In this document: one piece after another, positions 1 to 64,000 of the stretch | Numbering within the stretch: the first letter of the stretch is position 1 | Layout of the letters: every line of letters starts with the position of its first letter | Notes under the pieces: generated by a model | Seen by the model: only the letters and a program-made list of their open reading frames with translations | Database searches by the model: none | What the model was told of the DNA's origin: nothing | Origin: an uncultured bacterium | Lineage (GTDB): Bacteria; Patescibacteriota; Andersenbacteria; UBA10190; CAIZMI01 | Length of the DNA: 64,000 bases | Direction: 5' to 3' | Assembly (NCBI GenBank): GCA_903934015.1 | Contig: CAIZMI010000044.1 | Span: forward strand, 5,027 to 69,026 | Made by a program: the position numbers and the translations under genes

Positions 1-29
1 GAAATCTTTATGAAGGTGGGCAGGGAAGA

Positions 30-428
30 GTGGATCACAGTAAAGAAGAAGAGTTGTCTAATCCGCACGCGATGAAGAGGGCGGAGCGTTTAAGTGGTGG
101 TCTGGATGAGGTGGCACGACGCGCAAAGGATATGCAACTCGATGAAAATCGCATGGAGAGGACATTTGGTAAAATTGGTAGCGCTATTGAAAAAGTTGGT
201 GAGGCCAAGAACTCAAATGTTATGCGACAGCGACAACAAGATTTGCGTCATAAAATGCGCAGTAGTTACGCTAAAATTGAGCAGGAACATGAAAATCGCA
301 TCGAGGAATTGAAAAGAAAAGGAGCGACTGATCGTCGCATTAAGGACGAAGAAAACAAAATGAGGAAGACTCGAGACGATATGAGTTCAATGTATCGTCG
401 TGCCGGTGGGTCGGGAATGCTGAAATAA
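30..428 (+). CDS. hypothetical K/R/E-rich protein, start uncertain (GTG 30 or ATG ~72)
   Basis: ORF track; low-complexity charged product with no recognisable motif. Confidence 0.3.
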   Translation: MDHSKEEELSNPHAMKRAERLSGGLDEVARRAKDMQLDENRMERTFGKIGSAIEKVGEAKNSNVMRQRQQDLRHKMRSSYAKIEQEHENRIEELKRKGATDRRIKDEENKMRKTRDDMSSMYRRAGGSGMLK

Positions 429-508
429 ATAGAAGTTTTAAGAAAATTCGTGTTTTGCCTGGATAAACCCCTTTGACCAAAGGGGCAAAAATTCATACTA
501 TAGATTGC

Positions 509-1885
509 ATGTCTGCTACTTCATTAGATCAAATTATTTCCCTCGCAAAAAGGCGTGGTTTTATTTTTCAATCCTCCGAAATTTATGGCGGTGCCGCAGC
601 AGCCTACGATTACGGACCGTTGGGAGTGGCGTTAAAAAATAACATAAAAGCACATTGGTGGAAAACAATGACGCAAGGTTTTGATAATATCGTCGGGATT
701 GACGCGGCGATAATGATGCACCCCAAGGTTTGGGAAGCCTCCGGCCACGTCAGCAATTTTACCGATCCCTTGGTGGAGTGTCAGCAATGTCACAAGCGTT
801 TTCGCGTTGATCACTTATTGGGTGACGATAAGTATCTTCCAATTAAAGACGATGCGGATGCTGTGTTGACTGCGGTTAATACAAAAGGTTGTTCGGGTTG
901 CGGGATGAAAAATAAGTTTACAACACCGCGCCAGTTTAATTTAATGTTCACCACAAATCTTGGCGCAGTGGAAAATGAGGGAAGCACTGTTTATTTGCGT
1001 CCTGAAACAGCGCAGGGAATTTATGTGAACGCGCAATTGGTTGCCAACGCGATGCGTTTGAAAGTGCCGTTCGGTATTGCGCAAATCGGAAAGGCTTTTC
1101 GCAATGAAGTGACGCCGGGAAACTTTACGTTTCGAACTGTCGAATTTGAACAAATGGAAATGCAGTATTTTGTAAAGCCTGGGGAGGCTGATAAGACTTT
1201 TGAATTTTGGAAAACGGAGCGTTCGAAATGGTACGCGAGTCTTGGTTTTGACGAAAAATTGTTACGTTTTCATGAACATGGTAAGGGCGAACTGGCGCAC
1301 TACGCTAAAGCTGCTTTTGATATTGAATATAAAATGCCATTTGGTTGGAAAGAAATTGAAGGGATTCATAATCGTGGCGATTGGGATCTCAAGCGTCACA
1401 GCGAATTTTCAGGTAAAGATCTATCTTTCTTTGATGAGGAATCCAAAGAAAAGTATTTGCCTTGGATAATTGAAACCTCGGTAGGGGCGGATCGTGTTAC
1501 TTTGGCGGTTCTTAGTAATGCACTCTGTGAAGAAAACAAGGATGGCGAACAGCGTTTGGTGTTACGGTTGCCTAAAGTGTTGGCACCGGTTCAGGTGGCC
1601 ATTTTTCCACTACTTTCTAACAATGATGACCTTGTAAATAAGGCAAGGGAAATTGCCACAACACTGCGGGGGTCATTCCGTGTACAGTTTGATGAGAGTG
1701 GATCAATTGGTAGACGCTATCGTCGCCAAGATGAAATCGGTACCCCGTTCTGTATCACTGTCGATCACGATTCCTTGAATGATCAATCTGTCACAGTTAG
1801 AGAGCGTGATTCGATGGAACAAAAACGCGTATCGATTGCGGAGCTTAACTCTTTTTTTACTGATCAATTTTCAGAAACTCTATGA
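509..1885 (+). CDS. glyQS: glycine--tRNA ligase (alpha2 type)
   Basis: Class II aaRS motifs (GIAQIGKAFRNE...TPGNFTFRT). Length and layout fit GlyRS. Start moved to ATG 509 (MSATSLDQII). Confidence 0.88.
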   Translation: MSATSLDQIISLAKRRGFIFQSSEIYGGAAAAYDYGPLGVALKNNIKAHWWKTMTQGFDNIVGIDAAIMMHPKVWEASGHVSNFTDPLVECQQCHKRFRVDHLLGDDKYLPIKDDADAVLTAVNTKGCSGCGMKNKFTTPRQFNLMFTTNLGAVENEGSTVYLRPETAQGIYVNAQLVANAMRLKVPFGIAQIGKAFRNEVTPGNFTFRTVEFEQMEMQYFVKPGEADKTFEFWKTERSKWYASLGFDEKLLRFHEHGKGELAHYAKAAFDIEYKMPFGWKEIEGIHNRGDWDLKRHSEFSGKDLSFFDEESKEKYLPWIIETSVGADRVTLAVLSNALCEENKDGEQRLVLRLPKVLAPVQVAIFPLLSNNDDLVNKAREIATTLRGSFRVQFDESGSIGRRYRRQDEIGTPFCITVDHDSLNDQSVTVRERDSMEQKRVSIAELNSFFTDQFSETL

Positions 1886-3162
1886 ATCATTCATTATTTG
1901 AAATCCACCGCGCCACTGCGCCATCTGGCTTGCGGCTTTTAGCGTTGCCGATGGGTGGCACCGGCACTGTTACCGTTATGGCTTTTGTGGCCACCGGTTC
2001 CCGGTACGAAGATGCTGAAGAAGCGGGAGTTTCGCATTTTTTAGAGCACTTATTTTTTAAGGGTTCGAAAAAACGACCAACAACATTACAAATCTCAGAA
2101 GCCCTAGATGAAGTGGGTGGAGAGTTTAATGCGTTTACGTCGAAAGAAATGACCGCATTTTATGCCAAGGCATCTGCAAAACATACAAAGTTGTTGTTGG
2201 ATGTTTTGGGTGATATGTTGATCAACCCACTTTTCCAGCAAAAAGAAATCGATCGGGAACGTGGCGTAGTAATAGAAGAAATGAATATGTATGAAGATTC
2301 GCCACAGGATTCTATTGGGGAGCAATTTGAGCTTCAACTGTTTGGTGAACATGATTTGGCGCGAAAAATTATCGGTACGAAAGAAATTATTAGCACAATT
2401 ACCAAGAAACGCATTGTGAAATATCGTAATCAGCAGTACGGCGCGCCAAATATGGTTGTTTGTATTGCGGGAAATATTGAACCAGGGAAAGCTTTGGCAA
2501 TGCTTAAGCGACAATTTAGTGGTTTGCCAAAGCAAGCACCGGTAAAAATCAGAGGATTTGGTGGCGTTTGGGGAACAGATTTGGTTTCACTTAAAGTGAA
2601 AAAGACAGATCAAGCACATGTGATTATTGGTGGACGAGGAACTTCCTTGGTGGATGATGATCGTTGCGCCGTTGATTTGCTAAGTACAATTCTTGGTGGC
2701 AGTATGTCGAGCCGTTTGTTTATTGAGGTGCGCGAGAGACGTGGGTTAGCGTATTCTGTTCACACGTCGGCTGAACATTTTGTTGATACCGGTTATATTG
2801 CGACGCAAATCGGTGTTGATCCGGGTAATGTTGAAAAGGCTTTGTTGGTAATATTGAAAGAATATAAAAAAATTCGTGAAATTCCTATTGTTGCCGGAGA
2901 GCTTAAAAAAGCCAAGGAAAATATTAAGGGGCACCTCTTGATTCGTTTGGAATCAACAAACGCGGTAGCTCAGTTTGTTGGCGGTCAAGAGACACTGACA
3001 GGACGTATTTTGTCTCTGGAGGATGTGTTTAAAAGTTTTGACGCGGTAACACCAGCTGATATTCAACGCGTCGCAAAAAAATATCTCGCGCCGGAATTTT
3101 TGAGAATTGCGGCCATTATGCCGAATGATGTTAAAAATGAATTAACTAAATTACTTATATAA
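1882..3162 (+). CDS. M16 (pitrilysin/insulinase) family zinc peptidase
   Basis: HFLEHLFFKGS inverted zinc motif HxxEH, 426 aa. Overlaps the glyQS stop by 4 nt. Confidence 0.8.
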   Translation: MNHSLFEIHRATAPSGLRLLALPMGGTGTVTVMAFVATGSRYEDAEEAGVSHFLEHLFFKGSKKRPTTLQISEALDEVGGEFNAFTSKEMTAFYAKASAKHTKLLLDVLGDMLINPLFQQKEIDRERGVVIEEMNMYEDSPQDSIGEQFELQLFGEHDLARKIIGTKEIISTITKKRIVKYRNQQYGAPNMVVCIAGNIEPGKALAMLKRQFSGLPKQAPVKIRGFGGVWGTDLVSLKVKKTDQAHVIIGGRGTSLVDDDRCAVDLLSTILGGSMSSRLFIEVRERRGLAYSVHTSAEHFVDTGYIATQIGVDPGNVEKALLVILKEYKKIREIPIVAGELKKAKENIKGHLLIRLESTNAVAQFVGGQETLTGRILSLEDVFKSFDAVTPADIQRVAKKYLAPEFLRIAAIMPNDVKNELTKLLI

Positions 3163-3167
3163 AAAGT

Positions 3168-4214
3168 ATGAGAACGCAGAATTTTATGACGATTGATATT
3201 TCAGCGAAAACGCTTTTTCGTCTGTTATTTTTTATTCTTGCTGTATGGTTTCTTTGGTTTATTCGTGACCTTTTGTTGATTTTATTGGTGGCTGTTTTGA
3301 TTGCTTCGGCATTAGAGCCTCTTGCGATACGTCTTCAGCGTTTTCGAATACCGCGTGCAATTTCCGTTTTGACGGCCTATGCTTTTTTTGTCGGTTTGTT
3401 GATTGTTGCAGTAACAATTCTTGTCCCGCCTTTAATTGCTGAAATTCAGTCGTTAACGGTAAATTTGCCCGTGATATACACGCAATTGGTGTCTATGTTG
3501 GGAAGAGCCGGAGTGGCCTTTGGTGCTTCGGATTTAGTTCCATCGCTCCAAAAAGGGTTATTGGATGTCGGTCAATTTTTAGCGCAAACCTCTAATGGTA
3601 TTTTTGCCACGACAAAAACCGTTTTTGGTAGTCTCTTCTCAATATTGCTTACTTTTGTAATTTCTTTTTACCTAGTTATTTCCAGGGACAGTCTTTATGC
3701 GTTCGTTTGTTCGGTTGTTCCGTTGGAGCATCGTCCCTACACGATAAAAATTATAAAAAAAGCACAGCAGAAAATTGGTCATTGGCTTCTGGCTCAAATT
3801 GTGCTGGGATTGATTATGGGCACGCTTGTCTTTGTGTGTTTGTGGGCATTAGGTGTTCCATATGCTTTGGCGATTGCGTTGCTAGCCTTTTTTGCCGAAT
3901 TTGTTCCAGTCATTGGCCCAACACTCTCTGCTATTCCGGCTGTTCTTCTTGGTTTTACTAACTCTTGGATTGTTGGATTAATCGTCCTAGTTATGTATTT
4001 GATTATTCATCAAATTGAATCAAATTTGCTGGTGCCAAACATTATGCGTCGCGCGGTTGGACTGAACCCTCTTACAACAATTTTGGCGGTAATAATTGGA
4101 GCAAAGCTGGCAGGCGTTATTGGTGTCGTGTTGGCTGTACCGATTGCGACAATTATTTCATTGTTTATTACCGATTTGTTGCCGAACGAGAAGGAAGAAG
4201 AACTACCGGCGTAG
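3168..4214 (+). CDS. AI-2E/PerM (UPF0118) family transporter-like membrane protein
   Basis: About 8 predicted TM helices, 348 aa, typical PerM topology. Confidence 0.6.
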   Translation: MRTQNFMTIDISAKTLFRLLFFILAVWFLWFIRDLLLILLVAVLIASALEPLAIRLQRFRIPRAISVLTAYAFFVGLLIVAVTILVPPLIAEIQSLTVNLPVIYTQLVSMLGRAGVAFGASDLVPSLQKGLLDVGQFLAQTSNGIFATTKTVFGSLFSILLTFVISFYLVISRDSLYAFVCSVVPLEHRPYTIKIIKKAQQKIGHWLLAQIVLGLIMGTLVFVCLWALGVPYALAIALLAFFAEFVPVIGPTLSAIPAVLLGFTNSWIVGLIVLVMYLIIHQIESNLLVPNIMRRAVGLNPLTTILAVIIGAKLAGVIGVVLAVPIATIISLFITDLLPNEKEEELPA

Positions 4215-4221
4215 TGTATTA

Positions 4222-4614
4222 CTAGAGGTTTTCAGTTAGAAATTCTTTAAGACTGTTTAAGTCTTTTTTCTCGCTGTCGTAGTAGTAGCTTTTTATGCCA
4301 GCCACTTGGGCGGTTTTAAAAGCATCTAAGTTGTGTTCAAAGTAAACAACCGCATCCGCGTTTAAGCCTAAATGGTTTAGCAGTGTTTTAAAATATGCTG
4401 GGTCCGTTTTTTCGGGGGTATGCTTTAAAGTGAAAACCTCATAAGGCATTTTATCCAAGCCATAGTAGTTGAATTTATCATAATTAGCATTGGTTAAAAT
4501 AACTTTTTCATTTGGAAAAGAATCCAGTAACTCGTGCATTTGTTGAAAAATATTAAATTTTCCATTTTTTTCGATGATGAAAGTATAAACCGCGTCAACG
4601 AGAATAGTTTTCAT
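4222..4614 (-). CDS. putative HAD-like hydrolase (weak)
   Basis: MKTILVDAVYTF N-terminal motif. Small soluble protein. Start at internal ATG. Confidence 0.3.
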   Translation of the reverse strand: MKTILVDAVYTFIIEKNGKFNIFQQMHELLDSFPNEKVILTNANYDKFNYYGLDKMPYEVFTLKHTPEKTDPAYFKTLLNHLGLNADAVVYFEHNLDAFKTAQVAGIKSYYYDSEKKDLNSLKEFLTENL

Positions 4615-4624
4615 AGATAAAAAA

Positions 4625-5083
4625 TCAATATAAGTAAATTGTTGCAATAGCAATTCCGATTACTATTACCTGACTTATTATTCCTTTCCAAAATAATTCT
4701 GTTTCTCGTTGTATGCCGTCGTGAAATTTTGAAAAGTAGGGAATTCTTATTTTTAGAAAATAGGCGCTAAACGAAATGACGTCCGGAAGTAGTCCTCCCA
4801 CGATGGCGGAAAGAACTGATATGTGCCAAAAATTTGGACCAAGTAATAGGAATGAGGCGAATAATCCGAGGGCAACATCAATCAATGCATAAAGCGCAAT
4901 TGGTTTATGTTTATGCGGATAGAAGTTCCAATGTAAAAAATAATCGCAAATAAAATGCCCAACAAAAGCGATGCCAAAAGAAACCGCCGGGTTGGATATT
5001 TCATTGCCAATCGTCGCGCTCACAATTGTGTGGGATATCGCCATCATGAAAAGATTATACAAGAACTGTGGCAAGAATGGCAT
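4625..5083 (-). CDS. integral membrane protein, unknown function
   Basis: 4-5 hydrophobic helices, His-rich loops. Confidence 0.4.
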   Translation of the reverse strand: MPFLPQFLYNLFMMAISHTIVSATIGNEISNPAVSFGIAFVGHFICDYFLHWNFYPHKHKPIALYALIDVALGLFASFLLLGPNFWHISVLSAIVGGLLPDVISFSAYFLKIRIPYFSKFHDGIQRETELFWKGIISQVIVIGIAIATIYLY

Positions 5084-5123
5084 CTTTCTTGCAATAAGGT
5101 GATTTCCTCTCTAAACTCCTTTC

Positions 5124-6554
5124 ATGGACAGATATTCAATTACAACTCCAATTTACTACGCTAATGGCAAACCCCACATTGGCCACGCCTATACGACCGT
5201 TGCTTCCGATGTTTTAGCGCGCTTGAATAAACAACTAGGTAAAGAGGTTTTCTTTTTAACCGGTACTGACGAACATGGCGCCAAGGTTGCCGATACGGCG
5301 GTATCCGTCGGAAAAGTGCCACAAGATTTTGTTGATGAGATTGCAACTAGTTTTAAAGAGTGCTGGCAGAAATTAGACATTGAATATTCTGATTTTATTC
5401 GTACAACAGATAAACGCCACGAAACAGGTGTTATTTTTGCGCTGAAAAAATTAAAAGAAACAGACGTAATTTATGAAAAAACATATACCGGACTATATTG
5501 CACTGGCTGTGAGGCTTTCGTAACCGAAAAGGATTTGGATGAGCAGGGTTTTGAGCCGTTACATCAGAAGAAGCCGGTTGTGGTTGAGGAGAAAAATTGG
5601 TTCTTTAGCTTGGCCAAATTCCTACCGGAAATTAAACAGGCAATCGAGACGGATCGAATCAAGATTACTCCCGTAGAGCGAAAAAACGAGGTTCTTGGGC
5701 TTTTTCAGCAGGGCTTGGAGGATTTCTCTATCTCCCGGTCGAAAGAGCGTCTGAAGTGGGGAATTGAGTTGCCTTTTGATTCTACTCAAGTTGCCTATGT
5801 TTGGGTGGACGCGCTTCTAAACTATATTACTGCCCTTGGTTATGGGTCTGATAACGATGAGTTATTGAAGAAGTTTTGGCCAGCCGATGTTCAGGTAATG
5901 GCGCAAGACATCCTAAAGTTTCACGCAATATATTGGCCGGCAATTTTATTGGCACTAGGTCAAGAATTGCCAAAATCAATTTCGATCCATGGTTTTTTCA
6001 CAATCAATGGGCAAAAGATGAGTAAGAGCTTGGGTAATGTAATTGACCCGGCGGATTTGGTTTTAGAATACGGTTCTGACGCTACAAGGTTTTTGCTGCT
6101 ATCCGCTTTTCCGTTTGGCAATTCGGGCGATATTGATGTCCAAAATTTCCGTGAAAAATATAATAGCATCGCAAACACATTAGGAAACCTGGTGCGTCGC
6201 GCGTTTAATTTGGCAGAAAAATATGGGGTAGTAATTGAAACCGTTCCACCATTGGATAAAAGTGTTTTCAGTGAATCAAGTGTTGAAAATTTAAGGGTTC
6301 TACAAAATGTGCTTGAAACAGCGCGTGAATTAAATGTCGAACTGGACAAGCAGGCGCCATGGAAAGAGGCTGATGAAACGAAGCGCAATGCGATTGTGAA
6401 AAACTCTTTGGAAAAAATTCTTGCACTTGCGCAAATGCTTGCACCGACAATGCCGTCTATTGCGAAAGCGATCCTTGGGGCAGTTGGCTCTGATGGAAAA
6501 ATTACAAATCCGCCGGTATTGTTTCCGAAACAAGACAAGTTTATAGCTAAATAG
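5124..6554 (+). CDS. metG: methionine--tRNA ligase
   Basis: HIGH motif (PHIGHAYT), KMSKS (KMSKSLGN) and a CxxC zinc knuckle. Confidence 0.9.
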   Translation: MDRYSITTPIYYANGKPHIGHAYTTVASDVLARLNKQLGKEVFFLTGTDEHGAKVADTAVSVGKVPQDFVDEIATSFKECWQKLDIEYSDFIRTTDKRHETGVIFALKKLKETDVIYEKTYTGLYCTGCEAFVTEKDLDEQGFEPLHQKKPVVVEEKNWFFSLAKFLPEIKQAIETDRIKITPVERKNEVLGLFQQGLEDFSISRSKERLKWGIELPFDSTQVAYVWVDALLNYITALGYGSDNDELLKKFWPADVQVMAQDILKFHAIYWPAILLALGQELPKSISIHGFFTINGQKMSKSLGNVIDPADLVLEYGSDATRFLLLSAFPFGNSGDIDVQNFREKYNSIANTLGNLVRRAFNLAEKYGVVIETVPPLDKSVFSESSVENLRVLQNVLETARELNVELDKQAPWKEADETKRNAIVKNSLEKILALAQMLAPTMPSIAKAILGAVGSDGKITNPPVLFPKQDKFIAK

Positions 6555-6698
6555 AGTTTGGGTTTTGTAGCAAAATTTGTAGTAAAGAGGATTAGTAAAA
6601 AATTAAAATTCTGAAGCATGTGTCAGCCTATAAGACTAATATTTTATGGCTAAATAATATGTGTTAATATTTAAGTGACTTAGTATTAACTTATCCAC

Positions 6699-7082
6699 AT
6701 GTCATCATTTGAAAATCCAGTGTCAAGACGTGACGATGAAGATTCCAAAGAGTCTGTTGTTCAATCCGGAGAAATTGTGAAAAGGGTTAAAGAATATCAC
6801 ACATTGTTAAGCGAGTTAAGAGCGGAGGCTGTAAACTTGCACAAAGAAGCAAAAAAAGAAAAACTTCTGGATACCAGTGTAATAACAGGAGACTTGGCAG
6901 AACTGGTTAATGTATATCTTGGGCAGGAAATAAAATGGTGTAATAAAAATGAAGATGAATTAAGTGATGAGTTGCCATCTGAAGAGGAGCTTGACGAGAG
7001 AGTAAAAGAAATTGATAAAATAAGACAAAATTTTTCAATGATAAAACAAGAATACGAAAAGTTGGTTGGAGATTCTTTTTAG
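6699..7082 (+). CDS. hypothetical acidic coiled-coil protein
   Basis: ORF track; E/K-rich product with no domain. Confidence 0.35.
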   Translation: MSSFENPVSRRDDEDSKESVVQSGEIVKRVKEYHTLLSELRAEAVNLHKEAKKEKLLDTSVITGDLAELVNVYLGQEIKWCNKNEDELSDELPSEEELDERVKEIDKIRQNFSMIKQEYEKLVGDSF

Positions 7083-7096
7083 CCTAATATGGTTTT

Positions 7097-7861
7097 TTGA
7101 TCGACGCACACTGTCATCTTGATTTAGAACAATACGACGCTGATCGACCGGAGGTTATTGATCGTGCGAAGCAAGCGGATGTAAATACAATTATTAATCC
7201 CGGCGCTGATTGTTTAGGTTTTGAAAAGCCTGTAAAAATTGCTGAGCAATTTGAAAATGTATATGCGGCGATCGGTGTACATCCGGAAGGAATAAATGAG
7301 ATTACGGAAGGATTTTGGTTGCGTTTTTCGGAATTATTACAGCACCCTAAAGTGGTGGCGATTGGTGAAGTCGGATTAGAAAAAAACGATTGGTTACCAT
7401 CACTGGAAGAACAAATTCCCATTATGCTTCGCTTTATCGATTTGGCATTGGTAAACAATAAGCCGATTATTTTTCACGTGCGCTATGTTCATAAAGAGTT
7501 TCAACAGATAATTCGTGAAAAAAATTTAAAATTCAATGCCGTTATTCATAGTTTTACAGGAACGCTTGAGGAGTCGGAATTCTATTTGGCACAAGGATAT
7601 TATTTAGGAATTGCCGGGATGGTGACGTTTCCAAAAGCGGATGAGTTGCGCGCGGTGGTTAAGGAATTACCGCTTGAACGGTTACTGATTGAAACAGATG
7701 CGCCATTCTTAGCGCCACAAGTGGTGCGGGGAAAGCGTAATGAACCGGCACATGTCGTGGAAATCGCAAAAAAGATTGCGGAAATTAAGGGAATTTCGAT
7801 GGAAGAAGTTTTTCAAACAACAGAAGCAAACACGAGAAAATTATTTGGAATCACTCCATAA
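7097..7861 (+). CDS. tatD: TatD family metal-dependent DNase/hydrolase
   Basis: MIDAHCHLD N-terminus and conserved TatD His/Asp pattern. Confidence 0.85.
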   Translation: MIDAHCHLDLEQYDADRPEVIDRAKQADVNTIINPGADCLGFEKPVKIAEQFENVYAAIGVHPEGINEITEGFWLRFSELLQHPKVVAIGEVGLEKNDWLPSLEEQIPIMLRFIDLALVNNKPIIFHVRYVHKEFQQIIREKNLKFNAVIHSFTGTLEESEFYLAQGYYLGIAGMVTFPKADELRAVVKELPLERLLIETDAPFLAPQVVRGKRNEPAHVVEIAKKIAEIKGISMEEVFQTTEANTRKLFGITP

Positions 7862-7950
7862 TCCCTCCCCACCTCCCTTTGAAAAAAGGGAGGAGTCGAC
7901 GCGAACATTCCCTCCTTTATTCAAAGGAGGGCGAGGGTGGATTTGTCCGG
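7861..7950. repeat. REP-like composite element: copy A (AATCCCTCC-N4-CTCCCTTTGAAAAAAGGGAGGAG) plus inverted variant B (CCCTCCTTTATTCAAAGGAGGG..GGTGGATTT). It fills the whole convergent intergenic gap.
   Basis: Perfect hairpin CTCCCTTT-GAA(A/T)AA-AGGGAG. The same element recurs at 12436-12581 and 33347-33385. Confidence 0.8.
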
Positions 7951-8259
7951 TTATCCCTTGAAATCCTTTAGATCATCTTGTAACTTCGCAATGCCCTCCG
8001 GGCCTTCTTGCATTCGTTTTTCAATTGTTGCCCGAGCGGACGCGGGGAGCATTTCCAGTAATCCCTGCATTAAGTCTTCCGGCAGTACTTCGGCGTGACC
8101 AAGCTCCAGGGCTTTCTTTTCGGCAGCACTTCGCAACTTTCCTTTAACCATACCAATCATCATTTTTGGTCCGGGAAATTGAGCGATTGCTTGCTCCAGC
8201 GCACCTTCTGCTTCCACGCTCCACTTGATGTGTTCTGTTGATTTATTGAGTCCAAACAT
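7951..8259 (-). CDS. small hypothetical protein, PCP_red-like (PF08369-like) domain suspected
   Basis: W..EAE..L..IP..MMIGMVKGKLR..AEKKA.E.G pattern resembles PCP_red. Call is from memory only. Confidence 0.35.
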   Translation of the reverse strand: MFGLNKSTEHIKWSVEAEGALEQAIAQFPGPKMMIGMVKGKLRSAAEKKALELGHAEVLPEDLMQGLLEMLPASARATIEKRMQEGPEGIAKLQDDLKDFKG

Positions 8260-8278
8260 GGGAAAAGGATAGCATAAA

Positions 8279-10027
8279 CTAGATTTTTGTGTACATTTCG
8301 TGACCCGGCAGTTTGTCATGGCGGATTTTGTCGATAGGACTGTTCCAGTGGTGGTCCTCTATGTAGGAGATAAGAAGTTCCTGATTTGGTTCGATTTTTT
8401 CCTCCTCGCATCGACGCTGGAAAAATATCCCGATTCTTTCTCTTGCCTCATTAATTGATAGTGTTTTTGCTTTTATACTGGCGATTAGTATTCCTTCATA
8501 TTCTTCCATTTCCTCCCAAATTTTCAACAAAGCCTCGTCAGGTCGTTTTCGTTCAAGTTCGGCTTCTTCCGCGATAATTGCTTTTTGTTCTTTATCTATT
8601 TCTCGTAAGCCAGGCACAAGAAGTCCGGTTTCGTTTTCTTTCAAAAATTTATAATAACGATCAAGCAAAATTTTACGTTTTTCGCTCGGCTCTTCGCCAT
8701 CATTCGGAAATTCAATGCCATCCAGGTCTGTTAGCAAATCCGCTTCCTCTTCAAACGGCATTCGTGTAAGTTGGTCGGACCAGTCTTCAAGAGGAATCTG
8801 GGCGAGCACCCATCGAAACGTTTCATACCTTTTTTTTAAATTCCGTCTTGCGTAAAGCGCTGCCGGATAGTTCGCTTCTCGACAAGCCTCATATAAGTTC
8901 TCTTTGTAACGCGAATGTAATCTTTCATATGCCGAAGAAGTTACGGATAATCCGGCGATTTTAAAGTAGTCGTACACATCCATTCTTTCGAGAAGTTCGT
9001 TTTTGTAAGAGAAGGGGTCATATGATGTTGTCTTGTAATTGGCCAAAAGTTCGTCTTTTGCACGTCCAAGAGCATAGCTTAATAGGCGATCTTCTAATCG
9101 TGCTCGCTCCGCTTTTTGTTTTTTCTGGTCTTCTGTTGGTTGATCAAGCACTACATCGTCTGAATTAAGAAGTTCTATCTCGGTTATCTTTAGTGCGGGG
9201 GAGTGACTCCAAACCAGACGACGGTGTTCTGCTTCAGGTTTCTTTATTACGGAATTTTTTAAAATTGAGTTTTCAGCGTGGCCTACTTCATGCTTTTTGA
9301 CACTTGAATCTTGATTGGCATTAACGGCGATAAGGGGAAACGCGAGTTTGTCAATTGTTTGATTTGCCTGATGGAACCCTCCAACATTGTCTTTTGGATC
9401 AACGCGTTTATAATCTTCCGCATCGGAAAAATTCATTATCAAGGCCAGGGGGTTGGTTGTATCTAGTGCAATTTTGCCTTTTGGTTTTTCGGGTGTCTTT
9501 GCTAAATATGTAGTAAACAATCTTTGGCCAAGCCAGTGGCTTACATCGATATTTTGTTTTTTCAAGTGTTTGGAGTGAGCGATAAGGAGCTTTACTTGTT
9601 CACTCATTCTTTGATCAATATAATCTTGTGAATGTCCTTTTTCTTTTAACGCTTTTTCGTAGGCGTCTAGACCATCTGCTTGTATAATCCAATCTTCTCG
9701 AATAATTGAATCGCGTGCCCATGTGTTTACCGCTAAAATTTTTTCGCGTGTTTCCAGTAATTTGTCGATAAAAGCATCTACCGCATCGGGATGAACAATC
9801 CTGTCTGATTGTTTTGCGACTTCTAAAAATTCCTCACGCGTAATAGCGGGGTTTTTCATAATTGTATCGACAAAAAGTTGCGCGCACTGGGCGTTGTCAA
9901 ATAAAGCCTCCATACGAAGAAGAGCGGAAGCATCTCTCTTTTCTGCTTTTTCTTCAGCAGTTTCATGTGGCATTTTTCTAACACCTTCGATTTTGTCGTC
10001 GTATTTTGGCGTTCGCTCCATGGACAT
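8279..10027 (-). CDS. large hypothetical protein with HEVGH (HExxH) motif
   Basis: About 580 aa, alpha-rich and charged. Single HExxH. Track start is TTG 10063; internal ATG used. Confidence 0.45.
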   Translation of the reverse strand: MSMERTPKYDDKIEGVRKMPHETAEEKAEKRDASALLRMEALFDNAQCAQLFVDTIMKNPAITREEFLEVAKQSDRIVHPDAVDAFIDKLLETREKILAVNTWARDSIIREDWIIQADGLDAYEKALKEKGHSQDYIDQRMSEQVKLLIAHSKHLKKQNIDVSHWLGQRLFTTYLAKTPEKPKGKIALDTTNPLALIMNFSDAEDYKRVDPKDNVGGFHQANQTIDKLAFPLIAVNANQDSSVKKHEVGHAENSILKNSVIKKPEAEHRRLVWSHSPALKITEIELLNSDDVVLDQPTEDQKKQKAERARLEDRLLSYALGRAKDELLANYKTTSYDPFSYKNELLERMDVYDYFKIAGLSVTSSAYERLHSRYKENLYEACREANYPAALYARRNLKKRYETFRWVLAQIPLEDWSDQLTRMPFEEEADLLTDLDGIEFPNDGEEPSEKRKILLDRYYKFLKENETGLLVPGLREIDKEQKAIIAEEAELERKRPDEALLKIWEEMEEYEGILIASIKAKTLSINEARERIGIFFQRRCEEEKIEPNQELLISYIEDHHWNSPIDKIRHDKLPGHEMYTKI

Positions 10028-10082
10028 GTATAAATTATGACATGTTACAGAAAGGCGCACCAATTTATGGTATCATTAAAAC

Positions 10083-10292
10083 ATGGGTCTTTTCTTCACA
10101 AAACACGCCAAGAAGCGCATGAAACAGCGTGGAGTGGGGAGTAGCGCAACCACTTCGGCTTCGCGCGGTTCTTCGCGTTATCAGGGGCACGGAATATATA
10201 AATCGGAAATTGAACGACGTGGTATAAAATATGTCGTGGTTTACAAACGCGATGGAGCTAAAAAAGTAATAATATCAACATGGCGAAAGTAG
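10083..10292 (+). CDS. DUF4258-like small toxin-like protein (RelE-fold family suspected)
   Basis: FTKHAKKRMKQRGV ... YVVVYKRDGAKKVIISTWRK fits the H-A-x2-R-M-x2-RGI ... VITVY pattern of DUF4258. Confidence 0.4.
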   Translation: MGLFFTKHAKKRMKQRGVGSSATTSASRGSSRYQGHGIYKSEIERRGIKYVVVYKRDGAKKVIISTWRK

Positions 10293-10546
10293 TAAAAAAG
10301 AAAAAAAGATTTTTAGATAACGGCAAAATTCTGCTTGGAGTTTGTTTATTGCTTGTCTTGGTTGTGTTGGTGATGGTTGCTATGTCACCCGCGTCATATT
10401 TGAGAACGCAGTCTTTGCAGACCGGGTCGTGTGAATGCGGAGCCGGTCATGCGCTGGTTTGTTCAACGGATGGTCATACCTATACAAGTGTTTGCGAAGG
10501 AACATGTAAGGGGCGCACAATGTTGCATCTCGGCGAGTGTTACTAA
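10280..10546 (+). CDS. membrane-anchored Kazal-type serine protease inhibitor domain protein
   Basis: N-terminal TM/signal anchor, then C-x7-C-x6-Y-x3-C-x3-C-x10-C with the VCSTDGHTYTSVC Kazal core. Overlaps the upstream gene by 13 nt. Confidence 0.6.
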   Translation: MAKVVKKKKRFLDNGKILLGVCLLLVLVVLVMVAMSPASYLRTQSLQTGSCECGAGHALVCSTDGHTYTSVCEGTCKGRTMLHLGECY

Positions 10547-10573
10547 AAAATAACCATTGTCTGTGACAATGGT

Positions 10574-11011
10574 TCAGTGTTTTTCGCCGATGCAAACGAA
10601 GGCGACTGCAATCGCGGCAAGAAAATATCCGACAACCTCATTCCATCTAGGCCAATTTCCGCCAGTTGAAACGTTAATGAGTGAGGCGAAAACGGGAAAG
10701 AGGGTGCCGGTTAAAATCGTTATGCCGGCGACTGACCCTCCTTCCTTGTAGCATCGGAAAAGACAGTAGTCGGCCGCAAAAAGAGTGAAGCCGATTGCAA
10801 GCAAAATCCAGATCTGAGTTGAGTCCGGGGTTGTTAGATTCAGCTTCAGTGGTTTGTTTAGAATCACCGCCAACCAGGAAAGGATTGTAATTGGCAGATA
10901 GAAGTACGCCATGTTTGCCACAGGAGAAGATGATCCCAATTTGCGTTGGATCGTAACATTCTGTGCGGCGTACAAAATGACAGAAATGATGGCGAGAAAC
11001 TTTGGTGACAT
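10574..11011 (-). CDS. small EamA/DMT-like 4-TM membrane protein
   Basis: Four hydrophobic helices, about 145 aa. Confidence 0.4.
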   Translation of the reverse strand: MSPKFLAIISVILYAAQNVTIQRKLGSSSPVANMAYFYLPITILSWLAVILNKPLKLNLTTPDSTQIWILLAIGFTLFAADYCLFRCYKEGGSVAGITILTGTLFPVFASLINVSTGGNWPRWNEVVGYFLAAIAVAFVCIGEKH

Positions 11012-11090
11012 GAGTATTACTCCGCATGAAAGGTGTTTAATGTGCGATCACACTTTGCGTGACAGATATTTGTATTACAATACATCCTAC

Positions 11091-12431
11091 ATGTCAACCG
11101 ACGCTCAAAATCAAGACTTATTCGATAATCAGCTTAAAAACGCCTTGCAAAAGGAGGCGCCTTTGGCGGCGCGGATGCGTCCCAAAAAAATGGAGGATTT
11201 TGTTGGACAAGAGAGTATTTTGGGAAAAAATGCACTGTTACGTAAGGCAGTAGAAACAGGCAAGGTCGGGTCGCTAATTTTGTATGGCCCGCCAGGCTCA
11301 GGTAAAACCACAGTTGCGGAAATTATTGCCAATAAAATGGACGCTTATTTCGAGCCGGTAAGCGCGGTTAATGCGGGAAGTGCTGATTTGCGAAAAGTAA
11401 TTGAAGGGGCGAAAGAGCGCAGGAAGATGCAAGGGAAAAGAACTGTTGTGGTGGTTGATGAAATTCATCGTTTCAATAAAGCGCAACAAGATATTCTTCT
11501 TCCACACGTTGAAGACGGAACGATTACATTGGTTGGAGTGACAACTGAAAACCCATATTTTGAAGTTATTAAAGCCTTGGTTTCACGATCGCAGGTTTAT
11601 CAATTGGCTCCACTCACTGATGAAAATATTAAACAAATTATCGAAAACGCATTGCAAGATGTTGAGCGTGGTTTAGGTAAACTAAAACTAAAGATTCAGC
11701 CTAAAGCTTTGGAGCATTTGTCGCAGATGGCCGGTGGAGACGCACGGATGGCGCTTAATGCCCTTGAACTTTCCGCGGTGAGTAAAAAAGTTGGCGCGAC
11801 AATTCAACTAAAAGAGATTGAAGACGCCATTCAAACGCGCGCGTTTAAATATGACGCGAAAGGTGATGAACATTTTGATACAATTTCTGCTTTTATTAAA
11901 AGTATGCGGGGGTCGGAACCTGACGCCGCGCTTTTTTGGTTACACAAAATGTTGTTAGCGGGGGAAGATCCGGAGTTTATCGCACGGCGGATGATTATTT
12001 TTGCGTCAGAAGATATTGGTAATGCGGACCCGCATGCTTTGATGGTTGCCGTATCTGCCGGCCACGCGCTGGAGTGGGTTGGTTTGCCGGAAGCCGGCTA
12101 CGCCCTATCGCAGGCGTGTATTTATCTATCGGCGTCACCAAAAAGTGACGCGGTGAAAAAAGCAATGCGAGGAGTAAGAAGTGACTTAGAACATTATGGG
12201 CAATTGCGCGTGCCGAATCATTTGAAAAACGCGCCGGTGCCGGACATGACAAAACATGGTGCTAGTGTTGGTTATCAAGACCCGCATGGTGGCGAAGGAC
12301 ATGTTGTGGAACAACAGTATTTACCGGACAGGATTAAAGACCACATATATTACGAGCCAACCGAACAGGGGTTTGAACGAGAAGTGAAGAAACGCGTGGA
12401 TAACGCGCGGAAAGTGATGAAGAAGAGATAG
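11091..12431 (+). CDS. rarA: replication-associated recombination protein A (AAA+ ATPase, MgsA/WRNIP)
   Basis: Walker [10 protein letters not shown], Walker [12 protein letters not shown], MgsA C-terminal region. Start at ATG 11091 (MSTDAQ), since the upstream part overlaps a minus-strand gene. Confidence 0.9.
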
Positions 12432-12435
12432 GCGT

Positions 12436-12581
12436 TTCCCTCCTTTATTCAAAACGCACACGCATCGGCGGTGTTTCGCTGATGCTCAAAGGGCGGGGGT
12501 GGATTTAGTTTATGGGCCTGTTGTTGCATATTGCCAGAATCCCTCCCCTCCTCCCTTTGAATAAAGGGAGGAGACGCGACG
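12436..12581. repeat. REP-like element B (with a ~37-nt insertion in the loop) plus element A, at the rarA/nagB convergent junction
   Basis: TTCCCTCCTTTATTCAAA...AAAGGGCGGGGGTGGATTT and AATCCCTCCCCTCCTCCCTTTGAATAAAGGGAGGAGACGCGACG. Confidence 0.8.
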
Positions 12582-12582
12582 T

Positions 12583-14037
12583 TTACCAATTAGTAATATT
12601 AAATAGTTCCAAATACGGTTGTGTGTCGATTGGTTTTTTGCCAAGCTCGGAAAAGAATTGTTCTGCGATAGTAATGCGACGGAAGGAAGAAATTGTTTCA
12701 GCAGCGGTATCAAAACGCGTGCGGTCGGTTTGCGTTTTGTGTTTGCGAATTGCTTCAAGTTTTGTTTTCATTAATTTTTCAGAAAATTCGAACGCAGAAT
12801 TGAAACTGCGGTGACCGAATAGTGCCCATGGAGATTCGTAGCTCCATAATTCAATTTCATGTGGCAGTGAAGACAGCGCGATTTTTCGGGATAAAACATG
12901 CGTTGGGTGAGTGTCATCTTTTTGCGGAACTAATGCGATATCAGGTTTGATTGTTTGCGTCAGGTTACGCAATTTTTTCAAATCTGCCTCATTAATATCG
13001 CCACTGTCATAAAAATGCGCGCGCATGAAATAAATTTTTGTACCTAGTATTTTTGATTCTTCTTTAGCCTCTTTTTCACGGATTGTCACACGATCATTCA
13101 TTGAACTGCTTCGGCCCGATACGGCCCTGTGCCCGGTTGTAAGAATTATTTCATGGACCGTGTTATTTTTGCTAAGCGCGGAAATTGTCGCACCGGCGCA
13201 AATTGGCGCATCGTCAGGATGCGGTGAAAAAACAACAATGGTCTTTCCCTTAGGTAAGTTAAACTCGGAGTATAGCTTTACGTCGCTTAGTATCGGCGGT
13301 TCCTGTCGCGTTTTCTTTAACTTACTTGCCGCAGATTTGTCTAAAAGAACAACTAAGTTTTTGTGGCTTTGCAAAATAGATGCCGGAGTCTTCTCTGTGG
13401 CGGGGGCTTCCAGTGTTGCTTTTATTGCGCCAGTTTTGTCTTCGCCAAAAGCAAGCAAAATAATTTTCTTTGCACCCATGATCGTTTTTAGGCCGGTTGT
13501 GATTGCTTGTTTCGGTACTGCTTTATCCGATTTGAAAAAACGCGCGTTAGCTTCGATGGTTGATTTAGTGAGATCGGTAACGTGTGTGATGGAATCAAAA
13601 CTTGTACCTGGTTCGTTGAAAGCAATGTGGCCGTTACGTCCGATGCCGATGATGGCTAAATCAATACCATTTTTATTGATAGCTTCTTCATATTGTTTGC
13701 AAAATTCTTTTGTATCTTTTGGATTCGCCTCCGGAATAAAATTATTAGTCTTTTTAAAATCAACCTTATCAAAAAAGTTTTTCTGCATAAAACTGTGATA
13801 ACTTTCGGGGTGGTTTACATCGATTCCTAAATATTCATCCAAGTTAAAAGATGTGGCGTGTGCGAAACTTAATTTTCCTGATCTGACGCGCTCTGCTAGT
13901 AAATCATAAAGAGGGAGCGGAGTGGAGCCGGTGGGGAGGAGAAAAACGGTGTTTGGTTTGTTGTTGATTTCTTCTTGAACGAGATGAGCCGCGTGTCGGC
14001 TGGCAATTTCGCCATTGCTGGCAACAATGATTTTCAT
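12583..14037 (-). CDS. nagB: bifunctional glucosamine-6-phosphate deaminase (NagB) / LmbE-PIG-L family N-acetylglucosaminyl deacetylase fusion
   Basis: N-terminal half: MKIIVASNGEIA..FNLDEYLG..IGIGRNGHIAFNEPG (NagB). C-terminal half: VVFSPHPDDAPICAGATI ... THPTH (PIG-L/LmbE). Start at ATG 14037. Confidence 0.75.
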   Translation of the reverse strand: MKIIVASNGEIASRHAAHLVQEEINNKPNTVFLLPTGSTPLPLYDLLAERVRSGKLSFAHATSFNLDEYLGIDVNHPESYHSFMQKNFFDKVDFKKTNNFIPEANPKDTKEFCKQYEEAINKNGIDLAIIGIGRNGHIAFNEPGTSFDSITHVTDLTKSTIEANARFFKSDKAVPKQAITTGLKTIMGAKKIILLAFGEDKTGAIKATLEAPATEKTPASILQSHKNLVVLLDKSAASKLKKTRQEPPILSDVKLYSEFNLPKGKTIVVFSPHPDDAPICAGATISALSKNNTVHEIILTTGHRAVSGRSSSMNDRVTIREKEAKEESKILGTKIYFMRAHFYDSGDINEADLKKLRNLTQTIKPDIALVPQKDDTHPTHVLSRKIALSSLPHEIELWSYESPWALFGHRSFNSAFEFSEKLMKTKLEAIRKHKTQTDRTRFDTAAETISSFRRITIAEQFFSELGKKPIDTQPYLELFNITNW

Positions 14038-14230
14038 AAAAAAAGAGTACTGCGTGGCGGGGAAATGTTCAATATGCGAGTAGTCTTTGCGAGCCATCGC
14101 CAATATCAATTGGCGAGGCGCGGCAATCTCTAAATTAGTATATTGTACTTTGTATATAGTATATGGATTTATTGAGTATATTTGTTTCAGGAAATTGATG
14201 GAATTCAACGGCTATTTCGGAAATGATTTG

Positions 14231-14257
14231 TGGCAATTCATGAATTGCCCCTACGTG
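14231..14257. repeat. palindromic element GGCAATTCATGAATTGCCCCTACGTG (family 2)
   Basis: Perfect 18-nt palindrome. Copies at 17395-17420 and a variant at 24821-24863. Confidence 0.75.
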
Positions 14258-14356
14258 ATGGGCTTTGTGGTGGTCTAATTATCGCGACGCCGATAATTAA
14301 AAAATACCGCCGGGACCGATTGGTCGGGGCGGGGGGCGCTGTTGAACAGCGAGAAG

Positions 14357-14764
14357 CTACTTGGGTGCGGGGACCACATGGTCCCGCGTCAGCGGTTGTT
14401 TACCGCTGGGTTTGTGGTCCACCCAAATGCCACAAAACGTGCTCTGGGTGGACTCCACTTGCCACCCGGTGATTTCAAGTTCGGGGTGGTTTCTCTCGAA
14501 CTCGTCTTTGGCCACCAGAACTTTCATTTCTCCTTGCTTCCCGTCGCTGTACTGGGAGATCAGTGGCCGGAAGTAAATGAAGGTGTGGTTACCACAAGTT
14601 TCTTCCAAAGTGGTGGGAAGAACCCAGGGCGTGTTTGGAGACGTGGTGGTAGTAAATTGCTTCATCATGATGCCGACCCCGAGGATCACGTAGTAGGCAA
14701 GGTTGATGGCAACCAACGAAGCAATAACCACCAAGGCGATTTTCAACATTTTTCGAATGTTCAT
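14357..14764 (-). CDS. membrane-anchored hypothetical protein
   Basis: N-terminal TM helix. Preferred over overlapping + strand ORFs, which are GC-rich read-through artefacts. Confidence 0.4.
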
Positions 14765-14865
14765 GCTGGCTCCTGAAATTGGGTAATACGAAAACAGTAA
14801 CGGAGAATTATGTCAAATTTTTATCTTCTTGTCAACTGTGGCTAAATAGCGTTAAGATTTTCATT

Positions 14866-17340
14866 ATGCAAGATAAAAAATACCTACCCCGCGAGATAGA
14901 ACCACGCGCGCAGGCGCTTTGGGAAAAATTAGGACTTTATCAGGCTGACTCATCAGAGTCATCCCCGACCGGGATCGGGGATCCCAAAAAAGATCTATAC
15001 GTTTTAGATATGTTCCCTTATCCCTCGGGCGAAGGGCTTCATGTCGGTCACGTCGAGGGTTACACAGCAACGGATATTTACTCACGCTATAAGCGAATGC
15101 GAGGTTTTAATGTTTTGCATCCGATGGGTTGGGATGCTTTTGGTTTGCCCGCCGAAAATACGGCCATAAAATTAAAAACACATCCGCGAAAATTAGTTGA
15201 AAAAAACGTCGCTCGTTTTAAATCGCAACTAAAACGGATGGGCTTTTCGTATGATTGGTCGCGAGAAATTAACACCACTGATCCGGAATACTACAAATGG
15301 ACACAATGGATTTTTCTAAAGCTTTTTCATCTTGGTTTGGCGTATGAGGCAGTGGTGCCAATTAATTGGTGCCCCTCTTGTAAAACAGGATTGGCCAACG
15401 AAGAAGTGGTGGGTGGTCGCTGCGAGCGCTGTAAAACGGAAGTGATCAAAAAAGACATGCGCCAATGGATGTTAAAAATTACGAAATATTCCGAACGTTT
15501 ATTGGAAGGTCTGGATGGTTTGGATTGGCCGGAAGGGATAAAAGAGCTTCAGAGAAATTGGATAGGCCGTAGTGAAGGGGCGGTGGTTTCATTTAAGGGT
15601 GTAGGGGGTAGGGAGTTGGGTGTAGAGACGACTAATATCGATGTTTACACAACTCGTATCGACACGATATTCTCGGGAACATATGTGATTTTGGCGCCTG
15701 AGCATCCTTTTGTAGAGCAAAATAAAGCATGCATTGAAAATTGGGAAGAAGTGGAAAAATATCGTACGGCGACAAAAAGCGTGGCGGAAATTGAGCGAAC
15801 GGCGAAAGAACGCGTTGCCACCGGTGTGCCATTAAAAGGCGTCAGTGTTATCAATCCGGCGACTGGTGAAACAATGCCGGTTTGGATTGCCGATTTTGTT
15901 TTGGCACATTATGGTACCGGCGCGGTTTTTGCCGATGCGCATGACCAGCGTGATTTTGATTTGGCAAAAAAATATAATATTCCATTAAAGGTTTCAATTC
16001 AGCCGGTTGGTGATACTGATTTTTCGAAAATCGAAAATCTGGAAGAATGTTTTGAAGGCGAAGGTGTCTTGGTTAACTCGGAACAATTTAACGGTCTCAC
16101 TTCCGCCGAGGCGCGTCCAGAAATAATATCTTGGCTTCAGGAAAAAGGATTAGCAAAAGCGGAAACAAATTTTAAATTGCGCGACTGGGTTTTTTCGCGA
16201 CAACGTTATTGGGGAGAGCCAATTCCTGTCATTCATTGTGAAAAATGTGGTGTACAGCCGGTGCCGGAAGATCAGTTGCCGGTTTTGCTTCCGGAAGTTG
16301 AAAATTACGAACCAACCGGTACGGGAGAATCGCCATTAGCCGGCATTGAAAGTTGGGTAAATACAATTTGTCCCAAATGTGGCGCACCCGCCAAACGAGA
16401 AACAAATACAATGCCACAGTGGGCGGGAAGTTGTTGGTATTTCTTGCGTTTTGCGGATCCTGCTGATCAAACACTTGGTTTTGAGTGGCAAAAAATGGAA
16501 CGTTGGTTGCCGGTGGATTTATATGTTGGTGGAGCGGAACATGCGGTGCTACATCTTCTGTATTCCCGTTTTTGGATTAAAGCGCTGTATGACGGTGGAT
16601 ATTTGCCTTTTGAAGAGCCATTTAAAGCATTGCGTAATCAAGGAATGATTCAGGGGCCGGATGGTCAAAAAATGAGCAAATCTCGCGGTAATGTGATTAA
16701 TCCCGATGACGTGGTTGATCAGTATGGTGCGGATGCTTTGCGGTTGTTTGAAATGTTCTTGGGGCCGTTTGAACAAAACAAGCCCTGGGACGATAAGGCG
16801 ATTACGGGAGTATCGAGATTCCTTTATCGAATTTGGCGGATGGAAATGTCTGTCGAGTCGGGTGTAGATGTTAAAAAAGCACTTCATAGATTGATTAAAA
16901 AAGTTAGTGATGATATCGAAAGTATGAAATTCAACACCGCAGTTTCATCAATGATGGAGTTTGTAAACTTGATTGAAAAAACAGGGATTACAAAAACCGA
17001 CTTTGAAAAATTTGTTTTAGTATTGGCTCCGTTTGCGCCTCATTTGGCGGAAGACTTGTGGCAGAACATGCAAACCAAGCCATACAAAAATGGTCAATCG
17101 GCAACGGTGCAAGTTTGGCCGGAATTTGATGTCACACTTCTGCAAGACGAAACAATGAACATTGTCATTCAGGTAAATGGAAAAGTTCGTGGCGCGGTTG
17201 AGGTGGAAAAAAATTTACCTGATGAAGCGGTTCAAAAAATTGTTGCGGAACAAGAAGTTGCAAAGAAATGGTTGGATGGGAAGGAAATCGTGAGGGTGAT
17301 TGTGGTCAGTGGGCGTTTGGTAAATTTTGTGGTGAGATAA
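14866..17340 (+). CDS. leuS: leucine--tRNA ligase
   Basis: [16 protein letters not shown] (HIGH region), [10 protein letters not shown]1 editing domain. Start at ATG 14866; track start 14779 is TTG. Confidence 0.92.
15601..15627 (+). repeat. G/T-rich dispersed element GTAGGGGGTAGGGAGTTGGGTGTAGAG (family 4) inside leuS, in-frame
   Basis: Encodes VGGRELGVE between the WIGRSEG and YTTR segments, ~6 aa longer than E. coli LeuRS. Near-identical copies at 20887-20913, 46690-46711, 57567-57589 (reverse). Confidence 0.7.
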
Positions 17341-17394
17341 AATGGTGATGAAAGAAAAAAATTGTAAAACTATCGGGTACACCCGGTCGTTGTA

Positions 17395-17420
17395 GGGGCA
17401 ATTCATGAATTGCCCCTACG
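17395..17420. repeat. palindromic element GGGGCAATTCATGAATTGCCCCTACG (family 2)
   Basis: Between the leuS stop and the next gene start. Confidence 0.75.
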
Positions 17421-17431
17421 CGTAACGCACT

Positions 17432-19423
17432 ATGCTTTATTCCCTTCAACTCTTTATTTCCGATCTTCTTTCTGCGTCTAATTTTAAGACATCTTTTGCT
17501 TGGGCAGTAGGGGTGGTTTTGCTCATGGGCGCGTTAAGCCTTGGTCTTTTTGTGATGCCTCGCAATATTGCGCGTGGTGCTGTTCGTGCGCTCGCAGGCA
17601 TACCTCTGTTCTTCGTAATTGGCGGGGCACTTGCGGGATTGCTGTATTATTTTGGTGTTGGTGTTTTTGTTTCAGGAAATATTTTAGTTATCATTGGCTT
17701 GGGATTATTAATTGGCGCGATTGTTTCTGGTCGTATAAAAGACCTTTTGCATTGGAATGAAATTATTTATTTACTTTGCTTATTCATTGTTTGTTATTTA
17801 TTGATGTTTTTTGGTTGGGGTGAGATTTCGGATGGCACGATTCGCGCAATTTCCGGGTCATGGGGTGATGGTGTATTGCATACTTTGAATGCGGAGGCGT
17901 TTAAAATTCGGCAAGGTGGAAATTTTAGTATGCCGGCATTCGCGGGAGAAAATTTTCATGAGCCATTTGGTTACGATTTTGTTGCGGGAATCCTATTGAG
18001 TTTGGGCTTCACGATCGGCGGGGCGTTTACTTTACCGGCGACCGCCCTTTTAGCCACCTTAATGGCAATTTCGGCACGGTTTACCTCCCACCTCTTGAGT
18101 AATCGCTTTGGTGCAGGAATAAGTTATTGGCCGAAGCGTCTTGCCGGTGTCATGGCAATACTGCTTGTCGTGTTGGGGAGTGGTTTGCAGTGGATTGTCA
18201 TGCCATTGGTTGAGCGAATTTGGACATGGTCAGGTTTCTTTGGTGTACACGATCCGGTGTGGGATAAAAACGAGTCATTGGGTATTGCCTGGGCAAACCA
18301 TCTAAACACGTTAGTGTCGCAAAAACATTTGTTATTGGCTGCAACATTTTTGGCGGTGTTGAGTTTTGTTTTGTATTGGCTTTTGACAGTAGATGGCATT
18401 AGGGTCCGACCTGCGAAAGGTCGGACCCTAATCGTCGGTTTTTTAGTTGTTGCATCAGGATTACTTCCATTTTTTCATGCGCATGCGTTTATCGCCGTAG
18501 CGCTTTTGTGGTTTGTTTTTTGGGTGCTAAAACCCAACAGAAAATCATTCATTTTGGGAATTGCGGTTGCGATTATCGCTTTACCAATCTTTCTTTCTTT
18601 TGGTGCGGCAGTATCACGGTCCGGGTTTACAACACTGCATCTTGGTTATTTAGTGGATACGGGGATCGGTCAATGGATTTTGTCTTGGATTGTTAACCTC
18701 GGTTTATTTTTGCCGGTTATCATAATCGCGATGATGGATAAGAAATGGGGCAGGAATCGCTGGTTAATTGCTATACCGGTGATTGTTCTTTTTGTGCTTG
18801 GAAATATTATTCAATTTCAACCGTATTTATGGGACAATTACAAAATATTCTTATTTGCTTGGTTTTTGATTTTACCGTTCTTTGTGGCGCAACTTTTTGC
18901 GTGGATAACACAAGCGAACAAGAGGACAACAAAAATTGGATTAGCAGTAGTTGTGGTTGTTATTTATATTTCAATGGTTATGACTACTATTTCCGAGACG
19001 GCGACATACTTTAATTTTAGAAACAATTATCCACTGTTTACGTCGAAGGATAGGCTGATTGCTAAAAAACTGGATGAAGTTTTGCCAAAGGAAGCAGTGG
19101 TTTTAGTCGGAACAGATAATTACCACAAAGATCCGGTTACTTTAACCGGTCGCAACCTTGTTTTGGGATATGGCGGTTGGATTTGGACGCGCGGGATGGA
19201 TTTGGTTGGTCGCGAACTGGAAATAAAGAATATATTGCAGTCAATCGACCCAACGAGTCTTTGTCAGAATCTTCAAAGTTTAAAGGTGACACACATCGTT
19301 GTCGATCAGCCGACCGTTGTTTATTGGCAACCAATGATTTCGGAGTTTGTTGCAAAGGCTTTTGGTTTGATTGATGTCGGTGATCAAGTGAATGTCTATA
19401 AAACGAGTCAATTCTGCCAATGA
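17432..19423 (+). CDS. large polytopic membrane protein (>=14 TM) with C-terminal soluble domain; putative glycosyltransferase/glycan polymerase
   Basis: Topology only. Adjacent to the sugar-nucleotide genes. Confidence 0.4.
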   Translation: MLYSLQLFISDLLSASNFKTSFAWAVGVVLLMGALSLGLFVMPRNIARGAVRALAGIPLFFVIGGALAGLLYYFGVGVFVSGNILVIIGLGLLIGAIVSGRIKDLLHWNEIIYLLCLFIVCYLLMFFGWGEISDGTIRAISGSWGDGVLHTLNAEAFKIRQGGNFSMPAFAGENFHEPFGYDFVAGILLSLGFTIGGAFTLPATALLATLMAISARFTSHLLSNRFGAGISYWPKRLAGVMAILLVVLGSGLQWIVMPLVERIWTWSGFFGVHDPVWDKNESLGIAWANHLNTLVSQKHLLLAATFLAVLSFVLYWLLTVDGIRVRPAKGRTLIVGFLVVASGLLPFFHAHAFIAVALLWFVFWVLKPNRKSFILGIAVAIIALPIFLSFGAAVSRSGFTTLHLGYLVDTGIGQWILSWIVNLGLFLPVIIIAMMDKKWGRNRWLIAIPVIVLFVLGNIIQFQPYLWDNYKIFLFAWFLILPFFVAQLFAWITQANKRTTKIGLAVVVVVIYISMVMTTISETATYFNFRNNYPLFTSKDRLIAKKLDEVLPKEAVVLVGTDNYHKDPVTLTGRNLVLGYGGWIWTRGMDLVGRELEIKNILQSIDPTSLCQNLQSLKVTHIVVDQPTVVYWQPMISEFVAKAFGLIDVGDQVNVYKTSQFCQ

Positions 19424-19501
19424 AATGGTGTTTCACATTTTCGGTCCTTTGTTCTATCATTTAGTAAGTTAAATCGTTACTATTAACCATACATAATTGC
19501 T

Positions 19502-20212
19502 ATGCAAGCTGTTCTTCCTATAGCTGGAAAAAGTAGTCGAATGGCCAAAAAGTATCAGGGGCCGAAACAATTATTGCCTGTTCTGGGAAAGCCCTTAGTT
19601 GAGCACATGCTTGAATCGTTGCCGGATGCAATTGATGATCTGGTTTTAGTTGTTGGTGGGCCATATGAAAACGATATTCGCGCATATTTTGGCAGTGAGC
19701 ACAATGGCCGTAAGGTTTCATATGCGCGACAAGAGGCGCCATTGGGTCTTGGACACGCAATTCAGCAAGCGAAGGATTTGGTGAAAGGTCGTTTCATTAT
19801 TACGGCGCCGGATGATATTTACAACAAAGCGGATTTGGAAAAAATGATTGCCGAACCGGACATGGCGGCGCTTACTATGAAGCGTGATGATTGGCAAAAT
19901 TTTGGAGTATTTGTTTTGGATGAACAAGGATACATAATACGCATGGTGGAAAAACCGAAAGAGTTTGTTTCACCGTATGTTTCCGCCGGCGCTTGCTATA
20001 TGCTAGATCAAGAATTTTTTGATGTAACGGTTGCTCCGTCTGCGCGTGGTGAAATTGAATTACCGGATATTGTAAATGCACTTATTAATGAAAGAGGTCG
20101 AAAATGTAAAGCGATTACGACAAGTTTTTGGGTGGCAATAAACGATCCTGATCAGTTGGATGTGGCTAATGATATTATGAAGGCGCGTATTGCTAATCAG
20201 ACGACAAATTAA
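19502..20212 (+). CDS. sugar-1-phosphate nucleotidylyltransferase (NTP_transferase domain), paralog 1
   Basis: MQAVLPIAGKSSRM...GLGHAIQQA. Resembles the GlmU/RmlA N-terminal fold. Stop overlaps the next start (TAATG). Confidence 0.65.
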   Translation: MQAVLPIAGKSSRMAKKYQGPKQLLPVLGKPLVEHMLESLPDAIDDLVLVVGGPYENDIRAYFGSEHNGRKVSYARQEAPLGLGHAIQQAKDLVKGRFIITAPDDIYNKADLEKMIAEPDMAALTMKRDDWQNFGVFVLDEQGYIIRMVEKPKEFVSPYVSAGACYMLDQEFFDVTVAPSARGEIELPDIVNALINERGRKCKAITTSFWVAINDPDQLDVANDIMKARIANQTTN

Positions 20213-20904
20213 TGCAAGCTGTTATTTTGGCGGGGGGATTAGGAAAGCGCTTACGTCCTATTACGGAAGATGTTCCAAAACCATTGGTTCCTGTTTGTGG
20301 CAAACCGGTTGTTGAATATACACTCGAGAATTTGCCGGCAGAAATAATTGAGGTGATTTTTGTGATTGGCTATAAGGGCGAAATGATTAAGGATTTATAC
20401 GGTCATAATGCTTTTGGAAAAAAGATTTCTTATGTCGTGCAGGAGCAACAACTGGGCACAGGGCACGCTGTAAAATGTGCCGCTTCGTTAGTGGATATGC
20501 CTTTTATTTTGCTTTACGGTGACGATATTTACGGAAAAGAAGGATTACAGAAGTTGGTGAAGCGTGAATGGGCTTTATTGGCACGTAGGGTGGAACATCC
20601 GGAAAGATTTGGTGTGCTTAAATTAAACGAAGACGGGACGGTTAGTGATATGGTGGAAAAACCGAAAGAATTTATTTCCGATTTGTCCTGGGTGGGTGGG
20701 GCAAAGTTCCAGGCGGAGTTTATGCAAGTTGAAACACCGCTTTCTCAGCGTGGCGAATATGAAGTTCCCGATATGGTGAATGTCTTGATTAAACAAGGAA
20801 AAAAGTTTTATCCGGAATTGACGGATCTTTGGTTGCCAGTAAATACGCTAGAAGAAGTTGCTGAAGCGGAACGGGTGATTAAGGATGTAGGGGGTAGGCA
20901 GTAG
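20212..20904 (+). CDS. sugar-1-phosphate nucleotidylyltransferase, paralog 2
   Basis: MQAVILAGGLGKRLRPIT (GxGxRL signature). The last 6 codons and the TAG stop lie inside a family-4 repeat. Confidence 0.7.
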   Translation: MQAVILAGGLGKRLRPITEDVPKPLVPVCGKPVVEYTLENLPAEIIEVIFVIGYKGEMIKDLYGHNAFGKKISYVVQEQQLGTGHAVKCAASLVDMPFILLYGDDIYGKEGLQKLVKREWALLARRVEHPERFGVLKLNEDGTVSDMVEKPKEFISDLSWVGGAKFQAEFMQVETPLSQRGEYEVPDMVNVLIKQGKKFYPELTDLWLPVNTLEEVAEAERVIKDVGGRQ

Positions 20905-20913
20905 GGTGTAGAG
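20887..20913 (+). repeat. family-4 element GTAGGGGGTAGGCAGTAGGGTGTAGAG providing the C-terminus (..DVGGRQ) and stop codon of the upstream gene
   Basis: One-nt difference from the leuS copy (GAGTTG vs CAGTAG) creates the in-frame TAG. Confidence 0.7.
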
Positions 20914-20940
20914 ATGTTCCGACGACAACCGATCCCGCGC

Positions 20941-20980
20941 CCACTCCCGAAGTGGACCCGCTGGGCCACTTCGGGAGTGG
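20941..20980. repeat. 15-bp-stem hairpin CCACTCCCGAAGTGG-N10-CCACTTCGGGAGTGG
   Basis: Same arms recur at 56882-56983 with a 71-nt structured insert. Confidence 0.6.
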
Positions 20981-21002
20981 TACGGTTAGTGTGTTGTAAA
21001 TA

Positions 21003-21029
21003 AAAAAACCACCGGTCAGGGTGGTATTA
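21003..21029 (-). terminator. rho-independent terminator (ACCACCCTGACCGGTGGT + T8) for the minus-strand gene ending at 21037
   Basis: 6-bp GC stem followed by a U-run on the minus strand. Confidence 0.6.
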
Positions 21030-21036
21030 TTTGGGA

Positions 21037-21537
21037 TCATTGCACTTCAAAAAATTTGTAGCCAACGAGGTCGCTTCTGAAATCATAGGGTTTTTCAATC
21101 AATACCGCCCTAAGACCAGAAATATTCGCTAACGCACACGCAAATACATGAAAGTCCACTATCGAAATCACCCCACTTATGGATTTCCAATTGGAGCCGC
21201 ATGGCCACCTTATCAGCTCATTATCAATACTGGAAAATCCTATGTTAAATTTATTGGGAAAAATGGGTTGACCACCAATAATTGTGGTTCCAGGTCTAAG
21301 GATACGTAGAAGAAAGTCAATGTTGCACTGGCAATCATCAGTGCTTAATGCGCGCTTGAGTTTATTGTTTCGAAAGAGTTGCATTGCCCAGAACAGGGCC
21401 TCAATCATATCGTTCGTTCGACATTGTTGGGATTTGGAAATTAGTCGAACAGCTGCCACGAAATGGTCAGATATGGTAGTAAGCCAATTACTGATCACGG
21501 GTCCAAACAATTTTCCGGTTTCCGCGGACGGTGACAT
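21037..21537 (-). CDS. hypothetical protein, divergent from the RAYT gene
   Basis: ORF track; no recognisable motif. Confidence 0.35.
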   Translation of the reverse strand: MSPSAETGKLFGPVISNWLTTISDHFVAAVRLISKSQQCRTNDMIEALFWAMQLFRNNKLKRALSTDDCQCNIDFLLRILRPGTTIIGGQPIFPNKFNIGFSSIDNELIRWPCGSNWKSISGVISIVDFHVFACALANISGLRAVLIEKPYDFRSDLVGYKFFEVQ

Positions 21538-21645
21538 GTAATGTCTCCCTGTGATTGAAATGAACGTGACTGTGGTATTCGCACAGCCGTCACGTCAACA
21601 TTGACGTAACTTGAACATGTTACGCTAAACCGTATAAAGTCAACC

Positions 21646-21668
21646 TGCTCCACCTACGAGGTGGAGCA
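21646..21668. repeat. REP hairpin TGCTCCACCTACGAGGTGGAGCA
   Basis: 6-bp stem CCACCT/AGGTGG with ACG loop. Additional small hairpins lie 20-60 nt upstream. Confidence 0.75.
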
Positions 21669-21696
21669 AAGGTACTCCCTGGTATATGATAATAAT

Positions 21697-22365
21697 ATGC
21701 GGAAAGATATTCTAACTAATAGTGAAGTTTACCATGTGATGAATAAAAGTATCGCTGGATTTAAAATATTTCAGTCAGAGAAGGACTTTTTGCATATGAG
21801 AAACTTGATTAGGTATTACACATCTGCGGGTGTCCGACAAAAGTATTCACAATTTGTACGTGATGTAAATATTCACAAAGATGATATTGAAGAAGAAATC
21901 AATAAACATTTATTGCAGAAAGAAAAAACAGTGCAAATAATTTGTTATTGTTTAATGCCTACGCATTTTCATGTGGTAATAAAACAATTACAGGATCATG
22001 GTATCGAAAAATTCATGTCGGATGTTTCCAATGCATATACACGTCATGTGAATATAAAAATTGAACGAAATGGGCCATTGTGGGTAGGGCGTTTTCAGAG
22101 TGTACTTGTTGATAATGACGATTATCTTACCCATTTAACGCGGTATATCCATCTAAATCCTGTTTCTGCTGGATTAGTTAAAAAAGCCTCTGGTTGGCCC
22201 AATTCTTCTTTTTTGGAGTATGTAAATCGTGATAAGGTGAGGTTTCCGGTGTGCGATTATTCAGGCTTTATTTCTTTTTCGGAAAAACAATACGAAAAAT
22301 TTACAAACGATCACGCGGATTATCAAAAGGAGCTTACACGAATAAAAGCTCTTTGTTTAGAATAA
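21697..22365 (+). CDS. REP-associated tyrosine transposase (RAYT; IS200-like HuH-Y1 family)
   Basis: HuH motif CYCLMPTHFHVVI and Tyr motif RYIHLNPVSAGLVKKASGWPNSSF, which align with E. coli YafM VVLPEHMHCIW / YIYINPVKHGWV..WPFSTF. Start at ATG 21697; track start GTG 21661 lies inside the REP. Confidence 0.8.
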   Translation: MRKDILTNSEVYHVMNKSIAGFKIFQSEKDFLHMRNLIRYYTSAGVRQKYSQFVRDVNIHKDDIEEEINKHLLQKEKTVQIICYCLMPTHFHVVIKQLQDHGIEKFMSDVSNAYTRHVNIKIERNGPLWVGRFQSVLVDNDDYLTHLTRYIHLNPVSAGLVKKASGWPNSSFLEYVNRDKVRFPVCDYSGFISFSEKQYEKFTNDHADYQKELTRIKALCLE

Positions 22366-22382
22366 GGTTTATTACCTTGCAC

Positions 22383-22423
22383 CACCTACGAGGTGGAGCA
22401 AGGTTGCTCCACCTCGTAGGTGG
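22383..22423. repeat. inverted REP doublet CCACCTACGAGGTGG-AGCAAGGTTGCT-CCACCTCGTAGGTGG (BIME-like)
   Basis: 20-2-20 near-perfect palindrome 18 nt after the RAYT stop. Confidence 0.8.
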
Positions 22424-22439
22424 TAAGCAGGTCGTAGAA

Positions 22440-23810
22440 TTATTTGCCGCGGCCTACCGAATGATACAAGAAACCTTTTTCTTCCATTTCTTTCGGATTA
22501 AACATGTTTCGGCCGTCGATGATTAGTGGCTGGTGAAGGGAAGCGTGAACCTTTTTCAAATCGGTTTTTTTAAATTCATCCCAGTCGGTAACGATAACCA
22601 GAGCATCGGCATTAATTGTGGCATCCATTGCAGATTTTACATAAGTGATATTTTCATCGCCGAGCACTTCGTGTGCCTTTTCCATTGCTTGCGGATCATA
22701 AGCTTTAATAATCGCACCTTCACCACGCAGGTGATTGATAACCGTCACGGCAGGCGCGCTGCGCATATCATCAGTATTTGGTTTGAAGGAGAGTCCCCAA
22801 ATGGCAATTGTCTTTCCTTTGACAATCCAAAGCGCTTGCTCAATTTTCTTAATGAAAATCGCTTTTGCTTCCTCATTAATTTTCTCAACCGCTTTTAAAA
22901 TTCCAAAATCGTAATTTATTTCTTCCGCAATCTTAACGAACGCCGAGACATCTTTTGGAAAACAGCTTCCGCCGTATCCGACACCGGCTTTCAAGAAAGA
23001 AGAACCAATGCGTTTATCTAAACCCATACCGTAGGTTACTTCTTCAACATTAGCATTTGTTAATTCACAAATTGCGGCCAAGGCGTTGGCGAAAGATATC
23101 TTTGTGGCTAAGAAAGAATTGGAAGCGTGTTTGATCAGTTCGGCGGAATTAATATCGGTTGCGATAAATGGCGCTTTGATTGGCGCGTAAATTTCACGCA
23201 TAATTTTTTCCGCGCGTTCGTTTTCGGCACCGATAACAATGCGATCGGGGTTTAAGAAATCGTAGACAGCCGTACCTTCGCGTAAAAACTCCGGGTTACT
23301 AACAACGTCGAATTCAATGCCGTGTGGGTTGTAGGAGCGCAAAGTTTCTAGAACTTTTTCACCTGTTTGCACAGGCACAGTGCTTTTGTCGACAACAACT
23401 TTGTATTCGGTGGCCACCTCAGCAATTTGGCGGGCAGCGTTTGCAACATAAGACAAGTCCGCTTTTCCGTCCGGTCGTGGTGGGGTATTAACTGCAATAA
23501 AAATAACCTCTGTATTTTTTACGGCTTCCGGCAGATTAGTAGTAAACTCGAGGCGTTTTGCCTTGATATTTTTGGCAATAAGTTCCTCAATCCCCGGTTC
23601 ATAAATCGGGCTGATCCCTTTCTTGAGTTTTTCGACCTTGTCGGCGTTGCGGTCGACGCAAACCACGTGGTGACCAATTTCAGCTAAACAAGCGCCAGAT
23701 ACGAGGCCTACATAGCCCGTACCAATAACGGAAATGCGCTTCCTGGCTTTAGATTCCTTTGAAACGGCCTTCTTCTCCTTTGTAACGCGTTTTATAGCAA
23801 TTTTAGTCAT
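22440..23810 (-). CDS. ugd: UDP-glucose 6-dehydrogenase (NDP-sugar dehydrogenase)
   Basis: ISVIGTGYVGLVSGACLAEIGH Rossmann motif and catalytic GGSCFPKD. Lys-rich N-terminal extension. Start at ATG 23810. Confidence 0.85.
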   Translation of the reverse strand: MTKIAIKRVTKEKKAVSKESKARKRISVIGTGYVGLVSGACLAEIGHHVVCVDRNADKVEKLKKGISPIYEPGIEELIAKNIKAKRLEFTTNLPEAVKNTEVIFIAVNTPPRPDGKADLSYVANAARQIAEVATEYKVVVDKSTVPVQTGEKVLETLRSYNPHGIEFDVVSNPEFLREGTAVYDFLNPDRIVIGAENERAEKIMREIYAPIKAPFIATDINSAELIKHASNSFLATKISFANALAAICELTNANVEEVTYGMGLDKRIGSSFLKAGVGYGGSCFPKDVSAFVKIAEEINYDFGILKAVEKINEEAKAIFIKKIEQALWIVKGKTIAIWGLSFKPNTDDMRSAPAVTVINHLRGEGAIIKAYDPQAMEKAHEVLGDENITYVKSAMDATINADALVIVTDWDEFKKTDLKKVHASLHQPLIIDGRNMFNPKEMEEKGFLYHSVGRGK

Positions 23811-23851
23811 AGGGGAAGTGTAGGGAAAAATGGCGAGTGTGACAACCAGCA

Positions 23852-23893
23852 CCGCTCACGGAGCGGAGCAACCTTGCTCCGCTCCGTGAGCGG
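23852..23893. repeat. REP-variant doublet CCGCTCACGGAGCGG-AGCAACCTTGCT-CCGCTCCGTGAGCGG
   Basis: Same architecture as the 22383 doublet (ACG loop, AGCAA-SS-TTGCT spacer) but a different stem. Confidence 0.75.
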
Positions 23894-23924
23894 ACAAAGG
23901 TTCATCGTTCTCAATTTCAGAACT

Positions 23925-24806
23925 ATGTCATACAATTCAAATATGAACGAACAAGCACCACGGATAAATCCGGACACGGAAGAACAGCCAGAAACCGGAT
24001 TGGAATTGGAAAAATTGGAAACAACAGAAACGCCGGAGATGCCAGCGGATTTTGTCGAGCCGGAAGGAAAATCGGGCGGATGGGGCGAGGTCGTAGAAAA
24101 CAAAGAGCTTGGTGTCAGATATCGCGAAAAAGTGATTGAATTGCCGAAGCATCGACAGGAAGAAACAGGGGTGAAGAGAATTCGTCGAAGGGAGATGTTA
24201 CCGCCTTTTCCGGAAGGGTTGTTATTACAAGAGGTAGACGATAAAAATCTCCAATATTGGAGTGGTGATGAGGCGTTCGATGAGGTATATAATTTTTTTA
24301 CCTCCAACGGCTACCCCTCGGAAGGTACCCTTGTTCATATTATGAATTTTATGCGAGAAAATGATCAGGAAAAAATCCAAAAAAATATTCGAGAGGGACT
24401 ATATTTTCAAGAAATTCACGCCGAAAATGAGTATGGTTTTAGATTGTGTCCCGATAGGACATATGTGGGAAAATTTACAACACCCGTTTTTGTATTTGGA
24501 AACCGCAATAGTGTTTTGAATGAATATGTTGATTCAGTGATTAATGATCCTGTGTCAGAGTGGGGTGTTGAATTTGAAGGAAAATGGGCAATACGGTTAG
24601 GAAAACATGAGTATTCATGGCCGGAAGTTAGCCATGATTTAAAAAGACTAAGAAATAGAAAACACATTGATGCGGGGGAGGTATCCCTGCCATATTTTGG
24701 TCGTCTAGAAAATTCTTCAAAACGACAGCTTCGTTGGTGTCACGCGGAATTGGCTTTGGTTCCTACCAAGCGCAGTCTGAATGTTTTGTTTTTCGAGACG
24801 GAATAA
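23925..24806 (+). CDS. hypothetical protein
   Basis: ORF track (track start 23874); acidic N-terminal region, no domain. Confidence 0.4.
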   Translation: MSYNSNMNEQAPRINPDTEEQPETGLELEKLETTETPEMPADFVEPEGKSGGWGEVVENKELGVRYREKVIELPKHRQEETGVKRIRRREMLPPFPEGLLLQEVDDKNLQYWSGDEAFDEVYNFFTSNGYPSEGTLVHIMNFMRENDQEKIQKNIREGLYFQEIHAENEYGFRLCPDRTYVGKFTTPVFVFGNRNSVLNEYVDSVINDPVSEWGVEFEGKWAIRLGKHEYSWPEVSHDLKRLRNRKHIDAGEVSLPYFGRLENSSKRQLRWCHAELALVPTKRSLNVLFFETE

Positions 24807-24820
24807 GCCAACGCGACGCG

Positions 24821-24863
24821 AGGGCAATTCATGTTCGCCAGCTGGCGAATGCCCCTACAGCGT
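24821..24863. repeat. family-2 element variant GGGCAATTCATG[TTCGCCAGCTGGCGAA]TGCCCCTACAGCG with a nested palindrome insertion
   Basis: Shares the GGGCAATTCATG...CCCCTAC flanks with the 14231 and 17395 copies. Confidence 0.6.
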
Positions 24864-24900
24864 TGAAATTTGTAGAGAGATAAGCTAACCTATTTCAAGA

Positions 24901-24983
24901 GCCGGAGTGGCGGAATGGTTTACGCGCACGACTCAAAATCGTGTGACCTTACGGTCATGTGGGTTCGACTCCCTCCTCCGGTA
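24901..24983 (+). tRNA. tRNA-Leu (anticodon CAA), type II with long variable arm
   Basis: 7-bp acceptor stem GCCGGAG/CTCCGGT(GU), anticodon stem CACGA/TCGTG with loop CTCAAAA, variable arm GACC-TTAC-GGTC, T-loop TTCGACT. Overall layout parallels E. coli tRNA-Leu. CCA is not encoded. One U-U mismatch in the T-stem. Confidence 0.8.
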
Positions 24984-24994
24984 CAATAAATATA

Positions 24995-25582
24995 ATGGAT
25001 ACAAGTACTAAACCCAATTTACGAACGCTTGCGTACGTGATTGGTGTTGGTATTGGCGACGGCAACTTATCAAATCCCAACAAAAGAGCGACGCGATTAA
25101 GGATTAGTTGTGATACAAAATATCAGGAACTGATTAGAAAAATTCAAGGGTCTATTAGGGAAATTCTACCGAATAACAAAGTTTCCATTGTAAATAGAAA
25201 CAAGAACTGTATAGATATTAGTTGTTATTCAAATATGTGGGAGGGGTGGCTTGGATGGTCCGCAGGTGGTGGCCCAAAACTTGATCAGAAGGTGAGGGTT
25301 CCTTCGTGGATTATGAAAAAAGAGGAGTTTATTATTCCTTGTTTACGTGGATTATTTGAAACGGATGGATCTGTCTATTTTGATCGTGGATATTTAATGG
25401 CAATGTTTGTGACGACGATTCCGGAATTAGCAGAGGATGTTTTGAACATGACTGCTAAAATCATGATTTCGGCCAAGATGTATGAAATTGAAAAAAAGCC
25501 ACCAAGTCACACAAGATACAATATCCGTGTTTCGAAGAATGTTTCAGATTTCGTTAATTTGATTGGAATACAAAAGAGGTAA
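24995..25582 (+). CDS. LAGLIDADG homing endonuclease (two-motif, single-chain)
   Basis: LAYVIGVGIGDGNL and LRGLFETDGSVYF motifs. Starts 12 nt after the tRNA-Leu 3' end. Track start 24959 overlaps the tRNA. Confidence 0.8.
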   Translation: MDTSTKPNLRTLAYVIGVGIGDGNLSNPNKRATRLRISCDTKYQELIRKIQGSIREILPNNKVSIVNRNKNCIDISCYSNMWEGWLGWSAGGGPKLDQKVRVPSWIMKKEEFIIPCLRGLFETDGSVYFDRGYLMAMFVTTIPELAEDVLNMTAKIMISAKMYEIEKKPPSHTRYNIRVSKNVSDFVNLIGIQKR

Positions 25583-25628
25583 ATTTGATTTTCCTTATCG
25601 ACCCTAACCATATATAATAGCAACAGTT

Positions 25629-26417
25629 ATGATAATATCCATCGTTAATCAAAAAGGTGGAGTGGGGAAAACTACCACGGCTGTTAATTTGGGAGCGGCC
25701 TTGGCCAGGGCTGGGCATCCTACATTGCTAGTTGATCTTGATCCGCAGGGAAACGCTTCCTCGGGGGTTGGAATTGGTGACGAACAGCGGTTACCGGGTA
25801 TTTATGAGCTTTTACGCGGAGAGGTAGCGGCGGATGCCGCTATGCGCCCGACGGCACAGGAAAATTATCACGTGATGCCGGCAACAGCGGATTTGGCCGG
25901 TGCTTCGGTGGAATTAATGAATGTCGATAATCGTGAATTTCGTTTAAGGGAAGTGCTTGCTCCGCTCAAAGAGCAGTATTCATATATTATTATTGACGCC
26001 CCTCCTTCATTGGGAGTTTTGACAATGAACGCCTTGGTTGCCGCTGAACGAGTCTTAATCCCCGTGCAGTGCGAATATTATGCGCTTGAGGGGCTTGGTC
26101 AGCTTCTCCAGACAATTGGTTTGGTTAAAGAGCATTTGCATCCTGAACTGGAAGTATTAGGTGCCGTATTGACGCTTTTTGATCGACGCGTAAAAGTGGC
26201 GCATGACGTGATCAAAGAAGTACGTGAACATTTTCCGGGAAAAGTATTTGAAACCGTTATTCCAAGAAATATTCGCTTAGCAGAAGCGCCATCTTATGGT
26301 AAAAATATCTTTGAGTATGACGATGCATCTCAGGGCGCGCAAACTTATCAATCGTTTGCGCAAGAAGTTCATGACACAGTAAAAAATTTAATTAATCAAC
26401 AAACACCACAAACATGA
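25629..26417 (+). CDS. parA: chromosome partitioning ATPase ParA/Soj
   Basis: Deviant Walker A KGGVGKTT, 262 aa. Confidence 0.9.
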   Translation: MIISIVNQKGGVGKTTTAVNLGAALARAGHPTLLVDLDPQGNASSGVGIGDEQRLPGIYELLRGEVAADAAMRPTAQENYHVMPATADLAGASVELMNVDNREFRLREVLAPLKEQYSYIIIDAPPSLGVLTMNALVAAERVLIPVQCEYYALEGLGQLLQTIGLVKEHLHPELEVLGAVLTLFDRRVKVAHDVIKEVREHFPGKVFETVIPRNIRLAEAPSYGKNIFEYDDASQGAQTYQSFAQEVHDTVKNLINQQTPQT

Positions 26418-27319
26418 AACCAGGAGGATTGGGAAGAGGTTTATCCGCATTAATTCCACAAAGGCGCGACGAAGGTTCTACTTTTGTTGCGACGCAACCG
26501 AGTTATTCGAGTGTTGTTAGAGCTGAAGAATCGACAGGTAATCGCGTGATGATGGTGGCGGTTGAAAAGATTGATCGTAATCCGGAACAGCCACGTCAAG
26601 ATTTTTCAGAAGCTGATTTGCAGGATTTGGCGCAATCCATTCGTGAGCATGGAATTTTACAGCCGTTATTGGTTACTAAGGATATGGATCGCTATACGCT
26701 TATTGCCGGTGAACGTCGTTTGCGAGCGTCAAAACGGGCAGGATTAAAAGAGGTACCTTGTTTGGTGCACGTTCCCGTGACTGATAAAGAACAATTAGAG
26801 TTGGCGATTATTGAAAATGTTCAGCGTGAAGATCTGAGTGTTTTGGAGCAAGCAATCGCTTATAAAAAATTGCACGACGAATTTAATATGACCCACGAAG
26901 AAATTGCGAAAGCAGTGGGTAAAGAGCGCCCTTCAATTACGAATATTATTCGTATTTTGGATTTGCCCGATGAAATGCAGAAAGCGCTGAAAGAAGGCAA
27001 AATGAACTTTGGTCAAGCCCGTAGTCTGCTTGCTGTTACCGAACCGGAAAGACAAAAAGAAGCGTTTCAAAAAATGCTAGAGGGAAAGATGAGTTCGAAG
27101 GCTCTTGAACGCGTTCAGCAAAAAACCAACGTTCAGGCGCATCAAAGGGTAATTCAAAAAGATCCGCAACTTGCCAGTTATGAAGAAGAAATGGGACGGA
27201 CTTTGGGAACACGGGTCAGGATTAAAAAAATTGGTGATTCAGGTGGAAACATTATTGTGGATTTTTACAGCGACGAAGAATTATCGGGAATTATAGAAAA
27301 AATTAATATTGGCCGATAA
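26414..27319 (+). CDS. parB: chromosome partitioning protein ParB/Spo0J
   Basis: GLGRGLSALIP N-terminal box, ParB/Sulfiredoxin and HTH regions. 4-nt overlap with parA. Confidence 0.9.
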   Translation: MKPGGLGRGLSALIPQRRDEGSTFVATQPSYSSVVRAEESTGNRVMMVAVEKIDRNPEQPRQDFSEADLQDLAQSIREHGILQPLLVTKDMDRYTLIAGERRLRASKRAGLKEVPCLVHVPVTDKEQLELAIIENVQREDLSVLEQAIAYKKLHDEFNMTHEEIAKAVGKERPSITNIIRILDLPDEMQKALKEGKMNFGQARSLLAVTEPERQKEAFQKMLEGKMSSKALERVQQKTNVQAHQRVIQKDPQLASYEEEMGRTLGTRVRIKKIGDSGGNIIVDFYSDEELSGIIEKINIGR

Positions 27320-27439
27320 AACAAATAGGAGGAGGATATTCTAGGGCCCTTTTCTGTTTGACGATTTTATAAAATAGGTTGATTCTGGTCGTAAGGTTGT
27401 TTTTGCTTGTTCTCTCCAACTAGAAAAAAGGAGATTCAT

Positions 27440-28234
27440 ATGAGTCATTTTCCTTCTGATACTGCAGAAAAGATCGCTTATTCACTTTGTCGAATGCGAT
27501 ATGAGTGTGGAGCGGATGTCGGTTATGTGGCGGCCCATCTGCTTGCGCGATACGATAAAAGTGATTGGAAAAACATCTTTATATGTTTGTTATCTTATTT
27601 TGGAACAACAGAACTCGATCAGCCACCGCCTGAACATTTGAACAGAATGACTGATGATGAGTGGGAACGGGTTAAGAAATCGATAGGCGCTCGTTTAGAA
27701 CATATTCTCGAGACACTTCTAGATGGGCATCTCGAAGATGAAAATGCGGCGGAATTTCTGGCAGAGCAACTCCGTGACATGGCTGATAATGAGCTAGCGG
27801 TTGCTCTTGCGATCATTTTGGACCATGTCGCGCCCTACGAGTATCTTCCCGATGAACTGTTTGGTGACGAGGAGCTTGTGGATACAGTCGGTATTGTACT
27901 TTTGGAGATAAAACGAGTTGCTCGCCAGCTAACGATGCTTTCCTATCGTCAGGATATCTCTGTGACGCGACTCTGGAAGGTGGCTCTGTTTCTAATTTCT
28001 GCGTTGGATGTTGATGGCACAGTCGAAATGCTTGCCTATTTTCACGAACTGGTGCCCAGGCAGTATGAACGAGTTGGGGATCCGTTTGCTGAATACAGTA
28101 ACAGTCCTTTCCAACAAGTACTCTATTTGAGCGAGGACCGTGTCTATGGCGGCGATGCTCAACTAGTCGTTGTGCGTGGAAAAACAGTTGAAAGTGCTGT
28201 CGCTTCGTGGAAAAAAGCATGTTTTCATGATTAA
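27440..28234 (+). CDS. hypothetical alpha-helical acidic protein
   Basis: AAAAAGGAG RBS then ATG 27440. No recognisable domain. Confidence 0.4.
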   Translation: MSHFPSDTAEKIAYSLCRMRYECGADVGYVAAHLLARYDKSDWKNIFICLLSYFGTTELDQPPPEHLNRMTDDEWERVKKSIGARLEHILETLLDGHLEDENAAEFLAEQLRDMADNELAVALAIILDHVAPYEYLPDELFGDEELVDTVGIVLLEIKRVARQLTMLSYRQDISVTRLWKVALFLISALDVDGTVEMLAYFHELVPRQYERVGDPFAEYSNSPFQQVLYLSEDRVYGGDAQLVVVRGKTVESAVASWKKACFHD

Positions 28235-28244
28235 GATGTTTTCG

Positions 28245-28276
28245 CCCCTGTTCGCGTGGACAGGGGTTTTTGTTTT
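28245..28276 (+). terminator. rho-independent terminator CCCCTG-TTCGCGTGGA-CAGGGG + T-run
   Basis: Immediately after the 28234 stop. Confidence 0.65.
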
Positions 28277-28342
28277 CTTTCGCTAAAAAACGGCCCCTTG
28301 AAGCGACGCAAGGTTATGAAGTTATCACGTGGCGAAGTGGGG

Positions 28343-30574
28343 TTATTCCTCTTCGCTTTTGGGTTCGTATTCCTTTGAAAAATCACATTCTTTATTTGAG
28401 CAAACTGCAGTATTACTTTTTCCAAAAATAAGTAAATTTTGGCAAGTCGGGCATTTTTCACCGGTTGGTTTACTCCACAAAACAAAATCACATTCGGGAT
28501 ATTTGTTGCAACCGTAGAAATATTTTCCGCGTTTTGATTTGCGTTCGACAATTTCGCCGACGTTACATTTTGGACAAATACCGCCAACCTTTTTTTCAAT
28601 GCGTTCCGTGTGTTTACATTCCGGATAACCGGCGCAACCCAAGAAAATACCAAAGCGACCGCGTTTAGTCACCAAATCTTTTCCGCAATCCGGGCAAATT
28701 TTGCCGGTAGGCGCTGTATCCATTTCTGATTTTTCTTTCTCGCTGGCGGGCGCGGTGTATTTACAATCCGGATAACCGGAACAACCGTAGAATTTTCCAT
28801 TACGCCCAAGACGTAAAATAACCGGTTTACCGCAATCGGGGCATTTAAGATCGGTCTTTTCGGTTGTAATTTCATCTTTATTGAGTGTTTTGGCTTTCTC
28901 TTTTAGGTTCTTCTTAAACGGAACATAGAATTCCTTCAAAAGGGGAACCATTTTTTTGTTTCCATCAGCGATTTGATCAAGGTCTTCTTCCATGTGGGCG
29001 GTAAATTGAATATCAACAATTTCTGGGAAGTGGGCGACTAAGACATCATTAACAACTTTTCCAATATCGGTTGGACGGAATCGTTTGTCTTCCAAACTTT
29101 TTTCTACATAACCGCGTTTTTGTACCGTATCGATTGTTGGTGCATATGTTGACGGCCGACCGATGCCGGCTTCTTCAAGTGCTTTAACCAAAGAAGCTTC
29201 CGAATATCGGGCAGGAGGTTGGGTGAAATGTTGTAGTGCGTTAAGTAGCAATAATTCCAGTATCTCGTCTTTTGTAAGCGAAGGAAGGATAACTTCCTTG
29301 GTTTTATCAATGCCCCAAATTTGCAAGAAACCCGGGAAAGCGACGCGTGAACCGGTGGCGCGAAAAACATAATTGTCCGCTTTAATGTCGACAGTCATCG
29401 CTTTGAATTTCGCATCCGCTGTTTGGCAGGCGACAGTTCGGCGCCAAATCAAATCGTAAAGTCGAAAGGCGTCGTGTTCCAGGTATTGTTTTACATTTTC
29501 CGGCTTTAAATTAACGTCTGTCGGACGAATCGCTTCATGGGCTTCCTGGGCACCGCGTGATTTATTTTTGAAGGTGCGTGCCTCGGCCGGTAGGTAGTCG
29601 GCGCCAAGATCGTTTTTGATAAATTCACGGATTTTGATTACCGCCTCATTGGCCAAATTCAAAGAGTCTGTACGCATATAGGTGATTAATCCTGTTGCTC
29701 CTTCTTCGCCTAATTCCACACCTTCATACAAGCGTTGGGCGAGCATCATAGTTTTCTTGGTTGAGAATCCCAGACGGTTCGATGCCGCTTGTTGTAATGT
29801 GCTGGTAGTGAATGGTGCCAGTGGTGTACGACCGACCTGGCGCTCTTCAACACTGTCAACGAGCCATTTTGCTTTATTTAAATCAGTCTTTATTTTTTCC
29901 GCTTCTGTACCGGATTTAATATCAAGCTTATCCAAAATTTTTCCATCAACAGATCGCAGTTTGGCCAAAAACTCACCATCTTTGGCTTTTAGACTTGCTT
30001 CCAATGACCAAAATTCATCAGCTTTAAAGGCTTCGATTTCACGCTCACGTTCAACAATTAAACGAACAGCAACCGATTGGACGCGACCGGCCGAAAGACC
30101 ACGACGAATTTTATTCCAAAGGAGAGGAGATAACTCATAACCAACCAACCGATCCAGGATGCGACGTGCTTGTTGCGCATCCACTAGTTGCAGATTAAGT
30201 TTTCGTGGGTTTTCAATGGCGTGTTGAATTGCCGACTTGGTGATTTCATCAAAGGTGATTCGTTCTGCCGTTTTTTCATCCACTTTTAAGATCTTTGCCA
30301 AGTGCCAGGCAATAGCTTCTCCTTCGCGGTCTTCATCAGTTGCGAAGTAGACTTTCTCGGCCTTGGCCACGCTTGCTTTCAATTCTGTAACAACCTTCTT
30401 TGCCTTTGGTGGGGTTACATACTCCGGCTCAAAATCATTTTCCACATCAACGCCAATCTTGCTTTTTGGTAAATCGCGCACATGACCGAAAGATGCTTTT
30501 ACGACGTAACCTTTTCCAAGGTATTTGGCGATAGTTTTTGCTTTTGCGGGTGACTCAACAATTACTAATTTCAT
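28343..30574 (-). CDS. topA: DNA topoisomerase I with C-terminal Zn-ribbon repeats
   Basis: TOPRIM start MKLVIVESPAKAKTI, active-site region. Three C4 zinc ribbons (CPDCGK.., CPKCN.., CPTCQ..). Confidence 0.92.
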   Translation of the reverse strand: MKLVIVESPAKAKTIAKYLGKGYVVKASFGHVRDLPKSKIGVDVENDFEPEYVTPPKAKKVVTELKASVAKAEKVYFATDEDREGEAIAWHLAKILKVDEKTAERITFDEITKSAIQHAIENPRKLNLQLVDAQQARRILDRLVGYELSPLLWNKIRRGLSAGRVQSVAVRLIVEREREIEAFKADEFWSLEASLKAKDGEFLAKLRSVDGKILDKLDIKSGTEAEKIKTDLNKAKWLVDSVEERQVGRTPLAPFTTSTLQQAASNRLGFSTKKTMMLAQRLYEGVELGEEGATGLITYMRTDSLNLANEAVIKIREFIKNDLGADYLPAEARTFKNKSRGAQEAHEAIRPTDVNLKPENVKQYLEHDAFRLYDLIWRRTVACQTADAKFKAMTVDIKADNYVFRATGSRVAFPGFLQIWGIDKTKEVILPSLTKDEILELLLLNALQHFTQPPARYSEASLVKALEEAGIGRPSTYAPTIDTVQKRGYVEKSLEDKRFRPTDIGKVVNDVLVAHFPEIVDIQFTAHMEEDLDQIADGNKKMVPLLKEFYVPFKKNLKEKAKTLNKDEITTEKTDLKCPDCGKPVILRLGRNGKFYGCSGYPDCKYTAPASEKEKSEMDTAPTGKICPDCGKDLVTKRGRFGIFLGCAGYPECKHTERIEKKVGGICPKCNVGEIVERKSKRGKYFYGCNKYPECDFVLWSKPTGEKCPTCQNLLIFGKSNTAVCSNKECDFSKEYEPKSEEE

Positions 30575-30653
30575 TGAAACTAATTCTTAATGTTTATCGG
30601 GGATTGCTTCGCCCGCGCACCACAAGGGTGCGGGGCTCGCAAAGACTAATGCT

Positions 30654-31943
30654 CTATATTCTTACATAATTTCGACCACCTGTATCTTTTACTAGGCCAT
30701 CTATTTCCAGCATTGTTAAAACAGACGCCACGGTATGAGACGGGAGTGTACTGGCTTTTACAATCTCGTCAATGGGGAGGGGATTTTGTGTAAGAATATT
30801 CAGAACCGATATTTGTTCATTTTTAGGTTGATTGTCAGGAGTCCTTTCAACGGCTATTGGAGAAGATTCTATTCTCGTTTTCACTGGTTGTTTTGCTGTC
30901 TTTGCAGTCGGTATGCCTCCAAATAAAGTAAACAGTTCCAGTTCGTCCATAATCTGTTGGGCGCTACTTACAGGGGTCGCGCCGTCGCGAATCAGTTCAT
31001 TGGTACCTTGTGACATTTCGGATGTAATTGGGCCGGGGACGGCAAACACTTCGCGGTTTTGTTCAAGGCCTAATCGGGCAGTGATTAGGGCACCGCTTTG
31101 TTTACCTGCCTCCACGACAACAATCGCCCGAGAAAGACCGGTGACGATGCGGTTTCGTTGCGGAAAAAAATATGGAAGGCCTTGGGTGCCGGGTGGGTAT
31201 TCGCTAATAATGGCACCATCATTTTTAATGATGTCTTTCGCCAGTTGGCGGTGAGCGCGCGGGTATAAAGTCATTTCATCGCAACCATTTCCTAGTACCG
31301 CCCACGTGGTGCCGTTGCTTTGTAGCGTTGCTAGGTGAGCTTCCGCGTCAATGCCGTATGCCAGTCCGGAGATAATCACTACACCCTTTGCGGCGAGTGG
31401 GCGTACTAACATATTTGTTACGGTTTTGCCGTAGGGTGTGGCTTTGCGACTGCCGACAAAAGCGATGTTTAAACTGTTTTGGTGGAGTGTTCCTCGCACA
31501 TAAAGACCTAGCGGTGGATCAAAAATATTGATTAAGGATTTGGGAAATTTTGGCGATGTGGCCGGGATAAATTCAATTCCCAGTTGATTAAGGCGCTCCA
31601 GCGCTTTTTCCGGCTGATAATGTTTTCTGTGTTCATTGAAGAGGTGGCGTTGTTCGGTCGTCCAGCCGTATTGTTCCAAGGCTTCGTCGGGGATAGTCCA
31701 CGCCTGTTCATTCCCGCCCGCGCGGTTAATCAAGTTCTGTATTTTTGACGCGTTGATGTTCGGGCGAAACGCGGAGAGCGCTTGGAGGATCACAAAATCA
31801 TCCGCACTGCTGGATGTGTCCAAGTCTTCTTGGTATTTACCATCCCCGTGAACACGGGGATCCACGCCGTGGACTCCCGCAGAAGCGGGAGTGGTGCGTT
31901 TTTGTATTTCTTGGTTTTCTGTTTCCGTGTTTGTTTCCACCAT
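30654..31943 (-). CDS. dprA: DNA processing protein DprA/Smf with N-terminal extension
   Basis: Rossmann-like core GSRKATPYGKTVTNML..IISGLAYGIDAEAH and C-terminal wHTH. Confidence 0.85.
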   Translation of the reverse strand: MVETNTETENQEIQKRTTPASAGVHGVDPRVHGDGKYQEDLDTSSSADDFVILQALSAFRPNINASKIQNLINRAGGNEQAWTIPDEALEQYGWTTEQRHLFNEHRKHYQPEKALERLNQLGIEFIPATSPKFPKSLINIFDPPLGLYVRGTLHQNSLNIAFVGSRKATPYGKTVTNMLVRPLAAKGVVIISGLAYGIDAEAHLATLQSNGTTWAVLGNGCDEMTLYPRAHRQLAKDIIKNDGAIISEYPPGTQGLPYFFPQRNRIVTGLSRAIVVVEAGKQSGALITARLGLEQNREVFAVPGPITSEMSQGTNELIRDGATPVSSAQQIMDELELFTLFGGIPTAKTAKQPVKTRIESSPIAVERTPDNQPKNEQISVLNILTQNPLPIDEIVKASTLPSHTVASVLTMLEIDGLVKDTGGRNYVRI

Positions 31944-32064
31944 TACCTACACATTATTCCCGTAAATGTTACTATTGACAAATTGTCAATTTGAGAGTAG
32001 AATTAACTGTTTTTCTGGTTATGATAGAACTTTTTACAACTTTTTGTTTAATTGGGAGGGTTTT

Positions 32065-33108
32065 ATGTACAATCGACCTGGATTGAATTATTGGGATGAA
32101 GATTTAGTGGGTGGAGGCGGTGGTATTGTGGAGATGAATCAGGAGGACGAGGATTCCGATCTTGTCGAGCGAGCGGAAGGGGTCGACGACAACCACGCCA
32201 ATTATACGGCGCAGGTGATTGGGCGTTTTGTCTCGTCACTTCGGAATGCGATCGCGAGGACTATGAATGAGGGGCTGAAGATACGCATGAAACATGTTCG
32301 CGGGAGGTTGCTGGGGATTCTGGCCGTTCGCAATGAGGAGAGGGTCGAAAAGTTGCTGAAAGACGCCGATGAGATGTTGGATGCGACGGAGCAGTATTTG
32401 GCCTCGGCGATGCAGGTGACCAGCACGCGTGAGACGATCCTGCAATTTGACATGGCCGAAGGCAGTATGCGTTTGGCTGGTGATTTCCTGCGGGAAATGC
32501 AAGAACGCAAGTACTTGAAGGAAGTCGCGAAGAAGCGTCAGTCCGAAATCGACCTGCTTCAAGAGAGGTTGAAGCGCTTGCGGGTTGAGAGCAATAAGCG
32601 TCCGCAAGTAGTTCGCGCCGCACGTGAACGCGACGAGTCGGCGCAACAACAACTTCAGCAACGGGCGCAACAAGTCGTTGAGGAAGAGGTGAGGTTTCGC
32701 GCGGAATCTCTCGCGGTCTGTCGGGCACGTATGGAAGCTGGCGATCTTGCGGGGGCCAAACTTCTTCTTGGTGGCATTGAACCGGTTAACAGGAAAATGG
32801 TCCGGAAATCGGATGGATGTGGTTACACATTCATTCCGGATGATCCCGAGTTGGTCGCTTTGGACGAGCGATTGGTCGCTCTGTCCATTGCCGAAGCGAC
32901 GCGGTTGAAGGGCCTCGTCGATGGGTGCGTCGCTCAGCAGGATTTCGCCGGTGCGATGCAACACATCACAGCCCTTGGGGTGCTCGATCCTCGTGCGATC
33001 ACAAATGTGTTCGGCGGGCCGGAGCAGGTGGCGATGCTTAAACAGCGCTGTTACCGGCAAAAGTACGGGGCGCGCAAAAGTCCTCGTGAAATCCACCTGT
33101 TGAAGTAG
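32065..33108 (+). CDS. hypothetical coiled-coil protein encoded in a GC-rich island
   Basis: GGGAGGG RBS then ATG 32065. Q/R/E-rich coiled-coil segments, G5 run. Local GC looks well above flanks. Antisense ORFs on the minus strand are stop-codon-poor artefacts. Confidence 0.5.
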   Translation: MYNRPGLNYWDEDLVGGGGGIVEMNQEDEDSDLVERAEGVDDNHANYTAQVIGRFVSSLRNAIARTMNEGLKIRMKHVRGRLLGILAVRNEERVEKLLKDADEMLDATEQYLASAMQVTSTRETILQFDMAEGSMRLAGDFLREMQERKYLKEVAKKRQSEIDLLQERLKRLRVESNKRPQVVRAARERDESAQQQLQQRAQQVVEEEVRFRAESLAVCRARMEAGDLAGAKLLLGGIEPVNRKMVRKSDGCGYTFIPDDPELVALDERLVALSIAEATRLKGLVDGCVAQQDFAGAMQHITALGVLDPRAITNVFGGPEQVAMLKQRCYRQKYGARKSPREIHLLK

Positions 33109-33138
33109 GGCATCGTTTTTTTCAAGTTCTTTAGCAAC

Positions 33139-33169
33139 CGTGTGACAAGGTGTCACACGGTTTTTTTTG
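33139..33169 (+). terminator. rho-independent terminator CCGTGTGACA-AGG-TGTCACACGG + T8
   Basis: 10-bp stem then U-run, 30 nt after the 33108 stop. Confidence 0.75.
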
Positions 33170-33346
33170 TTTTTCTTAGCAAAGAAAAACAATCCCCCAT
33201 AGTCGCGTGGTCGCGAAGCGACTTTACGCGACGACGGGGGATGATTTCGCGATATTTTTGTTACACTAAATATAATATAAAGAAGCATTTTGTATCGATA
33301 TATCGATACAAAATTATATTATAGTGGAAATTGGGGTTTATGGACT

Positions 33347-33385
33347 AAATCCCTCCTAACCTCCCTTTGAATAAAGGGAGGAAAC
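33347..33385. repeat. REP-like element A (AAATCCCTCCTAACCTCCCTTTGAATAAAGGGAGGAAAC)
   Basis: Third copy; at the convergent junction downstream of mfd. Confidence 0.75.
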
Positions 33386-33393
33386 ACTCGCGC

Positions 33394-33422
33394 CTCTACG
33401 CCCTACACGCTACCACCTACAC
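33394..33422 (-). repeat. family-4-like element (minus-strand reading GTGTAGGTGGTAGCGTGTAGGGCGTAGAG) supplying the mfd stop codon
   Basis: The first TAG of the element is the mfd stop (33417-33419). Confidence 0.6.
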
Positions 33423-36400
33423 TTTTTTCTTCGCCTTGCCCGTTACGCGCTCTTTTTCGCGAGCTTCTGTTATGAGATGCAATGTGTGTTCTACTTTGCT
33501 TAAATAATCCTGGCCTAGTTCGGTAACAGGTATCGACATTGATGCGCCGGTGAAAGTCCAACGCGGATTATCGGCAATCGCGGTGTAAGCAATTGTTGGC
33601 GTAAGGCCGTCTTGTAAAGTTAATGTAATACGCAAATCTTTTTGCGCGGTCATATCGCGTTTGCTGGCCATAGGGTTTGTGGACGTAACAATGCCATTTA
33701 CATTTGCGATTGCGGCTAATAGTTTCAACTTAAGCACTTGGAAGAAAGTGATTCCCGCTTCCGGAAGTGGTCCATATTGTTCTTCCAGTGCATGGCGAGT
33801 AGAAACTAAATCTTTCATTGAACGAATAGAGCCGGTTCTTGTATAAGCTTGCAAGCGTTCTGCCGTATTTGGAATATATTCTTCCGGCAAATAGGCCTTA
33901 ATCGGCAAATCAATTTGTACGTCTGTAATAGTTTGTTCGGCTTGGCCTTTTCGTAACCGTTCCACTTCTTCATTTAGTAATTCACCAAAAAGATGCACAC
34001 CAACAGCTTTGATTGTGCCATGTTGTTCTTTGCCGAGCAGGTTTCCGGCGCCACGGATTTCTAAATCACGCAAAGCGAGCGTCCAGCCACTGCCCAGTTC
34101 TACTGCTTCCAAAAGTGCCGTTAAGCGTTTGCGGGCTTCAAACGGCAAGCGTCCTTGGTGGTACAAGAAATAGGCGAAGGCTTGTTTGTTTCCACGACCA
34201 ACGCGACCCCGTAACTGGTATAAATCCGACAAACCAAAAGACGGTGAATCAAAAACAACCAGCGTATTAACATTTGGCAAATCAATACCGTTTTGAATAA
34301 TTGTTGAGCAAACAAGAATATCGGCTTTTTTGGTATCAAATAATTCCATCACTTCCATTAGTTTTTGTTCATGCATTTGACCGTGACCCACCACAACGCG
34401 TGCTTTTGGCATGATTTTTCGAATGCGTTCGGCGGCCGCTTCGATAGTTTCTACGCGATTCCATAAAACGTAGGCTTGACCCCCACGTTCTAATTCTGTT
34501 TGTAGTGCTTTTTTAACCAGTTCATCGTTTTCACGCGTTACTTTGGTGATGACAGGTTGGCGACCACCCGGTGGTGTAGCAATTACGGAAAGAGAACGTA
34601 GTCCTGAAAGAGCCATATTTAGTGTACGTGGAATTGGTGTAGCGGAGAGGGAAAGAACATCAACGCTTGCGCGCATTCTGCGCAAACTTTCTTTTTGCTC
34701 GACACCGAATTTTTGTTCTTCGTCGATGATCATTAAACCTAGAGATTTGAATTTTACATCTTCTGATAAAAGGCGATGGGTGCCAATAACAATATCAACT
34801 TCGCCTGTTACTAATTTTCGTACCACCTCATTTTGCTCAGAAGCTGTCTGGAAGCGAGAAATTAAGGCACAACGGGAATTAAACGGTTTCAGGCGTTCCT
34901 GGAAGGTGTCGAAATGCTGTTGTGCTAAAAGTGTTGTGGGAGACAGGACGGCTACTTGGCGACCAAAGTTCACTGACTTAAAAGCAGCACGGATGGCAAC
35001 TTCTGTTTTGCCAAAACCAACATCACCGCAAACCAAACGATCCATTGGTTGGGCGCGTTCCATGTCCTTGGTTACTTCGCGGATAGCCGTTTCTTGGTCG
35101 TGTGTTTCGTCGTATGGGAAAGAATCAGCAAGCGACCGTTCTGCTTCCGTTTCCGGTGGAAAAGCGGTTCCGGATTGTGTTTCGCGCGCGGCATAAAGCT
35201 GTAACAATTCTTTGGCTAGATCGGCTGTTTCTTGGCGGATTTCTTTTGTTGTTGATTCCCATTCGCTACCGCCCAAGCGATGAATAACCGGATTAGCGGC
35301 CCCAATGTAGGCGGTGACTTTGTAGGACATTTCCACTGGAACAAAAAGTTTGTCGGAGGCGGCATATTCCAAAACTAGGTAGTCGCGAGCGGAATCGCGC
35401 AATTCTTTTCGCTCAATTCCACGGAATCGCGCAATGCCATGGTCGCGATGAACAACATAACCACCGGCGGAAAAACGGCGCGAGTAAGCCATGCCACTAT
35501 CCCATGAAAGCGGGTCTTCTTCGGCGGATTCACCAATGTCGGCATCAGTGAATATAGCGAAGGCGTCTTTAGTGTTAATAAAACCACGGGCATCCGCCGC
35601 TGTTTCGGCGGGAATGATTTCCAGGTTTTCGTTTTGCGGTAAAGTGACGCGCGTTGCTTCTGGGCGTGCAGTCAATATGATTACTTTATTTTTTTTGAGT
35701 GTTTCTGAAATGAGTAGTTTGAATTTTTCCATATCCCCGCCACATGGGGCCGGCTCGCGGATTTCGGAAATGCCGGAAAATGGTTGCAGGAGCATGTCCG
35801 GTTTTGTTGTGTTTCCAATTAGCGCTCCTTCTTCGGCGACGATGTATGCTGATTCGATGATTTTTTGGAAGTTTACCGGCAATGTTGGCGGAAGGGCCAG
35901 GGGAAAAATGTTTCTTGTTCGTCCGTCGGTTTGAGAAATTCTCTCGAATATTTTATTTGTATCGTTATTATTGCTATTGCGAGGCGCGAGAGATTTGATG
36001 TGGTCAATTTCATTTCCTAAAAACTCAATGCGCATTGGAGCGTCAGAATGAAATGGAAAGATGTCTACTATTCCGCCATGGTGCGAAAACGTGGCCGGTT
36101 CTTCGGAAACTCGCTCTTCCGTGTAGCCAAAGTTTATTAATTTTTCAATAAGAATTGTGGGAGAGAGAGTCTGTTTTTCTTTTAGTTGTAAAACTCCAAG
36201 GTCGGAGGTGAGTTTTGGAGACGGTTGTTGCAGTTCTTTTTGTGTTGCTAAAATCAAACGCGGGTGATTGTTTTTCAATGCCGTAATTGCTTGCCAGTAG
36301 GCCCTGAGTCGAGGAGTGGGAATATCACCGGATCTTTCTTGGGGTAGGAGGACGGGTAAGATTGTTAACGGATAATTGGTGGGATACTCTGTTTCACCAA

Positions 36401-36623
36401 TTTTTACTTGTTTCCAAAAAGCGATTGAACGAGAAATGCCCGGTAATGTAATAGTGGATCTTTCTACGAGTACGACAACAATTGGTCTACCCGATTCTGA
36501 AATCGGAAGACCTGCTAAAAATAGGGGAAGGATGCTCTCTGGAAGAGTCGGCGCTTCGATTTGTTTATCTTTTTCGACGGCGCTCCAAAGGTCCTGTAAT
36601 ACAGAGATTCGCGGGATATTCAT
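33417..36623 (-). CDS. mfd: transcription-repair coupling factor
   Basis: 1068 aa. UvrB-homology N-terminus, RNAP-interacting domain, superfamily-2 translocase motifs (GFGKTEVA, DEEQKFG), TRG motif. Confidence 0.92.
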   Translation of the reverse strand: MNIPRISVLQDLWSAVEKDKQIEAPTLPESILPLFLAGLPISESGRPIVVVLVERSTITLPGISRSIAFWKQVKIGETEYPTNYPLTILPVLLPQERSGDIPTPRLRAYWQAITALKNNHPRLILATQKELQQPSPKLTSDLGVLQLKEKQTLSPTILIEKLINFGYTEERVSEEPATFSHHGGIVDIFPFHSDAPMRIEFLGNEIDHIKSLAPRNSNNNDTNKIFERISQTDGRTRNIFPLALPPTLPVNFQKIIESAYIVAEEGALIGNTTKPDMLLQPFSGISEIREPAPCGGDMEKFKLLISETLKKNKVIILTARPEATRVTLPQNENLEIIPAETAADARGFINTKDAFAIFTDADIGESAEEDPLSWDSGMAYSRRFSAGGYVVHRDHGIARFRGIERKELRDSARDYLVLEYAASDKLFVPVEMSYKVTAYIGAANPVIHRLGGSEWESTTKEIRQETADLAKELLQLYAARETQSGTAFPPETEAERSLADSFPYDETHDQETAIREVTKDMERAQPMDRLVCGDVGFGKTEVAIRAAFKSVNFGRQVAVLSPTTLLAQQHFDTFQERLKPFNSRCALISRFQTASEQNEVVRKLVTGEVDIVIGTHRLLSEDVKFKSLGLMIIDEEQKFGVEQKESLRRMRASVDVLSLSATPIPRTLNMALSGLRSLSVIATPPGGRQPVITKVTRENDELVKKALQTELERGGQAYVLWNRVETIEAAAERIRKIMPKARVVVGHGQMHEQKLMEVMELFDTKKADILVCSTIIQNGIDLPNVNTLVVFDSPSFGLSDLYQLRGRVGRGNKQAFAYFLYHQGRLPFEARKRLTALLEAVELGSGWTLALRDLEIRGAGNLLGKEQHGTIKAVGVHLFGELLNEEVERLRKGQAEQTITDVQIDLPIKAYLPEEYIPNTAERLQAYTRTGSIRSMKDLVSTRHALEEQYGPLPEAGITFFQVLKLKLLAAIANVNGIVTSTNPMASKRDMTAQKDLRITLTLQDGLTPTIAYTAIADNPRWTFTGASMSIPVTELGQDYLSKVEHTLHLITEAREKERVTGKAKKKV

Positions 36624-36728
36624 TCCCGATAGTGATTTATGTATTGATATTATATACGATTTACAAATATATGCAATATTTTCAAATTCAACTCCTCATT
36701 TGTTGAGTTTATTTAGATTATTAATCCG

Positions 36729-37283
36729 TCAATTGGTGAAAAATTTATGTTTTGCGTCTAAAAATATTTTATCTAATTCCACTATTTCATTATTTGAAAA
36801 CTTCTCCAACACAAATATGTCGGTTGTCTGTGGCGCCGGTACCGGACCGATGCCGATTCGAAGGCGCCAAAAGTTGGATGTTCCAAGGCAGTCGATAATT
36901 GATTGCACGCCTTTGTGGCCGGCAGACGAAATTTCTTTTTGTAATCTAATTTCCCCTAAATTAATGTCCTTATCGTCGTGTAAGACGAGGAGTTGTTCTG
37001 GTTGTAATTGTTCTTTTTCTATAAGATAGGCAACACTTGTTCCGGATTCGTTCATGAAAGTGTGCGGGAAGACTAGAAGGTGGGGGGTGGGGTGTAGGTG
37101 GTAGGTGCCTCGTGATATCATTGCGTTCGAGTATTTGTCATGTTTGAATTCAGGGAAAATCCATTGTTTTTGCAGACAATCTAATAATAATGCACCTGCG
37201 TTGTGGCGAGTATTTTTGTATTCGTCTCCCGGATTTCCCAGTCCAACGATTATTCGAATGTCATCCAGAATAAATTCGGACAT
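36729..37283 (-). CDS. pth: peptidyl-tRNA hydrolase
   Basis: IVGLGNPGDEYKNTRHNAG N-terminus, FMNESG, HNG. Contains ~9 extra residues (TYHLHPTPH) encoded by a family-4-like repeat. Confidence 0.85.
   Translation of the reverse strand: MSEFILDDIRIIVGLGNPGDEYKNTRHNAGALLLDCLQKQWIFPEFKHDKYSNAMISRGTYHLHPTPHLLVFPHTFMNESGTSVAYLIEKEQLQPEQLLVLHDDKDINLGEIRLQKEISSAGHKGVQSIIDCLGTSNFWRLRIGIGPVPAPQTTDIFVLEKFSNNEIVELDKIFLDAKHKFFTN
37080..37110 (-). repeat. family-4-like G/T-rich element inside pth, in-frame (GTGGGGGGTGGGGTGTAGGTGGTAGGTGCC on + strand)
   Basis: Encodes GTYHLHPTPH, absent from the E. coli Pth alignment at this position. Confidence 0.5.
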
Positions 37284-37293
37284 TGTAAAAAAA

Positions 37294-38868
37294 TTACTGG
37301 CTGGTTGTTTGTGAGCTATCCGCAAAATCGGTACCGAGGAGGATAAGAAAATCAGCTTTCGAGGAGTTTTCGGAACTTGGAAGAGAAACGGTACTGCCGA
37401 TACCGAGTGTACTTAAAATAGTTTTTAGGCTTTCCGGTTTTTTATTGGCGGTGAGATCGATGATGACTGTAGACGTGCGATCTCTTTTTGCCGTGTTTCC
37501 CACGGTTTGGACGATAAAGTTTGCTGTTTTTAGCTTAGCCGATGTTCGCGAAGCCAGTCCCGTGATATTTGTGCCGTTACGAATTTCTACAGTTGGTTTT
37601 TCGGTTTTTAAATTTGCTGTATCAGGGGAAGTTGATGGAGTTGGTTTTGCGGAAGGTGTTACTGAAGGTGGCGCAGTTGGTTTCTGGGAGGAAATTGGTG
37701 TAGCTGGGGCATCTGTTTTTGTGGCTGAAAAGATATTGCTGACAAATTCTTTGATTTGCGAATAATCTTCGGCACCGGCGCGTGGTCGAATAATTGAAGC
37801 GGGAACTCCATCTAGAATTTCCGTGCCACCAGCAAGAAGACCATTTGTTCCTGTGGACAAGACGGCCGTATTAATGTTGTCTTTTGGAATTACGCGTGCC
37901 ATCTCAAAAACTTTTTTTACTTCCCAGAGGTTAAAATTAGTGGCGACGTTATCGCCAAAAGCATCGATGATTCCTGTAACCGCACGCACGTCAAAAGCCG
38001 TATTGGCTGAAAAGATTTTTTCACGCATTGCTAAAAGCAGGTGTTGTTGACGCGCGGCGCGAGCAAAATCGCCACCCTCCGGGCCGTCAACATAGCGTGC
38101 GCGAACATAAGAAAGCGCGCGGTCTCCACTCATTAACTCTGTTCCGGCAGGGAATGAAATTTTGTGCCAATAATCATAAAAAGAAACAGGAATGGTAACT
38201 TCTACGCCCCCAATTTTATCGATAACTTGCTTAAAAGCGGTGAAATCAACGCGTGCATAGTAGTGGATAGAGAGACCGGTAATTTCTTCTACTTTTTGAC
38301 CGAGAGCGATAATGCCTTCGCCCTTTTTCACATTTTCTTTATAGGCGTTGATGGCGTTAATTTTTGTGAAGGATGACGAACCGGGAAGGCGAACAAATAA
38401 ATCGCGTGGAATGGAAAGCAGTGCCACCTTTTTTTCTTGTGGACGGATCATTGCCACCATGATGGTATCAGTGAGATTTTCGCCTTCATGGCCCTTTCCG
38501 CCGATGGCGGCGAGTAAAACATTGATTTGTCCATCTTTTTCTCCTATTAGCATGCGATCACCTGGGATAAAGAGATCTACTAATTGCGCGATAATTGAGC
38601 GATCTTTGTTTAATACATTGCCACCGACCTTTAAGATTTTTGCAGAAAATAACCCGCCACAAAGGATGAGTAGTGTTAAAATTACGTAAATAGTGCGACG
38701 AATACCGCGACCTTTTTTTCGCTTTCCGGAGGGGGCCTTTATGGTCCCGCTTCCTTTGCCACCACCTTTTGAAGTGCGGATAGGAACAGAAGCGCCGTTA
38801 TCGGCTGATCTTATCTCGCGCAAAATATTTGCGCGTTCGTCTGACGAAAGAGATACACGAGAACTCAT
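37294..38868 (-). CDS. LytR-CpsA-Psr (LCP) family cell-envelope phosphotransferase with S/T/P-rich C-terminal extension
   Basis: N-terminal TM, LCP core (..AIGGKGHEGENLTDTIMVAMI..LLSIPRDL..), LytR_C-like tail. Confidence 0.8.
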   Translation of the reverse strand: MSSRVSLSSDERANILREIRSADNGASVPIRTSKGGGKGSGTIKAPSGKRKKGRGIRRTIYVILTLLILCGGLFSAKILKVGGNVLNKDRSIIAQLVDLFIPGDRMLIGEKDGQINVLLAAIGGKGHEGENLTDTIMVAMIRPQEKKVALLSIPRDLFVRLPGSSSFTKINAINAYKENVKKGEGIIALGQKVEEITGLSIHYYARVDFTAFKQVIDKIGGVEVTIPVSFYDYWHKISFPAGTELMSGDRALSYVRARYVDGPEGGDFARAARQQHLLLAMREKIFSANTAFDVRAVTGIIDAFGDNVATNFNLWEVKKVFEMARVIPKDNINTAVLSTGTNGLLAGGTEILDGVPASIIRPRAGAEDYSQIKEFVSNIFSATKTDAPATPISSQKPTAPPSVTPSAKPTPSTSPDTANLKTEKPTVEIRNGTNITGLASRTSAKLKTANFIVQTVGNTAKRDRTSTVIIDLTANKKPESLKTILSTLGIGSTVSLPSSENSSKADFLILLGTDFADSSQTTSQ

Positions 38869-38965
38869 GTAGGTATAAGCATATTACTTTGGCGAGTGAG
38901 AAGCAAATTGAAACTTGACCGTCGTCTTTGCGAGGCGCTGCAGTGCCGAAGCAATCTGACGGTGT

Positions 38966-39041
38966 AAAATTTCTAATTTCTAATACCTAATGAAATTCCA
39001 AAAGTCCAATTCGATGTTTTAAAATTATTACATTTCATTAG
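38966..39041. repeat. AT-rich inverted-repeat element (TTCTAATTTCTAATACCTAATGAAAT ... ATTTCATTAG)
   Basis: Related copy at 54418-54520. Both lie in promoter-proximal intergenic DNA. Confidence 0.45.
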
Positions 39042-39162
39042 ACATATATTATTCGATAATTACAAATATTTTAAGATTTACTGTGCCTTGCTTTTTTTAT
39101 ATATTTATTATATATTGCGAAGTCGTTGTTGTTTGTCACAAAAAACAAGAAAAAGGGGATTG

Positions 39163-39794
39163 CCGTGCCAAATATTGAAATTCACGGGTTCGATTGTCCA
39201 ATTTCCGAAGCAGCAAAAAAAGCCATACAAAGGATTAGGGAAATATTTACGGGGGTAAGTTTTTACAGTGAGATTGCAGTCGAGATTGTACTCTCAAGTT
39301 CGCAGGATCTGTCCGGTAATCATCTTCCGTATCTGCGCGTATGGGATACCAATAAAGTACGTGGTCGGCAAATGAGCAACACGTTACGGATGAATGGTTT
39401 TTGCGTCGAGCGACCAGTGGCGCTGGAAGAATTCGGACAGCCGTCAATGTGGAGCGAAGGAGAAATTCACGCAGATTTGTCACTAATGCTTTCACACGAT
39501 TGGATGAGTGAGGGCACATCTCAGATATTGTTGGGTAGGGCAATCGAGGATATGCGGAATCGAGAATTTGGTAAGGTTGCCCAGCTCTATATTGCGGTGG
39601 CACACAGTTTTTTGATTTCGCTTGGTAATCATTTGTTGCCTCCAGAGGACATGATTCGCAAAGTCGATTTACATCTTTTGGAAAGGAGTATGGGAGAAGC
39701 AAAAATAAAGATGCGACTCGTGCAGGTGATGCAAATCATTGAGTCGCTTGTTCCTAAGTGGAAATGGAAAAATTATTTTATCGAACATGAATAG
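39163..39794 (+). CDS. hypothetical protein
   Basis: AAAAGGGGA RBS then GTG 39163. A terminator (CCGCC..GGCGG + T-run) follows at ~39800-39825. Confidence 0.35.
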
Positions 39795-39884
39795 AGTCGC
39801 TACCGCCCAGTTCCGGCGGTTTTTTATTGGCGTTAACCTGATTTTTGTGATAGCTTTACTATGTAATTATCATTTATCTTTCCA

Positions 39885-40532
39885 ATGGAAGAACAACAAA
39901 AAAATGAAGAGCCGGTAAGGCAAGAGTCGGTTTGGCGTAATTTATTTTCTAGTATATGGGGGTTGGCGAAGGTTTTTATTATCAGCGCTCTTGTTATTTT
40001 GCCGATTCGGGCATACGTGGCGCAACCTTTTTTTGTTCGAGGGGAAAGTATGGTGCCGAATTTTCATGATGGTGAATATTTGGTAATTGATGAGTTGTCT
40101 TATAATACGGGGATTCGTTCACCGAAACGCGGTGATGTGGTCGTTTTTCGCTACCCGAAAGATCCTTCACAGTTCTACATAAAAAGAATTATTGGTCTTC
40201 CCGGTGAAAGAGTGGTGATATCTGGTGATAAAATTGTGGTCGTGAATAAAGAATATCCCAAAGGATTGCAACTTAATGAAGGACAATATTTACCAATCAC
40301 AGATATTACGACAGGAAACGTTGATTCTGTTCTTGGTAAAGATGAATATTTTGTGTTGGGTGACAATCGAGAACACAGTTCCGATTCGCGCTACTGGGGT
40401 GCGGTGCCACGAAATCTGATCGTTGGTCGTGCTTGGTTGCGCTTGTTTCCAATAAATGAAGCGTCTGCTTTCACAACTCCCCATTATGGTGGTATTGTTC
40501 CGCCACAAGCAACAGTTTCGTCACAACCATAA
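39885..40532 (+). CDS. lepB: signal peptidase I
   Basis: TM anchor, catalytic Ser box GESMVPN, Lys box YIKRIIGLPGE, GDNREHSSDSRYWG. Confidence 0.88.
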   Translation: MEEQQKNEEPVRQESVWRNLFSSIWGLAKVFIISALVILPIRAYVAQPFFVRGESMVPNFHDGEYLVIDELSYNTGIRSPKRGDVVVFRYPKDPSQFYIKRIIGLPGERVVISGDKIVVVNKEYPKGLQLNEGQYLPITDITTGNVDSVLGKDEYFVLGDNREHSSDSRYWGAVPRNLIVGRAWLRLFPINEASAFTTPHYGGIVPPQATVSSQP

Positions 40533-40550
40533 TTATTTTTTATTACTATT

Positions 40551-42014
40551 ATGAATAAGGCATCTAAAGAAGATTTAAAGAAGGACAAGAAAATAGAAGA
40601 AGAAAAACCGATTGTACCGGCGCACACCGAGCAACGTCGCGGAATGCAACGTCCGCCGGAAGAAGAGGAAGAAGATATTCGCGCCCGTGCGCCAATCGCT
40701 TTAGTTGTTCGTTCACCGCGTGGCATGCAGGATGTTCTTTGGGATGATATGCGTTATTGGGATATTGTAAGCGACACTTTCAAGCAAGTGGCGACTAGTT
40801 TTAATATGAAAAAGGTTTCTGTTCCGGTTGTCGAAGAAGCGGCGCTTTTTGAAAGAAGTATCGGTGAAACAACGGATGTGGTTGAAAAGGAAATGTTTTT
40901 TGTGAAGGATCGTAGCGGAACGACTCGTTTGGCTTTGCGTCCGGAGTTTACAGCTGGTGTCGCCCGCGCTTATTTGGAACACGGAATGAGCAGTAAGCCA
41001 CAACCGGTGCGGATGTGGTACCAGGGGCCGGTTTTTCGTCACGATCGTCCGCAGGCGGGTCGTTATCGTCAGTTAACGCAATTTGGCGTAGAGGTGATTG
41101 GTGAAGCGCACTCGATTATTGATGTGCAGGTGATTCATTTGGCTTATGAGGCTTATAAGGCATTACAGCTTGATGCGTTCAGAATTGATATTAATTCCGT
41201 TGGTTGTTTGAATAAAACTTGTCGTCCTGCTTACATCAATTCCTTGAAAAAACACGCGCAAGACAATACACGCAAGCTTTGCGTTGATTGCAAGCGTCGT
41301 TCAAAGGTAAATCCATTGCGCATTTTTGATTGTAAGGAGGAAAAATGTCAGGTGGTGGCGAATTTGGCGCCAAAAATTACAGAGCATCTTTGTGAGCAGT
41401 GCAAAGAACATTATCAAAATGTACTGCGATATTTGCAGGATTTGGGTATTCCATTTCGTGAGAATGCGCGCTTGGTGCGTGGTTTGGATTATTATACCCG
41501 CACGGCATTTGAAATTATTTCAACTCTACCGGCCACAGATCCCTTGAGTGGTTTGGCACTTGGTGGTGGCGGTCGTTATGATGACCTGATTCAATTGCTG
41601 GGTGGTCCCGCCACTCCCGCTATTGGATTTTCCGGCGGAGTAGAGCGGACAATTATGCAAATGAAAGCGGAGGGTGTTGAAGTAAAAAATAATGATATGC
41701 CGGATGTGTTTTTGGCGCACTTGGGTGATCTTGGACGTCGTCGCGCCGTAAAACTTTTAGACGATTTGCGTCGTTCTGGTTTTAGAGTTGCCGAAGCTTT
41801 TCATAAGGATGGTATCAAAGCGCAATTACGTAACGCCGATCGCGTGAAGGTGCAGTGGACGCTTATTCTTGGACAAAAAGAAGCCTTGGATAACACTATT
41901 ATTTTGCGCAACATGGAAAGCGGAATGCAGGAAACATTAGACTTGAATCTAGACTCGCTTGTGCCTGCATTGAAGAAAAGACTTCACAAGGAAATTCTGA
42001 CGAGCCACACGTGA
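40551..42014 (+). CDS. hisS: histidine--tRNA ligase with basic N-terminal extension
   Basis: Class II motifs (MFFVKDRSG..LALRPEFT, motif 2 RYRQLTQFGVEVIG, motif 3 GGGRYDDL) and a C-terminal anticodon-binding domain. Confidence 0.9.
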   Translation: MNKASKEDLKKDKKIEEEKPIVPAHTEQRRGMQRPPEEEEEDIRARAPIALVVRSPRGMQDVLWDDMRYWDIVSDTFKQVATSFNMKKVSVPVVEEAALFERSIGETTDVVEKEMFFVKDRSGTTRLALRPEFTAGVARAYLEHGMSSKPQPVRMWYQGPVFRHDRPQAGRYRQLTQFGVEVIGEAHSIIDVQVIHLAYEAYKALQLDAFRIDINSVGCLNKTCRPAYINSLKKHAQDNTRKLCVDCKRRSKVNPLRIFDCKEEKCQVVANLAPKITEHLCEQCKEHYQNVLRYLQDLGIPFRENARLVRGLDYYTRTAFEIISTLPATDPLSGLALGGGGRYDDLIQLLGGPATPAIGFSGGVERTIMQMKAEGVEVKNNDMPDVFLAHLGDLGRRRAVKLLDDLRRSGFRVAEAFHKDGIKAQLRNADRVKVQWTLILGQKEALDNTIILRNMESGMQETLDLNLDSLVPALKKRLHKEILTSHT

Positions 42015-42094
42015 ACATGAATAATGAATGATGATATATGATGTACGAAAAGCATCGCTCATTATTCATCAATCATAAATCTTAATTCAGTAAC

Positions 42095-42436
42095 ATGATT
42101 GACTGTATTTTTTGCAAGCTTGTTGCGGAAGGAATCGGTCGCGATATCGCTTATGAGGACGATGATATTATTGCATTTCCAGATAGGTTTCCAAAATATA
42201 AAATACATATTTTGATTATCCCAAAGAAGCATTTAATGTCCTCAATAGCGGAAAGTACAGCGCAAAATGATGAACTTGTGGGAAAAATATTAAGGATTGG
42301 CGCACAAATTGCCAAGGAAAATGGTTTGGCAGAAAAAGGTTTCCGCTTATTGACCAATACGGGCGGAGACGCTGGACAATCGGTTCCTCATTTACATGTT
42401 CACTTATTGGGTGGTGAAAAACTGCGACCAGTATAG
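42095..42436 (+). CDS. HIT family (Hint-like) nucleotide hydrolase
   Basis: Histidine triad HLHVHLLGG. Confidence 0.85.
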   Translation: MIDCIFCKLVAEGIGRDIAYEDDDIIAFPDRFPKYKIHILIIPKKHLMSSIAESTAQNDELVGKILRIGAQIAKENGLAEKGFRLLTNTGGDAGQSVPHLHVHLLGGEKLRPV

Positions 42437-42527
42437 TCGTGAGGTGTCAGATACTTTTTTTGACACTTTTTGCTCTCTCTGTTACTATTCGATCATTCAA
42501 ATTTAAAGAAAGAGGTGAGTTTTATTC

Positions 42528-42773
42528 ATGTTTGAAGTGAAAAAAAAGGAGCACGAATCGCTCGACAGTCTTTTGCGTCGCTTTCACCGTAAGGTGCAAC
42601 AAAGCGGTGTGATTATTCAGGCAAAAAAGGTTCGTTATTACGAGCGACCAAAGAGCAAACAACGCCAAAGAAAAGAAGCGATTCGCAAAACCGAACTTAA
42701 GGGCGAAAGAGATTTGTTAAAGAAACTTGGAAAATTGGAAGAACGTACTCATGAGCGCTCCGGTGGTTTTTAA
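42528..42773 (+). CDS. rpsU: 30S ribosomal protein S21
   Basis: SLDSLLRRFHRKVQQSGV..YYERPKSKQRQRK resembles S21 (ALRRFKR..AGV..EKP..ERKR). Confidence 0.65.
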   Translation: MFEVKKKEHESLDSLLRRFHRKVQQSGVIIQAKKVRYYERPKSKQRQRKEAIRKTELKGERDLLKKLGKLEERTHERSGGF

Positions 42774-42785
42774 TACTACTGTTTA

Positions 42786-43229
42786 ATGACTCTTGCTGAG
42801 CAAATAACGGCAGACTTACGCTTGTCCATGAAGGCAGGCGATGTTCTGCGTCTTTCAACCTTGAGATTGCTTCAGTCTCAGATTACCAATCAAAAAATCG
42901 CATTAAAAACAGAGGTGCTTCCAAATGAAGAATTGGTAAAAATTGTTCAGCGCGAGATAAAGAAACGACGTGAGGCGTCAGACGCTTTTTCAAAAGGTGG
43001 ACGAACAGCAGATGCTGAAAAGGAAATCCAGGAACAAAAAATATTGGAAGCATATTTACCGAAACAAATATCAGATGTTGAACTGGAGAAATTTGTGGTT
43101 GGTTTTATCAGTGAAATTTCCGGCGATAAAAATGTCGGTAAAATTACTGGCGCAATTCTTGGTAAACTTAAGGGGCAGGTGGATGGTAATCGTGTAAAAT
43201 TAATGATTGAAAGAATTCTTAAAACTTGA
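42786..43229 (+). CDS. GatB/YqeY domain protein
   Basis: YqeY-like sequence. 147 aa. Confidence 0.75.
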   Translation: MTLAEQITADLRLSMKAGDVLRLSTLRLLQSQITNQKIALKTEVLPNEELVKIVQREIKKRREASDAFSKGGRTADAEKEIQEQKILEAYLPKQISDVELEKFVVGFISEISGDKNVGKITGAILGKLKGQVDGNRVKLMIERILKT

Positions 43230-43280
43230 GCAGAGAAGGAGTTTTGTGGCATAATTACGACATACATATAAATTAACAAG

Positions 43281-44501
43281 ATGGACACACAAATAAATGG
43301 CGCGGTGGGCAATAACGGAACAGGTTTACTAGACGATACTTCTGGTGGTATTGCGAATGATTTACCACCAAAAAAATCGTCGATGAATATACCAAGTTTT
43401 CCGCCAAAAGGCAGTATTGAACCGCCGACTAATTTACCTTTTGCTGATGATGTTGATGATTCTGCGGAAAATCAGAAAATGGTGTCTGAAAAAGTTGCTG
43501 ATGCCGTTCCTGTGTTATTAAAACCAATACCAAAAATTGTCCCGGGTGTTAGAGGGCCATTGCCGTCCGCTCCCGCAAATCCAATGAAAAATTCTAGTGC
43601 CAAGTTTGGTATTGGAACATCTTTAAAAGGCTCTATTGTCAACAAGGAAGCCGTAAAAGCCGTAACAGAATTGAAGCCGGCTTCTTTAGTAAAAAATGTC
43701 ACGATTTCTAAAGAGGATGATTTAGGTAACAGTTTGGGTGATAATGTGATGCCGGAATCGGAAGAAAAAAAGTCCGAATCTGATGTTCACTCGATATTGT
43801 CTTCGGCTCGCCCAAGGATTGGTGTCCCAAAACCGCCAATTGTCCCCGAGTCTACGGTTGAAAAAGAGATTGAAGAACTTATTAATAAGTCTGAAAGTGA
43901 CGATGGCACAAAAATATCAGGAAAGAATATTTTGCCACCAACAGCACCTCCGGAAAGTAGTGTTGATAGAAACATTCGACCGCGTAGATTGGCAATAGTG
44001 GTTATTGTTCTACTTTTGTTTATTGGAGCAATTTTTGTGTCGCTTTGGTATTTTATGACAAGAAAAACAAGTACTGCGGTAATTCCTCAACCAACTGATT
44101 TATCTTTGTTTTCGCCTGAACCGACTACAAATACGGTTGATGCGACACCGGTCCCCAGTGCGGATTTACTTAGTCAGGTAGATTCGGATGTTGATGGTCT
44201 GACTGACGCGCAGGAAACAAAGTTGGGAACAGATCCTTTTAAGGCTGATACGGACGGGGATGGATATAATGACAAACAAGAAATTGACGCTGGTTTTGAT
44301 CCATTGGTTAATGGTGGAAAACTTGATACTGATCGTGACGGTTTGGCCGATCCTGATGAAAAATGTTGGGGTGCGGGCGTTAATAATCCGGATTCGGACG
44401 GTGACGGTTATTTAGACGGTCAGGAAGTTATTAATGGTTATGATCCGCTAATACCGTCTCCCAATGACAAGCTTATCGGTGTGGCACGTTGTAAAATATA
44501 A
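43281..44501 (+). CDS. single-pass membrane protein with extracellular thrombospondin-type-3-like Ca-binding repeats
   Basis: Disordered P/S-rich N-terminus, TM (LAIVVIVLLLFIGAIFVSLWYF), then DxDxDGxxD repeats (DSDVDGLTD, DTDGDGYND, DTDRDGLAD, DSDGDGYLD). Confidence 0.6.
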   Translation: MDTQINGAVGNNGTGLLDDTSGGIANDLPPKKSSMNIPSFPPKGSIEPPTNLPFADDVDDSAENQKMVSEKVADAVPVLLKPIPKIVPGVRGPLPSAPANPMKNSSAKFGIGTSLKGSIVNKEAVKAVTELKPASLVKNVTISKEDDLGNSLGDNVMPESEEKKSESDVHSILSSARPRIGVPKPPIVPESTVEKEIEELINKSESDDGTKISGKNILPPTAPPESSVDRNIRPRRLAIVVIVLLLFIGAIFVSLWYFMTRKTSTAVIPQPTDLSLFSPEPTTNTVDATPVPSADLLSQVDSDVDGLTDAQETKLGTDPFKADTDGDGYNDKQEIDAGFDPLVNGGKLDTDRDGLADPDEKCWGAGVNNPDSDGDGYLDGQEVINGYDPLIPSPNDKLIGVARCKI

Positions 44502-44531
44502 TTTCGTACAAGTTTTTGGTATTTGTTTATT

Positions 44532-44981
44532 ATGAAAGTAGAATTTGTTAACAATACCGATCATAAAATAGTTGCAAAGGAGTTTGATTTATTGATTGGA
44601 TGTGTTGCAAGGGAATTGCGTTTGTCGCCAAAGACGAGCGTGGGTATTTTTTTTGTTGAAAGTAAGGAAATTAAAAAATTAAATCGTGAAACAAGAAAAA
44701 TAAATAAAATCACGGATGTCCTTTCTTTTCCAATGCAGGAAAAAAACAGCAAATATGAGAAGGATGCCGATGGGGATATTGCGCTTGGTGATGTTGTTAT
44801 TTGTCCCGACTATGCGCTTAAGAATGCAATTAAAATGGGTAGAAAAGCGGAAAGCGAACTGATTTTTTTAGCGGTACACGGCATGCTTCATTTGTGTGGT
44901 TATGATCATGATTCTGATGATGATCATATAAAAATGGACAAGGTTGCAAATAAGATTATTAATTGCTTTGAAAAATTATGA
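44532..44981 (+). CDS. ybeY: rRNA maturation endoribonuclease YbeY
   Basis: HGMLHLCGYDH zinc motif. Confidence 0.85.
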   Translation: MKVEFVNNTDHKIVAKEFDLLIGCVARELRLSPKTSVGIFFVESKEIKKLNRETRKINKITDVLSFPMQEKNSKYEKDADGDIALGDVVICPDYALKNAIKMGRKAESELIFLAVHGMLHLCGYDHDSDDDHIKMDKVANKIINCFEKL

Positions 44982-45361
44982 TGCGCCGAATAAAATACGC
45001 GATACAGGGGCTTGTATTGGGAATCAAAACAGATCGTTCGATTCGTTTGCACTTCATTGTGGCATTAATTGTGTTTATTGGTGCGTTGTTGTTGCAAATA
45101 CCGTCTCTTCAGTGGGCGATATTGATATTGACAATATTTTTCGTGATCGTTATGGAGTATGTTAACTCTGCGATTGAGTCTTTTGCTGATCGTGTTCATC
45201 CGGAACAACATTTTGCGATTAAAAAAACTAAGGATCTTGCGGCGGCCGGTGTATTTTTGTCCGCTATTTGCGCACTTTTGGTGGGATTATTGATTTTTCT
45301 TCCACCATTAATAAAGATGACCGCGGAATGTTGTTTATCGACAGTCACTGATGAACAATAA
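44978..45361 (+). CDS. dgkA: diacylglycerol kinase (prokaryotic DgkA family)
   Basis: 3-TM, EYVNSAIE motif. 4-nt overlap with ybeY. Confidence 0.75.
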   Translation: MMRRIKYAIQGLVLGIKTDRSIRLHFIVALIVFIGALLLQIPSLQWAILILTIFFVIVMEYVNSAIESFADRVHPEQHFAIKKTKDLAAAGVFLSAICALLVGLLIFLPPLIKMTAECCLSTVTDEQ

Positions 45362-45439
45362 ACATGACACATTAGGCTATGGTACTTTTGTGTGGCAGTA
45401 TAGAATCAATTAAACATGGTATGATAATCAAGAAGACTT

Positions 45440-46684
45440 ATGTCAAAAGATGAAATATTGGTAGGTTTGGATGTCGGAACAACAACAACAAGGGTTGTTG
45501 TTGCGGTTCGATCTCCTGAAAATGAAAAACCGTCTGTTCTTGGAATTGGTGTTGTTGCCTCGTCTGGAATTCAGAAAGGTGTTGTGACTGACGTTGAAGA
45601 AACAATCCAATCTGTAAGCAAGGCATTGGATCAAGCAGAACAGATGGCCGGAATTCCGATTGAGCGTGCCACTGTCAGTATTGGTGGGGCGCATATTTCC
45701 TCGCAAAACAGTCGTGGTGTAATTGCTGTTTCAAGAGCGGATGGTGAAATAAGCGAAGATGATATCACGCGGGTAGTAAACGCTGCGCAAGCTATTTCAA
45801 TACCATCCAATCGTGAAATACTTCATGTCGTACCGCAACAGTTTGTTGTTGATAGTCAGGATGGAATAACCGATCCGTTGGGGATGACCGGTGTTAGATT
45901 GGAAGTGGACGCTCATATTATTGAAGGTTCCGCGCCGTTTATTAAAAATTTGACGAAGTGTGTTTATCAAGCGGGTGTTACGGTGGGGGATTTGGTGTAC
46001 GCTCCGTTATCTGCCGCCAAGGCGGTTCTTTCCAAGAGACAGCGCGAATTGGGTGTAATTCTAATCGACTTAGGCGGTGGTACAACCAATATCGCTGTTT
46101 TTGAAGAAAATCGTTTGCTTCAGACGGCAACTTTACCGATTGGTTCAATGCACATTACAAATGATATCGCAATTGGTCTTCGTTCATCTATTGATGTGGC
46201 GGAAAAAATTAAAGTAGAACTTGGTACGGCACTGCCGGATGAAGTAAAGAAAACACAGGTAATAAACTTAAAGCATATGGATGAACAAGAAGAAGAAACG
46301 GAAATACCACGACGTCACGTTGCGGAAATTATTGAGGCGCGGTTGTCTGAAATATTTGCAATGGTAAATAAAGAATTAAAATCAGTTCAGCGGTCCGGGC
46401 TTTTGCCGGCCGGAGTTGTGCTTACCGGTGGTGGGTCAAAAATGCACGGTGTTGTTGAATTGGCAAAAAAAGAATTGCGATTACCTGCGCAGTTGGGTTA
46501 CCCGCAACCATTGCCTGGAATTGTTGATGAAATTAATGATCCGGCATGGGCAACAGCGATGGGATTAATCTTTCATACTATGGATAATCAACAAGCAAAG
46601 CCCCGTTCATCAATGCCAAATCTTTCTTCGGTTGGTCCAACGGTAACAAAAATTCGGGGCTGGTTTCGGTCGTTAATGCCTTGA
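45440..46684 (+). CDS. ftsA: cell division protein FtsA
   Basis: Actin-fold. N-terminus ILVGLDVGTTTTRVVVA; DLGGGTTNIAVF. Confidence 0.9.
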   Translation: MSKDEILVGLDVGTTTTRVVVAVRSPENEKPSVLGIGVVASSGIQKGVVTDVEETIQSVSKALDQAEQMAGIPIERATVSIGGAHISSQNSRGVIAVSRADGEISEDDITRVVNAAQAISIPSNREILHVVPQQFVVDSQDGITDPLGMTGVRLEVDAHIIEGSAPFIKNLTKCVYQAGVTVGDLVYAPLSAAKAVLSKRQRELGVILIDLGGGTTNIAVFEENRLLQTATLPIGSMHITNDIAIGLRSSIDVAEKIKVELGTALPDEVKKTQVINLKHMDEQEEETEIPRRHVAEIIEARLSEIFAMVNKELKSVQRSGLLPAGVVLTGGGSKMHGVVELAKKELRLPAQLGYPQPLPGIVDEINDPAWATAMGLIFHTMDNQQAKPRSSMPNLSSVGPTVTKIRGWFRSLMP

Positions 46685-46689
46685 TGAGA

Positions 46690-46711
46690 GGGTGTAGGGA
46701 GTTGGGTGTAG
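46690..46711 (+). repeat. family-4 element fragment GGGTGTAGGGAGTTGGGTGTAG just after the ftsA stop
   Basis: Matches the 3' part of the leuS copy. Confidence 0.6.
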
Positions 46712-46858
46712 TTTTCTAAAGATAATACCGAAATTACGAATATAATTATATGTCAATCGTCAATGTCCATTGATGATTTTTAGTTATGGGAGGTTCAAAA
46801 GTTGTTTATAATATTTCTAGAATTTTACACCCTAAACGCTAACCCCCATATCCTTCCA

Positions 46859-46897
46859 TTGTTCACATTGAACAACAATAGTGTTCACACTGAACAA
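46859..46897. promoter_or_regulatory. two tandem 7-3-7 palindromes TTGTTCA-CAT-TGAACAA and GTGTTCA-CAC-TGAACAA (centres 22 bp apart) upstream of ftsZ; candidate operator
   Basis: Perfect inverted repeats. The same motif occurs at 48287-48303 and 49826-49842. Confidence 0.55.
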
Positions 46898-46970
46898 TGG
46901 TAAGTTTGACAAGCTTTTTCAGAATGGTATTCTGGCCGTGTTACCCATTAATGAATCGAAACAAAGATTT

Positions 46971-48143
46971 ATGGCAGAAGTTAAACCCAAAATAGAAACA
47001 CTTCCAAAAATAAAAGTCGTTGGTGTCGGAGGTTCCGGTAACGCCGCATTGAATAGGATGGTTGAAGCAAAAATTAAAGGAGTGGAGTTTATTGCGGTCA
47101 ATACTGATGCGCAGGCTTTGCATCATTCGGGCGCTGATCAGAAAATTCACATTGGCCAAACTTTAACAAGGGGTTTGGGCGCAGGGATGGATCCATCCGT
47201 CGGTCAACAGGCCGCGGAAGAAAGTCGTGAAGAAATTCATGAAGCGTTAAAAGGTAGCGACATGGTGTTCGTTGCTTGTGGTGAAGGCGGTGGAACGGGA
47301 ACCGGTGCTTCTCCTGTTGTGGCAGAAATTGCCAAAGAAAGTGGTGCGTTAACAATTGCGATTGTAACAAAACCTTTTTCTTTTGAAGGACAGGCACGCA
47401 GGATTATTGCTGATGAAGGTTTGGCAGAATTATGCGAACGGGTCGACGCGGCTGTTGTCATTCCAAATGATCGTCTGTTGCAGGTTATTGATAAAAAAAC
47501 ATCTTTGTTAGATGCGTTCCGAATTGTGGACGATGTGTTGCGCCAAGGTGTTCAAGGTATTACTGATTTGATTACCGAGCACGGTATGGTAAATGTTGAT
47601 TTTGCTGACGTTAGAGCAATTATGTCTGACGCCGGATCGGCTTTAATGGGCATTGGTAGAGCGACGGGTGAAAATCGCGCAGTTGAAGCCGCGCGTGCCG
47701 CAATTGATAGCCCATTGTTGGAAGTTTCTATTGATGGCGCGAAAGGGATTTTGTTTAATATCAGTGGTGGTTCGGATCTTGGTATGTATGAAGTGGAGGA
47801 AGCCGCTCGAATTATTACCGAGAACGCTGATCCTAATGCGCGTGTCATTTTTGGAGCAGTTATTGATGAAACACAAGTTAATGATGAGGTTCGTATTACG
47901 GTAGTTGCTACCGGTTTTGATTCAGCAAAGAAAGAACCATTGCAACATCGTGATCAGCCGAGAACAATGGTGGCAAAGCGACCGGTCAGTTCTGTGCCGT
48001 CATTTTCTAGGCCAATGGAACATCCGATGCCTTCACCGCAACCACATCCAGTAGTACCGCCACAACAAAAGACGATACAGCCACCAAGTACGCAAGAAGA
48101 TTTGGATATTCCAACGTTTATACGTCGTAAAATGAAAAATTAG
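46971..48143 (+). CDS. ftsZ: cell division GTPase FtsZ with P/Q-rich C-terminal linker
   Basis: [13 protein letters not shown], tubulin signature GGGTGTG, T7 loop. Start at ATG 46971; track GTG 46881 lies inside the palindrome. Confidence 0.9.
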
Positions 48144-48277
48144 AGTAAAAAAATTTGAGACAGATAATTTTTCAAAGGTTCCGCCGAAAGAGGCGGAACC
48201 TTTTTGAAAATTTCTAAATATTTAAGAAAATAATCAATGGTTCAATGTTTAAATTGTTTTGGTAATTGAAAACAATT

Positions 48278-48312
48278 AACACCCCATTGTTCAAGGTGAA
48301 CAATGGGGTGTT
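48278..48312. promoter_or_regulatory. extended palindrome AACACCCCATTGTTCA-AGG-TGAACAATGGGGTGTT, 35 nt upstream of comEC
   Basis: Core TTGTTCA-N3-TGAACAA plus flanking CCATT/AATGG arms. Confidence 0.55.
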
Positions 48313-48346
48313 AATTGTGTCATAAGAATTGTACGATTATTAAACT

Positions 48347-49882
48347 ATGTATCCTCAAATTGTCCCGTATTTGTGTGTGGGTTATATCGCGGGCGTAATG
48401 ATTGGAAGCGCATTTTCCCCCATAGTGGCGAATGTTTTTTATCTTACTTTTATTCTATACGGTCTCTTGATATTGTTTGGGCGTTATCAGGCGGTGAGAT
48501 ATGGATTAATTTTTGTCGGTTCTTTGTTGGCGGGATTGGTGTTGAGTGATTTGGCGGTTAGAAGCGATGTGCAAAGCATGGCGAGCTGGAAAAATGTTGC
48601 CGGAATTATCTCAAAATATGAAGGTCGTGTTCAAAGTGTGGAAGAAGATGGACTGTCATTAAAATTTCAAGTTGAAAACGTAAAGAAACAAGACACTAAT
48701 AATGTGTTGCCCGGAGTGCTTGAAATTAAGACAGCGGTTTCGGAGAGTATTCAGGTGGGAGACAATATTCAGTTTATTGGAAAAATTGCCATTCCGGATA
48801 ATTTTTCCTTAAGTGCTGGCCACTTTGATCCGCGTCGGTATTATGCCCGTTATGGAATTTTTGCCACAATGCTTAATCCGCGAATACAAATATTGCAGGG
48901 GGGCGCGGAAAATAAATTAACAATGTTTCGAAGTTATTTGCGGGAGAGGTTTTTTGTTTTGTTGCCCGAACCGGACGCGGGGCTTTTTTCGGCGACACTG
49001 TTGGGATACATGCGGGACGTTCCAAAAAGCTTGCGTACAGATTTTTCCAATTCCGGCTTAGCGCATTTGGTGGCAATTTCCGGGCAACACGTGAGCATGT
49101 TGGCCATCGCGATATTTTTTATTACAACAATGATCGGCGTACCGCGAATTTACGCGATGATTATTACCGCGATTTTAGCTACGGTATTTATTGCGTTAGT
49201 TGATTTTCCGCCAAGTGGTATTCGGTCGGTGATTATGGTGGCGGGGGTTTATTGGGCGATGGCGTCAGAAAGAAAATCCCACGGCGTTCGGATCCTTTTA
49301 GTAACCGTGGTGTTGATGCTTATGGCAAACCCGCGAATCCTATTGGCCGATTTGGGTTTTCAATTATCCGCACTGGCAATGTGGGGATTAATTGTATTTT
49401 ATCCTCTTTGTCAACGTTTTACTTTTCGCACGAATTCTTTTGGGTTGCAAAATATATTTTTAATGACCGCGTGCGCGATGTTTGCAACGACTCCGATTAT
49501 TGCCTATTCGTTTGGTAGGGTTTCGTTGATTGGCGTGGTTGCTAATGTTTTTGCGGCACCACTTTATCCGCCGTTAATGCTTTTGGGGGTATTAGTTTTA
49601 ATTTTTGGATGGATACCGATTTTCCAAAGTTTTTTGTTTTTTGCCACTCACACGCTTACAAAAATATTTTTAGAGTTGGTGGAGTTTTCGGCAAAACTTC
49701 CCGGCGCCAATATCCAATTGGTAGAATTTAAGGCAGAATATCTTGTGTCATTTTACATAATTTTATTTGTCTTATCAATTTTATTATCACGTTCGACACG
49801 AAGACAATTTTGGCCGATAAACGAATTGTTCAAAGTGAACAAAAATGGTGTCCACCCTGAACAACGAGGTGAAAATAAATAA
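48347..49882 (+). CDS. comEC: ComEC/Rec2 competence channel protein (DUF4131 + competence domain), lacking the C-terminal MBL domain
   Basis: Multi-TM protein. Competence-domain region (..SGLAHLVAISGQHVSMLA..). Confidence 0.75.
   Translation: MYPQIVPYLCVGYIAGVMIGSAFSPIVANVFYLTFILYGLLILFGRYQAVRYGLIFVGSLLAGLVLSDLAVRSDVQSMASWKNVAGIISKYEGRVQSVEEDGLSLKFQVENVKKQDTNNVLPGVLEIKTAVSESIQVGDNIQFIGKIAIPDNFSLSAGHFDPRRYYARYGIFATMLNPRIQILQGGAENKLTMFRSYLRERFFVLLPEPDAGLFSATLLGYMRDVPKSLRTDFSNSGLAHLVAISGQHVSMLAIAIFFITTMIGVPRIYAMIITAILATVFIALVDFPPSGIRSVIMVAGVYWAMASERKSHGVRILLVTVVLMLMANPRILLADLGFQLSALAMWGLIVFYPLCQRFTFRTNSFGLQNIFLMTACAMFATTPIIAYSFGRVSLIGVVANVFAAPLYPPLMLLGVLVLIFGWIPIFQSFLFFATHTLTKIFLELVEFSAKLPGANIQLVEFKAEYLVSFYIILFVLSILLSRSTRRQFWPINELFKVNKNGVHPEQRGENK
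49826..49842. promoter_or_regulatory. TTGTTCA-AAG-TGAACAA palindrome within the last codons of comEC, 42 nt upstream of the MBL gene start
   Basis: Fourth copy of the 7-3-7 motif. Confidence 0.5.
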
Positions 49883-49883
49883 A

Positions 49884-50747
49884 ATGAAGCGCAGGATAAT
49901 ATTTTTGATACTGGTGGGGACGTTGGTGTTTGGTATGGCCTTGTTTCTGCAAAAATCAAGCGACGGCAAAGTTTTTGTTAGCTTTATGAATGTAGGGCAA
50001 GGCGATACGATTTTCTTGCGTCAGGGAAATTTTGATCTTCTGGTGGACGGTGGACCGGATTTATCGGTTTTACAACGTCTTGGAGAAACGCGTCCTGCAT
50101 GGGATCGGAAAATTGACGTAATTGTATTGACACATCCGGATCAAGATCATCTTGGTGGATTATTATATGTTGTAAATAAATATAAGGTTGGGGCGGTTGT
50201 ATTGCCAAAAATTATCGAGAAGACAAAAAATTATCGAATATTCCTCCAAAGTATAATGGATAAACAAATTCCATTAGTTTTTGCCGAGGCGGGGCAAACA
50301 ATCATTTATAATGACATTAAATTAGAAATTTTTTCGCCTGATGAAAAACTGCTTTCTTGGGGAAAAACAAACATTAACAACGCTTCGGTGGTTTCGAGAT
50401 TAACTATTCCGGGGGTTTCGGCGTTGCTCACCGGAGACGTGGAGGCGCCGGCAGAAAATTATTTGGCAAAAAAATATAATACGATCCTCAAGTCGGATAT
50501 TTTGAAAGTCGGTCATCATGGCAGTAAGACATCGACAACTGCCGGTTTCTTGGGTGTTGTTAAGCCGAAAATGGCAATTATTTCGGTAGCGGCAAAAAAT
50601 ATGTTTGGACACCCAAATCCCTTAACACTAAAAAGACTTGGCGGAGTAAAAGTTGAAAGGACGGATAGGATGGGAACGATCACTTTGGAAAGTGACACGA
50701 AAACCAGAGAAGTTAAGTTGAGGTGCGAGAAGGAATGCGCACTTTAA
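49884..50747 (+). CDS. secreted/membrane-anchored metallo-beta-lactamase fold protein (ComEC C-terminal-domain-like, free-standing)
   Basis: N-terminal signal anchor. HPDQDH motif (HxHxDH). GHHGS. Confidence 0.75.
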   Translation: MKRRIIFLILVGTLVFGMALFLQKSSDGKVFVSFMNVGQGDTIFLRQGNFDLLVDGGPDLSVLQRLGETRPAWDRKIDVIVLTHPDQDHLGGLLYVVNKYKVGAVVLPKIIEKTKNYRIFLQSIMDKQIPLVFAEAGQTIIYNDIKLEIFSPDEKLLSWGKTNINNASVVSRLTIPGVSALLTGDVEAPAENYLAKKYNTILKSDILKVGHHGSKTSTTAGFLGVVKPKMAIISVAAKNMFGHPNPLTLKRLGGVKVERTDRMGTITLESDTKTREVKLRCEKECAL

Positions 50748-50950
50748 TTTTCAATTATCAATTTTACAATTTTCAAATAATTTCCAATGTTCAATGTTCA
50801 AAAATCTCGACGCAATTTTGATAATAGATAATTGAACATTATTTGGAAATTGGTCATTGAGAATTGAAAATTTTGGGTGTAAATAGTTACGATAATTCCT
50901 GAATATTCATATTTGTCAAATATTCGGTTTTCCCCTATATTGTTACCCAT

Positions 50951-51595
50951 ATGTCTAAATCTCAAAAAAAGTCGGAAGTGGATTCAAAAATAATGGAAAT
51001 AAAGCGTCAGCAGACGTTGGTTTTAATTAAGCCGGATGGAGTACAACGCGGATTGATTGGTGATGTTATCGGTCGCTTTGAAAAAGCCGGCCTTAAGCTG
51101 GTAGGAATGAAGATGATTTCCCCAAGTAAGGAAATTTTGGAAAAGCACTATACAAACGACGTTGCGTACCTAACCGCATTGGGTGAAAAAGCCAAGGCGG
51201 GAATGGAGAAAAGCGGATTATCAGATAGCCGTACGCCAATTCAGATTGGACAATGGATTCGTAATCAGTTGGGTCGCTATTTGGCAATCAGTCCTGTTGT
51301 GGCGATGGTTTGGCAGGGAACACACGCCATTGGCAATGTTCGCCAATTAGTTGGTAGTACTAATCCCATTTCTGCCGATGTTGGTAGTATTCGCGGTGAT
51401 TTAACAATCGACACTATCGAAATGGCCAACTTGGAAGGACGCTCTGTTAGAAACTTAATTCATGCCTCATCCGAACCGGAGGAAGCAAAACGCGAAATCG
51501 CGCTTTGGTTCACGAAATCCGAAATCTATGATTATGAAAACGTCATGGACAAAGTTTTGCATGATGCGGAATGGGACAGTCCAAAGAAGAAATAG
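50951..51595 (+). CDS. ndk: nucleoside diphosphate kinase with ~40-aa insertion
   Basis: TLVLIKPDGVQRGLIGDVIGRFE..VVAMVWQG..NPISADVGSIRGD. Active-site His is in NLIHASS. Confidence 0.8.
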   Translation: MSKSQKKSEVDSKIMEIKRQQTLVLIKPDGVQRGLIGDVIGRFEKAGLKLVGMKMISPSKEILEKHYTNDVAYLTALGEKAKAGMEKSGLSDSRTPIQIGQWIRNQLGRYLAISPVVAMVWQGTHAIGNVRQLVGSTNPISADVGSIRGDLTIDTIEMANLEGRSVRNLIHASSEPEEAKREIALWFTKSEIYDYENVMDKVLHDAEWDSPKKK

Positions 51596-52079
51596 GGTAG
51601 ATACTGTAATTAAATATGAAACGTGTCATTCCTGCCCGTGAGCAGGAATTCGTTTAATAAAAAAAGAGGCCGTTTCTTGGAAAAGCCTCTGACTGCGAAT
51701 TCGTTTTTTCAGTTTTCCATCCAGCACATTAACTGCTGGATGATCACCATCGACATCGCTGCCAAAACTAACCCAGCGATGTCGCGAAAAGAGAAGGAAT
51801 TCATCTTGAGATCCCTAACTGCAGTTTGTCCCCCTGCAGAGACTCCCCCTCATGGAGGCACCAAATTTAGAATGAACAATACAAAGAATATTGGGTACCC
51901 CCATGAGGAGATGCAATCTCAAATAGATTATTGCTTTAAGGATAATCCTTAAAGTTCATAAGGCTTAGTCGAGATTACTGCGCGTAATTTGTGTAATGGG
52001 CAGGATTTTTTACCGATAATGCATCTTAAACTATTATTGGATATTTGTCAATACTAGCATTTACTGCTAGTTTAAACAT

Positions 52080-53018
52080 ATGAAAAACCAAAAAACGGTT
52101 CTGGTGACCGGCGGGGCGGGGTTTATTGGCAGTCATTTGTGTGAGCGTCTTTTGAGTGATGGTCACGAAGTTCTTTGTGCTGACAATTTCTTTACCGGTT
52201 CCAAGGAAAATGTTCGCCATCTTTTAGATAACAAACATTTTGAAATGATTCGGCATGACGTTATCGATCCTTTGGTTGTGGAAGTGGATCAAATTTATAA
52301 TCTTGCTTGTCCGGCCAGCCCTGTGCATTACCAATACAATCCGATTAAGACGATTAAGACCTCGACTGTCGGCGTGGTAAATATGCTGGGTCTCGCGAAA
52401 CGCGTGAAGGCTCGAATTTTGCAAACTTCTACATCTGAAGTTTATGGTGATCCTATTGAACATCCACAGAAAGAAACCTATTGGGGCAATGTAAATCCTT
52501 TGGGACTGCGTAGTTGCTATGATGAAGGTAAGCGAGTAGCGGAGTCGTTGTTTATGAGTTATCACCGTCAGAATAATGTTGATATTCGCATTGTCCGCAT
52601 TTTTAATACCTACGGTCCGCGCATGCATCCCAACGATGGGCGCGTGGTCTCTAACTTTATTATACAGGCATTAAAAAATGAACCGATCACAATTTATGGT
52701 GATGGGACACACACCCGCAGTTTTTGTTATGTTGATGATTTGGTTGATGGGTTGGTAAAAATGATGGAAAACACGGAAACAATTGGTCCTGTGAATCTAG
52801 GAAATCCGGTGGAAATTACGGTCGGCGAATTGGCGAATCGAATCGTAAAATTAGTCGGTTCCAAATCCGAAATTATTTACAAAACTATCCCCGATGACGA
52901 TCCCAAAAAACGTCAGCCGGACATCACTCTCGCCAAAAAATTTCTAAAGTGGGAACCGAAAGTGGATTTGGAAACGGGTCTTAAAAAAACAATTGAGTAT
53001 TTTCGGGGAATATTGTAG
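52080..53018 (+). CDS. UDP-glucuronate decarboxylase (UDP-xylose synthase, SDR family)
   Basis: [14 protein letters not shown], YxxxK region, strong resemblance to UXS1/ArnA-type decarboxylases. Confidence 0.82.
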
Positions 53019-53180
53019 GGTGGCAGGGTACTTTTAAATAAAATCAATGATAAGAGTAGCGCCTTGTACTTGCGAGTGAGTATTAAGCGCTGCTCTTGTC
53101 AAAAGATTCGGTGAGGTGCCGGACACGAATCCTCAAAAGGGAGCGTTCCATACTTGTTGGCAGCAAAAGGAGGTGTTCTG

Positions 53181-53743
53181 TGAAAAAGTGGAATCGGACG
53201 TTGTTTGACTGGACCGAGTACTTGCGGGCATGCGGGATGGACACAAATGTCCCAATAACGGATTGGCATGACCCAGCACTGATGTTGTGGCACAGGATTC
53301 ATGGTTTGCGAATTTATTCCTTGCCAAGTCATCAGCGCGCGATCCTTGAATTAGATGTCCATAGGTGCATAGTTTCGCCGACCAACCAGTGCAACGTGAT
53401 CACGCAACGAATTGGGGGGATCTGTGCCGGCAGTCGAAATGTTTATGTTGTGCACAAACAACATTCGCAGACATTTGAAGCTTCTTTCTTGTTGTTTGAT
53501 GGTGAGCATTTTTGTGATGCGGCGATTGATGTTGCGAGGTCGGTTTTCGTTGGATTTGGTGTAGCGAGTGCGGAAAAGTTCACTCTCTCTCATTTCACCT
53601 TAAGCCAGCAAACATTTGTTCACAAAAATGATCACTGGATGGATTACGCTTCATTTTTGCGTCAGGTTAAAGGTCTTCCAGCTTTTGCGAAAGTGGAAGA
53701 AGCCAAATTTAATCAACAATGTTTGTTTGTCGGACCTGGGTAG
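53181..53743 (+). CDS. hypothetical protein (GC-richer than flanks)
   Basis: AAAGGAGG RBS then GTG 53181. Confidence 0.3.
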
Positions 53744-53773
53744 ATTGGGGGTCGCCCATAGTCTGTAACTATT

Positions 53774-53800
53774 CCGCATGTGAAAGTGCGGTTTTTTTTT
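53774..53800 (+). terminator. rho-independent terminator CCGCA-TGTGAAAG-TGCGG + T9
   Basis: Follows the 53743 stop. Confidence 0.6.
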
Positions 53801-53807
53801 GTTTTTC

Positions 53808-54031
53808 GTCGGGACGCCGGGAATCCCGTTTTCCCCGTCGCGTGGCCTCGCCGTTTATTAAGCCGGGAATCGGCCTCGCCTCTCGGAGTACTGATGTCCT
53901 CCTCGGGCTGGCCACCGCCTCCTGTCCGTTTGCGGACAGTCCGGCGTCCGATTCCCGGGTATTCCGAGTCACAAAAAATAGGCCACAGGCCTATTTTTCA
54001 TGACAGTCGGGACGCCGGGAATCGGACCCGG
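53808..54031. repeat. GC-rich structured noncoding block with direct repeats TCGGGACGCCGGGAATC (x2), CCGGGAATCGG (x3 direct, x1 inverted) and hairpins (CTGTCCG-TTTG-CGGACAG; AATAGGCC-ACA-GGCCTATT)
   Basis: Seen directly; no convincing ORF. GC looks far above the genome background. Confidence 0.5.
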
Positions 54032-54417
54032 TCTACATGCACCCCATGCATGCGTACTACCGGTATACTACGTCCCGGTTGTTTCAATTATGCGCAAAAA
54101 AACGCGAGCCGTATATACAGCATACCGCATACTGAATACATCATTCTATATACTACTTCGTCATTTCTTTTGTCGCGATCTTGATACAAGAGGCGCACAA
54201 AAGCATCCGGATACCGGCGATTTTGCATTTCTGCAAGTTTGGGTATTGACGGCGTTTGGAAGCGATATTTGAGTGGCTTCTGCTAAAAGAAGACTGTGTT
54301 TTCTTTTCGCAACGCTGGCAAACTTTCATCATAGGGGTGGGGGATGAGGATTAAATACTGAAGGAATTTAACATATCATTTACATTCGAGCAAGAGTGAG
54401 CTGTGTTGTGGGAATGT

Positions 54418-54520
54418 CTAGTATCTAATTCCTAATTTCTAATGAAATGCACAAATGTCAATATAGTGTGTTGAATATTGGAAATTTCATTAGAAATTAG
54501 ATATTAGTAATTAGAAATTT
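54418..54520. repeat. AT-rich ~95-nt imperfect palindrome (CTAATTCCTAATTTCTAATGAAAT ... ATTTCATTAGAAATTAG...)
   Basis: Related to the 38966-39041 element. Confidence 0.45.
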
Positions 54521-54570
54521 GGCGTTGTATCAAACATGTATACGTGTAAGGGGTGTGCTATAATCTTTCT

Positions 54571-55194
54571 ATGTTCACCCTCACCATTCTCGCCACAATC
54601 ATCGGTTTTATTGTCGCTATTGTTATTCATGAGTCCGCGCATGCTTATGTGGCGGATCAATTGGGCGACCCTACGGCGCGTATCGAGGGACGTATTAGTT
54701 TGAATCCAATCAAGCACATAGACCCCGTTGGTACGATTCTTATTCCGGGTCTTCTACTGCTAACCGGGACAGGTTTTGTTTTTGGGTGGGCCAAGCCGGT
54801 GCCGATAAATCCTTATAATTTTAAAAAACCGATTCGAGACCGTTTGTTGGTGGCCTTGGCCGGTCCCGTTTCCAATTTTCTTATCGCTTGTATTTTTGCG
54901 TTGATCTATCGTCTTGCGCCTGGCGGTACCAATTTACCGACGCTCTATATTGCGATTATTACAATCAATCTGGTTCTGATGATGTTTAATTTGATCCCTA
55001 TTCCACCGCTCGATGGTTCGGCAATTTTGCCTTATGTTTTTAAAAACAACGCCGGTTTGCTCTATAGCATGGAACGTCAAGGTTATATGTATCTCTTGGG
55101 GTTGCTGGTTATTGATAGTTTAACCAATGGTATGATTTTGGGGGTAATAGTGCATTTACCGGTACAGTTTTTCTTGCGGATTTTTATCGGTTGA
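54571..55194 (+). CDS. site-2 protease (M50) family membrane metalloprotease-like
   Basis: HESAHAYV (HExxH) in TM1, multiple TM helices, LDGS-like motif near the C-terminus. Confidence 0.65.
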   Translation: MFTLTILATIIGFIVAIVIHESAHAYVADQLGDPTARIEGRISLNPIKHIDPVGTILIPGLLLLTGTGFVFGWAKPVPINPYNFKKPIRDRLLVALAGPVSNFLIACIFALIYRLAPGGTNLPTLYIAIITINLVLMMFNLIPIPPLDGSAILPYVFKNNAGLLYSMERQGYMYLLGLLVIDSLTNGMILGVIVHLPVQFFLRIFIG

Positions 55195-55278
55195 CGAAAT
55201 ATTCTATAGATAATAGAATACATTGTCCTGGTAGGGCAAAGGAATGGTTCTTTATGTTCTTGTAAGGGAGGGGTTGTT

Positions 55279-55554
55279 GTGAAAGGCAAAGACATAAAAT
55301 GTACCGTTGATGGGTGTGATGGGACCACGAATCCACAAAACGGCATCGTTCTGAAGAACGGTACTCTTGAAAGGCGCGCCAGTGCCGTTGCGTGCAGGCT
55401 GTGTTCGGCTCTGTATTGGGTAACGGATGGATTTTCCGTCGTGAAAAAGGGCACAGCGACGTGCATTTATTTGGTTGATGGGGAACCAACCGATCAAGCG
55501 CCTCCGATCAAACAATCAGTAGGGGTGGTTACTACTGCGATAGTGATCTTGTAG
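55279..55554 (+). CDS. small hypothetical protein with CxxxxC...CxxC pattern
   Basis: ORF track. GGGAGGGG RBS. Confidence 0.3.
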   Translation: MKGKDIKCTVDGCDGTTNPQNGIVLKNGTLERRASAVACRLCSALYWVTDGFSVVKKGTATCIYLVDGEPTDQAPPIKQSVGVVTTAIVIL

Positions 55555-55694
55555 CGAATAACCGGTTAATTCCCGGTTTTTTTAAATAAAAAGTGCTTAA
55601 TGGAGCCCAAAAAATATTGACTATTAAACGATATCAATATAAAACATTATTGAAAGAAACCGGTTCCTTTACAAAAGAAGAGAAGGAGAATGCG

Positions 55695-56288
55695 ATGTAC
55701 ATTTTAAACCTGATTGCACCCGAACTGTTACTTGTTGTTTTGGTTGGTTTGGGTACAGTATCGTGGATTTTTGGACGCAATTATGGTCGAAAGGACGCGA
55801 CCAGAACAATCGCAACACAAATTTGGAATCCGGACTTGTACGGAAGTCTCCAGCTTTTGTTGAATAATGGCGGTGAAATTTCACCGAAAGGAGACGGAGA
55901 TATTTATTCATTTCGTTATCCGAGGAGATTAATTCCAGGGGGTTTGCGTTTTCGGGGGCACATCGTTGGTTTTTGGCCTCACGCCACAGTTGAAGTTGAT
56001 GGTGAGTTGATAACAACGGAGTGGAAGGCTGGTTCTGACGGAAAAGTGAGGTTTCGTGATTTGATTTTTGGTATTAACCAAGGGGGTGTGAGGATAGACG
56101 TCACTTTTAAGTGTTATGGAATCTCACACATATTTCCCTATCTCCGTTCTCGATCGTTGGTCACCGTAATCACTCCGGAAGACGATGGAACGGTTGATGT
56201 GAGAGAAGAAGCAATCGTGGACTTAAGAGCGGGTAGTGGGCAAAAGTTTGGGGTTGTCGATTTTGAACCCGCTCTTTCTCCGTCTTAG
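55695..56288 (+). CDS. membrane-anchored hypothetical beta-rich protein
   Basis: N-terminal TM. Start at ATG 55695. Confidence 0.3.
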   Translation: MYILNLIAPELLLVVLVGLGTVSWIFGRNYGRKDATRTIATQIWNPDLYGSLQLLLNNGGEISPKGDGDIYSFRYPRRLIPGGLRFRGHIVGFWPHATVEVDGELITTEWKAGSDGKVRFRDLIFGINQGGVRIDVTFKCYGISHIFPYLRSRSLVTVITPEDDGTVDVREEAIVDLRAGSGQKFGVVDFEPALSPS

Positions 56289-56467
56289 CGTCAAGCGACC
56301 AATTCGATGATCCAAGTGGTCATCGAATTTTTTATTTAAATGGCGGTGGCACACAAAAACTGTGTGCTTTTTTTTGGGGGGTTGACAATTGGATAGTTTG
56401 GATAGTATTGATGATAGTATCTTTGGGTTGGTCTAATCGGTTAGTTTCGTTTTGTTGGTTCTTTTGA

Positions 56468-56731
56468 GTGAGGGGAATAAGTATGCCACATAGCGTGGGA
56501 GAAGTGAATAAACAAGTTCGCTATTTGAGATTGATTCACCGTTGTCGTGCGGGATTTGCACCATCATCTTTTTTTAGGAAGGATGTCGCGTTTCGTAAAA
56601 GATTGAATGCGCTTGGTTGGGAGAGGAAATCAAGAGAACCAGAACAAGTGCGTGATGTAGATGCGACAGCGCCACTCTCCGATGGGGAGTACTATGAACT
56701 CATGAGGGAGTATCGGGCGTTAGTGGCGTAA
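56468..56731 (+). CDS. small hypothetical basic protein
   Basis: ORF track. Followed by a terminator. Confidence 0.3.
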   Translation: MRGISMPHSVGEVNKQVRYLRLIHRCRAGFAPSSFFRKDVAFRKRLNALGWERKSREPEQVRDVDATAPLSDGEYYELMREYRALVA

Positions 56732-56743
56732 GTGAAGCAAACC

Positions 56744-56768
56744 AACCGCTCGATAGCGGTTTTTTTTT
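56744..56768 (+). terminator. rho-independent terminator AACCGCT-CGAT-AGCGGTT + T9. A conserved ~45-nt downstream box follows (copy also at ~57459-57505).
   Basis: Seen directly. Confidence 0.6.
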
Positions 56769-56847
56769 CGTGAGAATACTCAATGGATTTCGGATTTCTG
56801 CTTGTAATAGAATGTTTTTTAATTTTTTACTGTTACGTTCGTACGCG

Positions 56848-57084
56848 CTCACAGGTTTAGTAAAGAAACAAATCGTCGCGTTCACTCCCGAAGTGGCCCC
56901 TCGACCATGAGCTCCCTTCGGCTGTGAGCTCAGGGTTGTCGAACAGCGGGGTCGAATGGTGCCGAGGCACTTCTTCGGGAGTGGTAGAAGGTTTGCGTCG
57001 ACGCGAACCGTCGTCCACGTCGGAGGAAGTGCAAGCATGCACCACCTCCGACGTGATTACTGCGAAAAAACCTCAACCTGTGAG
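56848..57084 (+). ncRNA. candidate structured RNA (nested long-range helices). Function unknown.
   Basis: CGCTCACAGGTT (56848) pairs with AACCTGTGAGCG (57072). Inside: CACTCCCGAAGTGG...CACTTCTTCGGGAGTGG, GAGCTC-CCTTCGG-..GAGCTC, CACGTCGGAGG-N17-CCTCCGACGTG. GC-rich. Confidence 0.25.
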
Positions 57085-57176
57085 CGCTTACTTGCGCTTG
57101 GGTTGACAATCAATCGGTAATAAATTATCATCATTTGTTGATTGCTGTGTTGTTTGTTTGAACATTTAAAATTCTC

Positions 57177-57425
57177 ATGCGTGAAAATGAGAAAGCAGAA
57201 AAGGGGAGGAGAATGTCGCTGGTAAGCGCTTTGGGGAGTATTTGTATCTTTTATCTTGCATTTATTGCGGTTGGTTGCTTGTTTTGTTGGTCAATCGGGA
57301 TTTTGGCCTGGCCGTTTGGTGGCCGGTGTGATTGGTGTCGACGCTATCGGGCACCTTGGCAACTCGAGAGTGCGTCGTCTGCCGGCCAACCCTGTTATCG
57401 ATGTCGGGGCAGATGTTACTCCTGA
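57177..57425 (+). CDS. small Cys-rich membrane protein
   Basis: TM helix then CDWCRRYR..CYRCRGRC. Confidence 0.3.
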   Translation: MRENEKAEKGRRMSLVSALGSICIFYLAFIAVGCLFCWSIGILAWPFGGRCDWCRRYRAPWQLESASSAGQPCYRCRGRCYS

Positions 57426-57443
57426 TTGAGGGTTGAGAGTTGA

Positions 57444-57470
57444 ACCGGTCCATCGGAGCCGGTTTTTTTT
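57444..57470 (+). terminator. terminator ACCGG-N10-CCGGT + T8, followed by a second copy of the ~45-nt conserved box
   Basis: GGTTTTTTTTCGTGAAAATACTCAATGGATTTCGAATTTCCGC, ~93% identical to the box at 56758. Confidence 0.5.
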
Positions 57471-57560
57471 CGTGAAAATACTCAATGGATTTCGAATTTC
57501 CGCCAGAGTATAGAGAGTTGATAATTGATATCCATGTTTGTTGTAATGGTAGATAAAAAA

Positions 57561-57593
57561 CGACACTCTACACCCTACTGCCTACTGCCTCGC
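57561..57593 (-). repeat. family-4 element (reverse: GCAGTAGGCAGTAGGGTGTAGAGTGTCG) ~95 nt upstream of rpsL
   Basis: Matches the 20887 copy. Confidence 0.6.
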
Positions 57594-57688
57594 TCTGTCC
57601 CCTTGACTGAAATCTGTTCTTTCCGTAAAGTTCATGTGACACGCAATTCGTTTTGATTTTGCGGAGAATCATCTATTTTTATCAACTG

Positions 57689-58117
57689 ATGCCTACAATC
57701 AACCAGTTAATCAGAAAGTCCCGTCGAAAAGCCGTAAAAAAATCTCGAGTCCCAGCTTTGGGAAAAATGTTTAATGTTTTAAAAAATCGTCCGGTCTATC
57801 TTTCCAAAGGTAGTCCATTTAAACGTGGTGTTTGTATCCAAGTAAGAACGCAAACCCCACGTAAACCAAATTCCGCTTTGCGTAAAATTGCTCGCGTGCG
57901 TTTAACAAATGGTATGGAAATTACCGCGCATATTCCGGGTGAAGGGCACAATTTGCAAGAACATTCTGTCGTTTTGGTACGTGGTGGTCGTGTGAAAGAT
58001 TTGAACGGTGTCCGTTATCGAGTTGTCCGTGGCGTTTTAGATACACAGGGCGTTGAAACACGTCGTCGCGGGCGTTCTATTTATGGAACAAAGAAACCTT
58101 CTGCTAAATCTAAATAA
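57689..58117 (+). CDS. rpsL: 30S ribosomal protein S12 (with ~12-aa insertion after the N-terminal segment)
   Basis: [10 protein letters not shown]...[36 protein letters not shown]. Confidence 0.95.
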
Positions 58118-58126
58118 ACTACTACT

Positions 58127-58597
58127 ATGCCACGACGCGCAGTAAATAATCGCCGCGAAATTCTCCCAGATCCAAAGTTTGGAAATGTTATGATAGAGCG
58201 TTTTGCCAATCACCTGATGAAGGGTGGAAAGAAAACTTTGGCCCGTTCGATTGTCTATGATTCTTTTGATATTATCAGCGAAACAACTAAGCAAGATCCA
58301 TTAAGTATTTTTGATGGCGCGATTCGCAATGTTTCTCCCGTTTTGGAAGTAAGAGCCAAGCGTGTTGGTGGTGCCAACTATCAAATCGCGATGGAAGTGC
58401 GCGCTGAACGTCGTCTTACGCTAGCAATGCGTTGGCTTATTCAAGCTACGCGTGACAGAAACGGTATTAAATTTTCAGAGAAATTAGCAGCTGAGCTTTT
58501 GGACGCCGCCAAAAAAGAGGGTGGAGCGATTAAAAAGCGTGATGAAGTGCATAGAATGGCCGAAGCAAACAAGGCTTTCTCGCATTTCAACTTCTAA
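58127..58597 (+). CDS. rpsG: 30S ribosomal protein S7
   Basis: MPRR..PDPKFGN..FANHLMKGGKK. Confidence 0.95.
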   Translation: MPRRAVNNRREILPDPKFGNVMIERFANHLMKGGKKTLARSIVYDSFDIISETTKQDPLSIFDGAIRNVSPVLEVRAKRVGGANYQIAMEVRAERRLTLAMRWLIQATRDRNGIKFSEKLAAELLDAAKKEGGAIKKRDEVHRMAEANKAFSHFNF

Positions 58598-58680
58598 TAA
58601 AGATAAAATGTTTTCCGATTAATATCGGAATACATCAAAAAGAAGAATAAAATTTAATTATTAGTGCAAATATAATCAAA

Positions 58681-60801
58681 ATGCCTGAAAAAGAAGATCA
58701 GTTTTCCGTCGCGATACCAATCGAACGAATTAGAAATTTCGGCATTGTAGCGCACATTGATGCCGGTAAGACTACGATGTCTGAGCGGGTGCTTTTTTAT
58801 ACCGGTATTTCTCATAAAATCGGTGAAGTGCATCAAGGTGAAACGGTGATGGATTGGATGGAACAAGAACGTGAACGTGGTATTACAATTACTTCCGCGG
58901 CCACAACTTGTTTTTGGAAAGGTTTTCGTTTGAATTTGATCGACACTCCCGGGCACGTTGATTTTACGGCAGAAGTTGAACGAAGTTTGCGCGTTTTAGA
59001 TGGTGCGGTAGTTGTTTTTGATGGTGTTGCCGGTGTAGAACCTCAAAGTGAAACTGTTTGGCGTCAGGCTGATAAATATAAAGTTCCGCGTGTTTGTTTT
59101 ATTAACAAACTGGACCGCACTGGCGCGGATTTTTTCCGTTCTTATGAAAGTATTTTGCTTCGTTTGACACCAAACGCCGTACCGGCTTTTTTGCCGATTG
59201 GCAGTGAAGGCGATTTTTCGGGCGTTATTGATCTTTTGAAAGAAAAAGCTTTTCGTTTTGACGGTCCACACGGAGAAACAATTGTCGAAATTCCAATCCC
59301 CGAAAATCAAAAAGCGCAAACCGAAGAATGGCGCAACAAGTTTGTGGAAAAAATTGCCGAAAGCGATGACACATTGACGGAAAAATATTTGGCTGGCGAA
59401 AAGTTGAACTTTGAAGAATTGTATTCCGCACTGCGTCGTGCCGTTATTGCTTATAAAGTTGTTCCGGTGTTGTGTGGTTCGGCTTTGAAAAATAAGGGTG
59501 TGCAATTTGCATTGGATGCGGTGATTGAACTTTTGCCGTCGCCAATGGATGTGCCGGCAATTATGGGTACCGAAATTGATGATCCGGAAGTAAAAATTGA
59601 ACGTCACCCCGACGTTACCGAACCGTTTACCGCTTTGGCTTTTAAGGTCGCCACTGATCCGTATGTCGGTCAGCTTACTTTTTTCCGTGTTTATTCCGGA
59701 AAAATTGATACCGGTACGTATGTGTTGAATGCAAATGCAAATGAAAAAGAACGTATCAGCCGGATTCTGCGTATTCATGCCGATAAGCGTGAGGAAGTAG
59801 AGAGTCTTTCCGCTGGAAACATCGGTGCTTTAATTGGTATGAAACACACCACCACCGGTGACACGCTTTGTGATGAAGAAAGTCCAATAATGTTGGAACG
59901 TATTACCTTCCCGGAGCCGGTTATCCGCATTGCGATCGAACCAAAAACTAAGGCCGATCAGGAAAAGATGGGTATGGCACTTAAGAAACTTTCTGATGAA
60001 GATCCAACTTTCCGTATTAGCACTGATACCGAAACATCCCAGTTGATTATTGCCGGAATGGGAGAATTGCACTTAGAAATTATCGTTGATCGGATGCGTC
60101 GCGAATTTGGCGTTGAAGCCAATGTCGGTGCACCTCAGGTGGCATACAAAGAAACGATTCTTGGTTCGGCGGAAGCAGAAGGTAAATATATTCGTCAGTC
60201 CGGTGGACGTGGTCAATATGGACACTGTTGGTTGCGCGTTGCTCCGCTGGAACGTGGTAAGGGTGTTGAATTTTTGAGTGAAATCAAAGGTGGAGTTATT
60301 CCCCAAGAGTTTGTGCCGGCCATTGAAAAGGGTGTAAAAGAAGCCTCCGATTCCGGTGTGCTGGCGGGTTATCCGACAATAGACGTTTCTGTTACTCTTT
60401 TTGATGGTTCTTATCATGATGTCGATTCTTCCGAAGCCGCTTTCAAAATTGCCGGGAGCAAGGCTTTCCAGGAAGCTGTTAAGGCCGCTAACCCAGTATT
60501 GCTCGAACCAATCATGAAAGTTGAAGTCACCACGCCGGAAGATTATATGGGTGATGTTGTGGGAGATCTTAACGCGCGTCGCGGTCAGGTTGTTGGTATG
60601 AACGACCGCATGAACGTTAAGGTAATAGATGCCTTTGTGCCACTTGCGACGATGTTTGGTTACGCTACGTCATTGCGATCAATGACGCAGGGTCGCGCAA
60701 GTTATACAATGGAGTTTAATCGCTACGAAGCAGTGCCCACGAACGTAGCAAAGGAAGTGACCGAGGGTCGGTCGGGCAAAAAGCATCGCGTCGGTAATTA
60801 G
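58681..60801 (+). CDS. fusA: elongation factor G
   Basis: [22 protein letters not shown]; 706 aa. Confidence 0.95.
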
Positions 60802-60953
60802 GAGTGGCGAATATTTGCACAAATCGTTACTTTTTGGTACAGTCGCGCTGTCACTGATACCGCATCAACTTAAATAATTCCTGGTAGTTCGGAAATTGTA
60901 AGGTTGTAGCGGTATAGGTCTAAATAATTTTAATTTTCAAGGAGAAAAACAAT

Positions 60954-62159
60954 ATGGCAGAAAAATTTGAAAGAAGTAAACCACATATTAACGTCGGAAC
61001 AATTGGCCACGTTGATCACGGAAAGACAACCTTAACCGCAGCTTTGACTCACGTCATGTCCCTCAAGGGCTTGGCGACAGATCGCAGTTACGACGATATT
61101 GCAAAAGCATCAGAAAAAGAAGGCCGTCGCGATCCGAGTAAGATTTTAACAATCGCTACCGCTCACACCGAGTATTCTTCGGAAAAGCGTCATTATGCGC
61201 ACGTCGACTGTCCGGGTCACGCTGATTATGTAAAGAATATGATCACTGGTGCCGCGCAGATGGATGGTGCAATTTTGGTCGTATCGGCAATTGATGGTCC
61301 AATGCCACAAACACGTGAACACGTTTTGCTCGCTTACCAAATCGGTGTGCCGGAAATTGTTGTTTTCTTGAACAAAGTTGATGCGGTGGATGATCCGGAA
61401 TTGGTTGATTTGGTGGAAGCCGAAGTTCGTGAAATTCTTTCTAAATATCATTACGATGGTGAAAAAGCCAAAGTTATCCGTGGATCAGCTTTGCAAGGCT
61501 TGAAAGCTACTTCGGCCGAAGATCCGGGTGCAAAATCTATTTATGATTTGGTTGCCGCGTTGGATGAAGCAATTCCGGAGCCGGTTCGATCGGTTGATCA
61601 ACCATTCTTGCTCTCTATTGAAGATATCTTCTCCATTGAAGGTCGCGGAACAGTTGTAACCGGTCGTATTGAAAGAGGAAAGGTGCACACAAACGATGAA
61701 GTAGAAATCGTCGGTTTGCGTCCAACTGCCAAGTCGATTGTTACCGGTATTGAAATGTTCAACAAGACTTTGGACGAAGGTTTGGCTGGTGATAATGCCG
61801 GAGTCCTACTTCGTGGCACAAAGAAAGAAGATGTTGAACGTGGTCAAGTTTTGGCCAAGCCGGGTTCGATTACCCCCCACACGCAATTTGAATGTGAAAT
61901 CTACGTTTTGACCAAAGATGAAGGTGGACGTCATACTCCGTTCTTCAAGGGCTACAAACCGCAATTCTATGTCCGCACAACGGATGTAACCGGAGAAGTA
62001 ACTCTACCGGAAGGTACGGAAATGGTTATGCCGGGTGACACCGTAAAGGGTGTTGTAACATTGATCAAAGAAGTGGCCATGGAACAACAAATGCGTTTTG
62101 CAATTCGCGAAGGTGGTCGCACAGTCGGTGCCGGTATCGTCACCAAAATTCTCAAATAA
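60954..62159 (+). CDS. tuf: elongation factor Tu
   Basis: [22 protein letters not shown]; 401 aa. Confidence 0.95.
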
Positions 62160-62182
62160 TTTACTAACTACTGCACTTTGCC

Positions 62183-62569
62183 ATGCCAACGGACGAAATA
62201 ATTGATAGCCAAAGCGACGTCGAGGAAGATGCCGTTGCGGAAGTAGCGGCGGTAACACCCGAACAAGTCGGGCCGAGAATTCGCATTAAGATCAAGGCTT
62301 ATGATTACAAGCTCGTGGATCAATCGGCAAAGCAAATTGCTGATACGGTACTGCGTACCGGAGCCCGCGTTTTTGGACCGGTACCACTACCAACAGAACG
62401 GAAGCGTTACACGGTGAACAGTTCAACATTTGTTCACAAAGACGCGCGTGATCAGTATGAGATTCGGGTCCATAAGCGACTCATCGATATTCAAAACTTT
62501 ACACCCAAGACGGTAGACGCGTTGCAAAGCTTGCAAATCCCGGCTGGTGTAGACGTCTCGATGAAGTGA
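62183..62569 (+). CDS. rpsJ: 30S ribosomal protein S10 with ~30-aa acidic N-terminal extension
   Basis: [21 protein letters not shown]...GPVPLPT. Confidence 0.88.
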
Positions 62570-62825
62570 AAATGCTTTTTAGCATTTTCATCCCCTAGCG
62601 TCATAGGGGATCCACTGAATGAGTTAGTAATATTCCTGGCAACCGCCAGGAATATTTGTGTTAGCAATTTGATCATCGACCGACACAGATGATTCAGATA
62701 CTAAATAAGACCTCGTGCAAGGGCACTCTTTTTGGTTTAGGTGGTTGAATCATTTAGCATTTGAACTGAATTTATTGTAAAAAATGAAATTGTGATATAA
62801 TTTATTTAGAAACAAACATTATAGG

Positions 62826-64000
62826 ATGATAATGACAAACAAATTCTTGCGTTTCCATAAATCAGTTTCAGCAATAATTATTTTAGTTACTCTTTTCGTC
62901 CCTCAAGGGGCAGTTTTTGTTAATGCAGAAGAAAATCAACCACAGGACAATACTCAAGTAAAGCTCATAAATATTATTGATGAACACCAACATCCTAAGA
63001 AAGGTGAACTCTGGAGCATCAGATTCCAAACTCAAGGCACAAGTGATCTTGCAATATATCCCCAAGACCAAGCCACCATTGATGACATGGATTTTGTCAG
63101 TCTCACTTGTGACAATCAACCCAAAGAAGTAACTGTGTTAAGTATTGGTGACGTTATCTATGCAAAAAACTACGAATGTGCAGGTATCAGCACGCTTTCC
63201 CATAAAATCAACAAAGCAGGCAACCACACACTCAAATTCCAATTTGCAGGTGAAACTGCTTTTGCCTACAACACAACCGGCGTAGATTGGACGGCTCTGC
63301 CTTCCATGACATCAGAGGCTCTTAAGTTTGGCCGAACAATGGCTAATTCGATTGCATATGGCTCGGGCAAATTTGTTGTTGTGGGATATTCCGGAAAAGC
63401 TTCTTATTCTTCCGATGGCATTACTTGGACTTCTCTAACGGCAGGCGTGAATACCGGAATTAAGTTTGGTACAGAAACTGCTTTTTCCGTCGCATACGGC
63501 TCAGACAAATTTGTTGTTGTGGGAGATTATGGAAAAGCTTCTTATTCTACCGATGGCATTACTTGGACTTCGCTTCCAGCCGGCGCGGACACAGGTATTA
63601 GGTTTGGCACAACTTATGCTCGTTCTATTACATTCGGCTTAGACAAATTTGTTGTTGTGGGCGGTTCTGGTATGGCCTCTTATTCTTCCGATGGTATTAC
63701 ATGGACTTCTCTTACGGCAGGCATTAACACTGGCATTAAGTTTGGTACAGAAATTCCTATATCAATTACATACGGCTCAGACAAATTTGTTGTTGTGGGA
63801 GATTTAGGTATGGCCTCTTATTCTTCCGATGGTATTACATGGAATTCTCTTACGGCAGGCATTAACACTGGCATTAAGTTTGGTACAGACTCTGCTAATT
63901 CCGTCGCATACGGCTCAGGAAGATTTGTTGTTGTGGGAAATTATGGAAAAGCCTCTTATTCTTCCGATGGCATTACTTGGACTTCTCTCGCAGTAGGTGT
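62826..64000 (+). CDS. secreted tandem-repeat beta-propeller-like protein (3'-partial, continues beyond window)
   Basis: Signal peptide MIMTNKFLRFHKSVSAIIILVTLFVPQGAVFVNA, then >=5 copies of a 46-aa repeat AYGS(D/G)KFVVVG.YGKASYSSDGITWTSLTAGINTGIKFGTE... Not in the ORF track because it runs off the window end. Confidence 0.6.
   Translation, partial: MIMTNKFLRFHKSVSAIIILVTLFVPQGAVFVNAEENQPQDNTQVKLINIIDEHQHPKKGELWSIRFQTQGTSDLAIYPQDQATIDDMDFVSLTCDNQPKEVTVLSIGDVIYAKNYECAGISTLSHKINKAGNHTLKFQFAGETAFAYNTTGVDWTALPSMTSEALKFGRTMANSIAYGSGKFVVVGYSGKASYSSDGITWTSLTAGVNTGIKFGTETAFSVAYGSDKFVVVGDYGKASYSTDGITWTSLPAGADTGIRFGTTYARSITFGLDKFVVVGGSGMASYSSDGITWTSLTAGINTGIKFGTEIPISITYGSDKFVVVGDLGMASYSSDGITWNSLTAGINTGIKFGTDSANSVAYGSGRFVVVGNYGKASYSSDGITWTSLAVG
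63350..64000 (+). repeat. tandem 138-bp coding repeats (>=5 copies, high nucleotide identity)
   Basis: GACAAATTTGTTGTTGTGGG recurs at 63504, 63642, 63780 and 63918 (period 138). Confidence 0.8.

Follow-up and report, generated by a model that had tools for sequence, protein, structure and literature searches.

The leucyl-tRNA synthetase (LeuRS, 824 aa) encoded by leuS (14866-17340, plus strand) of a CPR bacterium carries a short G/T-rich repeat within its reading frame, which raises the question of what this element is and how it came to lie inside an essential gene. A first-pass annotation of the 64-kb stretch of DNA analysed here (referred to as the window) had described a 27-nt unit dispersed over six sites and had likened it to Rickettsia palindromic elements (RPEs). 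All six sites were found to be present, and the repeat is indeed dispersed and lies inside two essential genes, leuS and pth (peptidyl-tRNA hydrolase), with the reading frame preserved in both. Exact matches to the consensus proposed in that annotation were located at 15601-15627 and 20887-20913, with none expected (100 shuffles), a core of 18-20 nt was common to the copies at 46690-46711 and 57566-57590 (reverse), and looser relatives were identified at 33394-33422 (reverse) and 37079-37107. The 27-nt unit itself did not stand, as the actual element is a tandem array of the 7-nt unit GTAGGGN, repeated three to four times and usually ending in GTAGAG.

Scanning with (GTAGGGN)3GTAG, allowing up to six mismatches, identified six clear arrays (A to F) and one weak array (46825-46849, minus strand) in the window, with shuffled sequences giving 0.43 matches. 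Self-similarity of the window yielded four matches at a lag of 7 nt and none at lags of 4-6 and 8-12, and lag 7 was the sole enriched tandem period in the window and in five related loci alike. TRF reported a period of 7 with 4.3 copies at both 15596 and 20882, the number of units among the window arrays being 3-4.3. The window copies are 25-32 nt long and have no self-complementarity.

Array A (15596-15627, plus strand) lies inside leuS, is composed of GGGTGTA, GGGGGTA, GGGAGTT, GGGTGTA and a terminal GAG, and encodes (G)VGGRELGVE. Its region is identical at 33/36 positions to array B (20879-20914, plus strand), which is found at the 3’ end of an NTP-transferase gene (20212-20904) with a strong hairpin downstream (20941-20980). 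Array C (46687-46711, plus strand) begins 3 nt past the stop codon of ftsA (46682-46684), and the weak array, which shows six mismatches and is situated in the ftsA-ftsZ spacer, is its inverted partner, the two having a weak predicted long-range pairing (z = -2.8). Array D (57561-57592, G-rich strand minus) is intergenic, on the opposite strand to rpsL and 97 nt upstream of its ATG (57689), shortly before a promoter-like TTGACT-17-TAAAGT, and is 92% complementary to array B. The mfd gene (33417-36623, minus strand) has array E (33389-33427, minus strand) at its 3’ end, followed by the hairpin CCTCCCTTTATTCAAAGGGAGG, while array F (37079-37107, plus strand) runs antisense inside pth (36729-37283, minus strand, 184 aa), the pth strand carrying a C-rich array that encodes TYHLHPTPH. 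A perfect palindrome, GTAGGGG-CAATTCATGAATTG-CCCCTAC, was also identified 52 nt past the leuS stop codon (17392-17419), each foot of which equals one heptamer unit; a degenerate copy of it was seen at 14227-14254.

Among the window copies, array A alone possesses four G3 tracts and a predicted G-quadruplex (G4), both of which were also found for the in-ORF arrays of relatives. The G4 was considered as a unifying feature of the GTAGGGN family and was rejected, since arrays B, C, D and E do not possess four G3 tracts. An Rfam gathering search of the window returned tRNAs and no other known RNA family, and a scan for consensus promoters and terminators around leuS and array B was uninformative. 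Contigs with an identical LeuRS (L001-L005) were all 100% identical to the window, and a metagenome scan with GTAGGSAGTWGGGTGTAGAG returned 16 contigs that belong to other organisms, this genome not being represented.

The first-pass annotation had proposed that the repeat was an insertion in both genes. For leuS this was borne out, with the loop being seven amino acids longer than in the closest orthologues without the array. LeuRS orthologues at 87-89% identity were found to lack these seven residues (array A being absent from P0002 and P0004), and the orthologues without the repeat do not carry the same peptide segment. Furthermore, orthologue P0003 (locus L006) was found to carry an array of four GGGTACA units at the same site. 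Because closely related orthologues lack the insert and another has a different unit in its place, the sequence comparison confirms array A as an insertion at a dynamic site. A second site in LeuRS carries arrays in P0002, P0003 and P0007 and none in the window, and the patterns of presence at the two sites are incongruent; arrays have therefore been gained or lost repeatedly. The empty site of locus L007 (AAGGGGCAGGGC) already resembles 1.5 units, so that growth or contraction in situ fits as well as insertion, and the leuS site showed no target-site duplication and no defined boundaries of an element. In the AlphaFold model of LeuRS the segment (V246-E254) is placed in a loop between strands 235-246 and 258-262, with a block pLDDT of 71-75 against approximately 90 in the flanks, and the length of this loop is highly variable across CPR. 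The leuS copy most likely has no function and is tolerated as it is in frame, free of stop codons and in a permissive loop.

For pth the proposed insertion did not hold as a net gain, as the loop is equal in length to that of Escherichia coli Pth, being two amino acids longer than in the nearest relatives without an insert. In two relatives (L126 and L127), pth was found to contain an in-frame palindrome of approximately 95 nt consisting of a G-array, a spacer and a C-array, with a predicted DNA hairpin of dG -36 kcal/mol (z = -8.4). In alignment, the units of array F correspond one to one to those in the C arm of this palindrome, and pth of the window thus retains the C arm alone. In the model of Pth the segment is predicted to form a turn between strands 54-59 and 68-73, both encoded segments mapping to a loop or turn between strands.

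RPEs are dispersed selfish palindromes of approximately 100-150 nt that form a long hairpin and can lie in frame inside essential genes. The arrays described here are like them in residing in frame in essential genes and in adding a peptide at a permissive surface site, but judged against this description the window copies are set apart by their shorter length, their non-palindromic structure, their tandem 7-nt units and their occurrence in another lineage. The parallel drawn in the first-pass annotation accordingly survives as a likeness of function and not of form, and is at its best in the hairpin-forming pth palindrome of the relatives. We know of no reason to expect a sequence relation between the arrays and RPEs.

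Outside the two essential genes the arrays are associated with gene ends, three of them (B, C and E) overlapping the stop codon of the upstream gene or starting within 3 nt of it. Since 7 is coprime to 3, the frame is maintained by three units (21 nt) and every frame encodes one and the same repeat of seven amino acids, with the result that TAG recurs at intervals of 21 nt in a GTAGGGN array read in sense. Arrays at gene ends thereby supply the stop codon, this being the TAG of the third unit in array B (20902-20904) and that of the first unit in array E, while inside leuS the single in-frame TAG is TTG. The copies at leuS and 20887 had been described as differing by one base; two were found to differ (G/C at position 13 and T/A at position 17), while the observation that TTG replaces the only in-frame TAG was correct, the TAG of the copy at 20887 being the actual stop codon of the NTP-transferase gene. 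G-rich arrays directly past the mfd stop codon were also found in three relatives, with the unit changed. The arrays of this CPR lineage are thus located mainly at gene ends and occasionally in frame in protein surface loops. This positioning extends across phyla, for loci picked by the motif itself and with genes approximated by long ORFs: among the matches listed, 19% of 174 array clusters begin within 10 nt past the stop codon of an ORF in sense orientation with 120 or more codons, compared with 1.3% of random positions, and the array’s own TAG is the stop codon in 46 further cases. Arrays B and E lie between a stop codon and a hairpin, as do arrays of several other phyla among the matches listed.

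The same heptamer arrays were identified in other CPR among the matches listed, namely in Kerfeldbacteria, Buchananbacteria and Peregrinibacteria. In the genome scan, 111 of the 117 loci among the matches listed possess true arrays of at least three units, the chance expectation for single matches being approximately 70 by our own arithmetic; the window’s own genome is absent among these matches. The mode of unit number across phyla was four among the matches listed, with the lower bound of three set by our own detection rule. Units with a period of seven in the window and its relatives comprise GTAGGGN, GGGGACA, GGGTACA, GTATATN, TGAATAA, ATTAGAA and AATTTTC, AT-rich arrays being found at equivalent positions in relatives, and in locus L133 GGGTACA and GGGTGTA units occur together within arrays. 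Across loci the unit is specific to the genome, orthologous sites in relatives change units in concert, and the same locus (LeuRS, pth and mfd sites) differs in array length or sequence between close relatives. Where arrays are paired, 36 pairs are oriented G-then-C and 6 C-then-G among the matches listed. No paper on GTAGGGN arrays was found in the part of the literature covered.

Heptanucleotide repeats (STRR) of cyanobacteria were reportedly described by Mazel in 1990. G-rich heptameric repeats have been characterized in Xanthomonas (GGGAATC) and Nostoc (GGGGAYT), with a preference for four units, for the sense strand near stop codons and for convergent pairs (Rehm et al. 2015, PMC4692102), long heptanucleotide simple-sequence repeats are attributed to Mrazek 2007 as cited in PMC4679880, and numerous further genomes besides those of cyanobacteria and Xanthomonas contain members of the class (PMC4692102; PMC4679880). 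The window arrays resemble this class in their tandem 7-nt unit with a G tract, their approximately four units and their mostly intergenic location, and the arrays seen here also share its convergent inverted pairs and its differences in length or sequence at the same site in close relatives. Points of difference are the TAG within the GTAGGGN unit, the host, which is a CPR bacterium of small genome size, the presence of two copies in frame in essential genes and the inability of most window copies to form a three-tetrad G4. The window element is therefore a member of the known G-rich heptanucleotide repeat class, here in CPR, and not an RPE. Another comparison is provided by the TAACTGA direct repeats of Beggiatoaceae, cyanobacteria and Bacteroidetes (PMC4679880), which similarly form short arrays (2-6 units) of one heptamer with stop triplets in the unit and have a patchy cross-phylum distribution suggesting horizontal spread; unlike GTAGGGN, their unit is a different one, they are located just upstream of start codons and their proposed role is translational control (PMC4679880).

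Pairing of the arrays points to a second component. Among the matches listed, all seven G-then-C pairs with a spacer of 370-670 nt enclose a PF05635-like ORF, the sources being Kerfeldbacteria, Buchananbacteria, Phycisphaeraceae, Saprospiraceae and Brevundimonas/Caulobacteraceae. A PF05635 ORF enclosed by repeat arms is seen in the close relative L126 and in the CPR loci L029 and L057, and the relative GCA_030647555.1 has a PF05635-type gene bounded by inverted heptamer arrays between dprA and topA, a cassette absent at that place in the window and L127. Heptamer-armed cassettes elsewhere include units without GTAG. The link was also visible in a sample chosen blind to the repeat, consisting of 14 plasmid-borne four-helix-bundle genes: the flanks of ten were complementary beyond every shuffle, and for 11 a period of 7 was the strongest periodicity in a flank. 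A location of the cassettes within rRNA genes was considered and rejected, as none was in an rRNA gene; they lie between protein genes or inside their operons. Solo arrays can be close to identical to cassette arms, with 30/32 positions shared between a solo array of a relative (L007:21159-21190) and an arm approximately 25 kb away on the same contig. Array A is identical at 31/33 positions to the 5’ arm of the Buchananbacteria cassette (L057), which is suggestive and not proof of descent, given the low complexity of a sequence with approximately four free positions. No PF05635-like ORF was detected in the 64-kb window with tblastn; array A is without a partner arm, and the pth array equals one arm of the palindrome that is complete in relatives.

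Counterparts of these cassettes are known in the intervening sequences (IVS) of 23S rRNA. That of Coxiella burnetii consists of an S23p ORF within a 28-bp terminal-repeat stem cut by RNase III, with GACAGAT heptamers that vary in number between strains (PMC4990558), and a Leptospira IVS with an S23p ORF is attributed to Ralph and McClelland 1993 as cited in PMC4990558. The IVS, regarded as selfish and possibly mobile, shares with the cassettes of L126, L029 and L057 terminal inverted repeats that form a stem around a PF05635 ORF, and tandem heptamers in the arm, whose number is strain-variable in the IVS. They differ in their surroundings, rRNA in one case and protein genes in the other; array A differs further, lacking both an ORF and a second arm. 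A connection with PF05635 cassettes is unreported for the Xanthomonas and Nostoc repeats (PMC4692102), and in the literature covered no general link between four-helix-bundle genes and heptamers was found beyond Coxiella.

With moderate confidence, we favour the explanation that a family of small selfish elements gave rise to the arrays, which would be copied or derived from the inverted-repeat arms of such elements, the leuS copy being a solo arm and slippage reshaping the arrays. They would then not be independent products of local slippage. The full element would comprise a purine-rich heptamer array, a PF05635 (S23p/four-helix-bundle, Avd-like) gene and a complementary array, which is the architecture of the 23S rRNA IVS with its RNase III-cleaved stem, while ORF-less palindromes (the pth insert of the relatives) and solo arms (the leuS copy) would have arisen from this full element by reduction. 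Thereafter slippage may alter the number of units and homogenise them, and concerted unit change at orthologous sites is explained more simply by slippage than by re-insertion. Both the direction of descent, from arm to solo array, and any mobility are what we infer from these observations, and we read the leuS copy as a solo arm that is probably tolerated in a surface loop. A wider proposal is advanced only tentatively and with some doubt, namely that a minimal and widespread mobile element may have STRR-type arrays as its cis-acting ends and, as its sole cargo, an S23p/four-helix-bundle (Avd-like, PF05635) gene, with ORF-less palindromes and solo arms as its MITE-like derivatives.

One alternative, which we regard as unlikely, is that the arrays are pure simple-sequence repeats generated in place by slippage with a 7-nt step, selection purging harmful sites and the PF05635 link being secondary, for example because repeat stems evolve easily. 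A polymerase-footprint idea for such a step is attributed to Mrazek 2007. Slippage would account for the enrichment of period 7 regardless of unit sequence, the concerted unit changes, the mixed arrays of L133 and the proto-repeat GGGGCAGGGC in the empty LeuRS site, and the heptamer copy number of Coxiella differs between strains (PMC4990558). However, slippage alone predicts neither the 36 to 6 excess of G-then-C pairs nor the sharp peak at 0-10 nt past stop codons (among the matches listed). It is also at odds with the genome-specificity of the unit, with loci of one genome sharing the unit, the order of variant units and the irregular GTAGAG end (A and B at 33/36; C and D in their core), and with the near-identity of a solo array to a cassette arm approximately 25 kb away.

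It is quite unlikely, in our estimation, that the arrays are under selection as a cis element, either at the 3’ end of mRNA or in DNA, acting as a G4, as a UAG-N4 protein site or as a spacer between stop codon and terminator that affects termination, stability or translation, with the in-ORF copies being accidental. A periodic UAG-N4 site for an oligomeric RNA-binding protein would follow a HutP-like logic. The location between stop codon and hairpin agrees with such a role, as do the 15-fold excess right after stop codons in sense orientation (among the matches listed), the presence of the mfd 3’ array in three relatives despite its changed unit, and the G4 predicted for array A and the in-ORF arrays of relatives, and related repeats form a G4 in vitro and prefer four units (PMC4692102). 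Against it, array A alone of the window copies has four G3 tracts, AT-rich arrays at equivalent positions in relatives imply that the G4 is not a general rule, many genes are without arrays, no candidate binding protein was identified and Rehm et al. reported no regulatory role (PMC4692102).

The window also encodes an intact RAYT-like Y1 transposase (21661-22365) with HUH (HFH) and RYIHxNP motifs, situated 750 nt downstream of array B, and mobilisation of the arrays as REP-type elements, with GTAG of the unit as the REP head, was judged very unlikely. The gene has a score of 65 bits with NCBIfam REP_Tyr_transpos, short of the curated cut-off (80), and E = 4.7e-7 against TnpArep (PDB 4er8). 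Like REP/REPIN sequences (PMC3116915; PDB 4er8), the arrays are short repeats at gene ends containing GTAG, which is the most conserved tetranucleotide of the unit, the 28-nt palindrome past leuS fits the REP form, and arrays abut GTAG-plus-hairpin repeats in a Saprospiraceae genome. A REP is, however, defined by a 5’ GTAG and an imperfectly palindromic sequence of 20-40 nt, whereas the arrays are tandem and non-palindromic, two being intragenic. Furthermore, RAYT genes are flanked by their cognate repeats, and the gene in the window is flanked not by heptamer arrays but by a different hairpin family (GCTCCACCTACGAGGTGGAGCAA and doublets), the signature expected of a cognate REP. A relative in which the in-ORF arrays are devoid of GTAG also has the gene, in synteny and as a single copy, cassettes elsewhere use GTAG-less units, and a search for RAYT homologues close to arrays, covering 0.96 Mb of cross-phylum loci, found none (a weak test, among the matches listed). 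The notion that the leuS segment is an ordinary ancestral loop with repeat-like codons by chance can practically be dismissed, for although this loop is length-variable in LeuRS generally, its identity to array B includes synonymous and non-coding positions, it is absent from orthologues at 87-89% identity, a different heptamer array occupies the same place in one orthologue and the chance expectation of the motif is zero.

Taken alone, the finding is a modest one, which provides a known class of repeats with an example from CPR. The comparison of orthologues reveals that, across short spans of evolution, arrays can be written into and erased from loops at the surface of essential enzymes, and a simple coding rule emerges in which three units keep the frame and the unit determines whether a stop codon appears. 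Heptamer arrays and PF05635 genes are each abundant and each unexplained, and in several phyla they look, in the present analysis, like two components of a single element. If the wider proposal is true, an element previously known only as an intervening sequence of 23S rRNA would have derivatives that settle directly past stop codons, in operons and in frame in the surface loops of essential proteins. This would include the streamlined genomes of CPR, with LeuRS and Pth being remodelled between relatives that are near-identical in those proteins. Should the cassette link hold, where heptanucleotide repeats come from and what S23p proteins do would become one directly testable question.

The G/T-rich motif was found in the window as GTAGGGGGTAGGGAGTTGGGTGTAGAG at 15601-15627 and GTAGGGGGTAGGCAGTAGGGTGTAGAG at 20887-20913, with none expected from 100 dinucleotide-preserving shuffles. 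The four further sites named in the first-pass annotation were likewise found, namely 46690-46711 and 57566-57590 (reverse), which have an 18-20-nt core in common, and looser versions at 33394-33422 (reverse) and 37079-37107. The first two copies were identified to differ by two bases rather than the one originally counted. Read in register, all copies are runs of a 7-nt unit, typically GTAGGGN: copy A (in leuS) reads GGGTGTA GGGGGTA GGGAGTT GGGTGTA GAG, copy B (at the end of an NTP-transferase gene) GTAGGGG GTAGGCA GTAGGGT GTAGAG, and copy E (at the end of mfd) GTAGGTG GTAGCGT GTAGGGC GTAGAG. Scanning the window for (GTAGGGN)3GTAG gave six loci and one weak locus, compared to 0.43 in shuffles. 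A lag scan returned four matches at period 7 and none at lags 4-6 and 8-12, and related loci (~136 kb) gave 17 lag-7 matches versus 0 at eight other lags, with the same result in each locus; the TRF result on the window was consistent with period 7. Contigs of the same species were all identical to the window.

Gene identities in the window were assigned with Pfam and homologue searches. Copy A lies within leuS (14866-17340), copy B extends over the 3’ end of the NTP-transferase gene, with its in-frame TAG (20902-20904) serving as the stop codon, and copy C begins 3 nt past the ftsA stop. Copy D (minus strand) is situated 97 nt upstream of the rpsL ATG (57689), just upstream of a promoter-like site, copy E (minus strand) overlaps the mfd stop, which is the TAG of its first unit, and copy F is inside pth in antisense orientation. 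Hairpins come after copies B and E. As 7 and 3 have no common factor, the frame is regained after three units and the identical 7-aa repeat is read in every frame, so that the openness of an array is set by its unit: sense GTAGGGN holds one TAG per 21 nt, and its complement and GGGKACA units are stop-free. This coding rule explains why genes end in sense GTAGGGN arrays (B and E), why the sole in-frame TAG position of copies A and B, which share a reading frame, reads TTG in leuS, and why relatives have GGGKACA, or else the C-rich strand, in their arrays within ORFs. A dispersed hairpin family, AATCCCTCC..CCTCCCTTTGAAWAAAGGGAGG, was also observed at gene 3’ ends (7856-7898, 7908-7944, 12534-12576 and 33344-33386), one member being directly past array E.

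Alignment of 40 LeuRS homologues showed shorter sequences at the copy A site in P0002 (KGQGNDDIEVYTTR; 89% alignment identity) and P0004 (KGQGNPDVGVYTTR), making the window LeuRS longer by 7 aa (21 nt, three units) and bearing out the original proposal that this segment is an insertion. At the same site, homologue P0003 (87%) carries an insert with the DNA GGGTACA GGGTACA GGGGACA GGGTACA, a heptamer array of a different unit from copy A. A second LeuRS loop was found to hold GGGGACA arrays in P0002, P0003 and P0007, with none in the window or P0004; this array (L007 11994-12029 and the matching L006 site, both loci of relatives) is in frame in the anticodon-binding region, reading LQGTGDRGQ. 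The four nearest LeuRS sequences are roughly equidistant (87-89%), and the incongruent presence at the two sites indicates repeated gain or loss of arrays. In the AlphaFold model, V246-E254 occupies the stretch from strand 235-246 to strand 258-262 that leads into the editing domain, with confidence falling at this block (pLDDT 71-75), and other CPR sequences of the alignment have 20-200 aa inserted in the same loop. Judged from the predicted structures, the array sites of LeuRS and Pth are permissive. The leuS array is regarded with high confidence as a real, recent and reversible insertion. Past leuS, a 28-nt perfect palindrome, GTAGGGGCAATTCATGAATTGCCCCTAC, with one heptamer unit per foot was observed at 17392-17419, and a degenerate copy lies upstream of the gene (14227-14254).

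The pth segment had been described as absent from canonical Pth. This needs correcting: the window loop equals that of E. coli Pth in length and exceeds that of the nearest insert-free relatives (P0124, P0126 and P0127) by only 2 aa. The segment is modelled by AlphaFold as a beta-hairpin turn (T60-P67), and three other relatives have ~20 additional residues in this loop. The insert of relatives L126 (GCA_030647555.1) and L127 consists of a G arm (GGGTACA GGGGACA GGGGACA GGGGACA), a 30-nt spacer and a C arm (TCTACCC TCTACCC TGTCCCC TGTACCC), together forming an in-frame palindrome that, when folded as single-stranded DNA, gave a dG of -36 kcal/mol (z = -8.4). The window array matches the C arm unit by unit with both junctions in common, thus pth of the window retains a single arm of a palindromic element, with 54 nt fewer than the palindrome-bearing relatives and the frame intact. 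An AT-rich palindrome at 54413-54519 (half copy 38967-38991; DNA hairpin z = -6.6) likewise possesses heptamer-array arms (CTAATTN ... AATTAGN) with no ORF within, but unlike the G-rich family its pyrimidine-rich arm comes first.

Past the mfd stop, where copy E lies in the window, L126 was found to carry TAG AGT GTAGGGG GTAG and L127 TAA GGGTACA GGGATCA GGGTACA GG. L127 and L006 belong to one metagenome in which the mfd end, LeuRS and Pth all use GGGTACA, indicating that the unit is genome-specific and that loci change their unit together. AT-rich heptamer arrays (GTATATN, TGAATAA, ATTAGAA) occupy equivalent places in the lineage, and further period-7 arrays were observed in the window at 14136-14164, 50746-50801 and 54115-54144 (units TAGTATA, AATTTTC x8 and ATACAGC). 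These arrays of other units show that heptamer arrays are generally abundant in the lineage.

Additional repeats were observed. The dispersed element TCTTTGCGAG-hairpin-GAAGCAATC(TC), present in the window (38926-38965, ~30580-30650 on the minus strand and 14113-14131) and in L007, L126 and L127, is kept across relatives, often with AT-rich heptamer arrays (GTATATA or AATTTCT) coming after it, and an ~85-nt element (TTTCCTATAA...TTGTATATAGTATATGGA) is repeated after at least four genes in a relative. The 18-nt end (54006-54023) of tRNA-Pro (54006-54077, minus strand) is duplicated exactly at 53808-53825, 198 nt apart, which may be an integration footprint at the tRNA. A LAGLIDADG-type ORF (24959-25582) starts inside or directly past tRNA-Leu (24901-24984). 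At least five tandem 138-nt units (~80% identical; 63322-64000) continue past the window end and probably encode a repeat-domain protein. A 47-nt direct repeat (56755-56801 and 57457-57503; 89% identical, 702 nt apart) comprises a terminator-like T-run together with sequence that follows it.

When 185,579 species genomes were scanned with GTAGGSAGTWGGGTGTAG, at least 117 stretches matched, with ~70 single matches expected by chance by our own arithmetic, and true arrays of at least three units were present in 111 loci among the matches listed. Their hosts, among these matches, include cyanobacteria, Saprospiraceae, Gemmatimonadales, Planctomycetota, Acidobacteriota, Nitrospirota, Caulobacteraceae, Omnitrophota and three CPR classes. 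Within this motif-selected cross-phylum set, with genes approximated as long ORFs (sense ORFs of at least 120 codons), 19% of 174 array clusters among the matches listed begin at most 10 nt past a sense-ORF stop, compared to 1.3% of random positions, an excess that fades past 50 nt; the array’s own TAG is the stop in 46 additional cases, and the G-rich array comes first in 36 pairs versus 6 of opposite order. The G-rich heptameric repeats known from Xanthomonas and Nostoc favour arrays of four units, are placed in sense orientation at most 50 bp from the stop or in antisense orientation upstream, make up 70-75 convergent pairs and differ between close relatives, with a function that is not known (PMC4692102). 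The window arrays resemble these in anatomy and placement, and the element is therefore assigned with high confidence to this known class as a heptanucleotide array, in place of the Rickettsia palindromic elements to which it was originally likened. In many genomes, long SSRs are most often heptanucleotides, for which polymerase slippage has been proposed as the origin, according to the summary of Mrazek 2007 in PMC4679880.

PF05635, whose other names are 23S rRNA intervening-sequence protein, S23p and ‘four helix bundle protein’, is related to Avd, an accessory protein of DGRs (PMC10053308). An ORF of this family was identified inside all seven G-then-C pairs with a 370-670-nt spacer among the matches listed (Kerfeldbacteria L029, Buchananbacteria L057, Phycisphaeraceae L025, Saprospiraceae L040 and three Caulobacteraceae), and no rRNA genes were found in these loci. 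L126 (19027-19465) has a 129-aa PF05635 (23S_rRNA_IVP) gene between dprA and topA, flanked by heptamer arrays of TGAATAA type in inverted orientation, of which the first starts at the dprA stop codon and includes the inserted gene’s start codon; the PF05635 gene is absent from this site in the window and L127. As a bias control, plasmid four-helix-bundle genes were chosen by protein search only and 14 were read (L145-L158): flank complementarity was above every shuffle in ten, and period 7 was the strongest flank periodicity in eleven. Their units vary widely (GTAGGGA in Nostoc edaphicum; elsewhere GGCAGAG, GTCAGGA, AAAAGCT, GGTTCAA and GGACAGA), and several operon-internal cassettes with heptamer-array arms were found between nrdB/nrdA in N. 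edaphicum, cas10/cmr3 in Picosynechococcus, cas6/cas4 in Pseudanabaena and two toxin-secretion genes in Calothrix. The Coxiella 23S IVS combines an S23p ORF with GACAGAT heptamers, which vary in number from strain to strain, and with a terminal stem of 28 bp that RNase III cuts (PMC4990558); the cassettes are similar in ORF, terminal stem and heptamers, but differ in that the seven pair loci contain no rRNA gene.

Solo arrays match cassette arms: L007:21159-21190 and the L126 cassette arm, which share a contig, agree at 30 of 32 positions, and copy A agrees with the L057 cassette’s 5’ arm at 31 of 33; no PF05635 gene was found within the 64-kb window. We lean towards the leuS array being a solo arm of an IVS-type cassette family, a reading weakened by the low complexity of the arrays, by the PF05635-free window and by the failure to find a target-site duplication at leuS. 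Changes in unit number and the concerted change of unit would then occur by slippage, and the leuS copy would be without function of its own. Slippage in situ as the sole origin draws on the empty LeuRS site (AAGGGGCAGGGC), which already resembles 1.5 units and is a weakness of derivation from a cassette, but is considered rather unlikely. More doubtful still is a selected 3’-end element, for example a G4 or protein-binding site, as only copy A among the window copies has four G3 tracts.

An intact RAYT-like Y1 transposase gene (21661-22365, plus strand), with HFH and RYIHxNP motifs and syntenic in a relative, was observed in the window; its score against NCBIfam REP_Tyr_transpos was 65 bits, short of the cut-off of 80, and PDB 4er8 was matched at E = 4.7e-7. 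Hairpins by this gene (21646-21678, 22374-22424 and 23851-23901; GCTCCACCTACGAGGTGGAGCAA and doublets linked by AGCAA-SS-TTGCT) give it the look of a REPIN/RAYT system, here in the genome of a CPR bacterium. Mobilisation of the arrays by this transposase is highly improbable, since its flanking hairpins are of a different family, and chance resemblance can practically be dismissed. Derivation of the leuS array from a cassette arm is retained as the preferred reading, and a general connection of cassettes with arrays, which may have had prior mention in the literature, goes beyond the known class of heptamer repeats.

Follow-up and report, generated by a model that had tools for sequence, protein, structure and literature searches.

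GTAGGGN heptamer arrays at gene ends and other sites in a 64-kb stretch of an uncultured bacterial genome

Background

In cyanobacteria, heptanucleotide units known as STRR (e.g. CCCCAGT) reportedly form tandem arrays which are dispersed in intergenic DNA. The STRR arrays are usually longer and have a unit other than GTAGGGN, and we know of no description of their use as stop codons. The palindromic elements of Rickettsia are said to be small repeats of 100–150 bp which are tolerated in frame inside essential genes.

Closer to the present case are two classes of bacterial heptamer repeats. G-rich heptamers were described by Rehm et al. (2015, PLoS One, PMC4692102) with the units GGGAATC in Xanthomonas and GGGGA(C/T)T in Nostoc PCC 7120, mostly in four units. 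These repeats lie 0–50 bp past stop codons on the coding strand, overlaps included; in two Xanthomonas genomes 89–93% of them are intergenic, and the mean distance in Xanthomonas is 28 nt to the 5′ neighbour and 160 nt to the 3′ neighbour. Inverted pairs are frequent, intragenic copies are rare, the length and sequence of a locus vary between close relatives, and association with insertion sequences or other mobile elements is absent (PMC4692102). The second class was described by MacGregor (2015, Front Microbiol, PMC4679880) as TAACTGA heptamers in 2–6 units, with a scattered phylogenetic spread over marine Beggiatoaceae, cyanobacteria and Bacteroidetes. The forward copies stop all three reading frames, so that within ORFs they are situated at ORF ends only, whereas the reverse copies are translatable; overlap with an upstream gene's stop codon was recorded for 13 sets. 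The TAACTGA repeats are mainly found just 5′ of start codons and a part in the regulation of translation was proposed for them (PMC4679880).

Here we surveyed the whole of a 64,000-nucleotide stretch of DNA (the window) from a small-genome uncultured bacterium, and analyzed a family of short tandem arrays of about four G-rich heptamers, GTAGGGN, which are interspersed in it. Taken as a whole, the family is probably a dispersed simple-sequence repeat. It joins the known class of bacterial heptamer repeats, as its unit is new and the kind of element is already described, and it combines the descriptions of Rehm et al. and MacGregor with a new unit. A literature search for the literal repeat strings gave no relevant paper.

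Distribution of the arrays in the window

Seven copies are present in the window, of which six are clear and one is degenerate (Table 1). Their strands are mixed, four plus and three minus, and each copy consists of 3–5 units of the GTAGGGN type.

Table 1. Positions of the arrays and of the gene features associated with them in the window
Feature	Position	Strand	Context and sequence
Array copy	15593-15628	+	Sense, within leuS (14779-17340)
Nucleotidyltransferase (NT) ORF	20212-20904	+	
Array copy	20879-20914	+	NT 3′ end; TTAAGGAT, units GTAGGGG GTAGGCA GTAGGGT GTAGAGA
NT stop codon TAG	20902-20904	+	Third of four TAGs in the array
Terminator-like hairpin	21008-21025	bidirectional	~100 nt downstream of the NT array
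Y1_Tnp gene	21661-22365		750 nt downstream of the NT array
Array copy	33393-33422	-	mfd 3′ end; GTGTAGGTGGTAGCGTGTAGGGCGTAGAGG as minus strand
mfd stop codon TAG	33417-33419	-	First TAG of the array GTGTAGGTGGTAGCGTGTAGGGCGTAGAGG
mfd ORF	33417-36623	-	
Array copy	37075-37107	+	Antisense within pth (36729-37325, -); degenerate, counted among the six clear copies
Array copy	46686-46711	+	Begins 2 nt past the ftsA stop (TGA 46682-46684); GAGGGTGTAGGGAGTTGGGTGTAG
Degenerate array copy	46826-46847	-	Inverted partner of the ftsA copy; minus strand GGGGGTTAGCGTTTAGGGTGTA; ~34 nt before the ftsZ ORF
Array copy	57565-57590	-	Intergenic, strand opposite rpsL; directly 5′ of promoter-like TTGACT...TAAAGT (read by eye)

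Tandem Repeats Finder gave a period of 7 with 4.3 copies both at 15596-15625 and at 20882-20911. Counting by hand gave 21 units in the six clear copies, and all of them keep the bases GT.G. The pattern GTAG-N3-GTAG-N3-GTAG occurs five times in the window against 0.00 in 100 shuffles, and GTAG-N3-GTAG occurs ten times against 0.46 expected, with all ten occurrences lying within array copies; chance or low complexity as the source of the arrays was ruled out by these shuffles. The leuS copy and the one at the NT end share 92% identity over a stretch of 36 nt that takes in the short flanks TTAAGGRT and GTAGAGA. With its period of 7, a G tract in every unit, about four units per array, a mostly intergenic location and a position nearer to the 5′ ORF, the family resembles the class of Rehm et al. 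It differs from that class in carrying TAG and thereby stopping all frames, since GGGAATC and GGGGAYT are stop-free.

Since every unit has a TAG and 7 equals 1 modulo 3, the TAGs of consecutive units fall in consecutive frames, and three units suffice to stop every frame of the G-rich strand. On their C-rich strand the arrays are free of stops, and in the six-frame translation of every copy all the antisense frames are open, i.e. the reverse orientation is translatable. It had been claimed that the element has TAG in several frames and reads through only in the frame used in leuS, and the six-frame translation agrees with this for the sense frames and for the leuS copy. The stops in all frames of the forward copy, the translatable reverse copy and the overlap with stop codons (NT, mfd, L131, L137, L138 and others) are shared with the TAACTGA class, from which the family differs by its unit, because TAACTGA is AT-rich and has TAA and TGA in place of TAG.

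Three copies (NT, mfd and ftsA) are located at or just past the stop of a gene in sense orientation. The others are in non-coding DNA (5′ of rpsL and ftsZ), in a gene without an in-frame TAG (leuS) or in a gene in antisense orientation (pth), and all these positions are compatible with the rule that the G-rich strand stops every frame. Clustering of the copies at gene 3′ ends had been put forward for checking and was borne out: among the five intergenic copies of the window, three touch or overlap a sense-strand stop (p ~0.01), and the tendency is also seen in the unrelated genomes described below. This value comes from random placement in permissible DNA, with 0.106 per copy, as the probability of at least three of five. 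All five intergenic copies (5/5) are nearer to their 5′ neighbour. The NT and mfd copies differ from the TAACTGA class in that the genes on either side converge on them, which leaves no gene downstream for them to regulate.

The arrays were also analyzed for structure. A canonical G4 motif (G3+N1-7 x4) occurs once in the whole window, in the leuS copy, that is in one of the six clear copies tested; G4 potential is a hallmark of the class of Rehm et al., and here it is canonical in this copy only. With G-quadruplex terms, ViennaRNA predicted such a structure in two copies, those of leuS and pth, and in none of the copies at NT, mfd, ftsA and upstream of rpsL. The G3 tracts are often interrupted in the window copies, and the G-quadruplex as a unifying feature has no support in most of them (4/6 clear copies without G4 potential). 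The copies fold at 0 to -6 kcal/mol, which is within the shuffle range, with no hairpin and no self-complementarity. The sole Rfam match in the window at the gathering threshold is a tRNA, and none of the Rfam families matches the arrays. A polar motif of the FtsK-orienting (GGGNAGGG) or Chi-like kind was dropped, since the orientations of the copies are mixed.

Gene ends of NT and mfd

The NT ORF has the Pfam domain NTP_transferase over residues 3–221 of 230 and ends with GAT GTA GGG GGT AGG CAG TAG, i.e. D V G G R Q stop, within GATGTAGGGGGTAGGCAGTAGGGTGTAGAG. The array at this end codes for (I)KDVGGRQ and the stop, and every sense frame of the copy contains a stop. The original prediction had placed the end of NT at DVGGRQ-TAG inside the copy, with the third TAG as the stop, and that of mfd at the first TAG of its copy, and both statements were confirmed in the sequence. 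The 3′ region of NT is base-for-base identical in six independently assembled contigs, by which an assembly artefact at this end was ruled out.

The homologs of NT (n=120), which include Patescibacteria-group sequences, are conserved through EEVAEAE[KR] and then continue in unrelated tails of ~5–20 residues. The tail KDVGGRQ or VIKDVGGRQ was found in none of them (0/120), and the nearest homolog, which is 94% identical, terminates with ...AEAEKYLSRL. The array at the NT end is also missing from the syntenic relatives L007, L008 and L010. Since the homologs are without such a tail and the syntenic loci without the array, about seven last residues of NT and its stop are derived from the repeat. 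A functional remodelling of NT is not implied, because the tail sits in a stretch of hypervariable length among the orthologs. From its place before the terminator-like hairpin, the NT array is probably in the presumed 3′ untranslated region and is probably transcribed.

In the mfd ORF all the TRCF domains were found, and the ORF ends with AAG AAA AAA GTG TAG. The window protein has the tail GKAKKKV-stop, in which the first TAG of the array with its GTAGGTG-type units is the stop. In L131, which belongs to the same 90% cluster and has an mfd more than 90% identical, the tail is GKAKKRV-stop and the stop is again the first TAG of an array, this time a different one (GGGTGTAGAGTGTAGGGGGTAG). L133 ends with GKAKKK-TAA, its own stop, and a GGGTACA-type array (GGGTACAGGGATCAGGGTACAGG) follows directly after it, while L008 (GKAKYKKKQ-stop) and L010 (GRKK-stop) have no array. 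Judged from these tails, the K-rich end of mfd is native and the repeat adds one residue (V) and the stop.

The earlier proposal of remodelled termini was therefore upheld in part. Both stops and the KDVGGRQ tail of NT come from the repeat, and the tail of mfd is native apart from V and the stop. The comparison of C-termini with orthologs, which had been suggested as a check, favours the proposal for NT, whose tail is unique among the 120 homologs and whose array is absent from L007, L008 and L010; it does not do so for mfd. It had been said that the presence of the same last residues in organisms lacking the repeat would speak against remodelling, and this is nearly the situation of mfd, where the repeat accounts for no more than one residue and the stop. 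For NT, too, the extent is limited, since the region is hypervariable (5–20 aa) and no change of function is implied.

Copies in leuS, pth and after ftsA

The leuS copy is open in the frame used by leuS only, because its third unit is GTTGGG and not GTAGGG. The same variant also occurs in the non-coding copy after ftsA, so selection after entry into leuS need not be assumed. The copy is situated in a variable loop between the motifs NWIGRSEG (NWIGxSxG) and TTRxDT; this loop is 22 residues long, whereas the commonest length among 109 homologs is 16. The leuS homologs found were all at or below 63% identity, and the site was compared by loop length and with L008 only. Against L008, 13 residues stand in place of 7, for which reason the leuS copy is not a clean insertion.

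The pth array is translated as TYHLHPTPHLL and all its three antisense frames are open. In place of this single antisense array, L131 and L133 carry two GGGGACA arrays at the site, inverted relative to each other and in frame, which add 21 aa. The location of the leuS and pth copies inside genes is a likeness to the Rickettsia palindromic elements, from which these arrays differ by being heptamer arrays of ~30 nt and non-palindromic. The arrays GGGGACA and GGGTACA carried by relatives of the window genome are of the general STRR type. The C-terminus of ftsA (SLMP-stop) is the same in the relative L134, which is without an array there, and the ftsA-ftsZ spacer of the window has an inverted array pair. 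Inverted pairs, and variation of the same locus between close relatives (the mfd 3′ end and the pth site against L131 and L133), are further points of agreement with the class of Rehm et al.

Arrays in other genomes

The scan of one genome per GTDB species with the pattern GTAGGNAGTNGGGTGTAG gave at least 119 loci, a number to be read together with our estimate of roughly 280 chance matches to the bare 16 specified bases in the GTDB collection. Among the matches listed, 86 of the 125 arrays have at least four units, the mode being 3–4, which is beyond what chance gives. The matches listed come from Cyanobacteria, Bacteroidota, Acidobacteriota, Gemmatimonadota, Planctomycetota, Nitrospirota, Chloroflexota, Deinococcota, Proteobacteria and several candidate-phyla-radiation lineages; across these phyla position 3 of the unit is A in 698 of 770 units, and the units are mainly GTAGGG with G3 intact. 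A stricter pattern found nine loci in JGI metagenomes. Two metagenome contigs, L137 and L138, have an ORF (195 aa and 151 aa, respectively) which is terminated by the first TAG of the array. The array follows the stop at a distance of 4 nt in L144 and of ~14 nt in L140, L142 and L143.

The position relative to genes was analyzed for 30 independent intergenic arrays, pooled from loci with at most 55% GC, with simple ORF calls and with the symmetry of 5′ and 3′ sides as control; the limit on GC was set because long spurious ORFs in GC-rich loci made ORF-based enrichment uninformative. The arrays are nearer to the 5′ neighbour in 26 of 30 cases (median 20 vs 170 nt; binomial p=6e-5). Thirteen of the 30 begin within 15 nt of this neighbour, which is a sense ORF in 11 of these cases. 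Arrays abut or overlap the stop of a sense ORF in 11/30 and supply its stop codon in 8/30. The six upstream ORFs that were compared with Pfam proved to be genuine genes (HsdS, SecD, HlyD-type adaptor, histidine kinase, ParA-like and polyketide cyclase), and in SecD, histidine kinase, ParA-like and cyclase the domain reaches to 2–4 residues before the TAG of the array. Tails such as VGSRE-stop elsewhere resemble the DVGGRQ-stop of the window.

Viral contigs were also searched for triple units, and GTAGGG was found in 113 stretches, GTTGGG in 67 and GATGGG in 40. GTAGGG as unique among the G-rich heptamers was dropped as an idea, as triple GATGGG and GTTGGG are also present in these contigs. An element of ~107 bp which occurs four times in 8 kb of the IMG/VR contig L190 has (GTAGGGT)3 arrays as its inverted termini (TGT...ACA). 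The phage contig L168 has co-directional ORFs, which we read as phage structural genes, with stop-bearing heptamer arrays in three consecutive spacers between them; in two of the three spacers the first array unit is the upstream stop.

Origin of the arrays and of the gene ends

The distribution of a dispersed simple-sequence repeat of this kind could be shaped by selection, which would let an array persist only where stops in all frames are harmless. Where an array lies beside a gene end, its TAG may become the working stop and its first codons the last residues, for instance once the spacer or the original stop is lost, and the number and sequence of units would drift locally by replication slippage or gene conversion. 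Selection against stops is not the whole reason for the location, because the known stop-free G-rich heptamers show the same bias. Besides slippage a copy-and-paste process is needed, since slippage alone gives homogeneous units and the leuS and NT copies share the order of units and the flanks. An identical 25-nt core is also present in the unrelated metagenome contigs L137 and L140, so that some copying process is needed there as well. We infer that the termini of NT and mfd are probably a by-product and not a designed feature, with the remodelling being minor and probably incidental.

On the evidence of the ortholog comparisons, the sites are fixed and change rapidly in place, and the pattern is not that of one inserted element being present or absent. 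The intergenic DNA of the relatives (L007, L008, L010 and L134) is not alignable with the window past the coding sequence and gives no clean empty-site comparison.

The arrays may instead be miniature mobile elements, or solo ends of MITE-like elements, inserted by a transposase with a preference for sites beside stops and actively remodelling the termini. This is unlikely, even though the copies share the order of several units and short flanks, the 25-nt core recurs in unrelated contigs, the element of L190 has arrays as its inverted termini, and inverted array pairs occur in the ftsA-ftsZ spacer of the window and in the pth insert of L131 and L133. The insertion near 3′ ends which the original prediction assumed was not supported: unlike MITEs, the single arrays of the window have no terminal inverted repeats and no target-site duplication, and they show no hairpin or self-complementarity; the leuS copy replaces 7 residues by 13; and the orthologous mfd and pth sites of close relatives bear different arrays and not one element present or absent. 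The repeats of Rehm et al. are likewise not associated with mobile elements (PMC4692102).

It is rather improbable that the arrays are a selected 3′-end module, i.e. a translational backstop in all frames, possibly combined with a G-rich RNA or DNA structure or a protein-binding site for termination or mRNA stability. Such a function would fit the fact that the unit is best conserved in its TAG (GT.G in 21/21 window units, A at position 3 in 698/770), that arrays are flush with sense stops in many phyla, that the NT array lies between the stop and the intrinsic terminator-like hairpin and is thus probably transcribed, and that L168 has stop-bearing arrays in three successive spacers. However, a single stop codon suffices, copies are also found 5′ of opposite-strand genes and inside genes, close relatives are without arrays at the NT and ftsA ends and have no obvious substitute, four of the six clear copies tested are without G4 potential, and stop-free heptamers are positioned alike (PMC4692102).

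A wider form of this idea, in which GTAGGGN arrays are a cross-phylum 3′-end module, horizontally spread or enzymatically generated, which actively captures gene termini by its all-frame TAG and G-rich tract, is quite improbable in our judgment. If it were true, the module would trim proteins to their last essential residues, append tails such as VG[GS]R[QE] and perhaps also influence termination or the fate of the mRNA. The stop-bearing heptamers (GTAGGGN, TAACTGA, CGAATAG and ACTGAAA) would then be one functional class, which would help to explain the dominance of 7-nt repeats in prokaryotic intergenic DNA.

Very improbable is the reading of the arrays as tandem copies of the GTAG 'head' of REP sequences, made or used by the adjacent REP-associated tyrosine transposase (Y1_Tnp): REPs recognised by such transposases reportedly carry a conserved 5′ GTAG, the palindromic repeats flanking this gene contain GTAGGTGG, and the REP-like palindrome GTAGGGGCAATTCATGAATTGCCCCTAC begins with one heptamer unit, but the arrays have GTAG without the imperfect palindrome or any hairpin of REP/REPIN, the gene's own flanking repeats are a different (hairpin) sequence family, L007 has the transposase (71% identical) and no array at the NT end, and in a tblastn search of 364 loci (2.98 Mb), more than 200 of which carry arrays from other genomes, the transposase of the window matched only the window's own contigs and L007.

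Significance

Read as a dispersed simple-sequence repeat, the family has consequences for annotation. The repeat can be the source of short C-terminal tails, such as DVGGRQ, VGSRE or a last V in front of TAG, which then do not belong to the protein family, and stop codons may move between close strains without functional meaning.

The little-understood class of bacterial heptamers gains a new unit, GTAGGGN, and now takes in uncultured bacteria with small genomes. The bias of this class to the 5′ neighbour and its stop codon holds for GTAGGGN across many phyla and is now a well-defined pattern.

Distribution of repeats and associated features

The repeats and associated genes which were tracked in the window, in related genomes and in viral contigs are collected in the table below.

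Positions of repeats, inserts and associated genes (window coordinates unless a locus is named)
Feature	Position	Remarks
Y1_Tnp gene, IS200/RAYT-like	21661-22365	region with flanking repeats 21646-22424
Palindrome akin to Y1_Tnp flanking repeats	23851-23901	
REP-like perfect palindrome GTAGGGGCAATTCATGAATTGCCCCTAC	14232-14254; 17389-17416; about 24820-24856	three copies
Hairpin repeat family TTCCCTCCTTTATTCAAAGGAGGG...GGGTGGATTT	7856-7944; 12432-12576; 33344-33386	at gene 3' ends
Dispersed hairpin-forming repeat CGTCTTTGCGAG...GAAGCAATC	about 30595-30650; 38920-38965	also in L007, L010, L133
AT-rich heptamer arrays AATTTCT / ATTAGAA	38968-38991; 54413-54520	
47-nt repeat	56755-56801; 57457-57503	two copies, after terminator-like hairpins, in a stretch with no convincing gene
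138-nt tandem repeat	63322-64000	4.7 copies or more, with an identity of about 80%; continues past window end
In-frame 21-residue pth insert GDRGQGTGRERVANASATSTL	L131 7012-7100; L133 714-802	close relatives
MITE-like element, about 107 bp	L190 632-737, 2809-2914, 5922-6029, 7792-7899	IMG/VR contig; also in L183, L203, L210
Stop-bearing heptamer arrays in successive spacers	L168 1170-1265, 1855-1925, 2255-2345	IMG/VR phage contig

Transposase gene and palindromes of the window

The Y1_Tnp gene lies between the nucleotidyltransferase gene and the UDP-glucose dehydrogenase gene, with palindromic repeats on both sides (GCTCCACCTACGAGGTGGAGC and a doublet at 22374-22424). It is a recent gain, because the syntenic relative L007 has a homolog (71% identical) and the gene is missing in the syntenic L008 and L010. 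The leuS gene is bracketed by two of the three GTAGGGGCAATTCATGAATTGCCCCTAC palindromes, whose 23-nt arms are 100% complementary at a spacing of 3137 nt, and the head of this palindrome, GTAGGGG, is one unit of the heptamer family. An array followed by a GTAG-headed palindrome resembling GTAGGGGCAATTCATGAATTGCCCCTAC was also seen in the metagenome locus L137.

The mfd array is directly adjoined by one TTCCCTCCTTTATTCAAAGGAGGG...GGGTGGATTT hairpin, and in the copy at about 12437-12513 an insertion of about 34 nt appears to split the hairpin. The 3' spacers of the nucleotidyltransferase and mfd genes hold the CGTCTTTGCGAG...GAAGCAATC repeat in relatives, and heptamer arrays instead in the window.

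Other repeats and gene-poor DNA

The AT-rich arrays make up long inverted repeats, some confined to 54413-54519 and others pairing the two sites across 15 kb. The stretch 56289-57652 (1.36 kb) has no convincing gene and no family match in Rfam, and besides the 47-nt repeat it holds CACTCCCGAAGTGG-type hairpins resembling the one 3' of the nucleotidyltransferase array (20949-20985). The 138-nt tandem repeat probably codes for a 46-residue repeat. A tRNA-Pro(GGG) was predicted by ARAGORN at 54006-54077 (minus strand), within the ORF 54000-54272; Rfam at gathering threshold reported no tRNA at this position.

Heptamer arrays in other genomes and viral contigs

Among the matches listed (GTDB loci L012-L130), examples come from one genome of Saprospiraceae JALWSS01, which has very many long GTAGGGN arrays (up to 32 units; e.g. 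L045, L052, L053, L064) lying within a bigger repeat, ...AACTCTGTGGTTTTAAAG-array-GGTTTGGGGCGCTAGC... The MITE-like element of L190, present in four copies within 8 kb, has (GTAGGGT)3 arrays as inverted termini (TGT...ACA ends) with a conserved 65-nt core between them. The spacer arrays of L168 are built of the units GTAGGGA, CGAATAG and GTTTTCA/CTGAAAA, and the surrounding co-directional ORFs are interpreted as phage structural genes. At two of the three spacers the upstream ORF stops at the first array unit, and the shared motif CGCGGGAGCGCAGCGAC closes two of the three, before the next start.

Repeats and a variable loop inside genes

The pth insert of the close relatives consists of two GGGGACA/GGGTACA heptamer arrays in inverted orientation to each other, and at its site the window has a lone antisense array. 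The LeuRS loop NWIGxSxG-TTRxDT (window 15555-15660) varies from 14 to 29 residues among the homologs P0131-P0250, and some of the long loops contain low-complexity sequence (e.g. FQIPSTKFQTNSKFQAPNSKRF, ISNFQF). This suggests that the loop receives further small repeats as well.

Follow-up and report, generated by a model that had tools for sequence, protein, structure and literature searches.

Results

A gene bracketed by REP-like hairpins

The window, by which we mean the whole 64-kb stretch of DNA that was analysed, contains a gene at 21697-22365 with one hairpin unit upstream and an inverted pair of units downstream. The features of the locus are as follows.

20941..20980, no strand assigned: possible third doublet (tentative), imperfect, CCACT-CCCGA-AGTGG ... 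CCACT-TCGGG-AGTGG, 3' of an NTP-transferase gene
21642..21673, no strand assigned: upstream REP-like hairpin, AACC-TGCT-CCACCT-ACG-AGGTGG-AGCA-AAGGT
21680..21693, plus strand: possible extended -10 element (TGGTATATGATAAT), 3-8 nt 5' of the ATG, read from the sequence
21697..22365, plus strand: gene for a RAYT-like Y1 HUH protein of 222 aa, on the basis of Pfam, NCBIfam, PDB and AlphaFold2
22374..22432, no strand assigned: downstream REPIN-like doublet, two inverted REP units with a common AGCAA-GG-TTGCT centre
23852..23893, no strand assigned: second doublet, CCGCTC-ACG-GAGCGG-AGCAA-CC-TTGCT-CCGCTC-CGT-GAGCGG

The sequence CCACCTACGAGGTGG is present in exactly three copies in the 64 kb, all of which adjoin the RAYT-like gene, at 21650-21664(+), 22382-22396(+) and 22409-22423(-); shuffled sequences gave 0.03 matches on average. 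The full repeat unit is longer than the 15-mer reported in the first-pass annotation. Upstream of the gene it forms a perfect 10-bp stem with a 3-nt loop (21646-21668), with a folding energy as single-stranded DNA of -12.2 kcal/mol (z -5.5), and the end of the hairpin lies 32 nt from the ATG. The downstream doublet, which begins 16 nt past the stop codon and lies between the stops of the RAYT-like gene and of the convergent UGDH, is a perfect palindrome (22381-22424) with 21-nt arms and a 2-nt centre that folds as single-stranded DNA into a single long hairpin (-28.9 kcal/mol, z -10.9). Hairpins thus lie on both sides of the gene as first annotated, at slightly different distances from the 30 nt upstream and 18 nt downstream given at that time.

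The second doublet stands alone in the divergent intergenic region between UGDH and a 287-aa gene. It is also a perfect palindrome, with 20-nt arms and a 2-nt centre, and folds into a single long hairpin (-28.4 kcal/mol, z -11.7). The first-pass description of the two elements as inverted doublets of the same architecture and different stems was therefore correct. The possible third doublet (-22.9 kcal/mol) lies in a region that cannot be aligned with that of the related locus L006, and its CAC...GTG apex and CCCGA loop recur in the gene-flanking hairpins of L010 and L064. In all, the window holds two to three doublets. REPINs have been defined, and compensatory changes between their arms described (PMC3116915), and mirrored changes of this kind (C to A with G to T, and G to A with C to T) are found in the doublets of L006 and of L100/L104, where the substitutions leave the doublet arms perfectly complementary and the small hairpins mismatched. 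We conclude that the doublets are REPIN-like, that is, pairs of oppositely oriented REPs folding together into a single long hairpin. In position, the hairpins coincide with places where terminators or operators are expected, namely a convergent gene pair and divergent promoters.

An Rfam search of 20800-24100 returned only spurious sub-threshold miRNA-hairpin matches to the doublet. Other palindrome families of the window (GGGCAATTCATGAATTGCCC, CCTCCCTTTGAAnAAAGGGAGG and others) were considered as substrates and rejected; they have no sequence in common with the gene-flanking hairpins, and we therefore found nothing that ties them to the enzyme.

A class-2 (RAYT-type) Y1 HUH enzyme

The HUH motif of the product of ORF 21697-22365 is H90/H92, within CYCLMPTHFHVVI, and the catalytic tyrosine is Y150 (RYIHLNP), in the block RYIHLNPVSAGLV...GWPNSSF; both had been recognised at first pass. 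Other motif residues are W129 and S170/S171. The protein has 222 residues rather than the 223 first counted and is, as noted then, not IS200-sized. A Pfam profile search, proposed in the first-pass annotation as a check, gave 31.2 bits for Y1_Tnp (PF01797) against a gathering score of 23. The sole meaningful NCBIfam match was REP_Tyr_transpos (NF047646; 65.1 bits, E 6e-18); the second match listed was FlgF at E 0.2, and the IS200 models in NCBIfam, including transpos_IS200, gave no match even at E<=1. The only sequence match in the PDB was 4ER8, E. coli TnpA-REP (YafM) bound to a REP hairpin, and its H59/H61 and Y115 align with H90/H92 and Y150. An AlphaFold2 model (pLDDT 92.7) also had 4ER8 as its best fold match (E 2e-8), with the ISDra2 and IS608 TnpAs ranking behind; the Foldseek probability was 1.0 for 4ER8 and for the ISDra2, IS608 and IS200 structures. 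The signature of class 2 is Y---NP and that of class 1, or IS200, is Y---Q (PMC6006769), and RYIHLNP carries the former. We therefore place the protein with the Y1 HUH enzymes of the RAYT type (class 2, Y---NP) and not with the IS200 TnpAs, in agreement with the first assignment.

That assignment holds for class 2 but does not extend to a canonical RAYT. The score of 65.1 bits is below the NCBIfam RAYT cut-off of 80 bits, and relatives score 61-66 bits. Canonical REPs are recognised through a 5' GT[AG]G foot, which is read by W94, Q95, E100, H101 and R104 of the E. coli protein (PMC6006769). This foot is absent from the hairpins, in which the foot is AACC/GGTT and GTAG is present solely inside the apex of the CGT-loop orientation, and only W94 (W129 here) is kept among the contact residues, the other four being aligned with V130, S135, V136 and D139. 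Because the protein scores below the cut-off and lacks the GTAG-binding residues, and its hairpins lack the GT[AG]G foot, we do not count it among the canonical RAYTs (subclass 2.2 / Group 2). The GTAG inside CCACCT-CGT-AGGTGG was considered as a canonical guide and rejected: many family members are without GTAG (e.g. CACCCC-N-GGGGTG), and the loop flips between orthologous sites.

From its sequence, the protein appears to resemble subclass 2.1 (Group 1), with an insertion of its own. TnpA-Y1 subclass 2.1 corresponds to the Group 1 RAYTs of Bertels and to the TIRYT/TIRtron (Di Nocera 2013; Quentin 2018). Its defining motifs are NH[VYF]H, W[EQ], YIELNP or Y[IV]HLNP, and SS in the tail. Shared features are the size class (the 2.1 median is 238 aa), Y[IV]HLNP, LWEGRF and W..SS, with Y[IV]HLNP, LW[VE]G and SS[FY] present here. 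As in Group 1, the flanking repeats are low in copy number (about 12 per replicon in Group 1), and as in Group 1 / TIRYT, flanks may be self-complementary and arranged as dimers and the taxonomic spread is wide and patchy. Unlike subclass 2.1, the HuH context is THFH in place of NH[VYF]H (NHxH), an insertion lies between helix A and strand 2, the tail cannot be aligned with that of two 2.1-like proteins from plasmids, which match in the core only (23-25% identity), and the TIR motif GGGGWSAS is absent within 3.8 kb of the gene. Subclass 2.1 is also characterised by an HTH-like distal domain at the C-terminus; Pfam matched no HTH here. The very regular hairpins of the RAYT-like clade are also unlike subclass 2.1 as published, for which Quentin et al. 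2018 found no REP-like structures (PMC6006769).

A word-indexed search gave 1,586 homologues, forming 131 clusters at 50% identity (E<=1e-30), and the named homologues of both this protein and the neighbouring UGDH came from Andersenbacteria, Parcubacteria and Patescibacteria, in support of a CPR host. H90, H92 and Y150 are invariant in 70/70 homologues, as is N154, and P155 is conserved in at least 90%. Comparison with orthologues gave a dN/dS of 0.10-0.13 at a dS of 0.9-1.5, indicating that the gene is under purifying selection. There is no paralogue within the 64-kb window and no tnpB-like neighbour at the locus. Weak, partial, core-only matches were found in 15 of 72,556 plasmids and in one phage (22-55% identity), and these searches gave no evidence that the gene is carried by mobile replicons.

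Gene and hairpins co-vary across the family

Of 85 family loci surveyed, 62 (40-48% identity, CPR/Omnitrophota) had a hairpin both before and after the gene; the median spacing was 31 nt on the upstream side and 13 nt on the downstream side. In 45/62 loci the two hairpins agreed in the inner 7 nt of their stems, compared with 1.7% between loci. The 142 flanking hairpins comprised 122 distinct stems, and 113 of them had the CAC/GTG apex. Since gene and flanks co-vary family-wide, we conclude that the hairpins are the cognate partners of the RAYT-like protein, as had been claimed at first pass. The orientation of the loop (ACG or CGT) varies relative to the gene, which would be surprising were the loop needed for an asymmetric cleavage site.

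This co-variation bears on the alternative that the hairpins adjoin a transposase-like gene by chance and serve as ordinary transcription terminators or in RNA stability. One might think so from the downstream doublet, which lies between two convergent stop codons, from the terminator-like score of the upstream hairpin on the minus strand, and from the many other intergenic hairpins in the genome. Yet the same stem is found on both sides of the gene whatever its neighbours. Neither doublet is among the terminator-like sites of our scan or is followed by a T-run, whereas the terminator pattern (A-run, G+C-rich hairpin, T-run) is present at 21008-21025 and at the empty site of L108. The second doublet lies upstream of both its neighbours, no Rfam family was matched, and the conservation of the downstream doublet described below, 44 identical nucleotides, is far beyond terminator-level constraint. 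A chance association with terminators is thus very improbable, and we retain the reading of the hairpins as cognate elements.

The same survey argues against the palindromes being duplex operators for a dimeric regulator, either the Y1 protein or another factor, with neither cleavage nor mobility. The AGCAA-NN-TTGCT centre and the perfect two-fold symmetry do look operator-like, and the mirrored substitutions keep dyad symmetry as well as the hairpin. The divergent orf166 promoter has a conserved TTGAC (-35-like) directly next to the upstream hairpin, which also lies a short way 5' of the -10-like element of the RAYT-like gene, and the second doublet is within a divergent promoter region. The outer stem, however, differs almost completely between lineages with its pairing kept, and such turnover is what marks a strand that folds, not a duplex site read by its sequence. 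The invariance of the catalytic HUH and tyrosine, the purifying selection on the gene and the accumulation of same-strand copies in one lineage (L036, below) likewise speak against operators, which we regard as quite unlikely.

Between the hairpin and the ATG, relatives have similar strings, TGGTATAAT, GGTAAAAT or TATAAT. In a sigma-70 scan promoter-like sites were no commoner than in shuffles, and none was listed for the RAYT-like gene, because no -35 match is present; the -10 element is accordingly proposed from its letters only. Such an element would imply a leaderless or very short-leader mRNA, with the upstream hairpin outside the transcript.

Stasis at this locus and REP dispersal in a related lineage

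The same synteny and the same elements were found in L006, with a 76% identical orthologue, and in L101 (72%). The 44-nt downstream doublet is 100% identical in both although dS is about 1, and the upstream hairpin is kept at the orthologous site in L101 and, with its loop flipped to CGT, in L006. L108/L109 and L110 have the same backbone without the cassette; the segment absent from these relatives is about 1.5 kb and includes orf166 and other sequence beyond the hairpins.

In the L006 copy of the second doublet the centre is flipped (GG) and a C to A change is mirrored by G to T, so that the long stem is perfect and each small hairpin is mismatched. Near-identical doublets of this second type lie on both sides of a 60%-identical sister gene, P0123, in L100 and L104, and the second doublet is of the type that flanks this sister RAYT-like lineage. 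P0123 and the window were compared as possible parts of one genome: both come from the same sample series, their GC contents are 40.6% against 43%, and they have no palindrome families in common in 10 kb. The second doublet was not found upstream of UGDH in L108, L110, L111 or L101, whose flanks are too diverged or rearranged to set the boundaries of its insertion.

Beyond the gene flanks, no CCACCTACGAGGTGG-type copy was found in the 64-kb window, where the only other elements, neither of them more than 1.5 kb away, are the second doublet and the tentative third. In 43 long family loci the median maximum count of the flanking 14-mer was 2. A scan for CCACCTMSKAGGTGGAGCAA in the genome-contig collection, which has neither the source genome and its close relatives nor GCA_030647555.1, gave 12 single chance-level matches in unrelated phyla, about 9 being expected by our own estimate from the pattern and the collection size. 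Because the elements keep identical syntenic positions despite nearly saturated synonymous sites, and because there are no extra copies in the 64 kb, the system looks essentially static across the window and the orthologous loci, dormant rather than spreading. The suggestion of an active REP-proliferation machinery is therefore not borne out here.

A different picture was obtained in a related lineage. In L036, CCACTTCGTAGGTGG is repeated 18 times within 16 kb, always on the same strand; the many dispersed copies of a cognate REP that are expected beside a RAYT / TnpA-REP are thus present in L036 and not in the 64-kb window. The genes of L036, L047 and L052 are 98-100% identical and stand in different contexts, the common block being REP-gene-REP. 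Based on this burst and on the near-identical genes in different contexts, we conclude that the RAYT-like family can disperse and proliferate REPs.

The REP-gene-REP block would also suit an autonomous IS200-like insertion sequence, in which the unit of about 790 bp (hairpin, gene, doublet) still transposes as a whole with the hairpins as subterminal ends. The short, fixed hairpin distances on both sides family-wide are as in IS200/IS605, otherwise syntenic relatives are without the cassette, the P0123 contigs end at the upstream doublet in five assemblies, and, Group 6 excepted, no RAYT group is as IS-like as Group 1 (PMC5581495). As in IS200 (subclass 1.1), a single Y1 gene of the same fold lies between subterminal hairpins near the gene ends. 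Unlike IS200, the protein has Y---NP and not Y---Q, is 222 aa long against about 150 aa, and is unmatched by the NCBIfam IS200 model. IS200 proteins are core-only, and IS200 is present in many near-identical copies, often with tnpB, which is missing here. Both hairpins of the present locus have the same sequence, whereas IS200 has distinct left-end and right-end hairpins. The gene is single-copy in the 64 kb and occupies an identical position in three genomes at a dS of about 1 and a dN/dS of about 0.1, the segment missing from relatives extends beyond the hairpins, and the matches in plasmids and phages are few, weak and partial. These results make a transposing insertion sequence unlikely.

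Discussion

The REPtron, a RAYT / TnpA-REP gene together with REPs and REPINs beside it, has E. coli YafM and Pseudomonas RAYTs among its examples (reportedly in Nunvar 2010, Bertels & Rainey 2011, Ton-Hoang 2012 and Messing 2012) and belongs to class 2 of Quentin et al. 2018. The locus described here shares with the REPtron of E. coli YafM (4ER8) the Y1 HUH core and Y---NP, YafM being the best match in both sequence and fold; single copy, vertical inheritance and purifying selection; imperfect-palindrome repeats of its own that bracket the gene, with more than one REP subtype nearby; and inverted doublets that form one long hairpin with mirrored, compensatory changes. It differs in the length of the protein (222 aa), which has an insertion of about 30 aa and a helical C-terminal tail, in its host, which is CPR and not Proteobacteria, and in having three flank copies and none elsewhere in 64 kb, whereas Groups 2 and 3 have tens to hundreds per replicon (about 57-140 occurrences of the flanking 16-mer; PMC5581495). 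On balance, the locus is probably a REPtron-type cassette in a CPR (Patescibacteria) genome, made up of a RAYT-like gene and its own cognate REP-like hairpins.

The gene of this cassette is single-copy and inherited vertically, with one hairpin unit upstream and an inverted pair, the REPIN-like doublet, downstream. If it acts as E. coli TnpA-REP and the IS200/IS605 transposases do, its product would bind the hairpin form of the elements on single-stranded DNA, presumably recognising CAC(Y)(Y)/(R)(R)GTG at the apex and AACC/GGTT at the foot, and would cleave and rejoin the strand by means of an HUH-bound metal and Tyr150; cleavage and rejoining could then copy hairpins or doublets to new intergenic sites. 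The cassette probably entered once between the NTP-transferase genes and UGDH and has been retained since, with its hairpins, under purifying selection. Autoregulation by the enzyme is conceivable, given that the upstream hairpin sits among divergent promoters, and the downstream doublet might serve the convergent gene pair as an insulator or terminator that lacks a T-tract.

To our knowledge, work on RAYT/REP systems has been confined almost entirely to Proteobacteria and Cyanobacteria, and our literature search found no paper linking REPs or TnpA-REP with CPR taxa. The present results extend the known arrangement of a RAYT with cognate hairpins to Patescibacteria, whose genomes are reduced, and to Omnitrophota. 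They provide a comparison series, consisting of genomes with the cassette, syntenic genomes without it and one lineage with a REP burst, with which one could ask what a RAYT does when there are almost no REPs to move, and they supply a simple conserved hairpin for biochemical tests. For annotation, "transposase" calls of this kind in CPR MAGs denote single-copy conserved genes and are not markers of active mobile DNA.

We also put forward, tentatively and as something possible rather than probable, that these proteins of about 220 aa constitute a large undescribed RAYT-like subclass of CPR/Patescibacteria and Omnitrophota, with features of its own and retained mostly without a REP population. 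Its features would be its own insertion and tail, CAC(Y)(Y)/(R)(R)GTG at the apex of the hairpin and AACC/GGTT in place of GTAG at the foot, and most lineages would keep the gene for a very long time with just two flanking hairpins. If so, this would run counter to what has been published on subclass 2.1, the nearest one, namely that it is without associated hairpins, and the enzyme would be kept for what it does at its own locus, be it for the host or in regulating itself, REP bursts such as that in L036 being exceptional.

RAYT-like protein and its relationship to known subclasses

In this CPR genome, a RAYT-like gene is accompanied by REP-like hairpins cognate to it and by doublets that resemble REPINs. 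The features of the locus are:

21697-22365 (+), RAYT-like gene, 222 aa, containing CYCLMPTHFHVVI and RYIHLNPVSAGLV...GWPNSSF
21642-21673, upstream hairpin, AACC-TGCT-CCACCT-ACG-AGGTGG-AGCA-AAGGT
22381-22424, downstream doublet, two CCACCTACGAGGTGG copies with a shared AGCAA-GG-TTGCT centre; perfect palindrome, 21-nt arms
23852-23893, doublet 2, perfect palindrome, 20-nt arms, stem CCGCTC/GAGCGG
20941-20980, third doublet, imperfect, built like the other two

The first-pass annotation had described a RAYT-type reading frame with HuH and tyrosine motifs, and the region reads as described. The Y1_Tnp homology that it proposed was found with Pfam (31.2 bits; gathering score 23). REP_Tyr_transpos was the sole meaningful NCBIfam match (E 6e-18), although it reached only 65.1 bits where the curated cut-off is 80; the NCBIfam IS200 model did not match the protein at all. 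The only PDB sequence match was 4ER8, which is E. coli TnpA-REP complexed with a REP hairpin, and this entry again ranked first (E 2e-8, TM 0.71 on the target), ahead of the ISDra2, IS608 and IS200 transposases, when an AlphaFold2 model (pLDDT 92.7, pTM 0.89, from 70 homologues) was searched with Foldseek. Residues H90, H92, W129, Y150 and S171 are invariant among the 70 homologues. With Y---NP as its tyrosine motif, the protein bears the signature of class 2 (RAYT), whereas IS200 has Y---Q (PMC6006769).

In the 4ER8 alignment, V, S, V and D stand in place of Q95, E100, H101 and R104, with which E. coli TnpA-REP reads its GTAG guide, and W94 is the only GTAG-reading residue retained. The protein is not a canonical GTAG-type RAYT. 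Judged by motifs, the family would stand nearest to subclass 2.1 (Bertels Group 1, the TIRYT group), because it shows Y[IV]HLNP, LW[VE]GRF, W..SS[FY] and a length of about 220-240 aa. Two 2.1-like plasmid proteins align with the RAYT-like protein in the core only (23-25% identity); it differs from them by a ~30-aa insertion after helix A and a different tail, and it has THFH where subclass 2.1 has NHxH. A GGGGWSAS TIR motif was sought near the gene, and none was found.

Hairpins and gene form a unit across the family

CCACCTACGAGGTGG occurs exactly three times in the 64-kb window, at 21650(+), 22382(+) and 22409(-), compared with a mean of 0.03 matches in shuffled sequence. The hairpin had been reported as a 15-mer, which is present, but each unit is longer, as the extent of the upstream element shows. 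Doublet 2 indeed combines a different stem with the ACG loop and AGCAA..TTGCT centre of the downstream doublet, as had been claimed. As single-stranded DNA, the three doublets each fold into one long hairpin (-28.9, -28.4 and -22.9 kcal/mol; z-scores -6.8 to -11.7).

The RAYT-like family is a large one, with its centre in CPR/Patescibacteria and Omnitrophota; a word-indexed search with the protein gave 1,586 matches, and an exhaustive search 131 clusters at 50% identity (E<=1e-30). We surveyed the flanks of 85 loci, comprising 80 metagenomic loci of relatives (40-48% identity) and other family loci. In 62 of the 85, hairpins were present on both sides of the gene, independently of the neighbouring genes; the median distance was 31 nt on the start-codon side and 13 nt on the stop-codon side. 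The inner stem was the same left and right in 45 of these 62 loci, as against 1.7% for between-locus pairs, which bears out the earlier claim that the hairpins are cognate. The 142 hairpins comprised 122 distinct stems; the CAC(Y)(Y)...(R)(R)GTG apex was kept in 113, and the stem base carried ACC 5' and GGT 3' in 67 (counted singly, ACC in 89 and GGT in 83). Inverted doublets resembling those of the window occurred at about eight loci. The pattern demonstrates joint evolution of gene and hairpins as a unit, and the conserved property in mid-stem is pairing, not sequence.

That the hairpins are plain terminators is unlikely, given that the gene is flanked by one and the same stem irrespective of which genes adjoin it. 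The terminator-like sites of the scan include neither doublet, no Rfam family matched, doublet 2 is upstream of the genes on either side of it, and the doublets have no T-run, whereas the hairpins at 21008-21025 and in the relative L108 adjoin A- and T-runs. The palindromes may also act as a duplex operator, a role that could coexist with the RAYT/REP reading: the upstream hairpin adjoins a conserved TTGAC of a divergent promoter and precedes a -10-like TGGTATATGATAAT directly before the ATG. However, stem sequences have turned over almost completely while pairing persisted, which points to a folded strand.

History of the locus

Two genomes, L006 (GCA_030647555.1; 76% identity) and L101 (72%), carry the orthologue in a place identical to that in the window, in the order two NTP-transferase genes, opposite-strand hypothetical gene, RAYT-like gene, UGDH. 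Comparisons among the three gave dS of 0.9-1.5 and dN/dS of 0.10-0.13; despite this divergence, the 44-nt downstream doublet is unchanged. The upstream hairpin of L006 differs solely by a flipped loop, CGT for ACG (window 21656-21658, L006 9959-9961; arms the same), and its doublet 2 has a centre flipped from CC to GG (window 23872-23873, L006 12300-12301; arms reported as identical). Flipping of the whole palindrome or hairpin-templated switching would be expected to leave inverted loops or centres between the same arms. In one arm of the L006 doublet 2, moreover, C has become A, and in the other arm G has become T at the mirrored position, so that the long stem stays perfect while each small hairpin acquires one mismatch, and the L100/L104 doublet shows an additional mirrored change. 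REPINs show similar behaviour, with mirrored changes (PMC3116915).

In the more distant relatives L108/L109, on a 1.02-Mb contig, and L110 (UGDH 78% identical in both), the same backbone has no doublet and neither the RAYT-like nor the hypothetical gene. Between NTP-transferase and UGDH, L108 and L109 have only an intergenic spacer with an A-run, a G+C-rich hairpin and a T-run, and the L110 spacer (11369-11561) holds a different long inverted repeat with ~38-nt arms (GAAAAGCAAGCGTCAAAGCGTTTTCCTTTTGAGTG...). From these empty sites we therefore conclude that the cassette of upstream hairpin, gene and downstream doublet is a lineage-specific acquisition (or an outgroup loss), followed by vertical inheritance under selection.

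A sister RAYT-like protein, P0123 (the full-length form of P0007), is 60% identical and comes from the same sample series as the window. A doublet of the doublet-2 type, CCGATCACGGAACGG-AGCAA-GG-TTGCT-..., lies downstream of its gene, and the right half of one lies upstream, at the contig end. The doublet-2 type flanks P0123, and thus doublet 2 of the window, which has no adjoining Y1 gene, is the cognate type of a sister lineage. The P0123 contigs from five independent assemblies (L104 1-40, L105, L106, L107 and L100 starts) all end inside the upstream family-2 doublet and run unbroken through the downstream one; the ends could reflect a repeat or a structural polymorphism upstream.

Other palindromes in the window

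Perfect hairpins of at least 8 bp gave 66 matches in the window (about 35 distinct sites), against 4-16 in Markov shuffles. They include CCTCCCTTTGAA(T/A)AAAGGGAGG (4 copies), ATCCCCG...CGGGGAT (3 copies) and a perfect palindrome with 22-nt arms. A zero- or short-loop palindrome, GGGCAATTCA|TGAATTGCCC, at times extended to GTAGGGGCAATTCATGAATTGCCCCTAC, recurs between genes in this genome and its relatives; it has no sequence in common with the hairpins flanking the RAYT-like gene and resembles the binding site of a dimeric regulator.

14232-14249 and 17392-17419, GGGCAATTCA-type palindromes; also L006 2230-2251 and 13568-13587, L101 about 5150
7872-7893, 7910-7931, 12548-12573, 33360-33381, further perfect hairpins; also 14961, 31842, 62590; 48272-48318

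The leader/promoter (21541-21640, minus) of the neighbouring hypothetical gene orf166 (21037-21537, minus) is 84% identical in the three genomes (L006 about 9840-9950, L101 about 2815-2920); the aligned coding sequence reaches only 44% identity in nucleotides and 37% in amino acids. The leader contains the palindrome GTTACGTCAA(T/C)GTTGACGT and a hairpin (GGCTGTGCGAATACCACAGTC) with a compensatory T-A to C-G change in L101. It had no match in Rfam and could be an attenuator or regulatory RNA.

Dispersal of the hairpins

The first-pass annotation had suggested active REP proliferation; with three hairpin copies in 64 kb, there is no sign of current proliferation at this locus. Scanning a genome collection without the source genome and its close relatives gave only chance-level matches to the hairpin. 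In 43 long family loci, the commonest 14-mer flanking the gene had a median of 2 occurrences, and only 15 loci had a copy at a distance above 200 nt from it. These low counts fit the published contrast between about 12 occurrences per replicon in Group 1 RAYTs and 57-140 in Groups 2 and 3 (PMC5581495). In at least one lineage (L036/L047/L052), the family can spread its hairpins: the genes are 98-100% identical in different contexts, the common block is exactly hairpin-gene-hairpin (728 nt), and L036 (1-16044, 16 kb) holds 18 copies of CCACTTCGTAGGTGG, all on the strand of the RAYT-like gene. The copies often form direct pairs with a 44-nt separation, and the region contains many short ORFs.

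The cassette's architecture and the L036 lineage would suit an autonomous IS200-like element, but its single copy, its class 2 motif, a position that stayed fixed while dS rose to about 1 and the lack of an IS200 profile match do not fit one. The RAYT/REP interpretation thus stands for the gene, its cognate hairpins, the REPIN-like doublets and the CPR host, but not for a canonical GTAG type or current proliferation. Our literature search returned no paper linking REP or TnpA-REP with CPR taxa. The family may represent a new subclass within a known type of system, and L036 provides a REP-rich relative suited to studying its activity.

Follow-up and report, generated by a model that had tools for sequence, protein, structure and literature searches.

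A free-standing LAGLIDADG endonuclease gene family associated with tRNA-Leu(CAA) genes of Patescibacteria

Downstream of an intact tRNA-Leu(CAA) gene lies a free-standing gene for a double-motif LAGLIDADG protein, and sequence comparison places it in a discrete family, found mostly in Patescibacteria, that appears to have the tRNA-Leu(CAA) gene as its niche. The gene is present in some relatives and absent from others at a fixed site; this presence/absence polymorphism is that of a homing endonuclease gene (HEG). The preferred reading, to which a probability of about 0.6 is assigned, is that of a selfish, site-specific, free-standing homing endonuclease tied to tRNA-Leu(CAA) and expressed from the tRNA transcript. 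In what follows, 'window' denotes the whole 64,000 nt stretch of DNA analysed, and L-numbers (L085, L206 etc.) denote the related loci compared with it.

The features of the locus are collected in Table 1. An earlier sequence-only reading had described the tRNA-Leu(CAA) gene as uninterrupted, and this is borne out by ARAGORN and by the Rfam tRNA model, which matches 24901–24983 unbroken and at full length (model positions 1–71) with 55.1 bits against a gathering threshold of 29. The tRNA is 100 % identical to that of L085, the closest HEG-bearing relative. It contains a U50.U64 mismatch in the T stem and a G1.U72 pair; since the HEG-less locus L206 shares the T arm of the window, both are features of the lineage and not damage. 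Within the leader, TTGAAA (24863–24868) and TAACCT (24886–24891) are separated by a 17 nt spacer, the latter hexamer lying 9 nt before the 5′ end of the tRNA. The leader is identical to that of L085 at 42 of 45 nt, and no alignment is possible further upstream. Judged by its sequence, the 24856–24900 block probably acts as a promoter; the TTGAAA/TAACCT site upstream of the tRNA was not flagged by a simple consensus promoter scan.

Table 1. Features of the tRNA-Leu(CAA) locus in the window
Feature	Position (nt)	Strand	Description and basis
Promoter-like leader of the tRNA–HEG unit	24856..24900	+	Block conserved with L085; hexamers read from sequence
tRNA-Leu(CAA)	24901..24984	+	Uninterrupted, long variable arm, CCA not encoded; ARAGORN, Rfam
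tRNA-to-ATG spacer	24985..24994	+	AATAAATATA; 10 nt, A/T-rich, without Shine-Dalgarno sequence; read from sequence
Free-standing double-motif LAGLIDADG endonuclease gene (HEG)	24995..25582	+	195 aa; Pfam, invariant residues, structure model, Foldseek
HEG-to-parA spacer	25583..25628	+	TATAAT at 25613–25618; partly conserved with L085
parA	25629–26417	+	Context, outside the element; Pfam
parB	26414–27319	+	Context, outside the element; Pfam

In Patescibacteria tRNA-Leu(CAA) usually has parAB beside it, and ParA or ParB adjoins the tRNA–HEG pair in about 50 of 80 loci from different species. In HEG-less relatives, a TATAAT or TACAAT is found as far from parA as the TATAAT of the window is. No terminator-like site was found in 24700–25750, and no such hairpin lies 3′ of the HEG of the window. 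A palindrome reported earlier in the upstream flank does exist (24822–24854), as a nested variant of a palindrome recurring at 14232–14249 and 17392–17419; it is missing in L085 and is thus not part of the element, and a role for it is not supported. No displaced tRNA fragments or inverted copies were found in the window.

The ORF has its own start (ATG at 24995) and stop (25580–25582). The gap between tRNA and ATG measures 10–11 nt, a little shorter than the 12 nt first given, and ahead of the ATG the frame stays open as far as a GTG at 24959, which falls in the T stem of the tRNA. Pfam reported LAGLIDADG families only for this ORF (LAGLIDADG_3, 1e-10; WhiA-type LAGLIDADG on the N-terminal half, 1.4e-7), with no intein (Hint) domain. 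Motif 1 ends at D22 (GDG; 25058–25060) and motif 2 at D124 (TDG; 25364–25366). Both of these acidic residues, which in the LAGLIDADG superfamily bind metal, are invariant across 38 aligned homologues; their presence was a point that the sequence-only reading had singled out for checking. An AlphaFold model built on the 38 homologues (pLDDT 94.7, pTM 0.91) consists of two alpha-beta-beta-alpha-beta-beta-alpha halves, and the best PDB matches of this model in Foldseek were PI-SceI, I-DmoI, I-Tsp061I and PI-PfuI, with WhiA next (E 3e-9 to 1e-8 against PI-SceI, I-DmoI and I-Tsp061I; probability 1.00 against I-DmoI and PI-SceI). A phmmer search of PDB sequences gave nothing significant, chance matches only. 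On the model, the window protein is predicted to be a monomeric, double-motif member of the LAGLIDADG superfamily. The own start and stop, the retained D22 and D124 and the confident fold model agree with the earlier description of the gene as free-standing and intact. In comparison with L085, dN is 0.12 and dS 1.5 (dN/dS about 0.08), values that place the HEG under purifying selection. Its GC content is 37.6 %, compared with 43.0 % for the window.

A protein search returned 896 matches, mostly unnamed; those with names belong almost all to Patescibacteria (candidate phyla radiation, CPR), are 52–61 % identical to the window protein and are about 190 aa long, and some sources label members of the family WhiA. 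The window is assigned to this phylum on the strength of its named ParA and HEG homologues. Wherever context could be read, the matches are free-standing, which gives no support to the premise of the sequence-only reading that introns and inteins are the usual home of these enzymes. In the alignment of homologues, many gene-caller N-termini resemble translated tRNA (GSTPSSGT, GFESHL, DSKS), so that an upstream tRNA was suspected in many other genomes. When one genome per species was scanned, 171 species were found to encode a relative. Genomic context was read for 80 loci from different species, 3 of which lose the context of the HEG at a contig end, leaving 77 that can be judged. The HEG abuts a tRNA-Leu(CAA) in 73 of these 77, with all four orientations represented: in 70 loci the tRNA lies directly upstream on the same strand (including L045, where the tRNA is cut by an N-run), and in 3 the arrangement is divergent (L001), convergent (L013) or HEG-then-tRNA (L051). 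The HEG is elsewhere in the remaining 4 (L003, L056, L070 and L079). No other tRNA was found as a partner of the HEG in the 80 loci, and no family member with readable context lies inside a tRNA. The earlier suggestion that the HEG uses the tRNA gene as target or promoter is thus backed by sequence association, short of proof. When 1.84 billion cluster representatives were searched with the family profile, the core of the family scored >200 bits and the next relatives ≤120 bits, and these next relatives have an extra N-terminal helix-turn-helix-like region. Literature searches, of incomplete coverage, returned no description of a tRNA-Leu-linked LAGLIDADG family, which is apparently undescribed so far.

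Metagenomes scanned for the anticodon-arm pattern of tRNA-Leu(CAA) yielded 120 loci, 95 of them with enough downstream DNA for comparison, and 8 of these 95 have the HEG. Beyond the 8 occupied loci, a different LAGLIDADG gene (30 % identical) is found at the same place in L134; apart from this gene, no decayed HEG fragments were found in empty loci. Together with a paralogue in L080 that lies beside tRNA-Tyr, the L134 gene may mark further tRNA-linked families. Weak matches in empty loci are mostly artefacts, in which the N-terminus of the query is translated tRNA. The clearest pair consists of L024, which has the HEG, and L132, which is empty: with flanks 80–85 % identical, the two differ by exactly one insert, extending from the CCA end of the tRNA to just upstream of parB.

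The comparison with related tRNA-Leu loci proposed in the sequence-only reading turned up both HEG-bearing and HEG-less relatives of the window. L085 has the HEG at the same place (HEG 81 %, UDP-glucose dehydrogenase 93 % identical). Five other relatives, L206–L210, are without the HEG and have tRNA-Leu(CAA) on the opposite strand, while ParA is 79–87 % and UDP-glucose dehydrogenase 75–88 % identical to that of the window and the order NTP-transferases / UDP-glucose dehydrogenase / parA / parB / topA / dprA is kept. Among the relatives of the window that were compared, the HEG is confined to the clade of the window and L085, which are sisters by dehydrogenase identity, with L209 next. Given this sisterhood and the inverted tRNA of the HEG-less relatives, a single gain accompanied by inversion is the most economical history. 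The tRNA itself is mosaic among these relatives: L209 agrees with the window in its anticodon and variable arms and differs in the T arm, and L206 shows the reverse.

Further possible signs of mobility are found across the family. In L059, L049, L028 and L011, a displaced 3′ piece of tRNA-Leu(CAA), from another allele, lies 0–18 nt past the HEG stop codon; the fragments begin at tRNA positions 33, 47, 68 and 71, with z of 6–24. HEG similarity is weakly tied to ParB similarity (rho 0.28), and incongruent outliers include pairs with HEG 93 % and ParB 73 % identical, and HEG 71 % and ParB 44 % identical. On average, the GC content of the HEG is 8 points below that of its flanks. Other observations speak for inheritance along with the host. 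The GC content of the HEG follows that of the host from 27 % to 70 % (rho 0.82), a partial Mantel test detects a host signal in HEG similarity (r 0.28, p 0.001), and degraded copies are few, namely the truncated L075 and L175. Taken together, these three observations point to a history that looks mostly vertical, with losses and occasional gains. A mostly vertical history would also be expected of a gene that benefits its host. HEG and tRNA similarity are not associated (partial Mantel r = −0.07), and general co-transfer of the tRNA with the HEG was therefore rejected.

The spacing between tRNA and HEG bears on expression. The start codon lies 0–5 nt past the ARAGORN end of the tRNA in about 35 loci and 6–22 nt past it in about 23; a gap of 0–22 nt is too short for either a Shine-Dalgarno sequence or a promoter, and the 3′ strand of the tRNA is pyrimidine-rich. 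In 11 loci no canonical start follows the tRNA. The frame is open through the T arm in 9 of these 11 (binomial P(≥9/11) ~0.003, calculated by hand), and 8 of the 9 have an in-frame GTG in the T stem. In L007 and L024, for example, the GTG is the only start available. A fixed frame through the tRNA across the whole family was rejected, the frames being split 39/31/13, and there is thus no universal tRNA–HEG fusion. Terminator-like hairpins are about equally frequent after the HEG stop (22/74 loci) and after the tRNA in empty loci (36/105). An encoded CCA is rarer in HEG-bearing tRNAs (6/28) than in HEG-less ones (41/81), which would fit a dependence on endonucleolytic 3′ processing. From the arrangement of these loci we infer that tRNA and HEG share one transcript, in which the 5′ end of the HEG mRNA would come from tRNA processing or, in some members, translation would start inside the tRNA. 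The start codons right behind the tRNA and the 45 nt upstream block conserved with L085 likewise favour the promoter part of the earlier suggestion.

Judging from where the insert lies, the target may be at the 3′ edge of the tRNA; the longest displaced fragments point to a break in the anticodon loop or ahead of it. The trailers of empty sites, examined for a target, are not conserved. HEG-bearing tRNAs match HEG-less ones in T stem, T loop and variable-arm length, and are set apart by the encoded CCA alone. Covariation between protein and tRNA gave no signal: the top mutual information, 0.69, lies close to the 95th percentile of the null (0.66) and below its maximum (0.79). Stem mismatches were considered as a sign of chimeric tRNAs and set aside: the counts (4/80 vs 1/102) do not differ significantly, and the T-stem mismatch of the window is also present in HEG-less L206. 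The lack of conserved trailers, of T-arm differences and of covariation speaks against the homing reading, and the escape of the intact, HEG-adjacent tRNA from cutting is accordingly unexplained.

According to the preferred reading, the enzyme would cut HEG-less tRNA-Leu(CAA) loci, within the tRNA gene or at its edge, and recombinational repair would copy the HEG in, sometimes with donor tRNA sequence, the conserved tRNA providing the homology for repair. The HEG would have no promoter or ribosome-binding site of its own and would be transcribed from the tRNA promoter; tRNA 3′ processing would then free a leaderless or near-leaderless HEG mRNA, and some members may instead be translated from the GTG inside the T stem. 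The tRNA–HEG pair would have been gained or rearranged in the ancestor shared by the window and L085, with inversion of the tRNA relative to the HEG-less relatives, and would have been passed on vertically in that lineage thereafter.

A more far-reaching version, which we regard as tentative and rather doubtful, has the tRNA used in three ways, as target, as portable homology arm and as expression device. The tRNA-Leu(CAA) gene itself would be cut. Copies with a displaced tRNA 3′ fragment could enter any tRNA-Leu(CAA) gene, whatever the genome. Leaderless mRNA made by tRNA 3′ processing would amount to a bacterial 'tRNA punctuation', and in the members with a GTG in the T stem one precursor would give either tRNA or endonuclease mRNA, never both. 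If true, this threefold use would explain the mosaic and orientation-flipping tRNA-Leu(CAA) alleles in close relatives.

It is unlikely that the family consists instead of domesticated LAGLIDADG proteins, encoded by an old Patescibacterial gene that is inherited vertically, was lost in most lineages and no longer homes, and which the host keeps, for example, for a DNA-binding or regulatory task near parAB or for one related to tRNA. Strong purifying selection, a GC content adapted to the host over the 27–70 % range, the significant host signal in HEG similarity and the intactness of nearly all copies would all agree with such a history, and WhiA, itself among the Foldseek matches, shows that the fold can be domesticated. 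WhiA, however, has as far as is known lost the catalytic acidic residues, bears an additional helix-turn-helix domain at its C-terminus and belongs to the core genes of Gram-positive bacteria, whereas the window protein, of related fold, has no third domain in its 195 aa by the structure model, retains both catalytic Asp, invariant among the 38 homologues, is sporadic in occurrence and thus does not qualify as a WhiA. Occupation of about 8 % of comparable loci, absence from the five nearest relatives of the lineage of the window, incongruent HEG and ParB similarity, a GC content below that of the host and foreign-allele tRNA fragments behind some copies also argue against a domesticated gene. 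Those fragments are at the same time what favours an integrase-type element in tRNA-Leu(CAA), decayed to an endonuclease gene beside its attL side: tRNA-Leu(CAA) is a classic attachment site, the fragments begin at the anticodon loop or the T loop, which are sublocations used by tyrosine integrases, and fragments of the same kinds occur in HEG-less loci, 30–220 nt past the tRNA. We nevertheless hold this origin to be quite improbable, as housekeeping genes (parAB, relA, topA, miaA) make up the recurrent neighbours of the HEG across the 80 loci, with no integrase or phage gene among the recurrent families, the insert is the 0.6 kb ORF alone, and the ORF starts 0–22 nt from the tRNA end in about 60 independent lineages, a repeated abutment that random decay would not cause. 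The viral contigs searched held no relative, which leaves a phage origin unsupported as well.

An ORF that once lay in a group I intron of the tRNA, or in an intein, and has since lost its ribozyme or splicing domain is highly improbable, and the intron-loss remnant entertained in the sequence-only reading is discarded with it. Cyanobacterial tRNA-Leu genes do host group I introns, which lends the idea some plausibility. So do the LAGLIDADG-encoding insertions in rRNA genes of CPR bacteria (PMC11270868). Against this, the tRNA of the window is unbroken, no locus has the ORF within the tRNA, and the ORF has a start and stop of its own and LAGLIDADG matches alone in Pfam; classification as an intron-encoded or intein-encoded endonuclease was rejected on these grounds. 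Apart from the tRNA, Rfam found no group I intron or other RNA family at E≤1 in 23500–27000, and in 19 related loci it found tRNAs only, and no group I intron, at the gathering score.

Phages and organelles have been the main ground for work on free-standing homing endonucleases, which are much less studied in cellular bacteria. The closest functional precedent for the homing reading is SegB of phage T4, a free-standing GIY-YIG homing endonuclease encoded in a phage tRNA gene cluster, whose 27 bp site contains a conserved part of a tRNA gene, the T-psi-C stem-loop, and whose homing takes flanking tRNA sequence along (PMC2330249). The HEG of the window is likewise free-standing beside a tRNA gene, and the same homing logic may apply by analogy. 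Unlike the window family, SegB belongs to the GIY-YIG enzymes and to a phage genome, is bound to no single tRNA identity and does not abut a tRNA 3′ end; its activity has been shown by experiment, whereas the window HEG is known from sequence and a structure model. Closer in host are the CPR rRNA genes with insertions that contain LAGLIDADG genes, frequently within group I introns excised from the RNA (PMC11270868). These have the phylum, the superfamily, a patchy distribution and, presumably for the window family, a highly conserved RNA gene as target in common with the window family, but sit inside rRNA genes, whereas the tRNA gene beside the window family is intact and does not contain it; tRNA is not mentioned in that paper. 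I-DmoI, I-Tsp061I and the PI-SceI-type enzymes have the same fold and size as the window protein, with two LAGLIDADG helices each bearing a terminal acidic residue. Unlike the window HEG they are encoded in archaeal rRNA introns or inteins, and the window protein is 14–21 % identical to them in the matches listed. An ORF 0–5 nt past a tRNA 3′ end is also found in mitochondrial tRNA punctuation and its leaderless mRNAs; with such spacing, the mRNA would receive its 5′ end from tRNA processing. Such punctuation is not known from comparable genes on bacterial chromosomes.

The family looks like a large and discrete group of endonucleases with a single fixed address, the tRNA-Leu(CAA) gene. If the proposed homing mechanism is true, it would provide a natural LAGLIDADG enzyme with tRNA-gene specificity, and bacterial mRNA 5′ ends would arise through tRNA processing, with translation in the absence of a Shine-Dalgarno sequence. 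The mechanism would additionally explain the mosaicism and rearrangement of the tRNA-Leu(CAA) locus in CPR genomes, and the HEG could serve as a compact marker for DNA exchange between CPR lineages. Two annotation errors are also open to correction: gene callers often extend HEG ORFs into the tRNA, or name the genes WhiA.

The tRNA-Leu(CAA) gene of the window and of its five HEG-less relatives (L206–L210, in which synteny is kept) has a turnover that is unusually high for a tRNA gene. Relative to the window tRNA (24901–24984), these relatives, with ParA proteins 79–87 % identical, carry mosaic alleles in which the D-loop, anticodon/variable-arm and T-arm blocks are interchangeable, and the strand of the tRNA flips among the same close relatives. 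In the window, the T stem pairs GTGGG with CCCTC (24950–24965) and contains a U50·U64 mismatch, and a G1·U72 pair is formed by 24901 and 24982. The T arm of this allele is also present in HEG-less L206.

Some loci that lack the family of LAGLIDADG homing endonuclease genes (HEGs) carry other material after the tRNA. In L135, L197, L156, L158, L136 and L141, the intact gene is followed at 30–120 nt by part of a second tRNA-Leu(CAA), which represents another allele; L141 carries a tandem pair of these fragments. The partial copies start near tRNA positions 22–32 and have a 19–38 nt hairpin, beginning C(C/T)TG(C/T)CC, inserted directly 5′ of the anticodon loop; L197 and L136 have additional T-loop hairpin inserts. 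Short segments of 90–220 nt follow the tRNA in L086, L095, L139, L150, L192, L200 and L185, and likewise in L206 and L210. These segments finish with the tRNA 3′ end repeated in direct orientation, from the T loop onward; in several, the same 3′ end is additionally present in inverted orientation. In L150 and L192 the direct copy is immediately preceded by a common motif, GGGGTACTGAA..TGTAA. The segments look like a small non-coding element, or scar, specific to tRNA-Leu(CAA).

In L134, a LAGLIDADG ORF distinct from the family starts 38 nt past the tRNA-Leu(CAA) and is 30 % identical to the family; the niche is therefore occupied by a second LAGLIDADG lineage. Additionally, the end of a distant paralogue in L080 meets the start of a tRNA-Tyr(GTA) gene on the same strand, overlapping it by a few nt, which hints that other tRNA genes have linked endonucleases of their own.

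Coordinates of features in the window and at other loci
Feature	Locus	Position	Remark
310-aa ORF	window	23874–24806	no Pfam match
Palindrome family 1, GTAGGGGCAATTCATGAATTGCCCCTAC	window	14232–14249, 17392–17419, 24822–24854	
Palindrome family 2, ...GGAGCAA/TTGCTCC... type	window	22381–22424, 23852–23893	
Different LAGLIDADG ORF	L134	2752–3449	~232 aa
Distant LAGLIDADG paralogue	L080	7965–8546, minus strand	27 % identical, 56 bits against family profile
Promoter-like motif region, GATTTTGAAAATAGGTGCGAGCTTGGTAAAAT	L003	~3100–3157	
Promoter-like motif region, GATTTTGAAAATAGGTGCGAGCTTGGTAAAAT	L070	~3945–4000	
Promoter-like motif region, GATTTTGAAAATAGGTGCGAGCTTGGTAAAAT	L079	~30–83	

Upstream of the window tRNA, the interval from the UDP-glucose dehydrogenase gene to the tRNA constitutes a site of variable insertion. 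The 310-aa ORF is bracketed here by the palindromes at 23852–23893 and 24822–24854; no counterpart was called at the corresponding position in L085, the closest HEG-bearing relative, or in L206–L210, where the gap is empty or holds other genes. Recurrent intergenic palindromes of the window fall into two families, and a second palindrome, TTCGCCAGCTGGCGAA, is nested within the family 1 copy at 24822–24854. A gene at ~21697–22365 with a weak Pfam match to Y1 transposases lies immediately before the 22381 palindrome, which suggests that the repeated palindromes form a REP/RAYT-like system with a Y1-type transposase as the mobilizing enzyme.

Three family members that do not adjoin the tRNA-Leu(CAA) share a promoter-like motif 5′ of the ORF; in one of them, L070, a tRNA-Leu(CAA) is located 2.9 kb upstream. 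Other members reside on contigs of high GC or non-CPR label, namely L034 (flank GC 70 %, labelled Binatia), L056 (GC 62 %, labelled proteobacterium) and L014 (labelled Omnitrophota). This reflects either mislabelled bins or movement of the gene between phyla. The L034 copy shows adaptation, to 65 % GC, and still lies 3′ of tRNA-Leu(CAA); no tRNA was found near the family gene of L056.

Annotation of the family in public databases contains systematic errors (P0004, P0009, P0025, P0037, P0047, P0056, P0092, P0107, P0118 and P0121). In gene calls, the start is often placed within the tRNA gene that precedes the ORF, so that the N-terminus consists of translated tRNA sequence, and the protein is named WhiA in some sources.
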